From: Euglena gracilis
Lineage: Eukaryota
Assembly: GCA_039621445.1 (NCBI GenBank)
Contig: CP154954.1
Coordinates: 33,825,737 to 33,889,736 of the forward strand
Direction of reading: 5' to 3'
DNA length: 64,000 nucleotides
Part shown: piece by piece, positions 1 to 64,000 of the stretch
Layout of the letters: the number at the start of each line of letters is the position of its first letter
Numbering within the stretch: position 1 is the first letter of the stretch
Made by a program: the position numbers and the translations under genes
Notes under the pieces: generated by a model
What the model was told of the DNA's origin: nothing
The model's database searches: none
The model's input: only the letters and a program-made list of their open reading frames with translations

Positions 1-559
1 TTGAGGGGGGTTGCCCTAAAACTAAAACTGGAAAAAAAAATGCCTCAAAAACTGCCAATTAGATGATAAAAATCGATTTTGGACTTAAAAATTGAGCTGG
101 GCAGCCCTTTTCTGACTCATTTTTGCCCATTTTTGGCCCATTTTTGCAACTCCGAAAGCAAAAAGTCAGTTACCATCCAGTGGCCCTTTTGGGCGGCTGG
201 AAATAAATGCACTCGTCGATGGCCAGGGAAGGAGTTTGGATGGAAAAAGGCTGCTGGCTGGCTGGACCCCCCCCCCCTGGGGGATGGGGTGCCCTTTGAC
301 TTCAGAAACACTCTGGTGGGGAGAGGAGCCACCCAATGAGTTCTGTAAACCGAGAATGCCTCAAGCAAGGTTGCTGTCTGAAAAATAAATACAAATGGTT
401 TAAAAACCATTTAAGCCTCCACCAGGGCGAAGCAGCAATCAGAAAGGTGTTCGCTTCATGGGGAGTCATCTGAATAAAAATCTCCGGAACCAAGCGCCAA
501 TCAAATCATTCACCCACCCACAGGCAATTCCGCAAATGAAACGGGAACGTTGACCAGAT

Positions 560-2500
560 GGCGGTTCTTCAGAGGCGGTCCACAAGCCCCCCCCCAGACC
601 AGCGTTGGGACCGCCCTGCCGACCGCAGCGCTGTTCCGCGCGGCGGGCCGCGTGGGCAGCCGCGCGGCGCGCCGGGGCACACCGTCGCTCTCCAGCGGCT
701 CCTTGCACACGTGGCGGGTGTGCCCGGTCCGCCGGCAGCGCGTGCAGAAGATCTCCCGCGGGCAGTCTCCCACAGGGCGGCAGTTGAAATCTGGTGGGGG
801 AGGTGACCAGGGCTGTGCACGAAGGCCGGGGGGGGGGGGCTGGTCAGACCCCCCACCCACCCACCCATGGGGTTGCGGGGATTCCGGTACAGCCCTGGGG
901 GTGACCCCCCCCCGGGAGGTCAGGATGGCACTGCGCAAGGGAAAGTGCCTTTGTGCCGAAGGAAAACTTGCCCGAAAAAAAAGGCGGCCCCCTGGAAAAA
1001 AGAGATGCCCCACTCAACCAACCGCCAGCAGAGGGTTTTGGGGATTCCCGTCCGGCCCTGGTCGCGCAGGCCGTGGTCGATGCTGCCGCAGTTCCGGCAC
1101 GGCCCGTCACTGCTCGGCCCCCGCGAGGGGGAGGACGCTCGCCCTGGGAAGGGGAGGGGGCGTTCATTCCCCTTCAACCCCTCTCAATGATGCCACAGAA
1201 ATACACACTGGGCAGGAACCTGTCCAGCGGAATGGGCTTTAACGGCGCGTTGGCCACCAAGGGAAAAACAAGAAATGTTGCGGGGTGGTTGGAACGACGA
1301 GCTGCGGAATCGATCGGCTGGTGCTGTGAGAAGGATGGCAGCACAATCCACCTCTGCGCCCCAAATAAACCTTTGGCCGATTTTGGCCCGACACCCAGAT
1401 CCAAGCAGCCCCTGATTAAATGCCCTGAAGGGCTTTTGATTGTTTGTCGTTGGAATGGAAGCGGCGTTCCAATAAAGCCAAACCCAAATACAATTCCCCA
1501 GGCCAATATTCAGAAACCCAATTAAAAGAAGCCAGTTGCTATCAGTCAGGAATGACGCATGCACATTGACACTGTTTCTTCAAAAAAAAGAGTATGGACG
1601 GGATGTGGGAACGACATACCACCATCCCGGCACACATGGTGGGTATGCCCTTTGTTTCCAGCCACCCGTGGCCGTCAAGCAAAAGCTTGCTGTTGGTGCA
1701 TTTCTGCATGGAACTAATTCTTCACTGATTAATTACTGATGGTCACTTAACCAATGAATCAATCATCGAGATGGATGGGGGTGTGGGCGGACGCCCCCAC
1801 CGGACCACCCATAGAGTTTCGGGGATTCCCATTGAGCCCCCCCCCCCCCTGCAGGGGCACACCAGGCTGGGTGGGTGGGGCTTAAAGCTGGGCCCTGGGG
1901 GCTTTAAACAGAGATGGTCGACCATCTGGTTCAACCATCCCTTCCTGGTTCCCAAATTTTAGGTATTTTTAAAAAAAAATAAGTAATTCAATTTTTCGTT
2001 CAGTGTTGGAAGAAATTTCTCCTCCGGGTGTGGTGATTTAGCGGGTGGGTCCCCCCCGAAAATCGGGCGGTGTGAAAACATTTCCCAATAAAAATTCCGG
2101 GGCTTCGCAAAATACCCACCCCGGCTGGGCTGACTGAGCTGAGACTGAGGCTGGGGGGTCCGGTCTGGACCCATCCCCCCCCCGAATCTTCCGAGTTAAA
2201 AACAAGCCAGGGTCGATCCCCCACCCGCAGGGTTTCCAAAATTCCTGTTCAGCCCTGCCCTCAGGTGCTGTCCTCGGAAGCCCAAATAATAAACTTTGGC
2301 GTATGATTTGGAGGGGATTCCTGTGGTTGTTTTATTTGGGCCCTGCGTTCCCCAACGTCCCCCCTGACAGCCAACGGGGGGCTGCGCACGCCCGCAGTTG
2401 GCGCAGGACAGCTCCCGGGGGCAGTCCCGCAGCCCGTGGCCCTTCTCGCCGCAGTTCCGGCAGCAGCCCGGCTCGTCGGGCGGCCCTGAGACACGGCAGA
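560..2500 (-). CDS. Multi-exon CCHC zinc-knuckle protein, 3' part; exons approx. 2388-2500, 1623-1653, 1064-1125, 560-767
   Basis: Splicing the GC-rich segments gives consecutive CX2CX4HX4C knuckles: CRNCGEKGHGLRDC, CANCGR|KGHTHHVC, CRNCGSIDHGLR|DC, CTRCRRTGHTRHVC. The junctions at 2387/1654 and 1063/768 fit non-conventional introns and keep the frame. Outer exon limits are approximate. Confidence 0.75.
768..1063 (-). other. Euglenid non-conventional intron
   Basis: 5' end GACCAGGGCCGG, 3' end CCGCCCTGTGGGA. CAG at +4..+6, CTG at -8..-6, complementary ends, no GT-AG. Removal restores GLR|DCPRE. Confidence 0.8.
1654..2387 (-). other. Euglenid non-conventional intron
   Basis: 5' end GCGCAGCCCCCCG, 3' end CGGGTGGCTGGAAAC. 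CAG/CTG at the consensus offsets. Removal restores an exact CX2CX4HX4C knuckle. Confidence 0.75.
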
Positions 2501-4476
2501 GTGGCCGGCCCGGCTCCCACCGCCCGGTCTCTGGCAGTAGTGGCCACAGCTGCCACCCGGGGCACACGGGCCGAACCCCGGGACTCAGCGCCGGGGGGGG
2601 GGGGTACGGCGCAACGCGGCACAAAACGGGACTCTTCGGCGCAGACATCTTCCCCACCGCCGGCTTCAGCATCCCGCCGGCCAGTTGGGGGGGGGGGGCA
2701 CACCGAGGTCCCGGTTGCTGGGGAACTGCCGCGAAGGCTGTGAACGGCCGGAGTCGGGCTTCTTCACCACCTGCGGGGGGGGGGGGACAATGGCCGCCCT
2801 CGAAGCGGACGGACGAGGCAGGGGGGCCTCAGGCTCCCCATCCATGACCCCACGCTGGGGGCATTCAGGTCGGGGGGAGGTGTCCCTGGATCCCCAGGAC
2901 AGATAGGACAGACGAGAAGAAATCCTTCAGGTGCCCCCTCCACCCCCCCCCCCCTGCACACCACCCTGCAAGGTCCATGCTCTCATGAAGGAACCATTCC
3001 CCAACCGTGGCAGCACCACGTGCCACCCTGCATCTGAATCGTTCACAGTTTCAAAAAAGGTATTATCCTGTCGTGTTGATTGAATCATTACAAGGAATGC
3101 CCAACTCTGCTCACTTTCCAGAACAACCTGAAATTGCGAAACCAGCCTGTAAACCATCTCTTGGAGGATGAAGTATTGCAGTCAAAAGCGGAGGACGGGT
3201 GCATCGCTGTTGCTGTTGGAATGCCGGCGGGGGTGAGGGTGGGACGCAAGGGGCGGCACGGTTGCTGCCGCGACAGCAACGGAGGGGGGGGGGGCCACCG
3301 TGAACTTCGACACGGGCTGCCGGTCGCCCAGCCGCCCGCCCGCCGAGCGCCGCCCCGGGGAGGCCGCCCCGGCCCCGACGCTGAACAACTGCGGAGGACG
3401 GACGTGAGAACAGCGATGCCGCCCTCCCCCCCCCCCGCCACCACCAGTCAGAAAAACGGGGATGCAGTCCATCCAGCCAGGGAGCTATGACGAGGGCCGG
3501 TTCACAAACCCATGCAAACCACCCCCAAGTATAAAGAAACCCCCCTGCTTTAGACTTGCACACTTGGGCAGGATATCAACACCCTCACAGTGGGGGGGGG
3601 GGGTTCTTCACATTGGGGTATAATTGGAGAAAACAAACGTTTCTGAGAGGCCCATAGAAACTTCAACTACATTCAAATACCAATTTTATCCAAAATTCCG
3701 TTTTGTACCTCCGACTTTCCCAAAAAGAGTGCATTTTTTTGTCCAAAATAGACAGTGGTGAAAACTGGATAGTTGGGGTGGTGGGGGTGCAGTTAAAGAG
3801 GCGGGTACCCCCCCCCCGGGCAGCAGCACTGGGCGGGGCTGCTGCGGGTGGCATACATTGCATTTGTTGTGCGAGGGGCAATGCCTCGAAACCCTCAACC
3901 ACGACCTCCCCTGGCTCGGCCCTCGGTGGCGACCCAGCGTAGGGTGAACCCCCCAATTGAGTGCACGGGATGCGCATATTGGACTGTGGTTTCGAGCCCT
4001 CGGGGGTGTGACACTCATTTGGGCACTGCGTACAATTTGGGCACCGCGCACTTAAATGGGGGTTTAGGCATTGCAGGAGACTGGGGCACCCACTGCAGCA
4101 AACCGATCATACTCCAATCGGCCCCGACTGCCACGGTGTGCAGTATGGCACTTCCACTTGTGGCACTTCCACTTCGGGGTTTTGGGGGGGGGCTTATATT
4201 TGGGTGGGAATACCAAACCCCCTGGGGGTTTAAATTTGTGGGGGGGAGCACCCTTGACAGGGGGCGGCGCACTTTTTTATCATTTGGAATACATTATTGA
4301 TATTAAATGTCAAAGCCACGTCAAAGTCACAAATTACAGTACTACATACTACATTTTTCCCAAAAAAATGTATCTTCATTGCTGTTGAACCATATCTTGG
4401 TTCAACTTAGGGTGGTCCCATCCCAACGCATTCGATGAAAAACCCACAGAGAAAAATGGCCAAATATATATATATT

Positions 4477-4522
<46 letters not shown>

Positions 4523-5508
4523 TGTATGTATGTATGTATGTATGTATGTATGTATGTATGTATGTATGTATGTATGTATGTATGTATATGTGTATATATA
4601 TATGTATATATATATGTATATATATATATATGTATGCATATATATAACTTATGTTGGCAAAACCGGATCAATTTAAGGGGTGATGCTTTCTGGCATCCTT
4701 GGATTGTCCATCCACCCAAATCATCAAAAAAAAAACGTGCTTTCGACTTTTTAATTTTGACACGGCAGAAGCGACAGCCCTCAGGCCCAAGGGGGGTCCC
4801 TAAGGAGCGGTCCAAAACAAAAAAAATAACCCCGTCCCTTGTGGGCCTCAATTTATCCACCGGCCTCGGTGAGCAACCTTTTGTCCCAACAAATAAAAAT
4901 CAACCATCTCATAATCCGATTGGAGGGCATTCAGCGGTTTGCCCAGATGTCTGCAACCGCAAGGTGATTGGAAATGCTCCACACTAACACCGCACCGCAC
5001 CGCACACATGCACACGGTGCACACACCGGTTGGCTCAGCAGGCTGAGACTGCTACCTGGCGCACTGCCCAGGATGCTGTCCTGGCCCAGTCCGAGGCCAC
5101 CCGGGAAGCCCTGCGGCGCCGCCAAATCAAACAAACAAATAATGAACCTGAAGTTTTTTAATGGCACCCATCCAAGCCAACTGAGGGGGCAATGCCGACC
5201 GATAAATAAAAATCGAAGTCTCGAACGAGCAAAAAAAAAATACCCCTGCACTTGGGACCAAAATGAGGCGCCTTCCGTCCCATCAGTTTGAAAGCACAAA
5301 TAGATCATTTGAGCTCCGTTCAAATCCCCCCCCCCCAAAAAACTGGTCCAGACCCACCCCGATCCATGGCGAAACCCCTCCCGCCCCGTCCACAAGACAT
5401 CGCAGAGCAACGTGGGCGTGGCAGGGCGCCACACACATACACACCCACCCACCCACCCACCCACCCACACACACACACACACACGCACACACACAACACA
5501 ACACAAGA

Positions 5509-5544
<36 letters not shown>

Positions 5545-5589
5545 CACCACACACACACACACACACACACAACACAACACAACACAAGA

Positions 5590-5627
<38 letters not shown>

Positions 5628-8600
5628 CAACCTGCAGCAGGCTGAGCTGGTCCAGGCCGCCGCCACTCAGGGGCCCCTGCGCCGGAAGAGCAGCGACACC
5701 CACGGCCAGAGGCCCATGGTTGGGCTCACGTGGCCACGGGCTCATCGGCGTGGCAAATGATGCAGTGGGCCACCGCGGTGCTCACGACACACACACCTGC
5801 TGCCGGAGGTCCAGGAGCCGCGCCGCCCTCTGTTGCGCCTGTGCGGCTTGCTGTGGGGTAGCGGGCAAGGGCAATTGGGGGTGGCGTTTTCCACAGTGCT
5901 AGACCCAAATAATTCCTTTAAACAACACATTATTCAATAACGGAAATTAGTTTTATAATTTGACTGTTTAGTAATGCTATAGCCTTGATGACATCTGAAG
6001 TCCATTTCTTGATGGCTTTCATTTAAGCAAGAGCAGCCCTCCTTTGGCTATTGTTGGAAACGTGGCCACAAAATATTAATCACTTCACGAAAAAAGTGCA
6101 TTGACAAAAGGCAAATGTAACTGAAACGGATCCCGATAGTGGGACATCGAGCATAGCCTCATTCGTCTTTTGGGGGGCGAGCTGTGCCCACGGAGCATGT
6201 CATCAACAGACACCATGGCAACCGGTAATTCACATGTCGGTTGGGGCCCACCCTTCCTTGCAAATGCTGCTGTTTGAACCTGCTGGACCGCGGGACTGAC
6301 GTTCCGGCGCCGGTCGACAGGCAGCAGATGGTGCCGGACCATGCCCACACACACAACCACACCCACCCACCCACCCACCCACCCACATGGCGCGTGCGCA
6401 GACACACAACACACACCCACACACAGCACCCACACACCCACACAACACAACACACAGACACACAACACAACACAACACCACACAACACAACACAACACAA
6501 CACAACACAACACAACACAACACAACACAACACAGCACACACGCATTGCCAACAGGACACACCGCTTTTGGCGTAAAAAAAAAAAGATGCCTGCTGGAGC
6601 ACACACCTGCAACTTCTGCATTTGCTGCACAGTGGACCGCATTGGATCCTGAGCGTTCAGGCTGTTCGAAGCCAACTGTGCCAACTGCAGAGCCTGGGAG
6701 GGGAGAGAATGAAACAAAGACAAAGCCAGTCCTGGGTCTGCGTCGCATGAAAACGTTGCCAAGGACACCCGACTCCCCTCCATCCACACGGGGATGAACA
6801 GCCAGAATGGCCCATTCTCATCCCAAGGCGAAAGACCTCGTCACGTGTTCCCACAATCAATGATGATGAGTTTCTGGTGGGTGATATGTATTAGCTGGGG
6901 GGGCCTTATCTCTGCCCTGTGCCACTCGGCCATTGAACTTAAATCCACCCCAAAAGTTTGCACTGGAATCTTACAGCATGGCTTCCGAAAAATGGTTCCA
7001 AAAGGTCTGCTTCAGATTTCCGACTCCTATAAAATCCATACTGACTCTCCTTCACTGACTTTTCTGTTTGTTGGATCCTTGTGCAATGACATTATGCAGA
7101 GGGGGATGCAACACGGACCCTCGAAAAACGCACATGTGCAGCACATGTTTTGATAATGATATCTGAAAATCCCCATTGAACCCTGCTTCTAAGCAGGATG
7201 TTGTCATCTGACCAAAGATCTCAAAAATTGCAAAAAAGGTATCACACAGAATAGTGGAACAGAGATGGATGTGCCAGTCAAAACCTTTCCTGAGCAGAAA
7301 ATGGGTTGTCTTCCAAGCAGGGCTTTTTTTTACCCCCGGGGGGTCCAGCTCAGGGGTTGGAAACTGTGGGCTGGCTGGAAAAGGCTGCCCCCCCCCCAGA
7401 GGTCCTGGGCTGGAGCTGGGCCCAACCCAGCGTTGAACTATGTGCCAAAAATCAAAATCACAAAAAAAATGCCCCAAAAACTGCCAATTATGCAAAAAAA
7501 TCGACCTTTGACCCAAAATTTGCCTTGATCAGCCCTTTTCCGGCCCATTTTCGCCCATTTTTGGCCCATTTTTCAACACCTGAAAGCGAAAAACCCGTTA
7601 CCGTCCGGCCGCCCGAAGGCCGGAAAGAAGGCTGGAAATGAATAAAACTCGTTGATGGGGGGGGGTCCCCAGCTGGAAAAAAGCTGCTAGCTGGAAAAAG
7701 GCTGCTGGCTGACTGGACCCTGGGGGTGGGGCAAAATTTTCTTGAGCTACACCCTTCCAAGTTCGCCATGATAAGGCATGGGTCGTTTCGCCCATATGGC
7801 TGAGAAAAGCTACTTCCCCAAGCATCGGCAAATGGCATGTGGGTACTGCATTTTTCATGAAAACCATTCTAAAGGCACGCAAACAAACCCCCCCCTGAAC
7901 CCCCCAACAAAACCAAAAACCAACACAGATCCCCCCCCCGTTTTCATACTCGAATCTCCCCAGCACCCCCCTACACACCATCAAGTACGGTCACCGCCGC
8001 CCCACCCCCACTTCCTTCATTCTCACCCCCGCCCCCTCCCCCCGTGTACCCCCGGCCCCCTCCAGCTCCCCCATCCCCCTATTTTGCCGTCCACCCCTCC
8101 CCCCCCCCCCTTGCCGCTTTCCCCGCGCACCCCCATTCTCCTCCCGCACCGATGTCATCGCCCCCGCTGTGGACACAGCCCCTGACATCCCCCCCTCACA
8201 CGGTGTTGACCCCCCCCGCGCGCCCCTCGCCCGGGGGTAAGCTATGCAACGCTGTGCTGGACGGGCAAACGGACCCGTATGCCTGGCTCCCCTGGCTGCT
8301 AGCAATGTGCAACACAAAACCCTTTCGGCCGTCCCTCCCACAGTTCCATAACATCCCGCACTGGCCTTCCGCCCAAGCACAACTGTCGCTCCCCGCCCAC
8401 GGCCTGCACACCGCATGCTCACTTTGCGTGCCAGATGCGCTTGGGGGCACGCAAACTCTTCACTGACCCCCCAAAAATTCCAATACAGATCCCCCGGAGA
8501 GATTTTCAGCAATTGACCCAAAATAGACTCAAGGTCGCATTTGAGGAGGGGCAAGGTAACTGGCTTGCCGAACCCCCCCAAAACACGCTCCAAGTGGATT

Positions 8601-8998
8601 GAGCACCGCAAGTGTATTCCAGCGGGGATTTGGAGGGCTGTGGAAGTCGCTGGTGCTGTGACCTCAACACCACATGTCTGGAACTTTCCCATTCTTTGAT
8701 GGAGAGCACCTGAAACTGATTGGGGGACAAGACCGATGACGAGGCCGCCTGGGACAGCAGGCTGTGAAGGACGGGCAAACCGTGGGAACCATCACCCTGC
8801 AATCCACTTTTCTTAACGCTGTGTGCAAACCAGCTCCTCCAACAGGTATACCCTCTGTGAATCAATTGCAAAGAAAACATATCAAATGGTTGCAGGAGGG
8901 CCCAAACAAAAACCAACATACCAACCCATCACTGGGCAACCCTTCCACAGATCACCCAAGCACACACGTCCGCGCGTGCGCACACACAACACACATAC

Positions 8999-9072
<74 letters not shown>

Positions 9073-10540
9073 ATACCCACACGCACAACGCACACACACG
9101 CCCGCGCCCGCACGTGCGTGCACCTCTGCTGATGCAACAACTCTTGCTGCTGCTGGTGCAGCTGAATCTGCTGAAGTTGCTGCTGCTGCTGTTGCTGCAA
9201 CTGGTACTGGGACGCATCTGTCATTTCCCAGGGGGCCGCCTCTTCCGGTCGGGCCATCTCTGCCGGAGCACTGGCCTTGAGGCGCCGGAAGCCCCCTGGC
9301 CGCCCCGGCGCTGTACAGCATGCTCGAGATGGGGGCGACGCTCCCCCCTGCGGAGAAGGGACAGGTTGCGGATGCCAGGGCGATCCTTCACAAGAAAAAA
9401 AACACGGCCCGTCCCAGCACGTTCAATGAGAAATCCACAGGGACCAGGGATGGATGGGAAGCCTTGAGGGGGGTCCGGACCCCTCCCAACACGGGGAGAG
9501 AGGGGGGGGGTCGGATCCCCCCCCTCCTACCTCGATACTGAAGAGGGCCCCGAAATTTTTCGGTTTTGCGGGCTGGCAAAGGCCGGATACCAGGCCGAAA
9601 TCGGACTCCCTGATTTTTCGGTGAGAATAAATCCAAAAAGGCTCATTTTTTTTGAATTTTTTGAACACTTTTTATGTGGAAAACACCAAACGGCCAAAAA
9701 AAATGTGCATGCTCAAAAGTGAGGGAAAAGGGCATCGTTTGCTCATTTTCCAGTGCGCAACGCCAGAAGAAAATTTTCGCTTTCATTTTTATTTTGAAAC
9801 CTGCCTGGGGGTGGGGGTCCGGACACCCCCTCCCAACATCTAGGGGGGCGGGAATGGTCCGGACCCCCCCCCTGCCACCTACCTCAAAACCGAAAGGCTT
9901 CCCATCTATCCCTGATGGGGACAAACGGCCAAAAACATGGCCATATTTGGCAAAAACGGGTGGCCTTCGGGAAAAAATGATTTCTGGCAACCTTGGACCA
10001 TCGCCCATCCAAAAAGCTGTTCGACTTTTTAATTCTAATTTGACCCTTGGCCGTCCCTTGGGCCTGAGGGCGGTCCTTAAGGGGGTCCTTAAGAGGAAGA
10101 CCCCTCCCGTCCCTTCTGGACTGCCCTGTGCCCAGGGGAGTGGAGAGGGACAACCACTGGCAGGCCAGACCAGGCCGCAGACCAGTGGCCAGCAGCGGGC
10201 AGTGGAAACCGGCGGCCCCGCCGGCTGCACCGGCAATGGCTGAGAGGGGGGGGGAGGGGAGGGGGGGGGCACACCCAGCAGGGCCTGGACCACGGCCAGG
10301 TGCTGCGCGCTGAGGAGGTGCTGCTGCCAGCCTGCGGTGGGGGAGGGGGGGGGATAGAGGTGATGGCAGGTTGGGTGGGCACAATGCAAAAGGCCGGGGA
10401 CAGTGTCAAGGTCTACCGCAGAAATGGAATCCTGCCGAGGTGGTGACCCGGAGGAGGCACCGGGGAGCTGCGGGGAGGCTCCCTGCGGCCGCAAGGAACC
10501 AGGCTCCGGGGACGCTCCCCGGAGCCTCAGGGAATCCATT
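2500..10540 (-). CDS. Probable upstream exons of the zinc-knuckle gene (Q-rich, low-complexity); exon limits uncertain
   Basis: Coding-like minus-strand islands between microsatellites: ~5630-5770 ([17 protein letters not shown]), ~6607-6695 ([31 protein letters not shown]), ~9123-9330 (poly-Q), ~10270-10340 ([10 protein letters not shown]), ~10410-10540. That they belong to one gene is inferred from strand and order only. Confidence 0.35.
4463..4645. repeat. Compound (TA)n/(TATG)n microsatellite
   Basis: Directly visible tandem repeat. Confidence 0.95.
5430..5626. repeat. (CA)n/(CACAA)n microsatellite; similar tracts at ~6350-6540, 8980-9070, 17255-17366, 18657-18730, 24252-24297
   Basis: Directly visible. 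Confidence 0.95.
7318..7753. mobile_element. hAT-type MITE, family marked by GGCTGGAAAAAGGCTGCTGGCTG; relatives at ~1-316, ~13430-13853, ~22158-22560
   Basis: Starts CAGGG and is flanked by the exact 8-bp direct repeat CTTCCAAG (7310-7317 and 7754-7761). The internal sequence recurs in three other places. Confidence 0.7.
8200..8900 (+). pseudogene. Possible highly decayed CRE-like retrotransposon fragment
   Basis: Broken peptides [17 protein letters not shown] and GNWLAEPP occur in the same order as CLDG, QATLPxxxGGLG and GWLxxxPS in the elements at 38-64 kb. Confidence 0.3.
9445..9914. mobile_element. MITE with ~19-bp TIRs
   Basis: CAGGGATGGATGGGAAGCC ... GGCTTCCCATCTATCCCTG. Flanks ACAGGGAC/ATGGGGAC resemble a decayed 8-bp TSD. 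Confidence 0.65.
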
Positions 10541-12899
10541 TTGTGGCAGGCCATTTTGCATGAGGAGTGCAGTGGAGTGCTGCTTGGATTGAGCTGGGAC
10601 TGATGTCTGGGGCACAAAACAGGGGATACGGCATAACAGTTCAAAATAGCTCATGATGTTTGCAGCAGGGGAGAAACGTTGCCAGTTGTTTCGGTGGCCG
10701 GGGGGGGGCACCCCCACCCCACTCCCCCAAACAAAACCCCTTTGCACATCAAGGCTTCCGGGGTTATATGCTGTTGCCCAAGGGCAAACACATCACCCAT
10801 TTTGTCCCACATACCCTTTTGTGTGCACGTTGACCTTACCCCATCCCTTTCCAAATGCCATTGTGCACGAGTGAACGCCATGGTGCATGGGTAAACTGTG
10901 CATTAAATTGAAAAAACACTTTGTGCACAGCTTCCTACGCTGCCTGTCAACCATCCTTGTGATCCACAAAACGACGTGTCAATTTTCACCTCTTCCAATC
11001 TCGCCTGGAGGGTTTGTAGATGCTTGAACACTGACCTGTACATTTGGTGGGAGAAAAACACATTTGGTGTTTCTCTTTTGTGAGGTTGGCCAGTTCGTCA
11101 GTAAGATTCCAAATTTTATGGGACCCAGAGTTTTGAGCTCCCACAAGCCAGAGCCATCAGGGTGAACCGAGGTCTCGAAATGGCGTTGGCCGGAGGCAAG
11201 GTGTGGGGTCCATCCTGTCCAAGAGCGATCTCAGACTATTTCTCTAAACGGGCTATTGGGAAGAAGTACACAATGCCACACCTTGCTCCGTGGCGAAGGC
11301 AACGTTGCAAGGCTGACAGGAGTACGCCTGCATAGCTGAGGCGCTGGAAGCACAGGCAACCGCAATTCCGGGCTGGGCAGGCACACAGGGGCCCTGCGAA
11401 CGGTGACAAGTCGATGAGGGGGTCCAGTTAACTGTATTCCCCCTTAATAGAAGTGTGGGGCTGCTACAAAGCGCACGGTCCAAATAAAAGCACACCCCCT
11501 GCCACCGAAGGCGGCGGTCCGCTACAAGCGCACCCCCATTTGCATATAAAATCAAATAAAAGCAAATTGCATATCAAATCCTTTAGGAGCTCCCCCGGGA
11601 TGTACAATTTTTTTCCACCGGAGAGGAATTAAAAAAATTTGGCTCTGCTGGGGATAATTTTTCATTTTAATAACATAAGGCATTTTGTTGACCAAAAATG
11701 CAAAAGTGACAAAAAATTGACAAAATTTCTGGCTTTCGGAGAAAATCGGGGCCAAAACGAAGACGTTTTTCATTGTCAAAAATTTTCCAACAAAAATCCA
11801 AATATCGCCAAAAACACACACACACACACAAAGCGCAAAAAAAAACGAAAATTTTGCCAAAATCAAAAAAACGCAAAAAATGCAAAAAATTCGCATTTGT
11901 GTTTTCCCCCCTGCTTTGGAGGGACAAAGCAGGAAGGGCTGAACTTCCAGGGAACTCGATAGGCCAGCAACAGGGGGTCCACTGGCCAGCCATTTTGCTA
12001 GACACTGGAACAAACCACTAGCAACAACCCCCCCCCCCAGTAGGGGGGTCCACAAATATTTCCACTAGCCAAACTTGGACAACCAGCAGTCCAGCCCCCC
12101 CCCCCCCCCGGGGGCTGCGAACCCTCAAACAACAGCCTGGCCACGACCGACAGCTGTACCCTACCTTACCACCGCCCCTTAAGGAGCCCGGCGTTTCTTT
12201 CTGCGGCTCTGACGGACAACACAAAAAGGCCAAGTTCAGGGAATGCACTCGCGAGGTGGCACTGGGGTGTAGGGGGCAGCGGCACTGAACGGAGGTGGCC
12301 CCGGTGGCGCGCGGCGGGTCAGGCGGTGGGGCAGCTGATCAGCAGCTCCGGGGGGCAGGCCTCGCTGAAGCACCGGCGGTCCAGCGGGCCGGCAGCGGTG
12401 CGGGCAGGCCCGGGCCAGGACGCCTCACCCCGAACCGCCCTTTCCCTCGTCTGCCTGGCTGGCTGGATGCCCGGCTGCCAACCACACAACTGTTACCAAC
12501 CCCCTGGGGGGTGGAGTGGGGTCATTTCCACTCTTCCAAAAACCAGTCAGTCACCACCCCGGGGTCCGGGGTGGGGGGGGGGGGGTCGGCCACTGGAATC
12601 CAAGGGAAAATGGACCACAAACGGTAAAAAAAAACCAAAATTTTCTCTGGCACCTTCAGCGCCAGGCGCTGGGTCGCTTGAGCGCTTGTTTGCAAACCTC
12701 CCTCTTTTGGGGGGGGGGGGTCAGGCCAAATAAAAAAAAACAGTCCGTCACTCACTGGAAAAAAAACACCCCGCACCCCAGGGGGTCGGCCAGCGACTAA
12801 GTGGTGGCATGCTGCCAACTTGAACATGCTGCTCTTGCAAGGAAGCCACTGCGGGGCGTTGGCCCCATTGCAACGTTGATGGCTCCCTTGCCTGGGCAC

Positions 12900-17773
<4,874 letters not shown>

Positions 17774-19049
17774 CTGGGGAGAGAAAGAGCCTTCCGCCTC
17801 TTTCACAGCACGCCTGTGGAATCCTGGAAACCTTCATTTGCCAAAATGGTTTGGCGGTCTGACTGAGCTGTCCATCTTTGTCCTGATGCTTAAACTTTCC
17901 AATAATTTAGCAGAACACTTATTCCTCAATACCCTGGGGATGCGGGCGGGCCTTTGTCCGTGTTGATTGAAACGGTCTATTGTGGATTGAAAAAAACACG
18001 GGGTAAAAAAAGAGGGAATGCTGATTAAGAGAATCACAAAAAAAATCCAAACCTGGCTTCTTCTTCTTTTCTAACCTTGGTCGCCTCCTCCAATGGCAAG
18101 CCCGCCAAGAGCCCCCTTCCGGAATGAGGGATTGGCTTTTTGTCCTGGCTGGGGCCGACCCAGCTGAAACGGTCATTTTTTTTCGGGCCCCCAGTGCCGT
18201 CAGCGCTGGGAGGGAGGTGCTGTGCATCAAGTGCAGAGGGTAATGCTGGGGCACTGCCCACCAAGACCTGACCCTGGGAGCCCCCCCCCCCTGCCTGCCT
18301 GCCTTGCCCCCCTTCCTGGAAAAAAATCTGGTTCATCGCTCCTTCTCATTCGGGCATTTTTTTCAGGAGCGATAAAATAAAATCCAATGTGCAATCAAAT
18401 AGAATTCCTTTGCTTGTGATTGCCCCCCCTCTACCTACTGCTCTTTTCCTCAAATATTCCTCACGATGGCGACAAATTGTGCAGAATGGAAGGCCAAGTT
18501 ACTGCAACCATTTCTGTTGGTTCGATTTCTGACTTGGGGAACCGGGGAGAGGAAGGAGCAAACCAGGTTCTTCCATCCAGCGCGATGTGTTAAATGAACC
18601 CTGTGGCAGTAGCCAGAGGCAAGGGCATGTTTCAGCTGAGAAGGAGGAGCGTTCGCACACAACACAACACAACACAACACAACACAACACAACACAACAC
18701 AACACAACACAACACAACACAACACACACACATATGCACACACACACTGCACCCAAACATACTACATGTGTGTGTGCACATACTCATGACACGGAGAGGG
18801 GCTACCGTACCCAGGGGTACCCACATTTGGGGTCCCAGAGCACCCATCCAGACTCCTTCAAAATTTGCAGGTTTTATGGCATCCGCATGTTTTTCACACC
18901 CGTAGACACTAATCCGGCCGACGCACTCGAATACCTATCCCGGGGAACATGATGGGAACCCACAACCGGTTTCCAGCTTAAGGGACAAATGACCGCTTCT
19001 TACAGGACCAGTGATGACCATACGCATTGGGGGTTGCACGCACGGATTT

Positions 19050-22000
19050 GAACCGGTGAAGCACCCCCTTGGCACGGGCGGGGCAGCAGCTGCCGGTCGA
19101 ACCGACACGGCTGCTGCCCGCCGTGCAGGACGCAGCGGCGCAGGGCCGGGTCCGCCGGGGCGAAGGAGAGGGGCAGCTCCGGGTCGTTGAAGGGATGAGC
19201 CCCGAGGCCCCTCTCTCCCCCACGACGCCCACCACACCCGGGGGGGGGGGGGGTGGCAAAATGCTGTCGTGGTCTCCCATGCTCCTGCCAATACATGAAA
19301 GGGAGTGAGCAAAAGAATGGTTTGCGGCAGGACTGGCCCACGCACGGCACATTGGGACACGTCCAACCTGCAAACACACACACACACGCACACACACACA
19401 CACACACACACGGGCATGCCTAACAGGAACAACAGCATCACACAGAGACAGGTGCACACAAGAGAAGAAAACACAGCAACCAGAGGGCCCCCGGCACATT
19501 GGTACAGTACTGGCAGGGCCGGCGCGCAGTCCCCGGCTGGTCCGCAGGTCTGGTTCCAGTGACCCGCCACGTCAAACACGCCGACCGTGTCCGCCTGGCC
19601 CCACTTCAGGGCGAAGTACGGCCGCCCCCCTTGCTGCCGCGCCGCGTGCTGCCGCGCCGCTGAGGAGAGGAAGGGTGCCCGGGGACAAAGAAGGCAAACT
19701 GGTGGTGGTGGTTGGAGCCCGCCCTGGACGCCGCCTCTTTCGGGCAGGCAACCCGCCTTGAAATGTTTCCAGCAGGGTTTGAGGGAGGAGTGCCACTGTT
19801 CAGCCGATGCCATGGCCCTCCCATTCCATTATCGGTGGTCAGCTCCTGATCAAAGAAAAGCACGGCCAGAGCTCATTTATTTCTCCCTCCTTGTTTGGCC
19901 TGGAAAGGGCTGAGGCACCCTTGCCATCAACACTGCACAGCCGCTTCGCCCACCCCTCATGCGCGGAAACTCCTTCTTTGGTCACCAATGGCTTCGTTCC
20001 GCTTCAGATGTGTCGTGCAAACCTGTGCTCTTCGAAAGCCAAGCAAGCTATACGAAAGCCCATCAGCCTGGCATTTGTGGGGCCATCGGGGGGTGTGGGC
20101 AGGGGAACAGATTCTTGAGCAACCTTCCAATGACGCCGCCTCACGCAGCCCCGCTGGGGGGGGGGACACACCGGGGGTGGCCAACGACCAGCTGGGGCCC
20201 TCCTCGTCGGGGAGGAGCCGGACGGCGGGGACCGTCCGCAGCCACAGCCCAGCGCGGCTGAGTCGCACCAAGTAGTCCGCCGCAGGCCGCGGGCGACCTT
20301 CTGGGGGGGCCGGGGCGGGGGGCGCTGTGCTCATGGCCCGGGGAAGGTTGGGGGGGGGGGGCAGGGGGCAAACACGGTCTGGCCAGGGCCCTCCTGGGAT
20401 GCCGGGTAGAAGTTGGGGTCGAACCGGCCAACCCGGGCCACCGCGGGCTGCAGCAGGGCGAAGCAGCGCGGCGGCGAGCAGTCCTTTGGGAACGGGCGGC
20501 GTTCCCGTGTCTCACTGGGCCGAGGCGTGCGTGTCAGGGAACAAAGAGTCGGAGGGCACAAAGACAAACAAAAAAGCAACAAAGACTGCACTGTAACGCA
20601 TTTGGGGGGCGAACCTGGCCGTGCAGGCAGCTTTTGTGCTCATCAGGCTTTGCTCAAAGACCCCAGGGGTCCACTAGGTAGTCATTTCACTGGCCACAAG
20701 GAAAAAGCCATTAGCTAGACCCCCCCTCCTCCCTGGGGGGTCTCGGGGTCCCCCCAACTGGGGAAAAAAGCTCCGGCGCACTGTGCGGCGAGGTGGAAAT
20801 GGAGGTGTCAAAATGCTTTTCGTTTGGCTGATTCTGTTCCAGAGAATCAAAAAAAAATCAAAATGGGCGATTGGGGCACGTCTTGGGGGTGAAAATTTTT
20901 TTCAGCGCTCTGCAGTCACTGGGGAAAAAACTCCATTATCTTGCCCAACTAGCAGCCCCCTCCCCTGGCAAACTTGGACCACTAATTTCCACTCGCAAAT
21001 TTCGACTAACGGCAATGGCGGGTGCTCATCCCAGAATTCGCTCATTCACTTTGGAGGAAAGGAAAAAATGCACCCCCCAAAAAATTTCCCTTGTGGAAAA
21101 AATCTGGGCGTGGAGGCTTGCTGTAAGTTAGCCCTGGAGGACCAAATGATGTGGAGGCAGGGTTCGATATAAGGACAGGTGGGGGGGTCCGGACACCCCC
21201 CCCTGCGGGCCAGGGGGGGGGGGGGGGGGGGGGGGACACCCCCCCCCCACCTAAACAGTGGCGCGGTCCGGGTGACCGATTTTCGGCCCGGCGCAAAGCG
21301 CCGGGCCAAAAATTTGACATCCAGCGAAATCAAAGCGCAAGCAGCACATAATGTTTTTCAGCAGGTCAATGGCAGAAAGTACCAAAAACTCCGGCGCGAA
21401 GCGCCGGAGGAAAAAATTGACCCTTTTTGGGGGGGTCCCGGGTACCCCCCCGGGGTCGGTCCGGACCCCCCTGGCAGGTGGGGGGGGGGGGTGGTCCAGA
21501 CCCCCCCCCTCCAGGCCAGGAGGGGGGGGGGTGGGGGGGACACCCCCCACCTAAACCATGTACGCCCTCCTTATATCGAACCCTGTGTGTAGGTGGATTA
21601 CACCAACTGCACAAAAATTGAAAAGAAGAAATGTGTTGAAATGAAGAGGAATGGGGAAAAGACTGCTCGGTCCATAACCCGATTGTGTGCAGCGTTCCGC
21701 AGACATACAATTGCCTGACAGAATTCCTGATTGAGTTCAGACCACAGGCAACTGCTACATGAACCAAAATTCCAAAGCGGTTTTCCGATGGCACCCGTGC
21801 GTCAGGGGGAAAGCCAATTACTGTGGCGAGGAGAAAGCGTGAATTCATTCAGCCTGCTTCGTGTGGATGTGACGTTGGGGAGGGCATGCTGGGAGACACC
21901 GGTCGTTTTTGTTTGAACGCATTCCACCAACCAACTGCCACACACAAATGGAGCCCAATGCGCGGGCGGCCTTAAGGTGTGTCGGCCAGAATTTGGTGCG

Positions 22001-22130
22001 TTCTCCCGTGTGCTGCCACTTTGGCCCGCCGACCAGGCAATGGCGTGGCCGGGGGCCAGGAGGACCGCCGGGCTGCGGCCCTGGGCCACCAGCTGCTGTT
22101 GCTCCCACACCGCGGCGAGGAACTGGGCGA
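19050..22130 (-). CDS. Probable upstream exons of the DxD-motif gene (~19060-19235, ~19495-19660, ~20170-20285, ~20400-20490, ~22020-22110)
   Basis: GC-rich coding-like islands, e.g. GRPYFALKWGQADTVGVFDVAGHWNQTCGP and DYLVRLSRAGLWLRTVP. Splice sites not resolved. Confidence 0.4.
21158..21585. mobile_element. hAT-type MITE
   Basis: Perfect 18-bp TIR CAGGGTTCGATATAAGGA. 8-bp flanks TGTGGAGG/TGTGTAGG match at 7 of 8 positions. Confidence 0.85.
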
Positions 22131-24121
22131 ACCCCCCTGTGGCGAGGCATTGTTGGACAGGGCGTCGCTTGGCAACGCGGGGGTCCAGCTCAAAGGCTGG
22201 ACAATTTGGGCTGGCTGGAAAAAGGCTGCTGGCTGACCCCCCCCACAGAGGCCCCCCGGCTGGAACTGAGTCCCAGCTAGGGTCAAACCGGGTGGCAAGA
22301 AAAAGCGAAACTTCAAAAACTTCAAAAAAATCTGCCAGTTATGCAAAAAAAAATCAGTTTTTTTTTGAAATTTGCCCTGGGCAGCCCAAAATCCGACCCA
22401 ATTTCGCCCATTTTTGGCCCATCTTTGCACTCCCAGAAAACCAAAAATCTGTTACGGTCCGGCCGCCCTTCCTGCAGCTGGACAATAATTGAAACTCGTC
22501 GACGTTGGGGAGGGGGGTCCGGGGCTGGAAAAAAGCTGCTGGCTGAGTGGACCCCTCTTCCCCCATTTTATGGCCCCACAACGACGCCCTGGGGTGGGCG
22601 TCGTTGTGGGGCCATACAGTCCGGTTGTCAAACAGATGACGTTTCTCGTTTTGGGGGGGGGGTCCAGGTTGTATGGGAAGGCCTCATTTAAAGGGGGGGT
22701 CGATCCCCCCATGGCAGTTCGCAACAAGGAAGAATTTGATCTAAAAATTGGCGCCATGGGAATACGGGAAGGGATGGGAGTGGGGGGGGGGGGTTGGACC
22801 TCCCCCACCAGGATGGCCCATCACACCCCCACATCCCCTCCACACCCAGCACCCCAGGGTTTCGGGTAGTCCCATGCAGCCCGGCTGTTCCAACAATTTA
22901 CAAACATTTTTGCTTTTGAAGCAAGAACCCAGTCACTAAAACCTTGAGAAAGATACAGTTACGGACCGTCAAAAAAAAGACGCAAAAGCACAAATAAAAG
23001 CATACCCCGATTTTGTGCATTCTGGCTGTGTTAAAGCCACAAATTCCTTTAAACCAACCAAAGATTTTTGAAAATTTTAAAAAAAAAAAAAAAAAAAAAG
23101 AAATTTAATAGCCAAATAATAAAAAAAAAAAAAAAAAAAAAAATGGTAATTAGTTCTTTTTTCGCAAACCATTTTTTTTAAAAAAACTTTCAGTTCTTTC
23201 TGGGGGACACAAGAAAGGTCATCTGACAGAAGAAGCAAACAGCAACTGTGTTCCCGATCAACACCTGTCAACCAAATTTTATCTTCCAAATGCTCGTCAG
23301 AATGAGGCCAAGAACACCAAAGACACGAGGGCAAAATATTCGTGTTGTACAGTGTTCATTGGTCGAACTGGGGCACGATGAAAAAAAGGGTCCGCTGGTG
23401 ACTCAGAATGCAGTAGGTCGGAGCACCTGGAGGAAACACTACACTTTCGTCGAACAGCAGCCACGCCGAGGCGGACGGGTCATATGAGATGGCAGAGTTC
23501 CACAGCTCTGCAGGTCCTGCCGAGGCTGCGATCGTTCCCGGAGGCAAAGCGACCTGCACCATCGACGGTGGATTGTGACAAAAGAAGCGCAAGGGAGGGA
23601 ATCCCATGAAATGTTGAACTTTGAGAATGAAAAATTCAGGAGGATGCCATTATCCAAGAAACCAGAAAAAAAGGCTAACTCCCTTTCAAAATTTTTTTTT
23701 GTTTATTTACATATTTTTCTTGCTTTGTCTGGCGTCCTTTGCGTCAATTGCCAAAAAAAAACGAACGATCGCATGTGGCACCACAAACTGCAAATGATGG
23801 AATTTAAATCCAGGCTGTGCACAGGTGGGTTGCTTGCTCGCTGAGGGTAACTGCGTGGCTGACAAAAACTGTCAAAGGTGTTCGCTCACAGAAAAAAAAA
23901 GATTTTCCAGTTTTCAACCACAGTGATGTGAACCCCATTAAAATTCTGATTTATAAATGGCAGTTTTGAAATTGTGGGCTCTCAAATTGTGGTTAACTTT
24001 TTTTTCACGCATTATCATCCCCATCCATCCTAATAAAAACCCAAATCCGCACGTGCTGTGGAGGTGAAAATGGAGAAACTCGGCATGTTCCAGGGTCATT
24101 GAATGGGATCCCTGACCTCCG

Positions 24122-24250
24122 TCCCCCCCGGTTTTACGTGTGCCCCGGGGGACCAGAAATCGAAGGCCAAATGTGTTTATATATATATAAACACATTTGG
24201 TAGCCTTAGATTTCTGGTCCCCCGGGGGGCACACGTAAAACCGGGGGGGG

Positions 24251-24251
<1 letters not shown>
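24122..24251. repeat. Near-perfect ~130-bp palindrome centred on (AT)n
   Basis: Arms CCCCCCGGTTTTACGTGTGCCCC...CAAATGTGTTTAT and its reverse complement, with no spacer. Confidence 0.85.
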
Positions 24252-24302
<51 letters not shown>

Positions 24303-27300
24303 GCATGTATGTATATATACGCATACATATATATGTATACATATCCCAAAGTAAGTGATTTCTCAGTTTCAGCTTTTTTGGGTGTTCAAATAGCACATGT
24401 GTTTGAATGCGTGCATGATAGTGGAGAATGACGAAGGGGAGTTTGAGTGATGCTGAGCCAGAAGCTGGGTTGGTGCTTTTGAACTATTCAGGCACTGGGG
24501 AGGCAGTGGCTGTTCCAATCAGGCGAGTCATGGGCGGTAGGCTGTGGAGCCTCAGTGACGTTGAAATTGATATTTTTTGAGATCTTGGTCCCATTTTTGG
24601 GATTAAATCTTCGGATATTAAGAAATTTATACCAGAATACAAAAATGGAACCCCCTGGTGTGTTAGAGGAAAGAGGATCAACTACCCCCTCCTTTGTCAG
24701 ACCGCCACCCCTGGTCGTTGACTGCGGGTTTCATGAATTTCATTTTTGTGTTGTTCCCCTTGTTGAACAGAAAGAGGATTTCTACAAAGAAAAAGATGTG
24801 CACTATATTTAGGGCATATCAAGGAAAAACACAAAACCACCTCCCAAACCAACGCCATGTGGCGGCAAAAAGGCCAATTTTTTGTCTTTTTGAAAAATGC
24901 ATCATTTTTTCAAAAAGTTTGTAAACACAATTTTTGCTTTTCTTGGCATTGTTCATTTAAACTTGAAATGGCCCCGGGGTCACCACTTCAAACAACCACT
25001 TTTTCCCTGCCATTCAATTCGAAAAAGACCACGGAGGGTTGTGGGTCGGACACCCCTGTCACCCCTGTCACCAATTGGGTGGGGAATTCTTTTAGCCCTA
25101 AACGCCCTCCCCCAAATAGTATGGCACTGCAGCACTATTGGACGGCTGCCTCCGGCGGCAGGGGGTGCAGCACTATTTCGACCCTTCCGTACTATTAGAC
25201 TAGATGCCTCTTAGTCCCGGCTAAACACTACAGGCACCCTTTTTGCCCACTCAATGTCCGACTCTGAGGCTAGCAAGGTGCACTCCGGTGCCCCCAGCCT
25301 GTCGGATTGGGGGGGGGCACTATTGGACGCTCGCTTAATCCGGCGGGGGTGTGCAGCACTATCTGGCCCCAAATGGCAGTACAACCTGTTCCCCTTACAT
25401 GGCCACATGGGAAACCATGATTTGGCCCCAAAACTGGAAACCGATCGGGGGTTCCCATTGTGTTCCCCGGGAAAGCTATTTTGATGGGCCGGTCGGATTA
25501 GTTCCTAAGGGTCAGAAAAACATGAGTATGTAAGAAAAATATAAAGGTATAGAAAGTGTTAGAGGGGTGGAAGAGGGAGGGGCCCCAAATGGCCCAACAG
25601 GATATTTGGCATTTCACAATTTTTTGGGGCTCAAAAAGGGCCCAAAATTGGCTTAAAAATGGCCATGTCTCGGGCTCGGCGGAGAGTTATCAGAAAACCA
25701 AAATACAGTTTGATGAGGCTTTTAAGTTCTTCTTTTGATGTTTCAAATTTTTTTGATTTGCTTCATTTTTGAGAAATGCCATCTCGCAATATTTTGGGAC
25801 CAAAAGCGGCCCAAAATATTCGAAAAACGCTATTTCTTGGGGCAGGCGGGGAGGCAAGAACAGCAATGTACAGGTGTGTGATGGGTTCTTTTGATTCCCC
25901 ATCATTTCTTAAAGATGTGGATCAATCAATTTTTTGCCCCAAAAATAGTTGGCAAAGTCGGAAACCTGCAAAAAAGACGCTGTTTTGGGTGTAAATTGGC
26001 CATACCTTGGGTCTAACTAGAATATGGAGAACATGATAACTGCATTTGAAATTTGTGACTTTTTTGATGAAATCTATTGTTCACAATTTTCATTGTTCAC
26101 AAAAAAAAGGAAGGGGAAATAAAAGAAATGGAAAAGGTGGGAAAATGGAAAAAGGAAAAATGAAAGAGGGGAATAAAATATCATCTGAATATTCCACATT
26201 TTCAAGTGAATGCAACTTTTGCATTCTCTTGAGAATGTGTAATATTCAGAGGATGTTTTATTCCCCTCTTTCATTTTTTTATTTTTCTTTTCTCAATTAC
26301 TCTTTATCTATATTTTTTATGTAATTATTGTATTATATTATTGTATTTTTTACATGCCTTTAATTTCAAGCGTGCTGTGCATTCAAACAATTTCTCGGTG
26401 CTTTGGTTTTGGTAAAAGTGTCGTCAAATGTCATTTTGAGCAACTCACAACTGACAAACAATGGAGGAGCAGCCAATCATGATTTGTATATAATTCATTG
26501 GAAATCCAACCAAATGTTTGGATTTTTTTTTAGCAAATGGAATGACCTACTCCCCCAACATAAATTACCCTATATGAAAACTAATTTTGTGTCTAGCCTG
26601 ATTTACGCCCATTCCACTGGGCCATTCCAATGTAGAACAGGGTCTATCTGCCAGCAACAAAAAGAAATTTCAAACTGTGCCGAGTCATCAAATAGGCTCA
26701 GTATAATAGAATTCAAGCCCCTGCAACGCCCCATCTAACGATACCTGGTTTTTCTGGTAACTCGATGGCAAGCTCAAGTTACGCCCCAAATCCCCATCAC
26801 CGTTTTTTGACGTGGGTTTAATCTTTTTTTGGCGCAAAAAAAATAGCACCAAATGCCAAATGTCTCCAAAATGAAGCAAAGTCGAGCAAAAAAACGTCAT
26901 TTTGAAGCCATTAAAATGCCCTATCTGATGGTATTTTGATTTATCCACAACTCCCCGCTCACCTTTAGAAGCTGCCAGTGCTAACCCCCCAGCAAAATTT
27001 CATTTGAAAGTAAATGCCCTGCCTGATGGCAGTTTGATTTCCCCACAATTCCGCCGAGCCCGAAATATGGCCAATTTGCTGTTTTCGCCATTTTATTGCT
27101 CCAAACTTTCTCAAAAATGATGGGGAATCAAAGGAAATGTCCGGCGACCTAAAATAAAGCACTGGGAACTCCCCACATATCCGTCAATTCATGTTCCATA
27201 ACTCCCCGCCTGGCCCAAGAAAGGGCCTTTTTGAAACATTTTTGGTCACAAAAAACCGCAAAATGCCAACCACATCGGAAAATGAAGCAAAATAAAGGAA

Positions 27301-27408
27301 AAGATCTGCAGACTGAAATTGAGGCCCTTAAGGCATCCAAATGGAATGGTATTTGTCTTCCCCGTGACTCCACAGCTTGCCTGGGTGATGACCATTTCTA
27401 CTACAAAA

Positions 27409-27566
27409 AAGGGGTGGCGGACGCCGGTTCTGTCCAAAACCCGGCGTTCCGGACGCCGGTTCCGTCCTTCGGACGGAACCGGCGCCCTTCGGACGGTTCC
27501 GTCCGAAGGACGGAACCGGCGTCCGGAACGCCGGGTTTTGGACAGAACCGGCGTCCGCCACCCCTT
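27409..27566. repeat. Perfect 72-bp inverted repeat with 14-nt loop
   Basis: 27409-27480 is the exact reverse complement of 27495-27566. Confidence 0.95.
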
Positions 27567-27572
27567 GTTTAA

Positions 27573-28364
27573 AGCGGCGTTTTAGAGACGCCAGGCTCAG
27601 GACAGAACCGGCGTCCCCACCCTTCGGTCAAAGGACACTCCCAGGACCAATCTCCGACCACTTATCTGCAATGTCACGCCACTTTGCATTTCATCAAATT
27701 CCGGCGATCGCGAGGGTATTTCTGGCTGAGTCAATCGTCCAGGTACAAAGTCACCCCTCAATCGAAAGCTCTTTTCATCAGACGACTGGCGATCACCACC
27801 AAATTCAGCCACGCCGCCTGGAGCTCTTATTTTCCGTCACTGGGAAATCCTAATTTCACAACTCTGGTGCCCCCCGGGACCGCTCTGGTGGGTGATTCGA
27901 AGAGAAAAAACGTTTCTGTAAGGTTTATTCAGCATCTTAAACCAAAAATCACTGAAAATTGCCACAAATTTCGACTCAGATTCTGGCCGATCCGACGATC
28001 GCGAGCGTATCTCGGGCTGCGTGCAAGGTTAGAGTACCAAGTTACCCCTCGATCGAAAGCTCTTTTCAACAGACGACCAGCGGTGCTCATCAGATCTTTC
28101 CACGCTGCACGGTACTCTATTTCCAAATCTGGGCCAATTTTCACCAAATTTGGATATCCACCCCAGTGGTCCCCAAATGGCAAAATTCATTGTCCTAGAT
28201 GGTTGAAACAGTCATACCAGCACCTTAGGGCCACTTTTGGGCACCTTTGGTGACATTTTTAGGAATGAAAACCGGACGCCGGGTTTTAGGACAGAACCGG
28301 CGTCCGTAAAACCCGTGGGGTGGGACGCCGATTCTGTCCTGAACCCGGCGTCTCAAACGCCGGT
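27573..28364. mobile_element. Non-autonomous TIR element flanked by TTAA (Kolobok- or piggyBac-type target)
   Basis: TTAA at 27569-27572 and 28365-28368; ~50-bp imperfect TIRs containing GGACAGAACCGGCGTCC; internal ~120-bp diverged direct duplication (~27700 and ~27990). Confidence 0.65.
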
Positions 28365-28677
28365 TTAAGGAGCTCTGAGCTGATGGCACCATCAATCAGG
28401 GAAAGAGCTCAGCACTGCACAAAACTTGGTGAATTGTTGGTTCAGCACATGGTGTGGTCATAATGGCCCACTGCCTACCAGGGCCATATTTTCTTTACCT
28501 CACAGAAAACAAGCATTCACTTTGTTCATTGGTGAGCAGACTCGTCGCTAGCAAAACTAGAAATTTCTTGTGATGCGAGCACCCTGGAACAATATTTTGT
28601 GTCTGGGACACGGGGGGGGACGCGGGGGGGGGGACGCGGGGGGGGGACGCGGGCGAGACGCCATTTTTGGGACAGTG

Positions 28678-28850
28678 AAATTAGGAATTTGCCGTGAGAA
28701 AATTTTAGCCAAATTAGGATTCTACCACAACAAATTAGGACAAACCCACCCCAAAGCAGGAATCACCCACTGCAAGTTAGGAATCACCCACACCAAATTA
28801 GGAATCACCAACCTCAAATTTGCCTGAAATTAGGAATCAGCCTCCTAAAT
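28678..28850 (+). repeat. Degenerate 21-bp minisatellite (AAATTAGGAATCACCCACACC-like)
   Basis: About 6-7 visible units. Confidence 0.7.
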
Positions 28851-31800
28851 TGGCTGTCTCGAGAACAAAATTATGGTTCCAAAGTGGGACGCGAGGGGGG
28901 GGGACGCGGGGGGGGGGGACACGGGGGGACGCGGGGGAGACACCCCCTCTTGTGTGTGTTTCTCTGTGCTGTTTCTCTGTGCTCTGCAACCAAAAAAATT
29001 ATTCACTGCTGCAAGAGAGTTCTGCTCCACGTTGACTTTTTATTTTGTGCTTCGCCATGGCCACAACAGAAAAAAAATTTTGCCACCTCCGTGTCTGCTG
29101 TGTGACAAAAAAATTGTAATCCTTGTCAACAACTGTTAAAACTTTGACAAAGACGAACAAATACAACCAGCCATTTTGTCCACGCCTGATTGTGCCCATC
29201 AACTTTGAGACGTTGCATTGCATCTGATGCTTTGGAGGAGTTGCCTTGCTGCACAATGACAAGACGAGAATGGAAACCATTTGCTGTGGCACCTTGCAGC
29301 GAACAATCAAAAATAACAGAATTGCATTAATGAAGAATAAGGGAATCGTTTTAATCCATGGGTGGCCAGTGTTCACCAACATTCGACAATCCATATGTGA
29401 ATATTTGATCTAATCCGCAAAATTAATCATTAATAGAATCACTGTGACCTCAATGAAAATTCCATTTGGACACCCGAACTTTTTCCGACTTTCACCGCAC
29501 CAAAATCATCCAAAACAACTGTTTCCATAATAAAAATGCCACGACCGGCACTGAAAACACTGTTTCACTGAAAGCACTCTGGCCTTTCAGGCGGAAATTT
29601 AAGACCCTCCAGGTCTAATGCCAAAAAGGATTTTCACATCTGGTGGCCATGTTAAACTTGAATTTGTTGTTCTGATCCTTGCCAACGTCATCCACACCAA
29701 ATCGGCTGAATTGCCGTCGTGAGTCGCAAAAATCATCCAACTCTGAATGGTCCCCAATTGAACATCTTGGATGGATATTGATGATAATAATCGCAACAAC
29801 AAGTTGCAGCTTGGCCTTGCTGCTTGGTGATTGGGAGACATTCTAATTGGGAAACACCAGCCATCAGGGGGGGGGGGCATGCTATTTTCAATTTGCTGAT
29901 GACATTCATGGAGAAATGATCTTGATGACATTTCATGGATGGGTCGTAAACACAACCATCCATGCGAACTGCACTTGAGTTATGGTATCACAATTGCGTC
30001 TTGTTTTGAGCCCCCCATTTTCCATTGACGGTGCTCCCCCAAGAGAGATGCAATTTGACCCAATGGTGGTCCCCAAGAGAGGTTCAAAGAAACCCAAAGA
30101 CCCAAAGAAAAGACCCAAAGAAAAACATCTCAATTTAATATTTTCAGTTTTTGAGGTAGAGATAGGGTTTTGTGACTTAGACGTCTTGCTCCATTGGAGG
30201 CTTGGGGGGGGAGGTCCGGACCCCCCCCCCCGAAATTTGGGAAAAGGTGGTTCTGGCAACCCAACCAGACTGCCAAACCATGAGAGACTCACCAAAAACC
30301 CTAGAAGGGAGTCAAAAAAACATCCCTATGAATTTTGTTTGAACACCTCTTCTTTTCCAGAAGTAAAAATAGAACAAAAAAGGTTTTGAACTTCTAGTGG
30401 GATGTCAAATTAGTAACTCTTCACTCTCTTGGTGCAACTGTCCTCTGCAAGGCAAATCAAGGATGGGATTGCCACAGCAACGCCCATCCGGGGCGAGTTC
30501 CTATTATAATTGCAAGTATTGGTAATGCAAGGGACACTTCATGTTGCAACGCAATGTCAAGCACTTGCTTGAGGGGCAGCAGGACTTCATTTTTTGAGTT
30601 TGTCGTGAACCTCAACTGGTTTTTCAAAAACAACCCAGAAGGACAAGGCAACATAGATGGTCTTCCTTAGGGACTTTGCATTTATGCTTTGAATTTGTAT
30701 AGACAAGCAGAATGGGGGGTCCAAACCAGCCAGTTTGAGGCGAGAGAAATGGAACATCAATTTTTTTGGTGAGAAAACTGGGGGGACCTGTGCCTTCCCA
30801 AAACATCGTCAAATCATCCTGCCAACGCAAGCAGACCTTCTATTCTTTGCAAATGGCCAGGCTTCTTCCATTTAAAAAAAATGGGTCTGTAACATTGCAA
30901 CATTGTGTTACAATGTGTTTTTGCATTGTAAAACATCAGCAAACACTTTCTAAACATTTCGGGCTCAATCGGGTACTTTGGTGCGTTGTTTGTAGATTTC
31001 AATGTTGCAGGCAAACATCCACACCCCTACCCGCACCATACACCTCAACACCGTTTGGTGAAACCAACATGGCGTATGTGCTCTTCAACAAATCGAATTT
31101 GCAGGTGCTTGGGAAAGGCTGGGTGGGGAATCAGATGTCCACTTTGGAAACGAAATGAACAATAATAACAAAAGGACCGCAAAAATCCACAAGAGCCACA
31201 AGGTTCGCATCCATCCAGAACTGAAAGGAACAAAGAATGACGCTCGAATGTTTGTTCACCGTTTGGAAGTTCACCAGGGCACAGACTCCGTCCCCCACCC
31301 CATTTCATGGCCAACCAAACAATGAAATCCACCAGGGATAATAACAATAACAATAAAATTTGAGATTTCTCAGAAATTTATAAAGAGCCAAGCGAATCTC
31401 GCACGAAGTCGATCAATTTCACAAACGACAAAATTTCACTTTTTTTTTTTGAAAAACACAAAAAAAAGACAAAGACCACTCCTTTGGCAATGCACAAGTT
31501 CTCACGAGGCGGTGGTCCCTTGGTGTGGAAGTAGGATTGCTTATTTCAACCTCCCCCGAAATATGCCAAAAACCAATCCTTGACCATACTTTAAGGACCT
31601 CAATTATTTTGAGCTTGGGTTGATTTTTTTGAGTTGGTTGAGGTGGATTGGACGCCAGGGGGCTCTTTGCATACTTACAATGCTTTTGACGTTGGCCTTG
31701 CAATGAATGCCGGTGTAACAACCAACTTCTCCATGGTTGATGTTGGTGAAACAACAACATGATGGAGTTGTTGGGAAAAAAATCTTTCTCAAGAAATGTA

Positions 31801-33287
31801 AGAAAAAAATCATTTGAGAGAATAACCGGGACTGAAAGTCGTCCAGTGCTTTTAGTTGTTGCTCCCCCCCTTGACCCACGAGCCCCCACCTCTCACACAC
31901 CCCGGCTCCCGACTGCCCACCTCAGCCCAGGTCGTACGCAAGGGACGGCAGGAGGAAAACAAGAATGGACCCATAAACAAAGAATGCATTTCCCCCCTCA
32001 TTTTTCTCAGTTTCACCCCGTACTTGCCAGAACACCACCTTTTCTCTTCATGGAGTCCCGTCGAAAGCGGATTGGTGCCATCACCTTGGTGGCCCGACGG
32101 CCCTCCCCACCACCTAAGCCCCACCTACAAGAAACCCGTTTCTTTTAGCTGGGTTTCCCAAAAATGGCCCGAGGGGTTTCTTATAGGTGGGGGTTTCTTA
32201 AAGGTGGGTTTCAATGTCCGAAAAAATTTTGAGCCAACAAAAGGCCAAAAGTGGCCAAAAACAGTCAAAAACTTCCCTTTGGCGCCTTTGGCGCCGAAGA
32301 AAAATGGGGGGTTTCTTACAGGTGGTTGTGTTCAAAGTTCCCCGAGGACCCTCGGCCACCGGGGGGGGGGGGCATTTTGCCGGGCCGAGGGGGTCAGTCC
32401 CCCGGGGTCCACCGTGGCGGGCAGCCGGAATTTCCCAAAGGAAAATTCATTGGTATGGTTCGGCATGCCGTGCCGAGGGGGGTTGGCTGACCAGGGGGGG
32501 GGGTCCCCATTTTGCTGTCCCGAGGGGGTCCAACCACTAGGGGGGGGGGGATGGCTGCCGAACCTCCTTTGGTGAGACCCGAGATCACCAAGCCCGTCTC
32601 TCCGCTCGGGTAGGCACAGAGTGTTGTCTGCTCGCAGACATTGAATATAAAGTGTTTAAAACAGAAACATTTGCACTTTTGATTAAAACACTGATATTTT
32701 TCGGGGCATAGTTTCCCTCCCCTGCGTTAGTCAAGCGGACAGAGGGCCGGCTTCGATCGGCACCATCTGTCAGACGTGCGGGTTCGATCCCCTGATCGGA
32801 CCAGCCACGGCATCGCGACGCTGCCGGGCGTGGTTAGGAATGGCCGCTGTATGGCGGGAAATTCCGATGGTGGGCAAACAGATCGGTGGATCGTCCCACC
32901 GTGCCCAACGGGTGAGCGCCGTAGCCATGTGTTACGGCGGTTGCCTGCCTTGCATCGTAGCATCAACCGGCTTCGGCCTTCAGCTCTACAAGGTAGACAA
33001 CAGCACCCGTTGGATACAGTGGTTCGAGACCCTGGTCGGGGATGGAGAACTTCAAGTGCCTCGTACCCCAGGGCTAATGCCCCCCGGCGGAGTGTAGCTC
33101 CACGGGCGAGAAAGAGAAATGGAGATGTCCATTCTGGGCGAGGGCATAGTTTTAAACACATCGCGATTCGCGAAAATGGAGATGCCTAATATGTTGCTAA
33201 AAATTCATTTTGGTTGTCCCAAAAAAAATTTTTGGCTCGCCCTCCCCGGGAAAAAAATGTTCCTACACCTATGGCGCCCCCCCCCCC

Positions 33288-34570
33288 CCCCGGAGGGGGG
33301 CCGTAGGCCAACTAAGTTCACATATCGGGATTCCTTCGGGAGCGCGATTTGGCCCTCCTTTTTTTGCACACACAGGGTGATTTTGTTATTTTTGGCGGCG
33401 GGTCCGGGGGGGGGGGGCACCCCCCGGACCCCCCCCTGTTCACTTCAGAACTGAATTGGACATGTTGACTTCCCGGAGGGGGGGGGTCTAGTGTCGAAGG
33501 CGCCAATTTTTTTATTTGAAAAAGTGCCTTAATCGGTGTGCGCCCGTCGTTCCGGTTTTCGTTTTTTTCCCGAAGCGAACAAGTATGGCCAGGAACACAG
33601 AGGGGAGGAGGAGGCCCCCGGAGGAGGCCGTAGGCCGACTAAGTTCGCATATCGGGGTTCCTTCAGGAGCGCGATTTGGCCCTCCTTATTTTGCACTCAC
33701 AAGGGGACTTTGTTATTTTGGGCGGGGGGGTCCGCTGAGGGGCTGCAGCCCCCCCCCCCGGAGGAGGCCGTAGGCCGACTAAGTTCGCATATCGGGGTTC
33801 CTTCGGGGCCGCGATTTTGCCCTCCTTATTTCGCACACACAAGGCGATTTTGTTATTTTGGGCAGGGGGGGTCCGGGGTGCGGGGGGCGGCAGCCCCCGC
33901 CCCCCACCCCGGAGGAGGTCGTAGGCCGACTAAGTCCGCATATCGGGGTTCCTTGGGGTGCGCGGTTTGGCCCTCCTTATTTTGCACACACAAGGGGATT
34001 TTGTTATTTTGGGCGGGGGGGTCCGGGGGGGGGGGGCGGGAGCCCCCCCCCCCCCCCCGGAGGAGGCCGTAGGCCGACTACCATGCCCCCCCCCCCCTTA
34101 CTGTTCCCGTCCCGTGGCCCCCTTTTGGGTCCATGGGAACAGTAAGGGGGGGGAACAGTAAGGGGGAGGGGGACGAGCTCTCCCCCCCTTACTATTCCCA
34201 TGGGCCATGAACCAACCAACTTGAGCCAAAAGGCCACCTAAAATGCCAAAATGAAGCTTTTTTGGTTTACATGCTTGAAAATTGCACCTCCACAACATCC
34301 ATTTTGGCATTAGGTTGGATTTTGGTGGGATGGAAAGCACCAAAAACCGACCAAAAAAAATCCCCCTTTTTGCCTTGTGTTCCAAGAATCCTTTACAAAA
34401 AGTGCTATGACACTGTACTGTTCCCGTCCCCCCAATGGGAACAGTAAGGGGGGGGGGGCTAATTGTCGCCCCCCCCAAGGGGGGGGGGAGGGGGGTGACA
34501 AATAGGGGGGGGTCACGTTAAGGAGGGCCAAACCGCTCTCCCGAAGGAACCCCGATATGCGAACTTACCA
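33288..34570. repeat. ~145-bp tandem repeat family with one partial inverted copy
   Basis: CCGGAGGAGGCCGTAGGCCGACTAAGTTCGCATATCGGGGTTCC at ~33290, 33617, 33758, 33909 and 34057 (partial); inverted at ~34518-34568. Confidence 0.85.
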
Positions 34571-34774
34571 TGCCCCCCCCCCTTACTGTTCCCCGACCCA
34601 TGGACATGTAGGTTAAATTGAGTAACCCCCCCCTAATTGTCACCAGGTTTTGAATAGTCTGAGCTCTTAATAAGCACGCCCCCACCCCTTCATTGACCCA
34701 CCCATATACACCAGCCACTCTGTGGAGCTCTTTGGACTGAAATGCAAGGGTTTTGTGCCTGCAACGGGAGGCCA

Positions 34775-35350
34775 AGGGGTCAAAAATCGCTCATTTTTTG
34801 CTCAAAAACGGGGTTTCCGGGTCCGGGAGGCCAAAAAACATCGTTTTCGGCAAAAAAAAATCGATTTTTTAAAACTTTTTTGACCCAGTTTTGACCCAAA
34901 GTCAATGGGTTGGCGGCCCAAAACGGGGCTCTGGTGGGTCGAAAAACGCTCATTTTCGGCTCAAAAACAGTTTTTCCGGGTGCGGGAGGCCAAAAAACAC
35001 CGTTTCGGGCAAAAAAAATTTCGATTTTTTTTTGACTTTTTTGACCCGGTTTTGACCCAAAGTCAATGGGTTAGCGGCCCAAAACGGGGCACTAGCGAGT
35101 CGAAAAACGCTCATTTTCGACTCAAAAACAGTTTTTCCGGGTCCAGGAGGCCAAAAAACATCGTTTCGGGCAAATAATTTTTTTTCCATTTTTTCGACCT
35201 TTTTTGACACGGGTTTGACCCAAAGTCAATGGGTTGGCGGCCCAAAACGGGTCGCTTTGCGGGTCGAAAAACGCTCGTTTTCGGCTCAAAAACAGTTTTT
35301 CCGGGTCAGGGAGGCAAATTTTTTTTCCGATTTTTTCGACTTTTTTGGCC
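34775..35350 (+). repeat. ~160-bp tandem repeat, about 3.5 copies
   Basis: TTTGACCCAAAGTCAATGGGTT at ~34890, 35050 and 35214, with conserved downstream sequence. Confidence 0.85.
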
Positions 35351-36338
35351 GAAAACTGCTAAGTCGAACAGAGGGAAAAGTGTACAAAATCGCCTATCTC
35401 GGGATGGGCGGTGAGCTGCGGGGAAACCTAAATCCCAGTAGATAGAGCGTTACAAGGGCTTCAATTTAGGTCTGCAGACATTTCCTTTGATTTTGCATCA
35501 TTTTCGAGATATTGTGAAAACATCAATTTTTTTGACCCCCCACCCCCCCGAAAACGGCTACCCCCCCCCCTTTTTTTGAGCACACCCACGGGCCAACGGA
35601 CCCCCCAAATGCTCAAATAAGGGGGGGGGTCAAATAAGGGGGGGGTCAAAAATTCCTTTAGAAAGCGGGCAAAAAAAATTTTCGGCGCCTTCGGCGCATA
35701 AAAAAAAATTTTCCCCGGACCCAAATGCTCAATTAAGGGGGGGGGTCAAATAAAGGGGGGGGGGGTAAGTCGAACAGTGGGAAAAGTGTAAAAAAAAAAA
35801 CCGGCCATCAGCGCCGAAAACGGCCGTATCTCGGGCTAGGCGGGGAGTTGCGGCGAAATCAAATACCAGTAGATGGGGCGTTCTAAGGGCTTCAAATTAG
35901 GTCTCCGGACATTTCCTTTGATTTTGCTTCATTTTGGAGATATTTTCATACTGCTCAACGGAAGCAAGAAGCAACGCAGCGGCGGGAAGTTGGCGTATTG
36001 TGGGGGGGGGGGCAGACGCATGCTCCAAACACCTCGTGGCCTGTTGGCCAGGAACAGAAGCACATCACGAAAGGCATCACAAACATCCCGGGCATTTCCA
36101 AGGTACCCCATTTTTGTACACGTGTTTACTACCGGAGGGATGAAATACCGCGCCACATTAATTACCAAATGGATTAATACCGCTCACTGGGCGAGTTTCC
36201 GAAACTGGCGATCTGGGCATTTTTCTGGCACGGCGGCCGGAATTAGGATCAGGCAAAAATTAATCTGGGTCGCGGAGTGAGTTTTTTCTGCCTCACAGAG
36301 GTGCGATCAGGCGTCTGGCAGGTTTTATAAAAGAGCGG

Positions 36339-36527
36339 TATTACCACCCCCCCCCCTTTATTGTCCCCCCCCTTTATTGTCCCTGGGCCCCGGCCGATGG
36401 GGGGTTTTTTTGGCCCGGCCAATGAAATTCCTTTGGTACCCCTTTATTGTCCCCCCCCCTTTATTGTCCGGTCGGGCCTCCCGGGGGCAGGTCGGTGGGA
36501 CAATGAAGGGGGGGGGGGTGGTAATCC
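36339..36527. mobile_element. Small MITE-like element
   Basis: ATTACCACCCCCCCCCTTTATTGTCCC at the left and GGGACAATGAAGGGGGGGGGGTGGTAAT at the right form a TIR pair. Confidence 0.55.
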
Positions 36528-36657
36528 ATTCGGTATTGCTACCGAGCGGTATTTTCATCCCCCCGGTATAATCGGTATTTTTTGCGCGAATCACGTGGAC
36601 TTGAACACGGTTTTCACTACCGGTGTACATCATGGACTCTTAACACGGTTTCAACAT

Positions 36658-36757
36658 TGTTTCGTGTTCTGATCCCGCTTTTGTACCAGGAAAACCGGGG
36701 GCGCCTTCGGCACCCCCGGTTTTCCTGGTAAAAAAAGCGGGATCAGAACACGAAACA
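36658..36757. repeat. ~48-bp-stem hairpin with TTC loop
   Basis: TGTTTCGTGTTCTGATCCCGCTTTT..CCAGGAAAACCGGGGGCGCC-TTC followed by its near-exact reverse complement. Confidence 0.9.
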
Positions 36758-38399
36758 TCTTTTAGAACAACACAAGGGATTCCCCCCCCCCAAACAACTC
36801 GGAAACACAAGGCATTTGCCCCCCAAAACGACTTGGAAACACAAGGGCGTCCTCGAGTAATGACCGCACTGGCCGTTCGGCTGCATCGAGTTGTGCAAAT
36901 TTTCGACCTCTGTGATCTCCGCCAACACGTCCAGCGGGGTTGGCTTTTTTGGTTTGCCTTCGCTTTCCTCGGCGTTGAGAGGGCAGCGCCTCTTCCAGGC
37001 CGGAAATGGACACGGGCTGCAAAGATGTCTTCGCGCTTCGACGAGAGTTCTTGTTTTGGCTCTGACGCATCTGTCTTTTCCGCGTAACTCTGCATCGATC
37101 CCTGTCTTGCTTGCGGAGAAGAGCAGGCGCTGCGATGTCCTGTGCTTTTTGCGTGCAATGTTCTTGAGGCGTGCAGGGCCTCCGTTTTCCCCCTGCCCGG
37201 TGCCGTGGCGCAGCCACACCTACACCTCCGTGTCAATAAGGAGGAGCGGAGCAGGAAGGCAGACAGCGTGATTTTGAATGTCTTGGAGTCGGTGAGGACG
37301 CATTCTGGCCAGGGCAGTAGGTCCGGGGGGCGGAGGTACGGCCCCTCACGCCGGCGGCGCGGTCGCTCTCCGCCGGGTGCGCGTGCTTGGCTGAGGTAGG
37401 CACTGGCCGTCCGGCCGCATCGAGCTGTGCAGAATGTTGGCCTTGGGGACCCCGGCCGGAGATTGCCCGGTCGGAAATGGGCAAAGGCTGCCGAGATGTC
37501 TTGGCGCTTCGACCAGGCGTCTTGTTTTCGCTGTGACGCCGCTGTGGGGCAGAGTAGGCACTGCGATGTCCCGGGCTTTTTGCTTGGAGTTTCTTCTGGC
37601 AGAACGGCAGCGCGTCCGTTTTTCCCCTGACTCTGCCCAGTGAGGTGGCAAGGCTAGCCCCAGGCTGCGGCAAACGTTTTTGGCAGAGGGGGTGGCAGGA
37701 CTATGCAATCTGTGGACACTACTTTTGCTCCCAATGTCTTTGATGCAATCTCCAGGGCCCACTGTGATGGATTTTCCCCGGAGTTTCGTTGGAATTGACA
37801 TCCTCAGCAGTTGGGGGAATTTTTTTCACGGTGGGTAGCACAGCTTCACCCAACCGTGCCCCGGGCCCAGGGAAACGTCTCTTTTGGCCCTCGCCACAAG
37901 AGGAACCCCCTTGTGACTCCCTGTGCCGCCACAGGTCGCGGGTTGCTTACACTATGGGTGTTATGTACAGAAGAGAGAAGAGTGCCGAGTAACTGTTAAG
38001 AGTGTGGAGGTTAGTGGTAAGAGGAAGATGAGCAAAGGTCACCTTCAATATAGGGGGTGTTGGGGTCGCAGGGCGGGTCGCGGGGGGGTCGCGGGGGGGA
38101 AATGGATTTCGCGGCAGGTCATGTGTGACTTGTGTGACGTCGTCCTATCCTCTAATTTTAGATCCCAATTAGGAATTTGCGTGCCATTTGGGTCTGAAAA
38201 TAGGTCCAATTAGGAATTTGCGACCAATTTTTCGCGGTTTTGATTCCTAATTGAGTGGCAAATTCCTAATTAATGAAAACGGGATGGCGTGTTTGTGTCG
38301 GGATTTTGCTCTTCGTTGGGGGAAAGCACACCATTGCTCCCAGCATTGAGGGATCCATTTTTCTTTTAGGGGCTATAGCCGGCTTGCTGGGTCGCGCGT

Positions 38400-39755
38400 G
38401 CACTCTCTTCTCACCTTGTGGAGTCCAGGGCGGGCGGGTTACCCTTTGCGTGTGTGTTGCTTTTGCCGGCTCCACTCCCCTTTGTCGCCTCGTTGGGCGG
38501 ATACCTTTCGCCTGGCGTGTAGGCTCTGTTTTTTTTTTGGCGGCTTCTTTTTTTTGTGGGGGGGGCGCCTTTTTTGGGGGGGAGGTGTTTCCGTGGTGAA
38601 CCTCCGCGCTTTGTGGGTTGTCTTGGCCTTGGTCTTGATCGCTTTTTGGTGTGGTCTGCGGTGGGGGTTGGGGACTTACCATGGGTGGAGGGCCTCCACC
38701 CCTCCACCCACTCCTCCACGCGGTCCCTGGCGGATAGCTGCCGCGCCACGTGGCGCATGAGTGTCACTGATAGTGCTTCCTGCATTTCTTGCAGGGCCCT
38801 TGTCTTTGGCCATCCCCGCATGTCTGCGGTGGCCCTTTTGGTGACCTCAAACAGCACCGCCTTGGCAGAGGTCCCCAGGCCTCCCCATGTGCTCAGGCCG
38901 AAGGGTGAGAAGCCCCACCCCTTCGCCTGACACGGGGGGCCATCCGTCTGCACTTTCCTGGTTTCCACCTGGTTGCAATGCCTGCGGGCATTGTCCACCA
39001 CCAGTGGGTGCTCTCCCAGCCCCGCGGGGTGGCTGCAGACGAAAGCAACTGCCACGTGTTGCCCCCGTGACCAGTTGATGAGGAGAACATCGGCTGGTCT
39101 TTTGTTCGCCAAACACTCTGCCTCCTTCTCCACCGCAATGTTGTACCGGGCACACATCGCCGCAAAAGCATCTCGGAATGCATTGTGCCGTTGGGTGTTT
39201 CCATTCTGCTCGCAGCAGACGAAGTGATCCCTGAAGGGATCAATGGACCCTCGACACAGTGGGCACCCCGGCAGCGTGACCCCTGAAGGGAGGATGGGCA
39301 GGCCAAGCCACCACCGCAGTAGCAGCCGGTATTGGGTGTCCGAGAAAGCTGTGTGCTGTGCCTTGCTGGGCAAAGTCCGCAGCCATCCCGTTGCCACCGG
39401 TCCCTTTTGGCAAGCCCGTCTCACCCGGTCCCTGGAAGAGCCGACCGCCACCGTTGGGTGGCGTGTTCTGGTGCTGCGGAGGAGAGTGGGGTGGTGCCTG
39501 CGAGCCAGCTGGCCACGGGATCCATGTTGGGGCCAAGCTGTTGCTGCAACCGTTGTAGCGTGTCTTGCATGTCCGGGGATGGGGTTGCCAACACCGAGGC
39601 TGGCACCTCCACTGCTTGGCTGCCGTGCATCCCCAGATTCAGCAAGGCCGCCATCCGTGCCGCGGGTTGCAACACTTCGGGGTCCGAGATTCCGAGTCCT
39701 CCTTGGCGGATGGGCAGGGAGACTTGATGATCATGACTTGATGACATTGAGGAAG
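38400..39755 (-). mobile_element. Element A: 5'-truncated CRE-like non-LTR retrotransposon (thumb/linker, CCHC, restriction-like endonuclease); frameshifted
   Basis: QVSLPIRQGGLG, GWLRTLPS, LRWWLGLP, CPLC..DHFVCC, RHNAFRD, RPADVL, GFSPFGLSTWGGLG. The 3' limit is approximate. Confidence 0.85.
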
Positions 39756-40518
39756 TCCACCGACCAGTGGCACAGCCTACTGGATTTGAGTGTTCAGGAG
39801 GAGCAAGGCTATATACAGAGCTGAAGTGTGGTGAGGTAAGGGCAAGGGCAAAGCCCAAGCGAAAGGGGATGAGGAGTGGCGGGTGTTTGGTGTGCATGCG
39901 CCGGGCCCTTCGGGGCTGTGGTACCCGGAGGCTGGTGTAAGGGTCATAGTCACCTTACGGGGTCAGGATCATGCGATCCGTGGCTCTTTCGGCCACCCGC
40001 AGCTGCCGTGCTACTACGCGGGCCAGCGTGATGGCCAAGTTCTCAGTCAATTCTTGAAACCTTCGTTGTTTGGATGTTCCAGAGTACGAGTTGGTTGCGA
40101 GGCGGAGAACATCACGGAGGAGTTTGGAGGCTGCTGGCCCCGTGCACCCCCAGGGGTTAAAGGCTGCTCCAATGTACTCCCATTGGTGGCGGGCGCACCG
40201 ATCTTCCGCTTGGGATCGTTTGTGCATTTCAGCATCCGGTAAAGTACGTTGAACTCGGGTTAAGTTCAGAGGCCATCGTGAGGGTGCCAGCGGGTGTTCG
40301 ATGGTGATATCCACAGTAGGGTTGTGCCAATTAATCGGTTTGGGAAGTCGAACGATTAATTGCGATTAATCGGGGGGTCCCAGACGATTAACGATTAATT
40401 GGTCCATGTGTGATACTTTCGCAAACCAACCCAAAAAAAATCAAAATCCACAAAAATAACAACAAAAAATCGTAAGGGTGAGAGCCCTCGTCAACTAAAA
40501 TTTTTACTTTACTTAAAA

Positions 40519-40590
40519 TGGCGAATAGCTCAGTGGTAGAGCATAGGGCTTACAACCCTACAGTCCCGGGTTCAATCCCCGGTCGTCCCC
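40519..40590 (+). tRNA. tRNA-like unit (probable pseudo-tRNA), anticodon position TAC (Val)
   Basis: A box TAGCTCAGTGGTAGAGC, anticodon stem TAGGG/CCCTA, T arm CCGGGTTCAATCCCCGG, downstream TTTT. The acceptor stem is out of register. Confidence 0.5.
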
Positions 40591-40667
40591 CTTTTGGACA
40601 TTTTCCCTTTTTTCAGAAGAGTGTGTTATTGTGTTTAAAAAAAAGTGTGAGACTTTAGCCACCCAGA

Positions 40668-40739
40668 AGGCGAATAGCTCAGTGGTAGAGCATAGGGCTA
40701 ATAACCGTATGGTCCCGGGTTCAATCCCGGTTCGCCCCC
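40668..40739 (+). tRNA. tRNA-like unit (pseudo), anticodon position AAT
   Basis: Second copy of the same ~145-bp tandem unit; mismatch in the anticodon stem. Confidence 0.4.
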
Positions 40740-40805
40740 TTTTGGACCTTTTCCTTTTTTTTCAGAAGAGTCTGGTATTGTGTCAAAAAGGAATGTGTGG
40801 TCAGA

Positions 40806-40877
40806 AGGCGAATACCTTAGTGGTAGAGCATAAGGGTAACAACTCTACGGTCCCGGGTTCAATCCCCGGTCGCCCCC
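40806..40877 (+). tRNA. tRNA-like unit (pseudo), anticodon position AAC; truncated fourth copy at ~40960-40987
   Basis: Third tandem copy; degenerate D and anticodon arms, intact B box. Confidence 0.35.
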
Positions 40878-42334
40878 TTTTTGGACATTTTTCCTTTTTC
40901 AGAAGAGTTTGTTTTAGTGTTTAAAAGAAAATGTGTCGGAAATGTGAAATCCACCAAAAAGCGAATAGCTCAGTGGTGGAGTATAGGCAAAGGCCGTTTT
41001 TCAAAGGCCGAGCAAAGTCGGTTTTTCAGTGCTGGGAGTTTTGAGGGCAAATGTGATTTGCCGACCCCCCGGGGGGGGGTGGTGATTGACAGTTCTCCGC
41101 AAAAAAAAAAGCGACTGACTTTGTGTGGACTGGACCCAGACACAGGAGGCAAAGCACTTGGATTGGACAGCCAAATTCCTTCTGTTTCTATTGTGCTCAT
41201 TGCTTTTTAGCTTTTTTCCGCCGAGGCATACATGGAATATCGTACAGTCGCAAAATGTTCATGCGAACTGACATGAGGGCACGAATACTCTCCTCGGAGG
41301 TCGGAGGTCAGAATGAAGCAAACTTTGTGCAGAAAAGCTCTTTTGCAGGGTGTCGCCCAGACCACTTGGAGCTCAGACCACTTGGAATTAAATTGCAAGC
41401 GATGGGGAGGTCCCCAGATGCATTTCTGAGCCCCCTCCCAAAAATCCTTCATGGTCCATGGTGCATTTTTTTTGCTTCGAAAATGTGGGTTGCCAACTTT
41501 TCGCAGGAGTCATGGCTCCCCCCCCCAGGACCCCCCAGGACCCCCCAGGACCCCTCCCCCCCAAGACCTCCCAGGACCCCCCCAGGACCCCCACAGGGGG
41601 GCAATACCCACACGACCACTGATCGTGGAGTTCCGGGCGCCTCCGGACCCCCCATTTGTCAGGAATAAGCGATAAGCAACACACTACTCCTTTCCACACA
41701 CGCCTCTGAAGGGGCCATACTGAAAATTGCAATTGCAACTTTTGAGAGGAGCGGTGGAGCAGGGTGTGAAACGGTCTGATGAGCAGGGGGGGGGGGGCAA
41801 AAATTGGTGAAATTTTGGTTGCAGTTGCACCTCACATCAGTGTCATACCCTGGATACTTGTAAGGCGATGGATCGCCAATACTGGACAGGGTGTGGGCAT
41901 TCTGTCGGAGGGGACAGAGCGCCAAGTCGAGCCACCCATTGGCCCCATTGCGCTCTCAAGGAGGGCAAAAATTCTCCTGTGTGGCCCATTTTTTTGAGCA
42001 AAGGGATGCAGAAGGTTGTCAACAACGAGGAAATTTTGGTGAGATCACAGGTTCACTCATTGCAGGGGGGGGGTGAATCTCAATTGGAACAACAACTGTT
42101 TTGAACAAAAATGGCGAGGTTGGCGTTTATTATGAAAAAGTGAACGTGTGGGGGAAAAGGCACGTTTTTTGCCCGAAAAATGCAATGCCTTCGGAATCAC
42201 TGAAACAACCCCAAAAACCAAAATAGTACACTTCATACCAAACATTCATCGTGATGGGGCGAAAACCAGGATAACCACTGGAAAACCAGGATAAGAACCT
42301 CTTTACCTTGTTTATGGGTTGTAATTGTACAGCA

Positions 42335-42406
42335 AGACGAGTGGCCAAGTGGTAGAGCGTGTGTTCTATGACCGTGTGGTCGTGGGTTCGATTCCTGCCT
42401 CGTCTT
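42335..42406 (+). tRNA. tRNA-like unit (pseudo), anticodon position TAT
   Basis: Perfect acceptor stem AGACGAG/CTCGTCT and B box GGTTCGATTCC; weak D and anticodon stems. Confidence 0.4.
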
Positions 42407-42470
42407 TTAAAGTTCAACTTTTGTTGACAAAACCACCAACAAAAGTTGGATAAAATGGGTTACAAAACTT

Positions 42471-42542
42471 CATACATGGTGGGGATCGAACCCACGACCT
42501 CACGGCTGTGAAGTATGCGTTGTACCACTGAACTACATGCAT
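42471..42542 (-). tRNA. tRNA-like unit (pseudo), anticodon position CAC (Val)
   Basis: Acceptor stem ATGCATG/CATGTAT, T arm GTGGGTTCGATCCCCAC; anticodon stem mismatched. Confidence 0.4.
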
Positions 42543-43138
42543 TGTTACTTAACAGGAACATTTTCCATAATAACCTTAATCTTGAACATTGGGATGTATG
42601 ACATGGTGAGATGTTGTCTTGTTTCCGTTGACCTGTTTTTGTGGACCGATTAATCTCCCCCCACCGAACGATTCGATTAATCGGCGGCCACGGACGATTA
42701 GTCGATTAATCGATTAATCGAATCTACCCTATCCACAGCAAGGTGCTTCCCTTTGTTCCACCCCAGCAGGAGGAGATCAGCGTCGCGGGTGCCAGCCTCA
42801 CAGCCCTGTTCTTTGCGCAGGGTGATGCCTGAGCGTTGGCAGAGGTCGAAGATGGCGTCGCGGATGCAGTTGTGTCTTTCGGTTATGCCATTCCTTCTGC
42901 AAGTAAGGAGGTGGTCTCCGAAGGGGTTGACCGCCTCACCACACAAGGGGCACAAGAGCATGTCTGTTGTTGGGATGAGGGGTAAACCGGTCCAGAAGCG
43001 CAATAGCAGTCTGTATTCATCCGGTGCTAGGACAGTGTTCACGGACCTGGACGGCAGGACAGTCATCCAATTCTGAAGGAAGGCAGAGGACTGACAGCGA
43101 AGTCTGGCGATGTCCCGAAGAGGTGCACCCTCCTCCAG

Positions 43139-44579
43139 GGGGGCGTTTGGCAGGACCAACCTAGCCGGCTGGCCGGACCAACCTAGCCGGCTGGCAGACA
43201 AACCTAGCCAGCCAACATGTCGGCCGTCCAGCCGTCCGTCCAGATGAAAGCCACTGTCGCCAGCCGCCCGGCCATCCAGACCAAAACAAACAAAAAACAA
43301 AACGCACGCACGCCGTGCGCAGTGACGCCGTCTCAGGAATGAATGTGCGCACCGGAGGGGACCTAAGTTCGTTCTGCCCAAATAACGCCGGGTGGATTTG
43401 GGTGGATGGTGGAATGTTGGTGGTGGATGAAATACGGCCCCCCGTGGCTTAAAACGACAAAAAACCCGTAGGGGGCAGAAAAAGAGAATACGCCAGAGGC
43501 AACCCCTCTCAAAAACCCCCCAATTTTTTAGCTTTTTTGAGCAAGAGAACTTGTTGCACAGAAAAAAAAAGAATGCAAGAAACAAAAAAAACAAGTCTCA
43601 GGAGAAAACGAGCATCTCAGGACAAAACGTTTCTGGTCAAAATCTGGCACCATCTGGCCCAAAACAAAAAAAACCCATAAACAACTGCTGAAGAAAAAGT
43701 CCGTTTTTTTGGCAAAAAAAATTCCAGAGCTGTAATTTTTTTTGGTGGTTCAAGCCTTTAAAAAGGGAGAATGGGGGTTTTTGAGGTCGAGGAACCCAAA
43801 CTTCAAGAACTAAAAACAAACACACAAGAACATGGACAACAGAAAAATCAAGGCCGCACAAACCAATTAAGGTGGAACCGTTGCTTGCCAAGGAACCTTC
43901 AAGCATCTTGAACTTACTTCTCAGATGAAAAAAAGGCACACCTTTGATTGACTTCAGTTTCAGGTGCTCAAAACACTTGGTCATTCTCAAAACTTCTTTC
44001 CATTCAAATCCAATCTCAATGTCCTGTGAAAAATGAACCAAATGAGCATCATTTACTCAAACATGAACTAAATCCCTGTGGCTCCCATTCATCATCCAAA
44101 AGATGAACAGTGAAATGTGCCAGATGTAGCATGAAAGATGTCACAGAAACGTCCAGAAAACGTTCACAGGATTTGTTGGAACACTGTCTTAAAAAGACAT
44201 TTTGAAGACATGCCACAGACAAATGAAATGATGCTAATTCTTCAAAAGAAAAAAAGAAAGAAAATCTTCAAAAGACACTTCAAGATGGGCGTACCTGCTT
44301 CAATGTTCAAAAAATCCTGCATGACTGCATTCCTTATCCTTCAAATAGCTTGTACCCGAAGTCAGAATAAAGATAAACCAGGAATTCCAAGAGGGAGAAA
44401 CACTTTTCTGACAGACAATTAGGAAATACCGGGCGTGGTCGCCTGCGCTAGACCTTTCGCGATTTTGAGACCAACCTAGCCGTCCGTCCGTCCAGCCAAA
44501 GTGCACCATGTCCAGCCGTCCGTCCAGGTGAAAGGAATTTTCTCTAGCCGTCCGTCCGTCCGTCCGTCCGCACGCCTCC
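43139..44579. mobile_element. PIF/Harbinger-like non-autonomous element inserted in element B
   Basis: 3-bp CAG duplication (43136-43138, 44580-44582); imperfect TIR GGGGGCGTTTGG / GGAGGCGTGCGG; subterminal CTAGCC and GTCCGTCC repeats at both ends. Removing it restores the RVATL|EEGAP reading. Confidence 0.7.
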
Positions 44580-46654
44580 CAGGGTTGCCACGCGAACGAC
44601 GTGGAAACGTTCGGCCCACCACGATTGAGTGGAATGATCTGGGGTGGAAGAGGCCAAGGAGGAAGGGTTGGCGATCCAGGAGGCCAGTGGTTCGCCGTGC
44701 GGGCCCAAAGTATCAAGTTGCAGGGCAAGGTGATTTGGTTCCAATGTAAGGCAGACAGGGTGCCCCCACGATGTCACAGGCCGCGTGCCGGATGGAATCT
44801 GAGATGATTTGCACACTCTGAGTACCGGAGCAGATATTCGTTTGACGCAGGAGGTGTGTCACGCGACAGCCGTCCAAGCAGTTGCGTAGCAGACAGTGTT
44901 GCAGTTGGGGGTCCGGCAGTTGTTGGAGGCGCAAGATAGTATCCTGGAATTTTTCAGATGCCTTGGCCCAGGTAATGTCAGAGAAGGTGCTGTCGCCGGG
45001 GTAGTCACAGGGTACCCCAAGGCACAGGATGCCTGTTCCCGGTCCCCATGGAGTGACTGGGAAGTTTTGTGCGAGGTGTTCGGGAGGGAAGATCTGAAGG
45101 ACCGGGGGTTTTGGGGTGGCACAGGGGATACCTGGTCCCCACAAGGCCCTTTCTAGGGGTTGAGTCGGAGCCCGATGGAGCCGAGTGCCGTGGCCAAAGA
45201 AGCCGCAAAGGGCAAAACATCGACGGCAGGGCCGATGACAGTTCCGTCGTCCAAATACCATGCCTGCCACACCGTGTTAGGCAGGGTGGCCGAAGCCTGT
45301 TGCAGCGCCTGATGCAGACCCAAGGCAAAGGCAATGGGCCCACAGGTGTCCCCCTGATGGACGCCGGTCCTGCTGTGACAGATCACTTCGCCCTGGCAAA
45401 GTAGCGGGACGTCTTCCCCGTACGAGAAGCGGAGCCAATTGTAGAGGGACGGGCACAGGATCGATCAATGGTGTTGAAGGCATTGGATACATCGGCCTGA
45501 AAAATGACCCAGTCACCATCCGTTGGCAAGGAGGATATGGCGGCCTGTATCGCAAGCCCCACTGTCTCCGCACCGTACCGAACTCCCACTCCCAATTGCA
45601 TCGGGAACAGCTGAGATGTTTCTGTTTTGCATTGCGGATGTCGCAAAAGCATTTTTCCAATGAAACGGCGGAGACAATCCCCCACGGCGATCGGGCGCAG
45701 CCCACCGTCCTTTTTTGTGAGTGGGATCAGGTTGGATGTCCCAAAGATGATCGACGCATTTGTTGGTAGAGAGCCCTCCCAGGCCATCTGAGCCAGGGAT
45801 CCCAAGGCTGTGTGTTGGGGGCCTGCGCCTGCCTCGCGGTCCAACAGGTCCCGAAGGTGTTGAGGACGCAGACCAGATGGGCCGGGGGCGCTGCCGCGGG
45901 GGAAAGAGGCCGCGGCTTCCTGCACAATTGAAGTCCAGTTGAAGTCAGAGGCTTGTGGAATGTTGCCTACCCCAGGCAGCGGCAAACTGGCGCGGACAGG
46001 AGCCCCCGGTGGATGGAGCGAAAGAAGTTTCTCCAGAACTACTGGGTCCCCGGAGGATGCTAGGGGCAGAGAGGTGAGGGCGTCCACGGCCTTGCCGAGA
46101 GCTCCTTCTTCAACCAGACCGCGTACCCGGTCCATCAGACCACGCGTCACAGAGTCCGAGGTAGAGTTAGAGGGATTCGCACGAGTGGAGGGACGCTTCC
46201 GCCGTCCGTCAGAACGAATGGGATCAAACAGGGCTCCAACCTCCCCTGCATGCCATTGGGAGAGTCTCTTCTCCAGGAGGCAATGTAACGTGCGTCGATG
46301 GAAAGACGAGTTTTTGGGAGGGGCACCAAGAACCAGTTTCGGAAAAATGAACAGGCGGTGTAAGGATTCCCAGGTTTGTGAGCGGAGAAAGGTCTGAATA
46401 GCAGATGCCAAGGCATCAGAGATCGCGTGACGACATGACAAGGGAATACGTCGGAGAGTGGGGCAGTTGGTGGAGAGAACCACCTGCAGATTAGGCTGCA
46501 GTTCTGGACACGGGTGGGAAAGGGGAGTGCCGTCCCCAACGGGCTGGTTCGATGAGGTGGGAAGGGGGGAGGAGGGGTGGGAGGAAGCATGGGTGGTCGA
46601 GACATTGAGGGATCCATAACTGGAGACGCGACATTTTTCACGATCCCAGCTCAG

Positions 46655-46679
46655 CTTTCTGAGTGTCTATTTTTTTTCG
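46655..46679 (+). other. Euglena-type spliced-leader exon sequence, genomic copy without the SL intron
   Basis: CTTTCTGAGTGTCTATTTTTTTTCG matches 25 of the 26 nt of the Euglena gracilis SL as I recall it (ACTTTCTGAGTGTCTATTTTTTTTCG). It is followed by ATCTCC rather than a GT donor, and an ATG lies 18 nt downstream. Confidence 0.85.
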
Positions 46680-46697
46680 ATCTCCGCATAAACCGCC

Positions 46698-47231
46698 ATG
46701 TCGGGGGCCGCGGCCCCAGAAGACCCGCCAGCCGTGCTGGAAGTGCCGCTGGACAACGTCATCCTCAACAAAAAATTGAATTCGGTGCTGGAGCAAGTGA
46801 GCCTGGTGGCTCAGAATATGGTGGTATTAGCAAGCAAAGTGGAAGAGCTGGCCGACAAGGTGGAGGAAGGACGACCGGGAAAAAGGAGACGACAAGAAGA
46901 CGAAGCCTACGAGGAGTTCCTCAAAAAAAAACACCAGAGCCGATACATCCCCCGCCACCTCCGACACCAGCCTGAGCAGCCCTTACCGCCCCCCTGGCTA
47001 CAACACACACACACACACCACACACACCACACACTTTTAAATCCCCAGGGGAAGCATGGAAGGACTGCCCAGCAACAACAGCAGCCACAGCAGCAACAGC
47101 AGGAACAGCTGCAACCCCAAATGGGGCAAATGGGCAGCCAAATGGGGGCCCAGATGGGCAGCCTCCTGGGGGGCCCTGTGGGGAACACCCCCACCATGAC
47201 CGCCAGTGCAACAGCCAACCAAGGGCTGTAG
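46698..47231 (+). CDS. ORF1-like protein (predicted coiled coil, basic NLS-like KRRR, Q-rich tail), 177 aa
   Basis: First ATG after the SL; intronless; heptad-like LNSVLEQVSLVAQNMVVLASKVEELADKV. Confidence 0.65.
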   Translation: MSGAAAPEDPPAVLEVPLDNVILNKKLNSVLEQVSLVAQNMVVLASKVEELADKVEEGRPGKRRRQEDEAYEEFLKKKHQSRYIPRHLRHQPEQPLPPPWLQHTHTHHTHHTLLNPQGKHGRTAQQQQQPQQQQQEQLQPQMGQMGSQMGAQMGSLLGGPVGNTPTMTASATANQGL

Positions 47232-48210
47232 CTCCCCACCGACCTGCTGCGACAGCTGCTGCTACAAATCATGTGGATGCTGCTTGGACATGTTCCAAAT
47301 TTAAATTTAAATTCAAATGGCAGCCACATGTCCATTGCTACCGATGCCCCGCTCTTAATGGCAGCTGGACCCTCTGGACCCTCCCTCCCACCATCTCCTT
47401 CATTTGTGCCCTGCCAAATCGAAGGGGGGGGGGAGTGGAAGAGGGGGGGGAAGTTTTTGGAAAAACTCCCACCACTGATGGTCACCCCCTGGTCCCCCCC
47501 CCCCCCCTCCCATCCATCGATTTCTCCACTATCTCTTCCGATCTGGAGGTCCTCCCTCACCTCCCCCCCCCCCCCCCCCCCCCACCCCCTTCCCTGCTGC
47601 CCCTACCCCCCCCGCTCAGCCGACCCTGTCCCCCCCCCCTCCCCTGGCACGATGTCTCAACATCTAGAATTTCTCTGGTATCGATCCTCGCCCTCTCGAG
47701 CCCATCCCCCCCCCCGGAACGCTGGAGATCTACGACTGGCCAACACCGTGGCCCCCCCCCAGCCCCCCTCTCCCCTAGACACCTCTCGTCCCCCTCTTTC
47801 CTCTCTCTCCCTCCCTCGTCCCTCCAAGCATGAAGTCACACCCAGGCGGGAGGCCCACAAAAAATGCACTACAACACCACAAAACCAGAGGATTTTGGAA
47901 AAACTCAGGACAAGGTCCACTGAGGAAAAGAAAATGGTCACCGACCTGGTGGATCAAAAAAGGGCTGCACAAAAAAAGGAGCACACCTTAGCAGCCAGTT
48001 CCAGAGCCCCGGCCAACCTGCCGACAAACTCGATTTCAGCAGCAGACGATTGGTCTGTGCTGTCTTCGACGGACGCCTCCATCTGGGGGGAATGGACCGG
48101 GTCCAGAAAAAAATACAAAAAAGTCCTCGTGGACCACTGGCTGGAGGGAATCCATATCGCCGCTTCCCCCCTGCCCCCCCACCCCCCCGGTCGCACCTGG
48201 TCTGACCTAG

Positions 48211-51200
48211 CGGACGACGACGTCCAGCTGCTCCTGTATCCCCCCTGCGCGCAGCCCCAAGAGGGGGGGGGGGGGCGGCCGGCTACCGCCCCTCGGGGGG
48301 GGCCGGCGTCACGGGCATACGACGGGGTGGCATCACGCCGACGGTCACAGTCGCCCCGGCCTCTCGAGGCAGCTCTGCCACAGGGATATCCTCTGCTGCG
48401 GCGATATCGAGGAGAACCCGGGGCCTCGCCCGGGGGGACCGGCAAGCCCATCCCCCCCCCTGGCACCCGACGACGTCTGGGAGGAGATCTACTGGACTGG
48501 CCAACACTGGCGGTGGCTACGTCTGCTCACCCCGGCAACCGCCGGCCCCTCGTCGTCGGGGACGGCAGCACACCTCGCGTCGGCAGGGTCCGAATTTGCG
48601 ATATGCCTCTTGTGCTCTCAGCACGTCAACCTGTCGTCCCTCCAAGGCATGCAGTCCCATCAATGCCAGGCGGGTAGGCCCATGGGCAACATTTTCTCTC
48701 TCCCCTCCATAAGAGAAGACTCGTGGCGCTGGAGGCTACAGCACCTGGAGTCCCTCCCAAACGGCGAGTGGTGGCTGGTACACTGCCAAATGTGCGGATG
48801 GTCGACTGCGACCCCGTACCCAGTGCCCATAGTTGCCCACATGCAGATCTGCCAACCACCGTCTCTCTCTGACGTCGATAGCGACCCGGAGGATGACGAT
48901 GCCGACGACGATGACTCCGCGCGTCCCAGACGGGGAGCGGCCGCTCTTGGGCCCAGCAGCCCGGCACCGGCACCCCCCGGGGCCTCACCCCCACCCCACG
49001 TAGCTGCCTCCCCCATAGACTCACAGGGAGCCCCGCGTGGGCGGCTCCTCACCTCCACACTTCGCCGGCAGGCCGCCGGCTGCCGCCGCCTGGGGGCTCC
49101 CCCGCAGGCTCGGAGCGGCAGGGGCACAGACATCCTCACTGCGGGAGATGTGGAGAGCAACCCCGGCCCCACGAGCTCCAGGCGGGCTTCATCCGTTCTC
49201 CCCCCCCTCGCACCACGCGAAGACTTCATGCTGGACACCGAGTGGTTCCAGGCGGTGGTGCGGGCTCTGTCCCCCCATAACCCGCCCACCATCGACGCTT
49301 TCGCCGACCAAAATAACACCCAACTGGACGCCTTCTGGTCATCAAGGGAGGATGCATTCCTCCAGAATTGGAACTTGCCAAACCCGCTGTGGTGCAACCC
49401 ACCCTTCTCCCTGCTCCCCCGTGTTTTGGAACACGTCCTTCGATATGGGGGCAACATCATCCTCCTCGCACCGGAGTGGTCCACCGCGCTGGCCGGCCTG
49501 CGGCGCCTCTCCTCGCATTCCGTGACCTTACCGCGATGCCCCATCTACCGGGCCCGGGGGACAGCGCTGCTGCCAGCCCCCACGTGGTCGACCACAGCCC
49601 TACGGATATGCCACACCGGCAGCGGCAGCCCATGCGGCGCCCGGCCCCCACCGGGTCCCCACCGGGGCGCTGACCACGGACGGCAGCTCTCGCACCACGC
49701 GCACTCCCCTTACCCCCTTGCGCCGCTCCTCTCCCCTGGCCAACAACGCCTCATCATAGAACGCCGCTCCACTCATGGCGGCGAAGTCTTCCACCTAGGG
49801 GACTATGCAGGCTGGACATTCCTATTCCACCGGAACGCCCTGTGGGACATCCGCGGTCAGACCCCCTGCTGGTGCCCTCGCTGCGGCCTGTGGCAATGGC
49901 CTTGGGACTGCCCCACGTTGCTCCCTCTTCAGTTTGCCGCCCTTAGACCACCGCTCTTACGCCCGGCTTTTCGGCTGACCCCCACCCCCCACTCCCTCCT
50001 CGACGAGCCACGGGCCCCCCTGGATCTGGCAGCGGTAGCCAACTCACTGCCAAAAAACGGCCATCGTTGTCCGCCGCGGGGCAGTCCTTTCATACGGGGG
50101 GCAAACCGCGGACGGGGTAGCCTCCTCACCTGTGGCGATGTGGAGGAGAACCCTGGGCCAGCCAAGCGCCCGGCCTCCGGGCCACCTCATGGCGCACCGG
50201 CTGCTGCGGATGCCCGGGACCACGACCACCTCTTTCTGGACCTGGCCCACCCGGAACTTGACGCCGCGGTAGTTATCGACAGCGCGGGGCAGGAGTCCAA
50301 CCTCCGGGGACGGCCCGCGCACAACCTTGTCGTGGGCACTCCCCCATGCGACATCACCCACGTCCTCCAACAAAGAATCTCGACCCTTATTTACCTGCCC
50401 TCGGCCTGCCAGCAACCTGTCTTTGACACTTTGGCAGATGCCATCAACGCATACACGCACGCACCCTCGGACGCTGCTCTATTCAGCGTCCTATCCTTCC
50501 CGAAACTCGTCCTCCGACCGGTGTCGACTACCAAACCACCGCCGGCAGCGGAGCTGGAGTCCATCCTGCTGAGGCGTACCAAACTGTTCCGCGAGGGGGA
50601 CTACGGCACCCTTCTGACAGAGGCACTAAAGGACGCACAGGCTCGACACTCCGTCGTGGAAACCAGGGCGGAAAAACGCTCAAGAACGCAGCCGACCGCC
50701 CTCAGTGAGGCCATCACGAGACGGGTGCGCACCCTCACCGCAGAAGGGGCGTCCGCGAAGGCAGTCCAGCTACTGCTCTCTGAGGGCGCGCACCAACCGG
50801 ATGATCCGGATGTCTGGGCTGCCCTGGAGAAGTTGCACCCCAGCGGCAGACAGGTGGACACCAACCGCCTCCCGCGACATGTTAAGCCCTTCCCTGAGAA
50901 CCACATCCCGGAATGGGAGGACAGACTGAAGGAGGCCATCCGCCGTTTCCCACGGGGTTCCGCCGCAGGCCCGTCGGGCCTGCGGCCCAGCCACCTCCAA
51001 GACTGTCTTCGTAGGCCGGGCCGGGGAGCCAAGCTGATCACAGCCCTTGCGCAGCTGACCCAGTTCTGGATTGACGGCCAGCTACCACCGCACCACGCCG
51101 CGGCCTGGTGCTGCGCGAATCTGACCCCACTCCGCAAGAAGGACAACGGGGTGCGGCCAGTGGCGGTTGGGGAGACCATCCGCCGCCTGGTAGGGAAAAC

Positions 51201-51215
51201 GCTGCTCCGCTCGCC
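48211..51215 (+). CDS. Polyprotein segment of element C: 2A, zinc fingers, 2A, Dam-like MTase, 2A, RT N-terminus
   Basis: The frame of ORF 48610..51825 is stop-free back to 48211 and contains DIEENPGP (48403-48426), DVESNPGP (49147-49170) and DVEENPGP (50137-50160). Confidence 0.85.
49225..49610 (+). CDS. N6-adenine DNA methyltransferase-like domain (phage Dam / DIRS1-type)
   Basis: IDAFADQNN..DAFLQNW..LWCNPPFSLLPRVL..IILLAPEW; catalytic NPPF at 49396-49407. Confidence 0.8.
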
Positions 51216-51599
51216 CCCACCCAGGTCGGGGTTGGGGTACGGAACGCCGCCGAGGCCGTTGCCCTGGGCATGCAGCACCTCGTGCTTCAGCTGGGGGACA
51301 CCTCACCCTGGGTTTCCCTCCAGGTGGACAACTCCAATGCTTTCAACAGTTGACCGAGGGGCGATCCTCACAGAGGCCGAGACCCGTACACCCAGTCTGT
51401 TCAATTTCCGGAGGTTTGCATACAGCGGGCCCGTCCCCCTCTTCTGCGGGGGCCGCACCATCCTTTCCCAGAGGGGCACACACCAGGGCTGCCCTCTGGG
51501 CCCCATTGGGTTCGCCCTGGCGCTGCAGCCGCTGCTGGACCAGATAACCAGGGACGGCCAGGGCTTGGTACCTACCCCGGAAACACAAAAAACAACCAC

Positions 51600-53159
51600 T
51601 GGAACAGCTGGTACCTGGACGACGGCCTCCTGGTCGGAACCCCCGACAGGATTGAACACTGCCTCCGTTTCCTGCTGCAAGAGTCCCACCGCATCGGCCT
51701 TGGCCTCAACCTGCAGAAGTGCGTCATGTGGGGCCCGGGAGCGCGGAGTGCACCCAGTTGCGACAGATTCCAAGTGGTCCCTTGGTCACCAGGGGAAGGC
51801 ATTACCGTGCTCGGAATCCCAGTAGACCACCCCGCGTCCTCCGACACCACCAAGAAAGCGTGGGCGGATGCTGCCGCCAAGATCGAGAAGGCCTCATCTA
51901 CCATAACGTCCCTCACCGACGCCCAGGTGGCACATCACCTTCTGCGGAGCTGTCTAGACGGCTGCAAAGTGAACCACCTCCTACGCGCGTCCGACTCGTA
52001 TGGCAGCCAAGATCAGGTTACAGGCTGCTCGGAGGTCATCATGAACGCCTTCGAGGACATACTGGGCACGGCACTGAACCCACAACAGCGGACACAAGCG
52101 TCGCTGCCCCTATCCAGCGGGGGCTGCGGCCTGCGCGTCCCGTCCTGCACTCAGCCCGCAGCCAGGATCTCCTGCCTTGCAGACTTCTACTCAGACGGGG
52201 CCAGGCGCGTGGGTGTGCCCGACTACGCATCCGGCCTGCAGCTACCCCTGGTCGCGCCCGTCCTGGACGACCTCCGGGGCAGGCTAGGAGCCAACCATGC
52301 CACGGTCACCACCTTCCTCCACAACCCACAACGACTCGCCTCCGCGGACCAAGAACCCCGGAGGCAAAAGTGGTGGAACCACGAGCTGGGCAAAAAGGCG
52401 ATGGATGGCCTTGTGGACCAGGCCCGGCCCCGCGACCAGAACCGCCTCCTTGAACAAGCCACGGGGTTCGGACACGGGTGGATGGCGGCCACCCCTTCCA
52501 ACAACTCCCACACCACCTTCTCTAGCGAGGAGTACACCTTGGGACTGAAGTGGTGGTTAGGGCTTCCGGTGCTGGAGGACGTCAGCCAGCCGTGCACAGG
52601 GTGCGGCCAGCCTCTGGACCAGGAAGGCGACCACCTGCTTTGCTGCCGCAGGAACAACTTCTCAGCCCGGCACAACGCTGTTCAGGACGCTCTGTTTCTA
52701 ACCTTGTCCAACAGCGGTCACCGGGTGCAGAAGGAAGTTTCCCTGCCAACGGCCCGAGACAGTCACCTACGCCCGGCGGACCTCCTGCTGGACTGCTGGT
52801 CCGAGGGGAAGCCGACGGCGCTGGACGTTACCGTCTGCCACGGATGGCAAGCGGCAGAACACACAGCGACCCGCGAACGCTGGAGATCCTTCCTGAAGAG
52901 GAGGGAGGACGCCAAAAAGCAGAAATACAACGTGCCATGTCAGCAAGCAGGGTGGGGCTTCACACCTTTCGCCCTCGGGACATGGGGTGGCATGGGACCG
53001 GAAACGGCCAAGACACTGAGCAGAGTGGCCAAACGCGCATCGTCCTGGCAACAGGGCGCTGAGCGCGAAACCAAACAAGCGGAAATCTACCAAAATGTGG
53101 CCATCGCCTTGCTCCGAGAAGTGTTCCACCTCTTACAACCCAAGCACGTCCTCCGTTAA
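51600..53159 (+). CDS. Element C RT C-terminal half, CCHC and restriction-like endonuclease
   Basis: WYLDDG, LNLQKC, QASLPLSSGGCG, CTGC..DHLLCC, RHNAVQD, RPADLLL..ALDVTV, PFALGTWGGMG. Confidence 0.9.
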   Translation, partial: WNSWYLDDGLLVGTPDRIEHCLRFLLQESHRIGLGLNLQKCVMWGPGARSAPSCDRFQVVPWSPGEGITVLGIPVDHPASSDTTKKAWADAAAKIEKASSTITSLTDAQVAHHLLRSCLDGCKVNHLLRASDSYGSQDQVTGCSEVIMNAFEDILGTALNPQQRTQASLPLSSGGCGLRVPSCTQPAARISCLADFYSDGARRVGVPDYASGLQLPLVAPVLDDLRGRLGANHATVTTFLHNPQRLASADQEPRRQKWWNHELGKKAMDGLVDQARPRDQNRLLEQATGFGHGWMAATPSNNSHTTFSSEEYTLGLKWWLGLPVLEDVSQPCTGCGQPLDQEGDHLLCCRRNNFSARHNAVQDALFLTLSNSGHRVQKEVSLPTARDSHLRPADLLLDCWSEGKPTALDVTVCHGWQAAEHTATRERWRSFLKRREDAKKQKYNVPCQQAGWGFTPFALGTWGGMGPETAKTLSRVAKRASSWQQGAERETKQAEIYQNVAIALLREVFHLLQPKHVLR

Positions 53160-53510
53160 CCACGGGAGGAGCTATGCCAAAAAAAAAAAACACACACACA
53201 ACACAACCACACACCCACACCCACACACGCACACACACCCACACCCACACACGCACACATGCACACCAACACACCACAACCATCCGCCCGCCCTCCCGCC
53301 CGCGCCAAGCAGGCCGCCTCACCCCTACCGTCAGCCACCCCAGCCGTCAGCCACTCCAGCCGTCCCTCTGCGCCTTATATTGAAGATGGGCCTTGCCCGT
53401 TTTCCTCCTGCCCTGCCCTGCACCACCTGTATATACTTTTAACCTCCTCCGGACCTTCAAACCCAGTAGGCTGTGCCACTGGTCGGTGGATTCGGTTCGC
53501 CCCACCACCG

Positions 53511-55680
53511 CTATCCGGCTACGTCGGCCCCTCCTAGCTCAAACTACACGCCAGCTGGAGGAGGTTGTACATTTGGTCCTTGAAAAGGGACCACCCATTG
53601 GTGTTGACCTGAATACCAACAAATGCACCCTTTGGGGGCCAGCCTTCCAACCCGACCGTTTTCTCTTCCTGGAGGGGTTGCAACGCATCCCCGTAACTCC
53701 ATACATTCCTGGTTCCGGAATCAAGTCCCTCGGGGTTCCAATTTGCCATCCGGAGGACGGGACATTTGCCGAACGTGTGTGGTTTGGGCGGTGCGAAGAA
53801 GCTATGAAGGCGTGTTCAGCCTTGCAGAAGGTGCCTTCTGCGCACATCCACTTCACCATTCTAAGGCTGTGTCTGGACGCGTGCAAGGTTAACGACCTGT
53901 TGAGGACTACCCCAATTGGCCTTGCAACCATGCAGTGCACGCTGCTAAGCAAAACCCTGCGGAATACCGCCAGCATCATTGTCGGGCGGTTGCTGGAAGA
54001 GGACCAGTGGCGCCAGGCCACCTTGCCTGTCCGGTTGGGTGGGTTGGGCATCCGGGACCCTACCACGGAGCGCCCGATCGCCAGGTGGGCCGCCACACTT
54101 GACTTTCTTGTTCGCGGCGACCGCGTCCTCGACTTGCCACCCATCTGTGGGATGAACCCCCTACCTTCGGAATTTACCGCCCAGGTGGAGGCCATCAAGG
54201 GTCTATGTGAGCTCCCACCGATTGCAAAGGCCTTTGTTGAGGACCCAAAAAGTCCGGAGATGCTGCCTCAAGAAATGACGGCACAGAAATTCTGGGGACA
54301 ACAGTGTGCAAAAGCCCGACAGCAAGCTCTGTACAACTCACTCACGGGTAGCGATAAACTGAAAATGGCATGTCAGATGAAGCCACATGCTATGGCTTGG
54401 GCCTCCGTTACGCCGTCAGCCGCCACAAGGACGCTCATACCAACAAGGGAATTCCAGGCCCTGATGCAATGGTCCCTGGGTGCTCCGGTTGTTTCGCCTT
54501 CAGATGCCTGTCCCGGGTGCCCTCGGTGCCACAACCCCTTGGACGCAAGAGGCCATCACCTCGTTTGTTGCCACCGGAACAACATTGTTCGGCGACACGG
54601 GGCGGTGCAGTCCTACATCCTTGGGCTGGCCCAAAAGGCAGGTTTCCCGGCCAGAAGAGAGGAGAGTTGCCCTGATGGTTCCCGCCCGGGCGACGTATTT
54701 GTGATGCGATATGATGCAAACGGTCCGGCGGCAATCGATGTGACCGTTCGCCACCCCCTTGCACCTTCCCGCGTACGGCCAGGATTGGAAGACCTTGGGA
54801 AATGGCATGAGAGCCAGGAGGAAGACAAAATCAAAAAGTATGGAGACGGTTGTAAGCGCAGAGGGTGGACGTTCATCCCCTTTGTCCTCGATTGCTACGG
54901 AGGAATGGGGGAGGCAGCGCTTGCCTTTGTTGGAAACTGTGTTCACTTGCTTGCGGGACAACATGACGCATGGGAGAGGCGAGCAGCGGAGGCAAACTGC
55001 TGGCAGGGCCTCAGCATGGCCCTTGCCAGAGAACTGGCGAAACAGCTCGTGTGGGGCCAATGCCCTGACGACCTCAACGAAGGAGGTGGCATGGACACTC
55101 ACCACCCATACAGCACATGAGCTACCCCTTCGGGCTCCACTATCCCGAAGCAACCCCTCCGCCTCCGGCGGTGCTTCCTGAACTAGCGGAGGCCCGGAAA
55201 CGGCCCGCCACGCACAGCCAAGGGGGCAGCGAATCGGGACCATGCCATGATATATAAGGAATGCCCCCTGCAACAACCAAGAACCAATGCAGCACGTCGG
55301 AGCTGCAACGACGCCCCCGAGGAGCCGCAGGGCGTGAAAGACAGCTGAAGCCGGAATCACCGGCCCACCCGTCATCAACACCCAGACCTTAAACGGCACC
55401 GAGCCCTGCCACCTCCCCATTGCCTGCCCAACCACTCTGACTCACGTGGACGAAGAACTCCGGAAGCTGATCAACAGCGGCCTCACCTCGCGCCTTATAC
55501 TGTTCTCTTTGCTCGCCCCTTTTACCTTCCCTCCCTTCACCAGCGTGCACAGACTGTTGCCTCTGTACATAGCCTTACTCCCCTGAACTCTTCAAATCCA
55601 GTAGGCTGTGCCACTGGTCGGTGGATTCGGTTCGCCCCACCACCGTTCGGCAGGTTGCATTCCCAATCAAAAAAAAAAAA
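53511..55680 (+). mobile_element. Element D: 5'-truncated CRE-like non-LTR retrotransposon; ORF remnant to 55120, 3' UTR, poly(A)
   Basis: LNTNKC, QATLPVRLGGLG, CPRC..HHLVCC, RRH, RPGD..AIDVTVRHP, PFVLDCYGGMG; A12 tail at 55669-55680. Confidence 0.9.
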
Positions 55681-58600
55681 GCTCAAACACAAACCCGTTG
55701 CCAATGCCCCCACCAGGGTGCCTCGGCCGTCCACGCTTCTTCACACCCCTCCGTCCCACTCCCCTCTTCACCGCACCAACCCCTCGGGAATGGCACTCCT
55801 GTGTCTCTCCCGTGCCCAGATATGCAGCCCGATCTGCAGGTGGTTCTCTCCACCAACTGCCCCACTCTTCGCCGTATCCCACTGCCAAGTCGTCACGCAA
55901 TTTGTGACGCCCTTGCATCCTCCATTCAGACCTTTCTCCAAGCCCAAACCTGGGAAGCTCTACACCGCCTGTTCATTTTTCCGAAACTCGTTCTTGGTGC
56001 CCCTCCCAAAACCTCGTCTTCCCACCAACACACATTGCATTGCCTCCTGGAAAAGAGACTGGCACAGTGGCACGCAGGAGAGTTTGCCGCTCTGTTTGAT
56101 CCGCTTCGCTCTGACAGACGGCGAAAGCGGCCCACCACCCGCGCCAACCCCTCTGGCTCTACTTCTGACTCTGTGGCACGTGGTCTTATGGACCGGGTGC
56201 GCGGACTCGTTGAAGAAGGGGCCCTCGGCAAGGCCGTGGACGCTCTCACCTCTTTGCCCCTGGCATCGCCCGGGGATCCAGCAGTGATGCAGAAGCTCAT
56301 TTCGCTCCATCCACAGGGGTCTCCATTACGAGCCAGTTTGCCGCTGCCTGGGGCAGGCAATTCTCCACAAACTACTGCCTTCAACTGGTCTTCAATTGTG
56401 CAAGAAGCTGCAGCCTCTTTCCCCCGTGGCAGCGCCCCCGGCCCACCTGGTCTCCGTCCACAACACCTTCGGGACTTGTTGGACCGTGAGGCCGGGACAG
56501 GCCCGCTACACAGCCTTGGGGTCCCTGGCTCAGAAGGCCTGGGAGGGCTCTTTGCCAGCAAAAGCCTCGATCTTTTTTGGTACGTCAAACCTGATCCCAC
56601 TTACCAAAAAGGATGGCGGTCTACGGCCGATCGCCGTGGGGGATTGCCTGCGGCGCTTCATTGGGAAAATTCTGTTGCGACACCCGCAGTGCAAAGCGGA
56701 AACGTCTCAGCTGTTCCCGCAGCAATTGGGAGTGGGGGTGCGCTACGGTGCGGAGACAGTCGGGTTGGCGGTACAGGCCGCACTGGCGTCTCTGCCAGTG
56801 GATGGCGATTGGGTGGTTTTCCAGGCCGACGTTTCCAACGCCTTCAACACCATTGATCGATCCGCGTTCCTGCAGGCATCCCTGGACCTCTGCCCGTCCC
56901 TTTACAACTGGCTCCGATTCTCCTACGGAGAAGACGTCCCACTTCTTTGCCAGGGTGATGTGCTGTGTCACAGCAGGACCGGTGTCCATCAAGGGGACAC
57001 ATGTGGGCCCATTGCCTTTGCCTTGGGTCTCCATCAGGCGCTGCAACAGGCTTCGGCCAATTTGCCCAACACGGTGTGGCAGGCGTGGTACTTGGACGAC
57101 GGTACTGTCATCGGCCCTGCCGTTGATGTTCTGCCTTTCACGGCTTCTCTGGCCACGGCACTTGGCAGCGTTGGGCTCCACCTCAACCCCTCCAAGTGTG
57201 CCTTATGGGGACCAGGTGTACCCTGTGCCACTCCGAAACCCCCGGCTCTTCAGATCCTGCCTCCCGACCACCTTGCACAAAACTTCCCGGTCACCCCATG
57301 GGGACCGGGCAGTGGCATCCTGTGCCTAGGGGTACCTTGCGACTATCCTGGTGACTGCACCTTTTCTGACACCACGTGGGCCAAGGCATCCGAAAAATTT
57401 CAAGCTACCATCTCGCGCCTCCAACAACTGCCGGATCCCCAACTCCAACATTGTTTGCTGCGCAACTGTCTGGATGGCTGCCGCGTCACGCACCTTCTGC
57501 GTCAGACAAACATTTCCTCCGGGACGCACAGTGTGCAAGTGATCTCCGACTCCATCCGGAGTGCTGCCTGTGACATTGTGGCGGCACCCCTGTCTACCTT
57601 GCATTGGAAACAAATCACCTTGCCGTGCAATAAGACAGGGTGGGGCATCACAGACCCCCAGTTGGAAAGACCAGCTGCCCGTTGGGCTGCTTGCGTGGGT
57701 TTTTCCCAACGAGCGCCCGGCTTCAATATCCCTCCGCCCTGGCGCATGCTCCCGCTACCAGATACCATCCCCGTCGCCCAACTGGCTCGTGACACCTTGG
57801 GCCCGCACAGCGAACCATTGGCTTCCTGGATCGCCAACCCTTCTTCCTTGGCCTGTTCCACCCCAGATCACTCCACTCAATCGTGGTGGGCCGAACGTTT
57901 CCACGCCGTTCGCGTGGCAACTTTGGAGGACGGTGCACCTCTTCGGGACATTGCCAGGCTTCGTTGCCAGTCCTCTGCCTTCCTTCAAAATTGGATGACC
58001 GTCTTACCATCCAGGTCGGTGAATACCGTCCTAGCTCCGGACGAATACAGACTGCTTCTACGCTTCTGGACTGGCTTACCCCTGATCCCAACAACGGACA
58101 TGCTTCTGTGCCCCCTGTGTGCTGAGGCAGTCGATCCATTTGGCGATCACCTCCTGGCTTGCAGAAGGAATGGCATAACAGAAAGGCACAACTGTGTTCG
58201 TGACGCCATTTTTGACCTGTGCCAACGCGCAGGCATCACTCTTCGCAAAGAACAGGGATGCGAGGGTGGCACCCGTGACGCTGATCTCCTCCTCCTGGGG
58301 TGGAACAAAGGGAAGCATCTCGCTGTTGATGTCACCATTGAACACCCGCTGGCCCCATCACGGTGGCCTCTGAACTTGACCCGAGTTCAGCGTACTCTAC
58401 CAGACGCTGAAATGCACAAGAGAACACAAGCTGAAGAACGGTGCGCCCGCCACCAGTGGGAGTACATTGGGGCTGCATTTAACCCCTGGGGGTGCACAGG
58501 ACCGGCAGCCTCCAAACTCCTACGCGATGTCCTACGCCTCGCGACCAATTCATATTCTGGAACAGCCAAACAACGAAAATTTCAGGAATTAACCGAAAAC

Positions 58601-58862
58601 TTGGCCATCACACTGGCCCGTGCAGTTGCACGGCAGCTGCGGTTGGCCGAAAGAGCCACAGATCGTATGATCCTGAACTAGTAAGGTGAAAATGCTCCCC
58701 GTTGCACCAGCCTTCCGGAGCCACAAAGCCGGAGAACACCGCGCATGCACACTTCACACCTCTCCACCCATTACTCTCTGCTTGGGCTTTGCCCTTGCTC
58801 TCACCGCTCGACCCACACTCCTTCGTTGTATATAGCCTCGCACCCTCGAACACTCAAAATCC
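55681..58862 (+). mobile_element. Element E: 5'-truncated CRE-like non-LTR retrotransposon; RT-endonuclease ORF with one frameshift near 56510, ending at 58681
   Basis: ORFs 55621-56856 and 56396-58681 together give complete RT motifs (YLDD at 57089-57100), CPLC..DHLLAC, RHN, RDAD..D. Relative to element B a CA dinucleotide is missing at the frameshift. Confidence 0.92.
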
Positions 58863-59461
58863 GAAGTCCTGTGCGGGTGAGAGTAATGCACATAGCAAGT
58901 TCTCAAGGTGGGAGGGGGGAGAGGCGAGGGTGAAGTAGAACGGCGGTGAAGGGCACAGTTCGGAGGGGGGATAGCGAGTGTGAGAGGAAAGTGTACAGCG
59001 GCAGGGAAGGTTCAATGGAACGGCCATGGGGACTGTTGGGTGTTGAGGTTGTGGCTGCGACAAGTTTTGGTTTTGGGGAGTTGGCGCAGGGAAGGCTCTG
59101 TTTTCGGTGAGGTAAGGGTTTGGACGTCTTTGTAGACTTGGTCCATTCGTTGCAAGGTGTGATTTGCTTGTTTTTTGGTTTAATTAGTCTCGTGGTTGGT
59201 TATGCGTACGGTTGGTGTGTCATGGCGTCTTCGGCCCTGTGGTCAAATTGCTCACTCCGTTTCATATGGGCAATGGGTGGTGGGATCCACCGTTCCAGAT
59301 GGCTCCGCCACTGTTCCTCAAGTCAGCTGGCGGGCCACTTCTCTTGCCAATGTGAGACACAGGTTGCTGATGGTTGGGTACTGTTGTTTTCTTTTTTGAC
59401 GAGTTGTGGATGGTTTAAGGACAATTGTTTGTTCTGGGTCTAGGGGTCGTAGTGGTCTTCT

Positions 59462-62173
59462 TTACAGACAATACGGCTGGTGTATGGTGTTGGTTACTTC
59501 TGGATCTGTGTCGTTGCCTGCATACCGTCCCCAGATTACTTGTCGCGCGATCTCTCGCGCAATAGTTATTGATAGAAGTTGCCATGTGTCGGCTTCAGTT
59601 TTGCCTTTTGACCATGCATCTTGTTGACCGAGGAGAAGTTTCATCAGTGTTGACATTAAGGTTAGCGCTTCTTGGCCTAGGCCGCCATAGCAGTCAACAA
59701 CAAATGGAATGCAGGTCCATCCCATCCTCCCACAGGTGGCGTCATATTTTGAATGTTTTTCCTTCTCTTGGCGTTCATACCATTCAGTTAGTTCAGCTGT
59801 GTCACGCAACGGTCTGTACGGTGCTGCTGTGTGTCTCACTGTGATATCCACTGCTCCAGGACCATTGGCGTCAAGTCTGCTGATGAGGACATCGCCCGGG
59901 CGTGTTCTCTCTGGACCTCCTTGTTCTTTTTTTGCAGTAAATCCAGCATCATGTGCCAGTTGGAACACAAAGTCCTGGATTGCACCATGTCGCCGCGTGA
60001 TGCCATTTGAGCTGCAGCATACAAGGTGATTACCCAGGTTGTCCATTGGCTTGGTGCAGCGTGGGCACGTTGATCCCGTTGGTGGACAAACTGGTGCACC
60101 CAGTGACCACTTTAGAAATCCTTTGAATTCGGCAGAAGCGACCAATGTTTTCAGTCCAGAGGATGGTGTGACAGAAGCCCAGGCCATTGCGTGGGGCTGC
60201 TGTTGGCTTGCGAACCGGACGGCGTCTTGACCGTGAAGGTTAGAGGATAATACTTTTTGTCGTTGTTTCGCAAAGCATTCACCCCACCACTTCTGTTGAA
60301 TGTGAGGGCTTTGGGCTTCGTTCAGCAGTGATACATCCGCGGCCCATGTTTGCGTTGGGGGAGTTCCTTCGAGGATGGAGTTGGCAGAGGACAGGCACTC
60401 CGCAGTGTCTTTCGGTACTCCTCGGTCTGCCAGGCCCAGGGTGCGTCTGCCATTGCTGACAAACGTCACAATGCCGGATATACGTGCTGGGAGACGTTCC
60501 AGTGATGGGTCCCGAATTCCGAGTCCGCCATGACGCACGGGTAGGGTGGCCTGAGCCCATTGGTTGTCATCGATTGGGGATCCAACAATGTTGCTCATTG
60601 TGTTCCTGATTTCTTTGGTCAACAGAGCACATGCGTCATTTGGCTGCCCCAGTTCTGTTGCACGCATGAGGTCATTAACTTTGCATGCATCTAGGCAGGT
60701 TCGTAAGAGACAGAACTGAATATGGGCTTGCGGCAGGTTCAAAAGGGCCCGGCAAGCTTTCTGCACACCTGTTGCACGTTCAGCCCACACTTCCCCCGCA
60801 AAGCCACCGCTTTGTGGATGGCATACCGAGATTCCCAGGGCCCGTATACCAGAATTAGGGGAGTAGTTCACGATTGGGACTGCACGAAGTGGGCTGTTTG
60901 ACGGCATTTCACCACGATTGGCTTCTGTTTCTGCAGGGCCCCACATGCGGCATTTTTTTGCGTTGAGGTGTATGCCTAGTAGCGTCCCCTGTCGTTGAAT
61001 TTCTGTAATTGCTGCATGTAATTGTGGGAGGGTTCCCAGGATGTGTCCATCATCCAAATAACACAATTGCAGTGGCACCACGTCTTGCAAGGACTCGACG
61101 AGAGATTGCAACGCCAAGGCGAATCCGGCTGGGCCACAAGGGTCCCCTTGTTGTACGCCAGAGGCACTCCGAAGGTGTGATGACCCACAAAAGAGCGGGC
61201 TGTGTTCGGCGTAGCAACTCTCGAACCAAACGTACGCCTCCGGGCAGCGTTTAGCCACTTCAGCAAGGACTGTCTTTCTTTTTACGCAATTAAAAGCATT
61301 GCTGAAATCTACCTGTAACAAAGCCCAGGTGCTGTCCTGTTGCATGTGCAGGTGATTTACTTCTTGCTGCAGTCCCATAGCAATGAGTTCACATGCCCCC
61401 TGGACCCCTACACCGCATTGTAGTGGCTGCAGTTCTTTAAGGCGGTCCCTGATTTTGGGGTGCCTCATCAAATATTTGCCCACCAATCGGCGCAGGCATT
61501 CCCCAGCTGCAATTGGTCGCGTGCCATCCTTCTTTGGGTCAGGAATGGGGTTGGTATTGCCAAGCTCATCAAGGTTTTCGCTTGGATTGCAGGGTTTTCG
61601 AAGAGGAGTCAAACGGGCACCAGCGAAAATCCATGCCGCAGAGTTGTGGATTCCGTTTGTCAAACATGTTCGGACGAATTGGTCCAAAATTGTGAGGAGT
61701 TGTTCTGATTGTGTCCCCAGGGGATCAGAGAGCATGTCTTTAAGATGATCTGGACGAAGTCCAGACGGTCCTGGTGAGGACTCCTTCGGGAAAGACATGA
61801 CTGCTTTCCGTATTTCAATTAGGCGCTCCCTGGTCGCATCTTCACTGAGATCGAATTCGAGGCGAGGGAAGTCCGGAGGCAGATTTTGCCTTCCAGGTTG
61901 GGGTTCAGGAGGGTGCAAGGCAGCCAACCGTTCCAAGATTAGCGGGTCGTCTGCATCTTGGATTCCATCAGAAGTCAGCATGCGGCAGGCTTTACTGACC
62001 GCCCCATGGCTGACAAGGCTTTGAACACGGTTGCACAATCTTTCTTGGCTTTCAGCATCGAAATTTTTTGTCTGACTTCGTGTTCTCTTCTTTGGGTTTT
62101 GTGCATCGCGAATTTGGCGAGTCTCATCCCAGGTTGAGGTAGGCATTGGCTCTCTCAGTAATTTTCCGTCCAA
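59462..62173 (-). CDS. Reverse transcriptase with restriction-like endonuclease (element F)
   Basis: Uninterrupted ~900-codon frame containing all RT and RLE motifs. Confidence 0.92.
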   Translation of the reverse strand: MDGKLLREPMPTSTWDETRQIRDAQNPKKRTRSQTKNFDAESQERLCNRVQSLVSHGAVSKACRMLTSDGIQDADDPLILERLAALHPPEPQPGRQNLPPDFPRLEFDLSEDATRERLIEIRKAVMSFPKESSPGPSGLRPDHLKDMLSDPLGTQSEQLLTILDQFVRTCLTNGIHNSAAWIFAGARLTPLRKPCNPSENLDELGNTNPIPDPKKDGTRPIAAGECLRRLVGKYLMRHPKIRDRLKELQPLQCGVGVQGACELIAMGLQQEVNHLHMQQDSTWALLQVDFSNAFNCVKRKTVLAEVAKRCPEAYVWFESCYAEHSPLFCGSSHLRSASGVQQGDPCGPAGFALALQSLVESLQDVVPLQLCYLDDGHILGTLPQLHAAITEIQRQGTLLGIHLNAKKCRMWGPAETEANRGEMPSNSPLRAVPIVNYSPNSGIRALGISVCHPQSGGFAGEVWAERATGVQKACRALLNLPQAHIQFCLLRTCLDACKVNDLMRATELGQPNDACALLTKEIRNTMSNIVGSPIDDNQWAQATLPVRHGGLGIRDPSLERLPARISGIVTFVSNGRRTLGLADRGVPKDTAECLSSANSILEGTPPTQTWAADVSLLNEAQSPHIQQKWWGECFAKQRQKVLSSNLHGQDAVRFASQQQPHAMAWASVTPSSGLKTLVASAEFKGFLKWSLGAPVCPPTGSTCPRCTKPMDNLGNHLVCCSSNGITRRHGAIQDFVFQLAHDAGFTAKKEQGGPERTRPGDVLISRLDANGPGAVDITVRHTAAPYRPLRDTAELTEWYERQEKEKHSKYDATCGRMGWTCIPFVVDCYGGLGQEALTLMSTLMKLLLGQQDAWSKGKTEADTWQLLSITIAREIARQVIWGRYAGNDTDPEVTNTIHQPYCL

Positions 62174-63971
62174 CTGCAGCCCAATGGCTTTTCCCGCTCC
62201 GCTTCAATGGAGCAAGCACAGCTTTTGGGAAGCACCAAAGTGCGTGTAGGGTCTCCCATCCTGGCTTTGACACAAAGCGACTGAGGGTGCTGCAGAAGGC
62301 GAGCCCAACGTTTCGCAACGCTCCCCGTGGGATATGGACCAACGTGCCCCGAGTGTCTTGGGAAATTTCTTCCCAAGATGGCTGCATTGGTGGGCAAGGT
62401 TGCGAGAAGGGAGTGACTTGCAGCGTATCAGCGTTCATCGAGGATTGCGCTGGTGCTGGAACCACGGGGGGCTGCGGCCTTCGACCATTTTGGCATTCTT
62501 GCTCTTGCCCTTGTGGTGAGGACGGCACAAAATTCTCAATCAACCCCTGGCCCTGTGGCGCACACCCGTGAATTTCGGAAATCGCTGAGCGCACCCGGGA
62601 CTCTAGTTCGTCAATGACCATGATTTGTTCAGCTGCAGGTGCCCCGGGGCCCCCGTTCAAACTGGGAAACGGCATTATAGCCTGGGACAAAGTAGGCGAG
62701 AACAGCGGCGTTGAGTGCATTGGAAACCAAGATCCAAGGAGTGGTACCTCCGTCGGCGGCACAGCAGAGGTCTGTGCGGCTGAGGCCATTTCGACGTCCT
62801 CCTGCTGGGGAGGGCGGGTTTCTGTGGGACCTGGGTTGCTTTCAATGTCGCCACAACTGGCAAGGCTTTTGCCCCTGCCACATCGGGGAGGACTGTACCC
62901 ATACCGCGTTTTTTCCTGGTCAATCGGTTGCCGTACGTGGTTGGCGTGCCCAGGGGCCACATCTGACAACTTAGAAGGCCCTGGTTGGTTGGTTGGTCGT
63001 CGGCAATGGGGCCGGGTGCTAGGTCGCATGGATAGGGGTCCTTCACGAGGGGTTATCCGATAAATAGGTCCTGGCTCGAGGTGAACGTCACCACAAAGTG
63101 TGACATCTTGGTGTGTGGGCCTCTCGGCTATGACAGCGTTGTTACGGCCTATGTCACCTCGTTGGTGGTTTGGTCGTCTTTGTGCTGTCCGTCGTGCCCT
63201 CCGGATGTGACGGTCAACTGAAACTACTGATCTTGTCGGACGTAACAAGGCCATGATGTCCAGGATATCAACGGTGTGTACATTCAATGGGCAGAGGTCG
63301 GACGAGGAGGGCTCCGTTGGAGGTACTCTGGGGAAAGTGCCTCTCGGCCGGAGAACGTTGGGTAGTGTCATTAGGTGAATAGGGGGCAGGTAGAAGTGAA
63401 AGGCCTCGCCGATGTTGCATACTTCGGACCATAAACAGGTCAGCAACCACATAATGGCATGCACACTCGATGGGGAGTCGTGACGTGGTGGTCGATGTGG
63501 CCATAGCCCTATGAGCACAAACAGAACTCCTCTCAAAACTTCCCAACATTCGGTGAGCTCATAGACGGTAGCGTCCTCAACAAGGACATCGGAAGGGAAG
63601 GTGTCTCGGAAAGTTTGAAGTTCTGCATCCACCTCTTGAAGGCTCGCCAGCAGTCTGTGCCGAATGAAATTTTCTTGAAGTCCCCTGGAGATAGGGATTG
63701 TCGGTCTTTCCATGGTGGCCAGACGGAAGTAGATGGGCCCTGGTTGTGTTTGGACGTCACCATGGGTGGTGATTCGTTCCCCCCTTCCAGTCGGCTGGTG
63801 TCCTTCTGAAAACTTTTCCCGAGCTTGTTCTTGGGTGTATCCTCGGCTTGTTACGGAGTGTACTTTTGCTGTCTCAGTAGATGGATATACTGTGGCTGAA
63901 AAAACAGGGCAGGTTTCCCTGTGGTGCAGGCACCAACCTGCCGAGGCAGTGATGGTTTCAATGTCACACAA
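62124..63971 (-). CDS. N-terminal polyprotein region of element F with 2A-like motifs
   Basis: GDVQTQPGP (63735-63758), CGDVHLEPGP (63066-63089) and CGDIESNPGP (62826-62849), then the pre-RT helical domain (TLVHIP..LWCFPKAVL) also seen in elements B, C and E. Confidence 0.8.
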   Translation of the reverse strand: MCDIETITASAGWCLHHRETCPVFSATVYPSTETAKVHSVTSRGYTQEQAREKFSEGHQPTGRGERITTHGDVQTQPGPIYFRLATMERPTIPISRGLQENFIRHRLLASLQEVDAELQTFRDTFPSDVLVEDATVYELTECWEVLRGVLFVLIGLWPHRPPRHDSPSSVHAIMWLLTCLWSEVCNIGEAFHFYLPPIHLMTLPNVLRPRGTFPRVPPTEPSSSDLCPLNVHTVDILDIMALLRPTRSVVSVDRHIRRARRTAQRRPNHQRGDIGRNNAVIAERPTHQDVTLCGDVHLEPGPIYRITPREGPLSMRPSTRPHCRRPTNQPGPSKLSDVAPGHANHVRQPIDQEKTRYGYSPPRCGRGKSLASCGDIESNPGPTETRPPQQEDVEMASAAQTSAVPPTEVPLLGSWFPMHSTPLFSPTLSQAIMPFPSLNGGPGAPAAEQIMVIDELESRVRSAISEIHGCAPQGQGLIENFVPSSPQGQEQECQNGRRPQPPVVPAPAQSSMNADTLQVTPFSQPCPPMQPSWEEISQDTRGTLVHIPRGALRNVGLAFCSTLSRFVSKPGWETLHALWCFPKAVLAPLKRSGKSHWAAVGRKITERANAYLNLG

Positions 63972-64000
63972 AGTGCATTTCAGCCAGTATGTAGCTTTGG

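Follow-up and report, generated by a model that had tools for sequence, protein, structure and literature searches.

The sequence analyzed here, referred to as the window, is a 64-kb stretch of Euglena gracilis DNA. From 38.4 kb onward, it consists of a nest of related elements, one of which (C) is led by a copy of the spliced leader (SL). The following elements were delineated:

38681-39747, minus strand: G, a related element
39785-46604, minus strand: B, an interrupted retrotransposon with a restriction-like endonuclease
38359-46604, minus strand: composite insertion of B then G, head to tail, with later insertions inside and 13-bp direct repeats at its borders
46655-53190, plus strand: C, the SL-led element
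from about 53371: D0, a 3' UTR fragment of ~165 nt
A tail at 55669-55680, plus strand: D, 5'-truncated
55719-58858, plus strand: E, 83% identical to B at the DNA level
59462 to beyond the window end, minus strand: F, also with 2A motifs

The reverse transcriptases (RTs) of B and C share 32-36% amino-acid identity. The initial annotation had described the DNA upstream of C as an unrelated element rather than SL-gene sequence; the latter part is correct, and "unrelated" has to be dropped in view of this identity. The 13-mer TTGAGGGATCCAT has exactly two matches, at 38346-38358 and 46605-46617, that is, at the outer borders of B plus G (two matches were obtained in 0 of 100 shuffles). Thus, B and G form one composite insertion of 8.2 kb with a target duplication. 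Its end is separated from the SL of C by 37 nt. When the composite is removed, 46618-46654 adjoins the unique DNA that ends at 38358; this original upstream flank of C has no SL-gene character. On the plus strand, C, D0, D, and E also follow one another head to tail, as a chain. Both chains fit template jumping by an RT that leaves one template at its 5' end and resumes at the 3' end of the next.

Element C and its immediate upstream flank are organized as follows:

46618-46654, no strand assigned: upstream flank of C, the 37 nt of original flank ending in ...CAGCTCAG, unlike SL-gene upstream sequence
46655-46679, plus strand: spliced-leader exon in DNA, positions 2-26 of 26, without intron, exact match
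46680-46697, plus strand: 5' UTR of C, 18 nt, ATCTCCGCATAAACCGCC; in sequencing run X15, further contigs also have its first bases, ATCTCC(G), after the SL
46698-47231, plus strand: ORF1, 177 codons and TAG, coiled-coil-like, then Q-rich; frame shared with the next open frame
47232-48402, plus strand: Pro-rich continuation of the first polyprotein module, with a frame break near 48262
48403-48426, plus strand: 2A-like peptide 1, DIEENPGP, assigned by motif
48427-49146, plus strand: Cys/His-rich module between 2A-1 and 2A-2, with only a weak zinc-finger match below the cut-off
49147-49170, plus strand: 2A-like peptide 2, DVESNPGP, assigned by motif
49171-50136, plus strand: Dam-like N6-adenine methyltransferase module (PF05869), NPPF at 49396
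50137-50160, plus strand: 2A-like peptide 3, DVEENPGP, assigned by motif
50161-52592, plus strand: reverse transcriptase region, FPRGSAAGPSGLRP at 50947, YLDDG at 51612-51626, tblastn matches to the RTs of E and F
52593-53159, plus strand: CCHC knuckle (52593-52646) and restriction-like endonuclease, RPAD at 52770, ALDVTV at 52818, stop codon TAA at 53157-53159
53160-53190, plus strand: 19-nt 3' UTR and A12 tail (53179-53190), followed by a CA-rich microsatellite

The open frame that follows the TAG of ORF1 is Pro-rich, comprises 481 codons, and lies in the same frame as ORF1. A frame of 1204 codons carries the three 2A-like motifs, the Cys/His module, and the Dam-like module. C is defective, with the in-frame TAG at 47229 and two frame breaks, the one near 48262 and another at 51561-51600.

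C carries an RT domain. Its RT matched those of E and F by tblastn with E values of 1e-45 to 1e-97, and the RTs of E and F, like those of C homologues, pass the Pfam profile RVT_1 (PF00078); the RT pieces of C itself, split by the frame break, reach only 13.4 bits for RVT_1. Downstream of the RT lie a CCHC knuckle and a PD-(D/E)xK-type endonuclease, in which the columns C25, C28, H38, C42, D87, D102, and K132 are invariant in 24 aligned sequences. An AlphaFold (AF2) model of the last 212 residues, built from these 24 sequences, had a pLDDT of 91.1. In a Foldseek search of the PDB with this endonuclease model, the top 7 matches were all R2 proteins (E values of 2.3e-6 to 1e-3); a PDB sequence search with the relative P0005 yielded 0 matches. 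By its modeled fold, C is an R2-like non-LTR retrotransposon with a restriction-like endonuclease, since all 7 best fold matches were proteins of R2 retrotransposons.

Upstream of the RT, three motifs of the form D(V/I)ExNPGP are located at module borders, and from these motifs 2A skipping is predicted. The Dam-like module contains NPPF and is a borderline case for PF05869, for which the cut-off is 28.1 bits: the module by itself scores 29.4 bits, and the long frame scores 27.1 bits. A search of metagenome and run assemblies with the N-terminal RT piece retrieved 51 longer proteins of at most 49% identity, none of which bears the name CRE or NeSL. By our own pattern search, 14 of the 51 contain at least one 2A motif, and precomputed PF05869 assignments exist for 4, of which 3 also have RVT_1, indicating that the module architecture is a property of the clade. 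In this R2-like clade, the polyprotein is divided by one to four 2A-like peptides, and a Dam-like module is found upstream of the RT. Relatives that share the module layout (P0004, P0005, P0007, P0010, P0018, P0021, and P0024) are 45-49% identical to C. Relatives, too, have a long, non-conserved, Pro-rich first module before the first 2A. Homologues of ORF1 were found neither in two database searches ("longer" and "near") nor among the 51 RT relatives, and of 596 pattern matches to ORF1 in metagenome contigs, 0 were confirmed. In viral contigs, the SL pattern had 0 matches and the RT query had one pattern match, which was unconfirmed. Pfam detected nothing in seven other long frames of the window or in the upstream frame of F.

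Features that may be marks of target-primed reverse transcription were seen at the locus: the A12 tail of C, the 5' truncation of D, a read depth that rises toward the 3' end (see below), and the 13-bp duplication around B-G. For C itself, no target duplication was found: 46595-46660 and 53170-53330 share no word of at least 7 bases. For the chain C-D0-D-E, no match of the spacer was detected near 58800-59500.

The SL of E. gracilis is given as a 26-mer in PMC6242988, and its primer form as a 28-mer beginning with ACAC in PMC5654406. A pattern search of the 64-kb window located the SL 24-mer TTTCTGAGTGTCTATTTTTTTTCG at 46656-46679 with 0 mismatches. This is the single match in the whole window even if up to 3 mismatches are allowed, and a match was obtained in 0 of 100 shuffles; a second SL relic, searched for across the window with a shorter 17-mer probe, was not found. 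Together with C at 46655, positions 46655-46679 correspond to positions 2-26 of the 26-nt SL in 25 of 25 bases, so that what had been annotated as an almost complete Euglena SL exon is exact over this length. SL position 1 (A) is replaced by G at 46654; farther upstream the window reads CAGC, and the longer ACAC form of the SL is unmatched.

At its 3' end, the copy stops exactly at the splice donor point. Metagenome contigs were scanned with the 24-mer for comparison, and 6 contigs with 7 SL occurrences were found. In every one of the 7, ACA or ACAC stands before the SL, and both GTAT and an Sm-like AATTTTTG(G/A) come after it. In C, the exon is followed by ATCT (ATCTCC...), in agreement with the earlier remark that no SL intron donor is present. 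The 18 nt from 46680 to 46697 contain no ATG and separate the SL from the ATG at 46698 (context CCGCCATGT), also as first described. Thus, C begins with an intron-less SL, both ends of which are as on a mature mRNA. The RNA folding of 46655-46800 was no better than that of shuffled sequences (z 0.96). As a side observation, two of the environmental SL-gene contigs, L002 and L006, contain TTAGGG-type repeats ~130 nt downstream of the SL gene, and L006 harbors two SL genes 782 nt apart.

We compared the flanks of C with SL genes and 5S units, as had been suggested, and detected no likeness beyond the exon. Aligned to the window, the 6 SL-gene contigs, which derive from environmental euglenids that are not certainly of the same species, matched only over 24-25 nt of exon, apart from GT microsatellite matches. 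Rfam at gathering score retrieved only 4 tRNAs from the whole window, with no 5S, SL-type RNA, or ribozyme, and nothing from 46300-47300 at E<=1. The 3' flank of C after the A tail is a CA-rich microsatellite and not an SL intron. SL-gene sequence on both sides, as in an insertion into an SL gene, is therefore absent from C when judged against these environmental reference genes: the exon alone matches.

Further copies were sought in public sequencing runs, in which a fraction of up to 0.49 of the words sampled from 46605-50250 was present. Four runs were mapped to 46000-53180 at 90% likeness; their kinds (DNA or RNA) are guesses. In X1, X6, and X7, probably DNA, all 30 bins were covered, and the summed depth was high and increased toward the 3' end. 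Relative to C, the contigs of these runs are 2 bases longer at 48262, and where C has 38 nt at 51561-51600, they have 6 nt. Precisely these differences join the three frames of C, showing that C belongs to a large family characterized by one long ORF and is itself slightly damaged. The bin containing ORF1 was as deep as the rest of the 5' half (in X7, 113 as compared to 80-118 in the next covered bins). As this was the case in three probable DNA runs, ORF1 is multi-copy.

The fourth run, X15, had a depth of 215 in the SL bin, while the next highest value was 60 and most others were below 8. In addition, it showed a loose end at 46655 that we take to be an Illumina adapter. Because of the maximum at the SL bin and this adapter-like end, X15 is probably an RNA run. 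Among its listed contigs, one of 220 nt spans 46658 to 46876 with 21 differences and represents an SL joined to ORF1 of a copy ~90% identical to C. Other listed SL contigs leave the window after ATCTCCG (46686) or ATCTCCGCATAA (46691); they are other SL-led molecules with the start of the 5' UTR of C. Hence, the junction recurs, and its recurrence is consistent with an origin by splicing and by DNA-encoded SL alike, because contigs hide RNA ends and the DNA copy has the SL itself. No contig bridging ORF1 to the RT part, or B to the SL, was present among those listed; for ORF1 and the RT, this is explained by the repeats at 46998-47108 and 47550-47598, which break contigs. The joints 46462>46654, 46676>47150, and 46709>46655 (with 11 letters in between) were each seen in one contig.

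Genomic flanks are known from one copy only, which is C in this window, and two independent parallels come from other records. The first is the distant relative P0006 (1751 aa, predicted on a contig of 5915 nt), the N-terminus of which reads MTGRRRK-FLSVYFFS-MPTG... The segment FLSVYFFS is the in-frame translation of the SL 24-mer and directly precedes a Met, from which the ORF continues with a Pro-rich module, a 2A motif, and an RT passing RVT_1. An SL translation before Met was thus found in at least 1 of the 51 relatives, and this count is a lower bound because gene callers usually take the first ATG as start. In P0006, the SL is preceded by 21 nt or more of coding sequence that is not SL, so that the contig is not simply the 5' end of an mRNA.

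The second parallel is L007, a 988-nt contig in the record of a bacterial metagenome-assembled genome (MAG). At 700-820, it contains a G, the full 26-nt SL, and ATCTTCTCAGG... (ATCTTC...), without intron. Upstream of the SL are degenerate TAGGGG repeats, and the downstream part is too short to identify. L007 is clearly foreign to the MAG and is likely a euglenid contamination and another SL-tagged retrocopy; no RT match was found in the genome record that contains it. The distance from the SL to the ATG is 18 nt in C, 0 nt in P0006, and 68 nt in L007.

We propose, with a probability of roughly 0.7, that C is a near full-length cDNA, made by target-primed reverse transcription, of the trans-spliced RNA of an R2-like element. 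A trans-spliced template is indicated because the SL copy begins within one base of the RNA 5' end, stops at the donor, and is joined to sequence that is not intron. The initial annotation had already suggested that the element RNA was trans-spliced and then reverse-transcribed to its 5' end, and SL ends as on mature mRNA, together with flanks that are not SL gene, support this. A jump of the RT onto free SL RNA was considered and rejected: it would have carried the intron along, and none is present. The trans-spliced RNA appears to have been the element's own, since ORF1 shares its frame with the 481 codons, ORF1 is multi-copy, the junction recurs, and P0006 has a comparable arrangement. SL trans-splicing may be the regular route of this family. 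The G at 46654, which also precedes the SL in L007, may reflect copying of the cap, as far as two cases can suggest.

An alternative that we regard as unlikely is that an ancestor, with or without ORF1, captured the SL once and that the SL is now inherited as DNA; expression would then depend on read-through or on the SL relic as initiator, and no fresh trans-splicing would occur in each cycle. Such a capture would explain why the SL is present in the DNA of both C and L007, why non-SL coding sequence precedes it in P0006, and why no AG stands directly before ATCTCC in the daughter copy. For the SL-ORF1 contigs of ~90% identity, a junction inherited from long ago is as good an explanation as repeated splicing. 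Against it, the SL of C is intact, although 25 nt give this argument little power, and we know of no promoter activity of the Euglena SL. Moreover, the sequence following the SL differs among C, P0006, and L007, suggesting separate acquisitions in different lineages.

The host retrocopy that had been put forward as another explanation would take the form of a 5' fusion, in which the element RNA had its 5' end somewhere downstream of 47231 and the RT, on arriving there, switched to a trans-spliced host mRNA, so that SL, 18 nt, and ORF1 are a host retro-fragment. The lack of ORF1 homologues in the 51 relatives and two database searches, the TAG that divides ORF1 from the rest, and the missing ORF1-to-RT bridge among the listed contigs are compatible with this, and the chimeras C-D0-D-E and B-G fit a template-jumping RT. 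However, the three probable DNA runs show ORF1 to be multi-copy, the probable RNA run shows it joined to the SL, and the 481-codon frame continues that of ORF1. The Pro-rich first modules of the relatives are also non-conserved, and that of P0006 begins at the SL. The fusion is thereby weakened, and we retain it as a minor rival of low probability. Finally, an insertion targeted to an SL gene (of the SLACS/CRE/CZAR or NeSL-1 kind), also named in the initial annotation, in which the endonuclease cut the gene and the exon is target DNA, is very improbable: although restriction-like endonucleases are typical of site-specific lineages, and SL exons are listed among the targets in PMC4640811, neither side of C, judged against the environmental SL genes, shows an SL intron, the upstream part of an SL gene, or 5S; the match ends at the RNA 5' end, where the window reads CAGC and all 7 real occurrences read ACA(C); and the entire exon lies at one side of the element.

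If C derives from a trans-spliced element RNA as proposed, the cycle could run as follows. An element without a promoter would be transcribed within a longer host transcript, to which the spliceosome would add the capped SL at an acceptor immediately before ATCTCCGC. Translation of the resulting capped SL-element mRNA would yield a 2A-divided polyprotein with the N-terminal module, the Cys/His module, the Dam-like methyltransferase, and the RT-endonuclease. The same RNA would then serve as template for reverse transcription, which would begin at its A tail and stop at most one base short of its capped end. The acceptor would be lost on copying, and in the daughter copy C no AG is present directly before ATCTCC; an SL-free master copy with an AG acceptor was not encountered among the sequences analyzed. 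As the initial annotation had suggested, trans-splicing would give the element its cap and its defined 5' end, with neither a promoter nor a ribozyme of its own being needed.

It is conceivable, at a tentative level, that the whole clade of euglenid R2-like elements gains its cap and 5' end by SL trans-splicing, which would replace the ribozyme of R2, and that the DNA-borne SL is reused as an acceptor region or internal initiator. In nematodes, the SL sequence of the SL gene is itself a promoter element. If the SL were reused, the element would carry its own 5'-end signal. If trans-splicing held for the clade, this would be an RNA-level counterpart of SLACS/CRE/NeSL elements, which reside in SL genes.

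Non-LTR elements without promoters need a translatable RNA with a defined 5' end. Known solutions are an internal promoter, co-transcription with ribozyme cleavage, and insertion into SL genes. SL-led full-length copies point to a fourth route, in which host trans-splicing caps and trims the transcript. In mechanism class, SLACS/CRE/CZAR of trypanosomatids and NeSL-1 of nematodes are closest to C: they, too, are non-LTR elements with a restriction-like endonuclease and a tie to the SL system. However, they cut inside the SL exon and insert into SL genes, the halves of which flank them, whereas in C the whole exon is at one side and an SL-gene flank is lacking. The tie of C to the SL system would be at the level of RNA (trans-splicing) and not of DNA. 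Animal R2 elements share with C the single ORF and the order of RT, CCHC knuckle, and restriction-like endonuclease. R2 resides in 28S rDNA, and its 5' end is formed by an HDV-like ribozyme; in contrast, C has neither ribozyme nor rDNA according to Rfam in the window, and it has 2A-separated modules and a Dam-like domain. L1Tc/ingi of trypanosomes are euglenozoan non-LTR elements like C and have an N-terminal 2A peptide. L1Tc uses an APE-type endonuclease, whereas C has an SL and a restriction-like endonuclease. For L1Tc, an internal Pr77 promoter and unspliced transcripts are described in PMC1874656.

The closest analogue in kind is provided by dinoflagellate retrogenes, also called "recycled" cDNAs, in which DNA-encoded DinoSL relics are read as reverse-transcribed trans-spliced mRNA in PMC5585692, PMC6050394, and PMC12014239. 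According to PMC5585692, genes for "RNA-dependent DNA replication" are enriched among the SL-relic retrogenes of Symbiodinium. Like C, such retrocopies begin, in genomic DNA, with an SL that lacks its intron. C differs in being an autonomous R2-like element in a euglenid, with a complete SL that is not trimmed at an internal AG and with no stacked relics. Dam domains are described for DIRS and DAM-LTR elements, including those of E. gracilis, in the preprint 10.64898/2026.05.21.726589, where LINE-like RTs are noted as a puzzle; the main text contains the term "spliced leader" 0 times. Like C, these retroelements have a prokaryote-like adenine methyltransferase domain, but those described are DIRS and LTR elements, while C is non-LTR. 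A search of the main texts of the open-access literature retrieved no report of an SL-led retrotransposon in euglenids. An SL relic would be a built-in marker of full-length retrotransposition in Euglena and could be used to date or count events, as for the dinoflagellate retrogenes. The combination of 2A peptides, adenine methyltransferase, and R2-type core is of interest for the study and engineering of R2-like retrotransposons.

Additional features of the locus were noted. A 3' UTR tail, ...TGTAYATAGCCTT...CAAATCCAGTAGGCTGTGCCACTGGTCGGTGGA, is common to B, D0, and D (39770-39830 on the minus strand, 53427-53510, and 55563-55645). It includes a possible hairpin, CCAGT...ACTGG, and may be a recognition site of the RT; the 3' UTR of C has just 19 nt. 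The stretch interrupting B contains four tRNA genes (Val-TAC, Ile-AAT, Ile-TAT, and Val-CAC) at 40518-42542, and three tandem units of ~149 nt at 40520-40927 contain or resemble the first two of them (Val-TAC and Ile-AAT). The 9-mer AGCTCAAAC has exactly two exact matches in the window, at 53536-53544 and 55680-55688, which are the 5' junctions of D and E; it could mark a target or a junction, or be a product of chance. Just ahead of the SL of C is AGCTCAG, and its 6-base likeness (AGCTCA) to AGCTCAAAC may be due to chance. CA/TG-rich microsatellites are located at 5400-5640, 6400-6560, 8900-9140, 17200-17400, 18650-18750, 24240-24310, and 53191-53280, the last of which abuts the A tail of C. 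Some elements with restriction-like endonucleases are listed as microsatellite-specific in PMC4640811, so that a target preference is conceivable.
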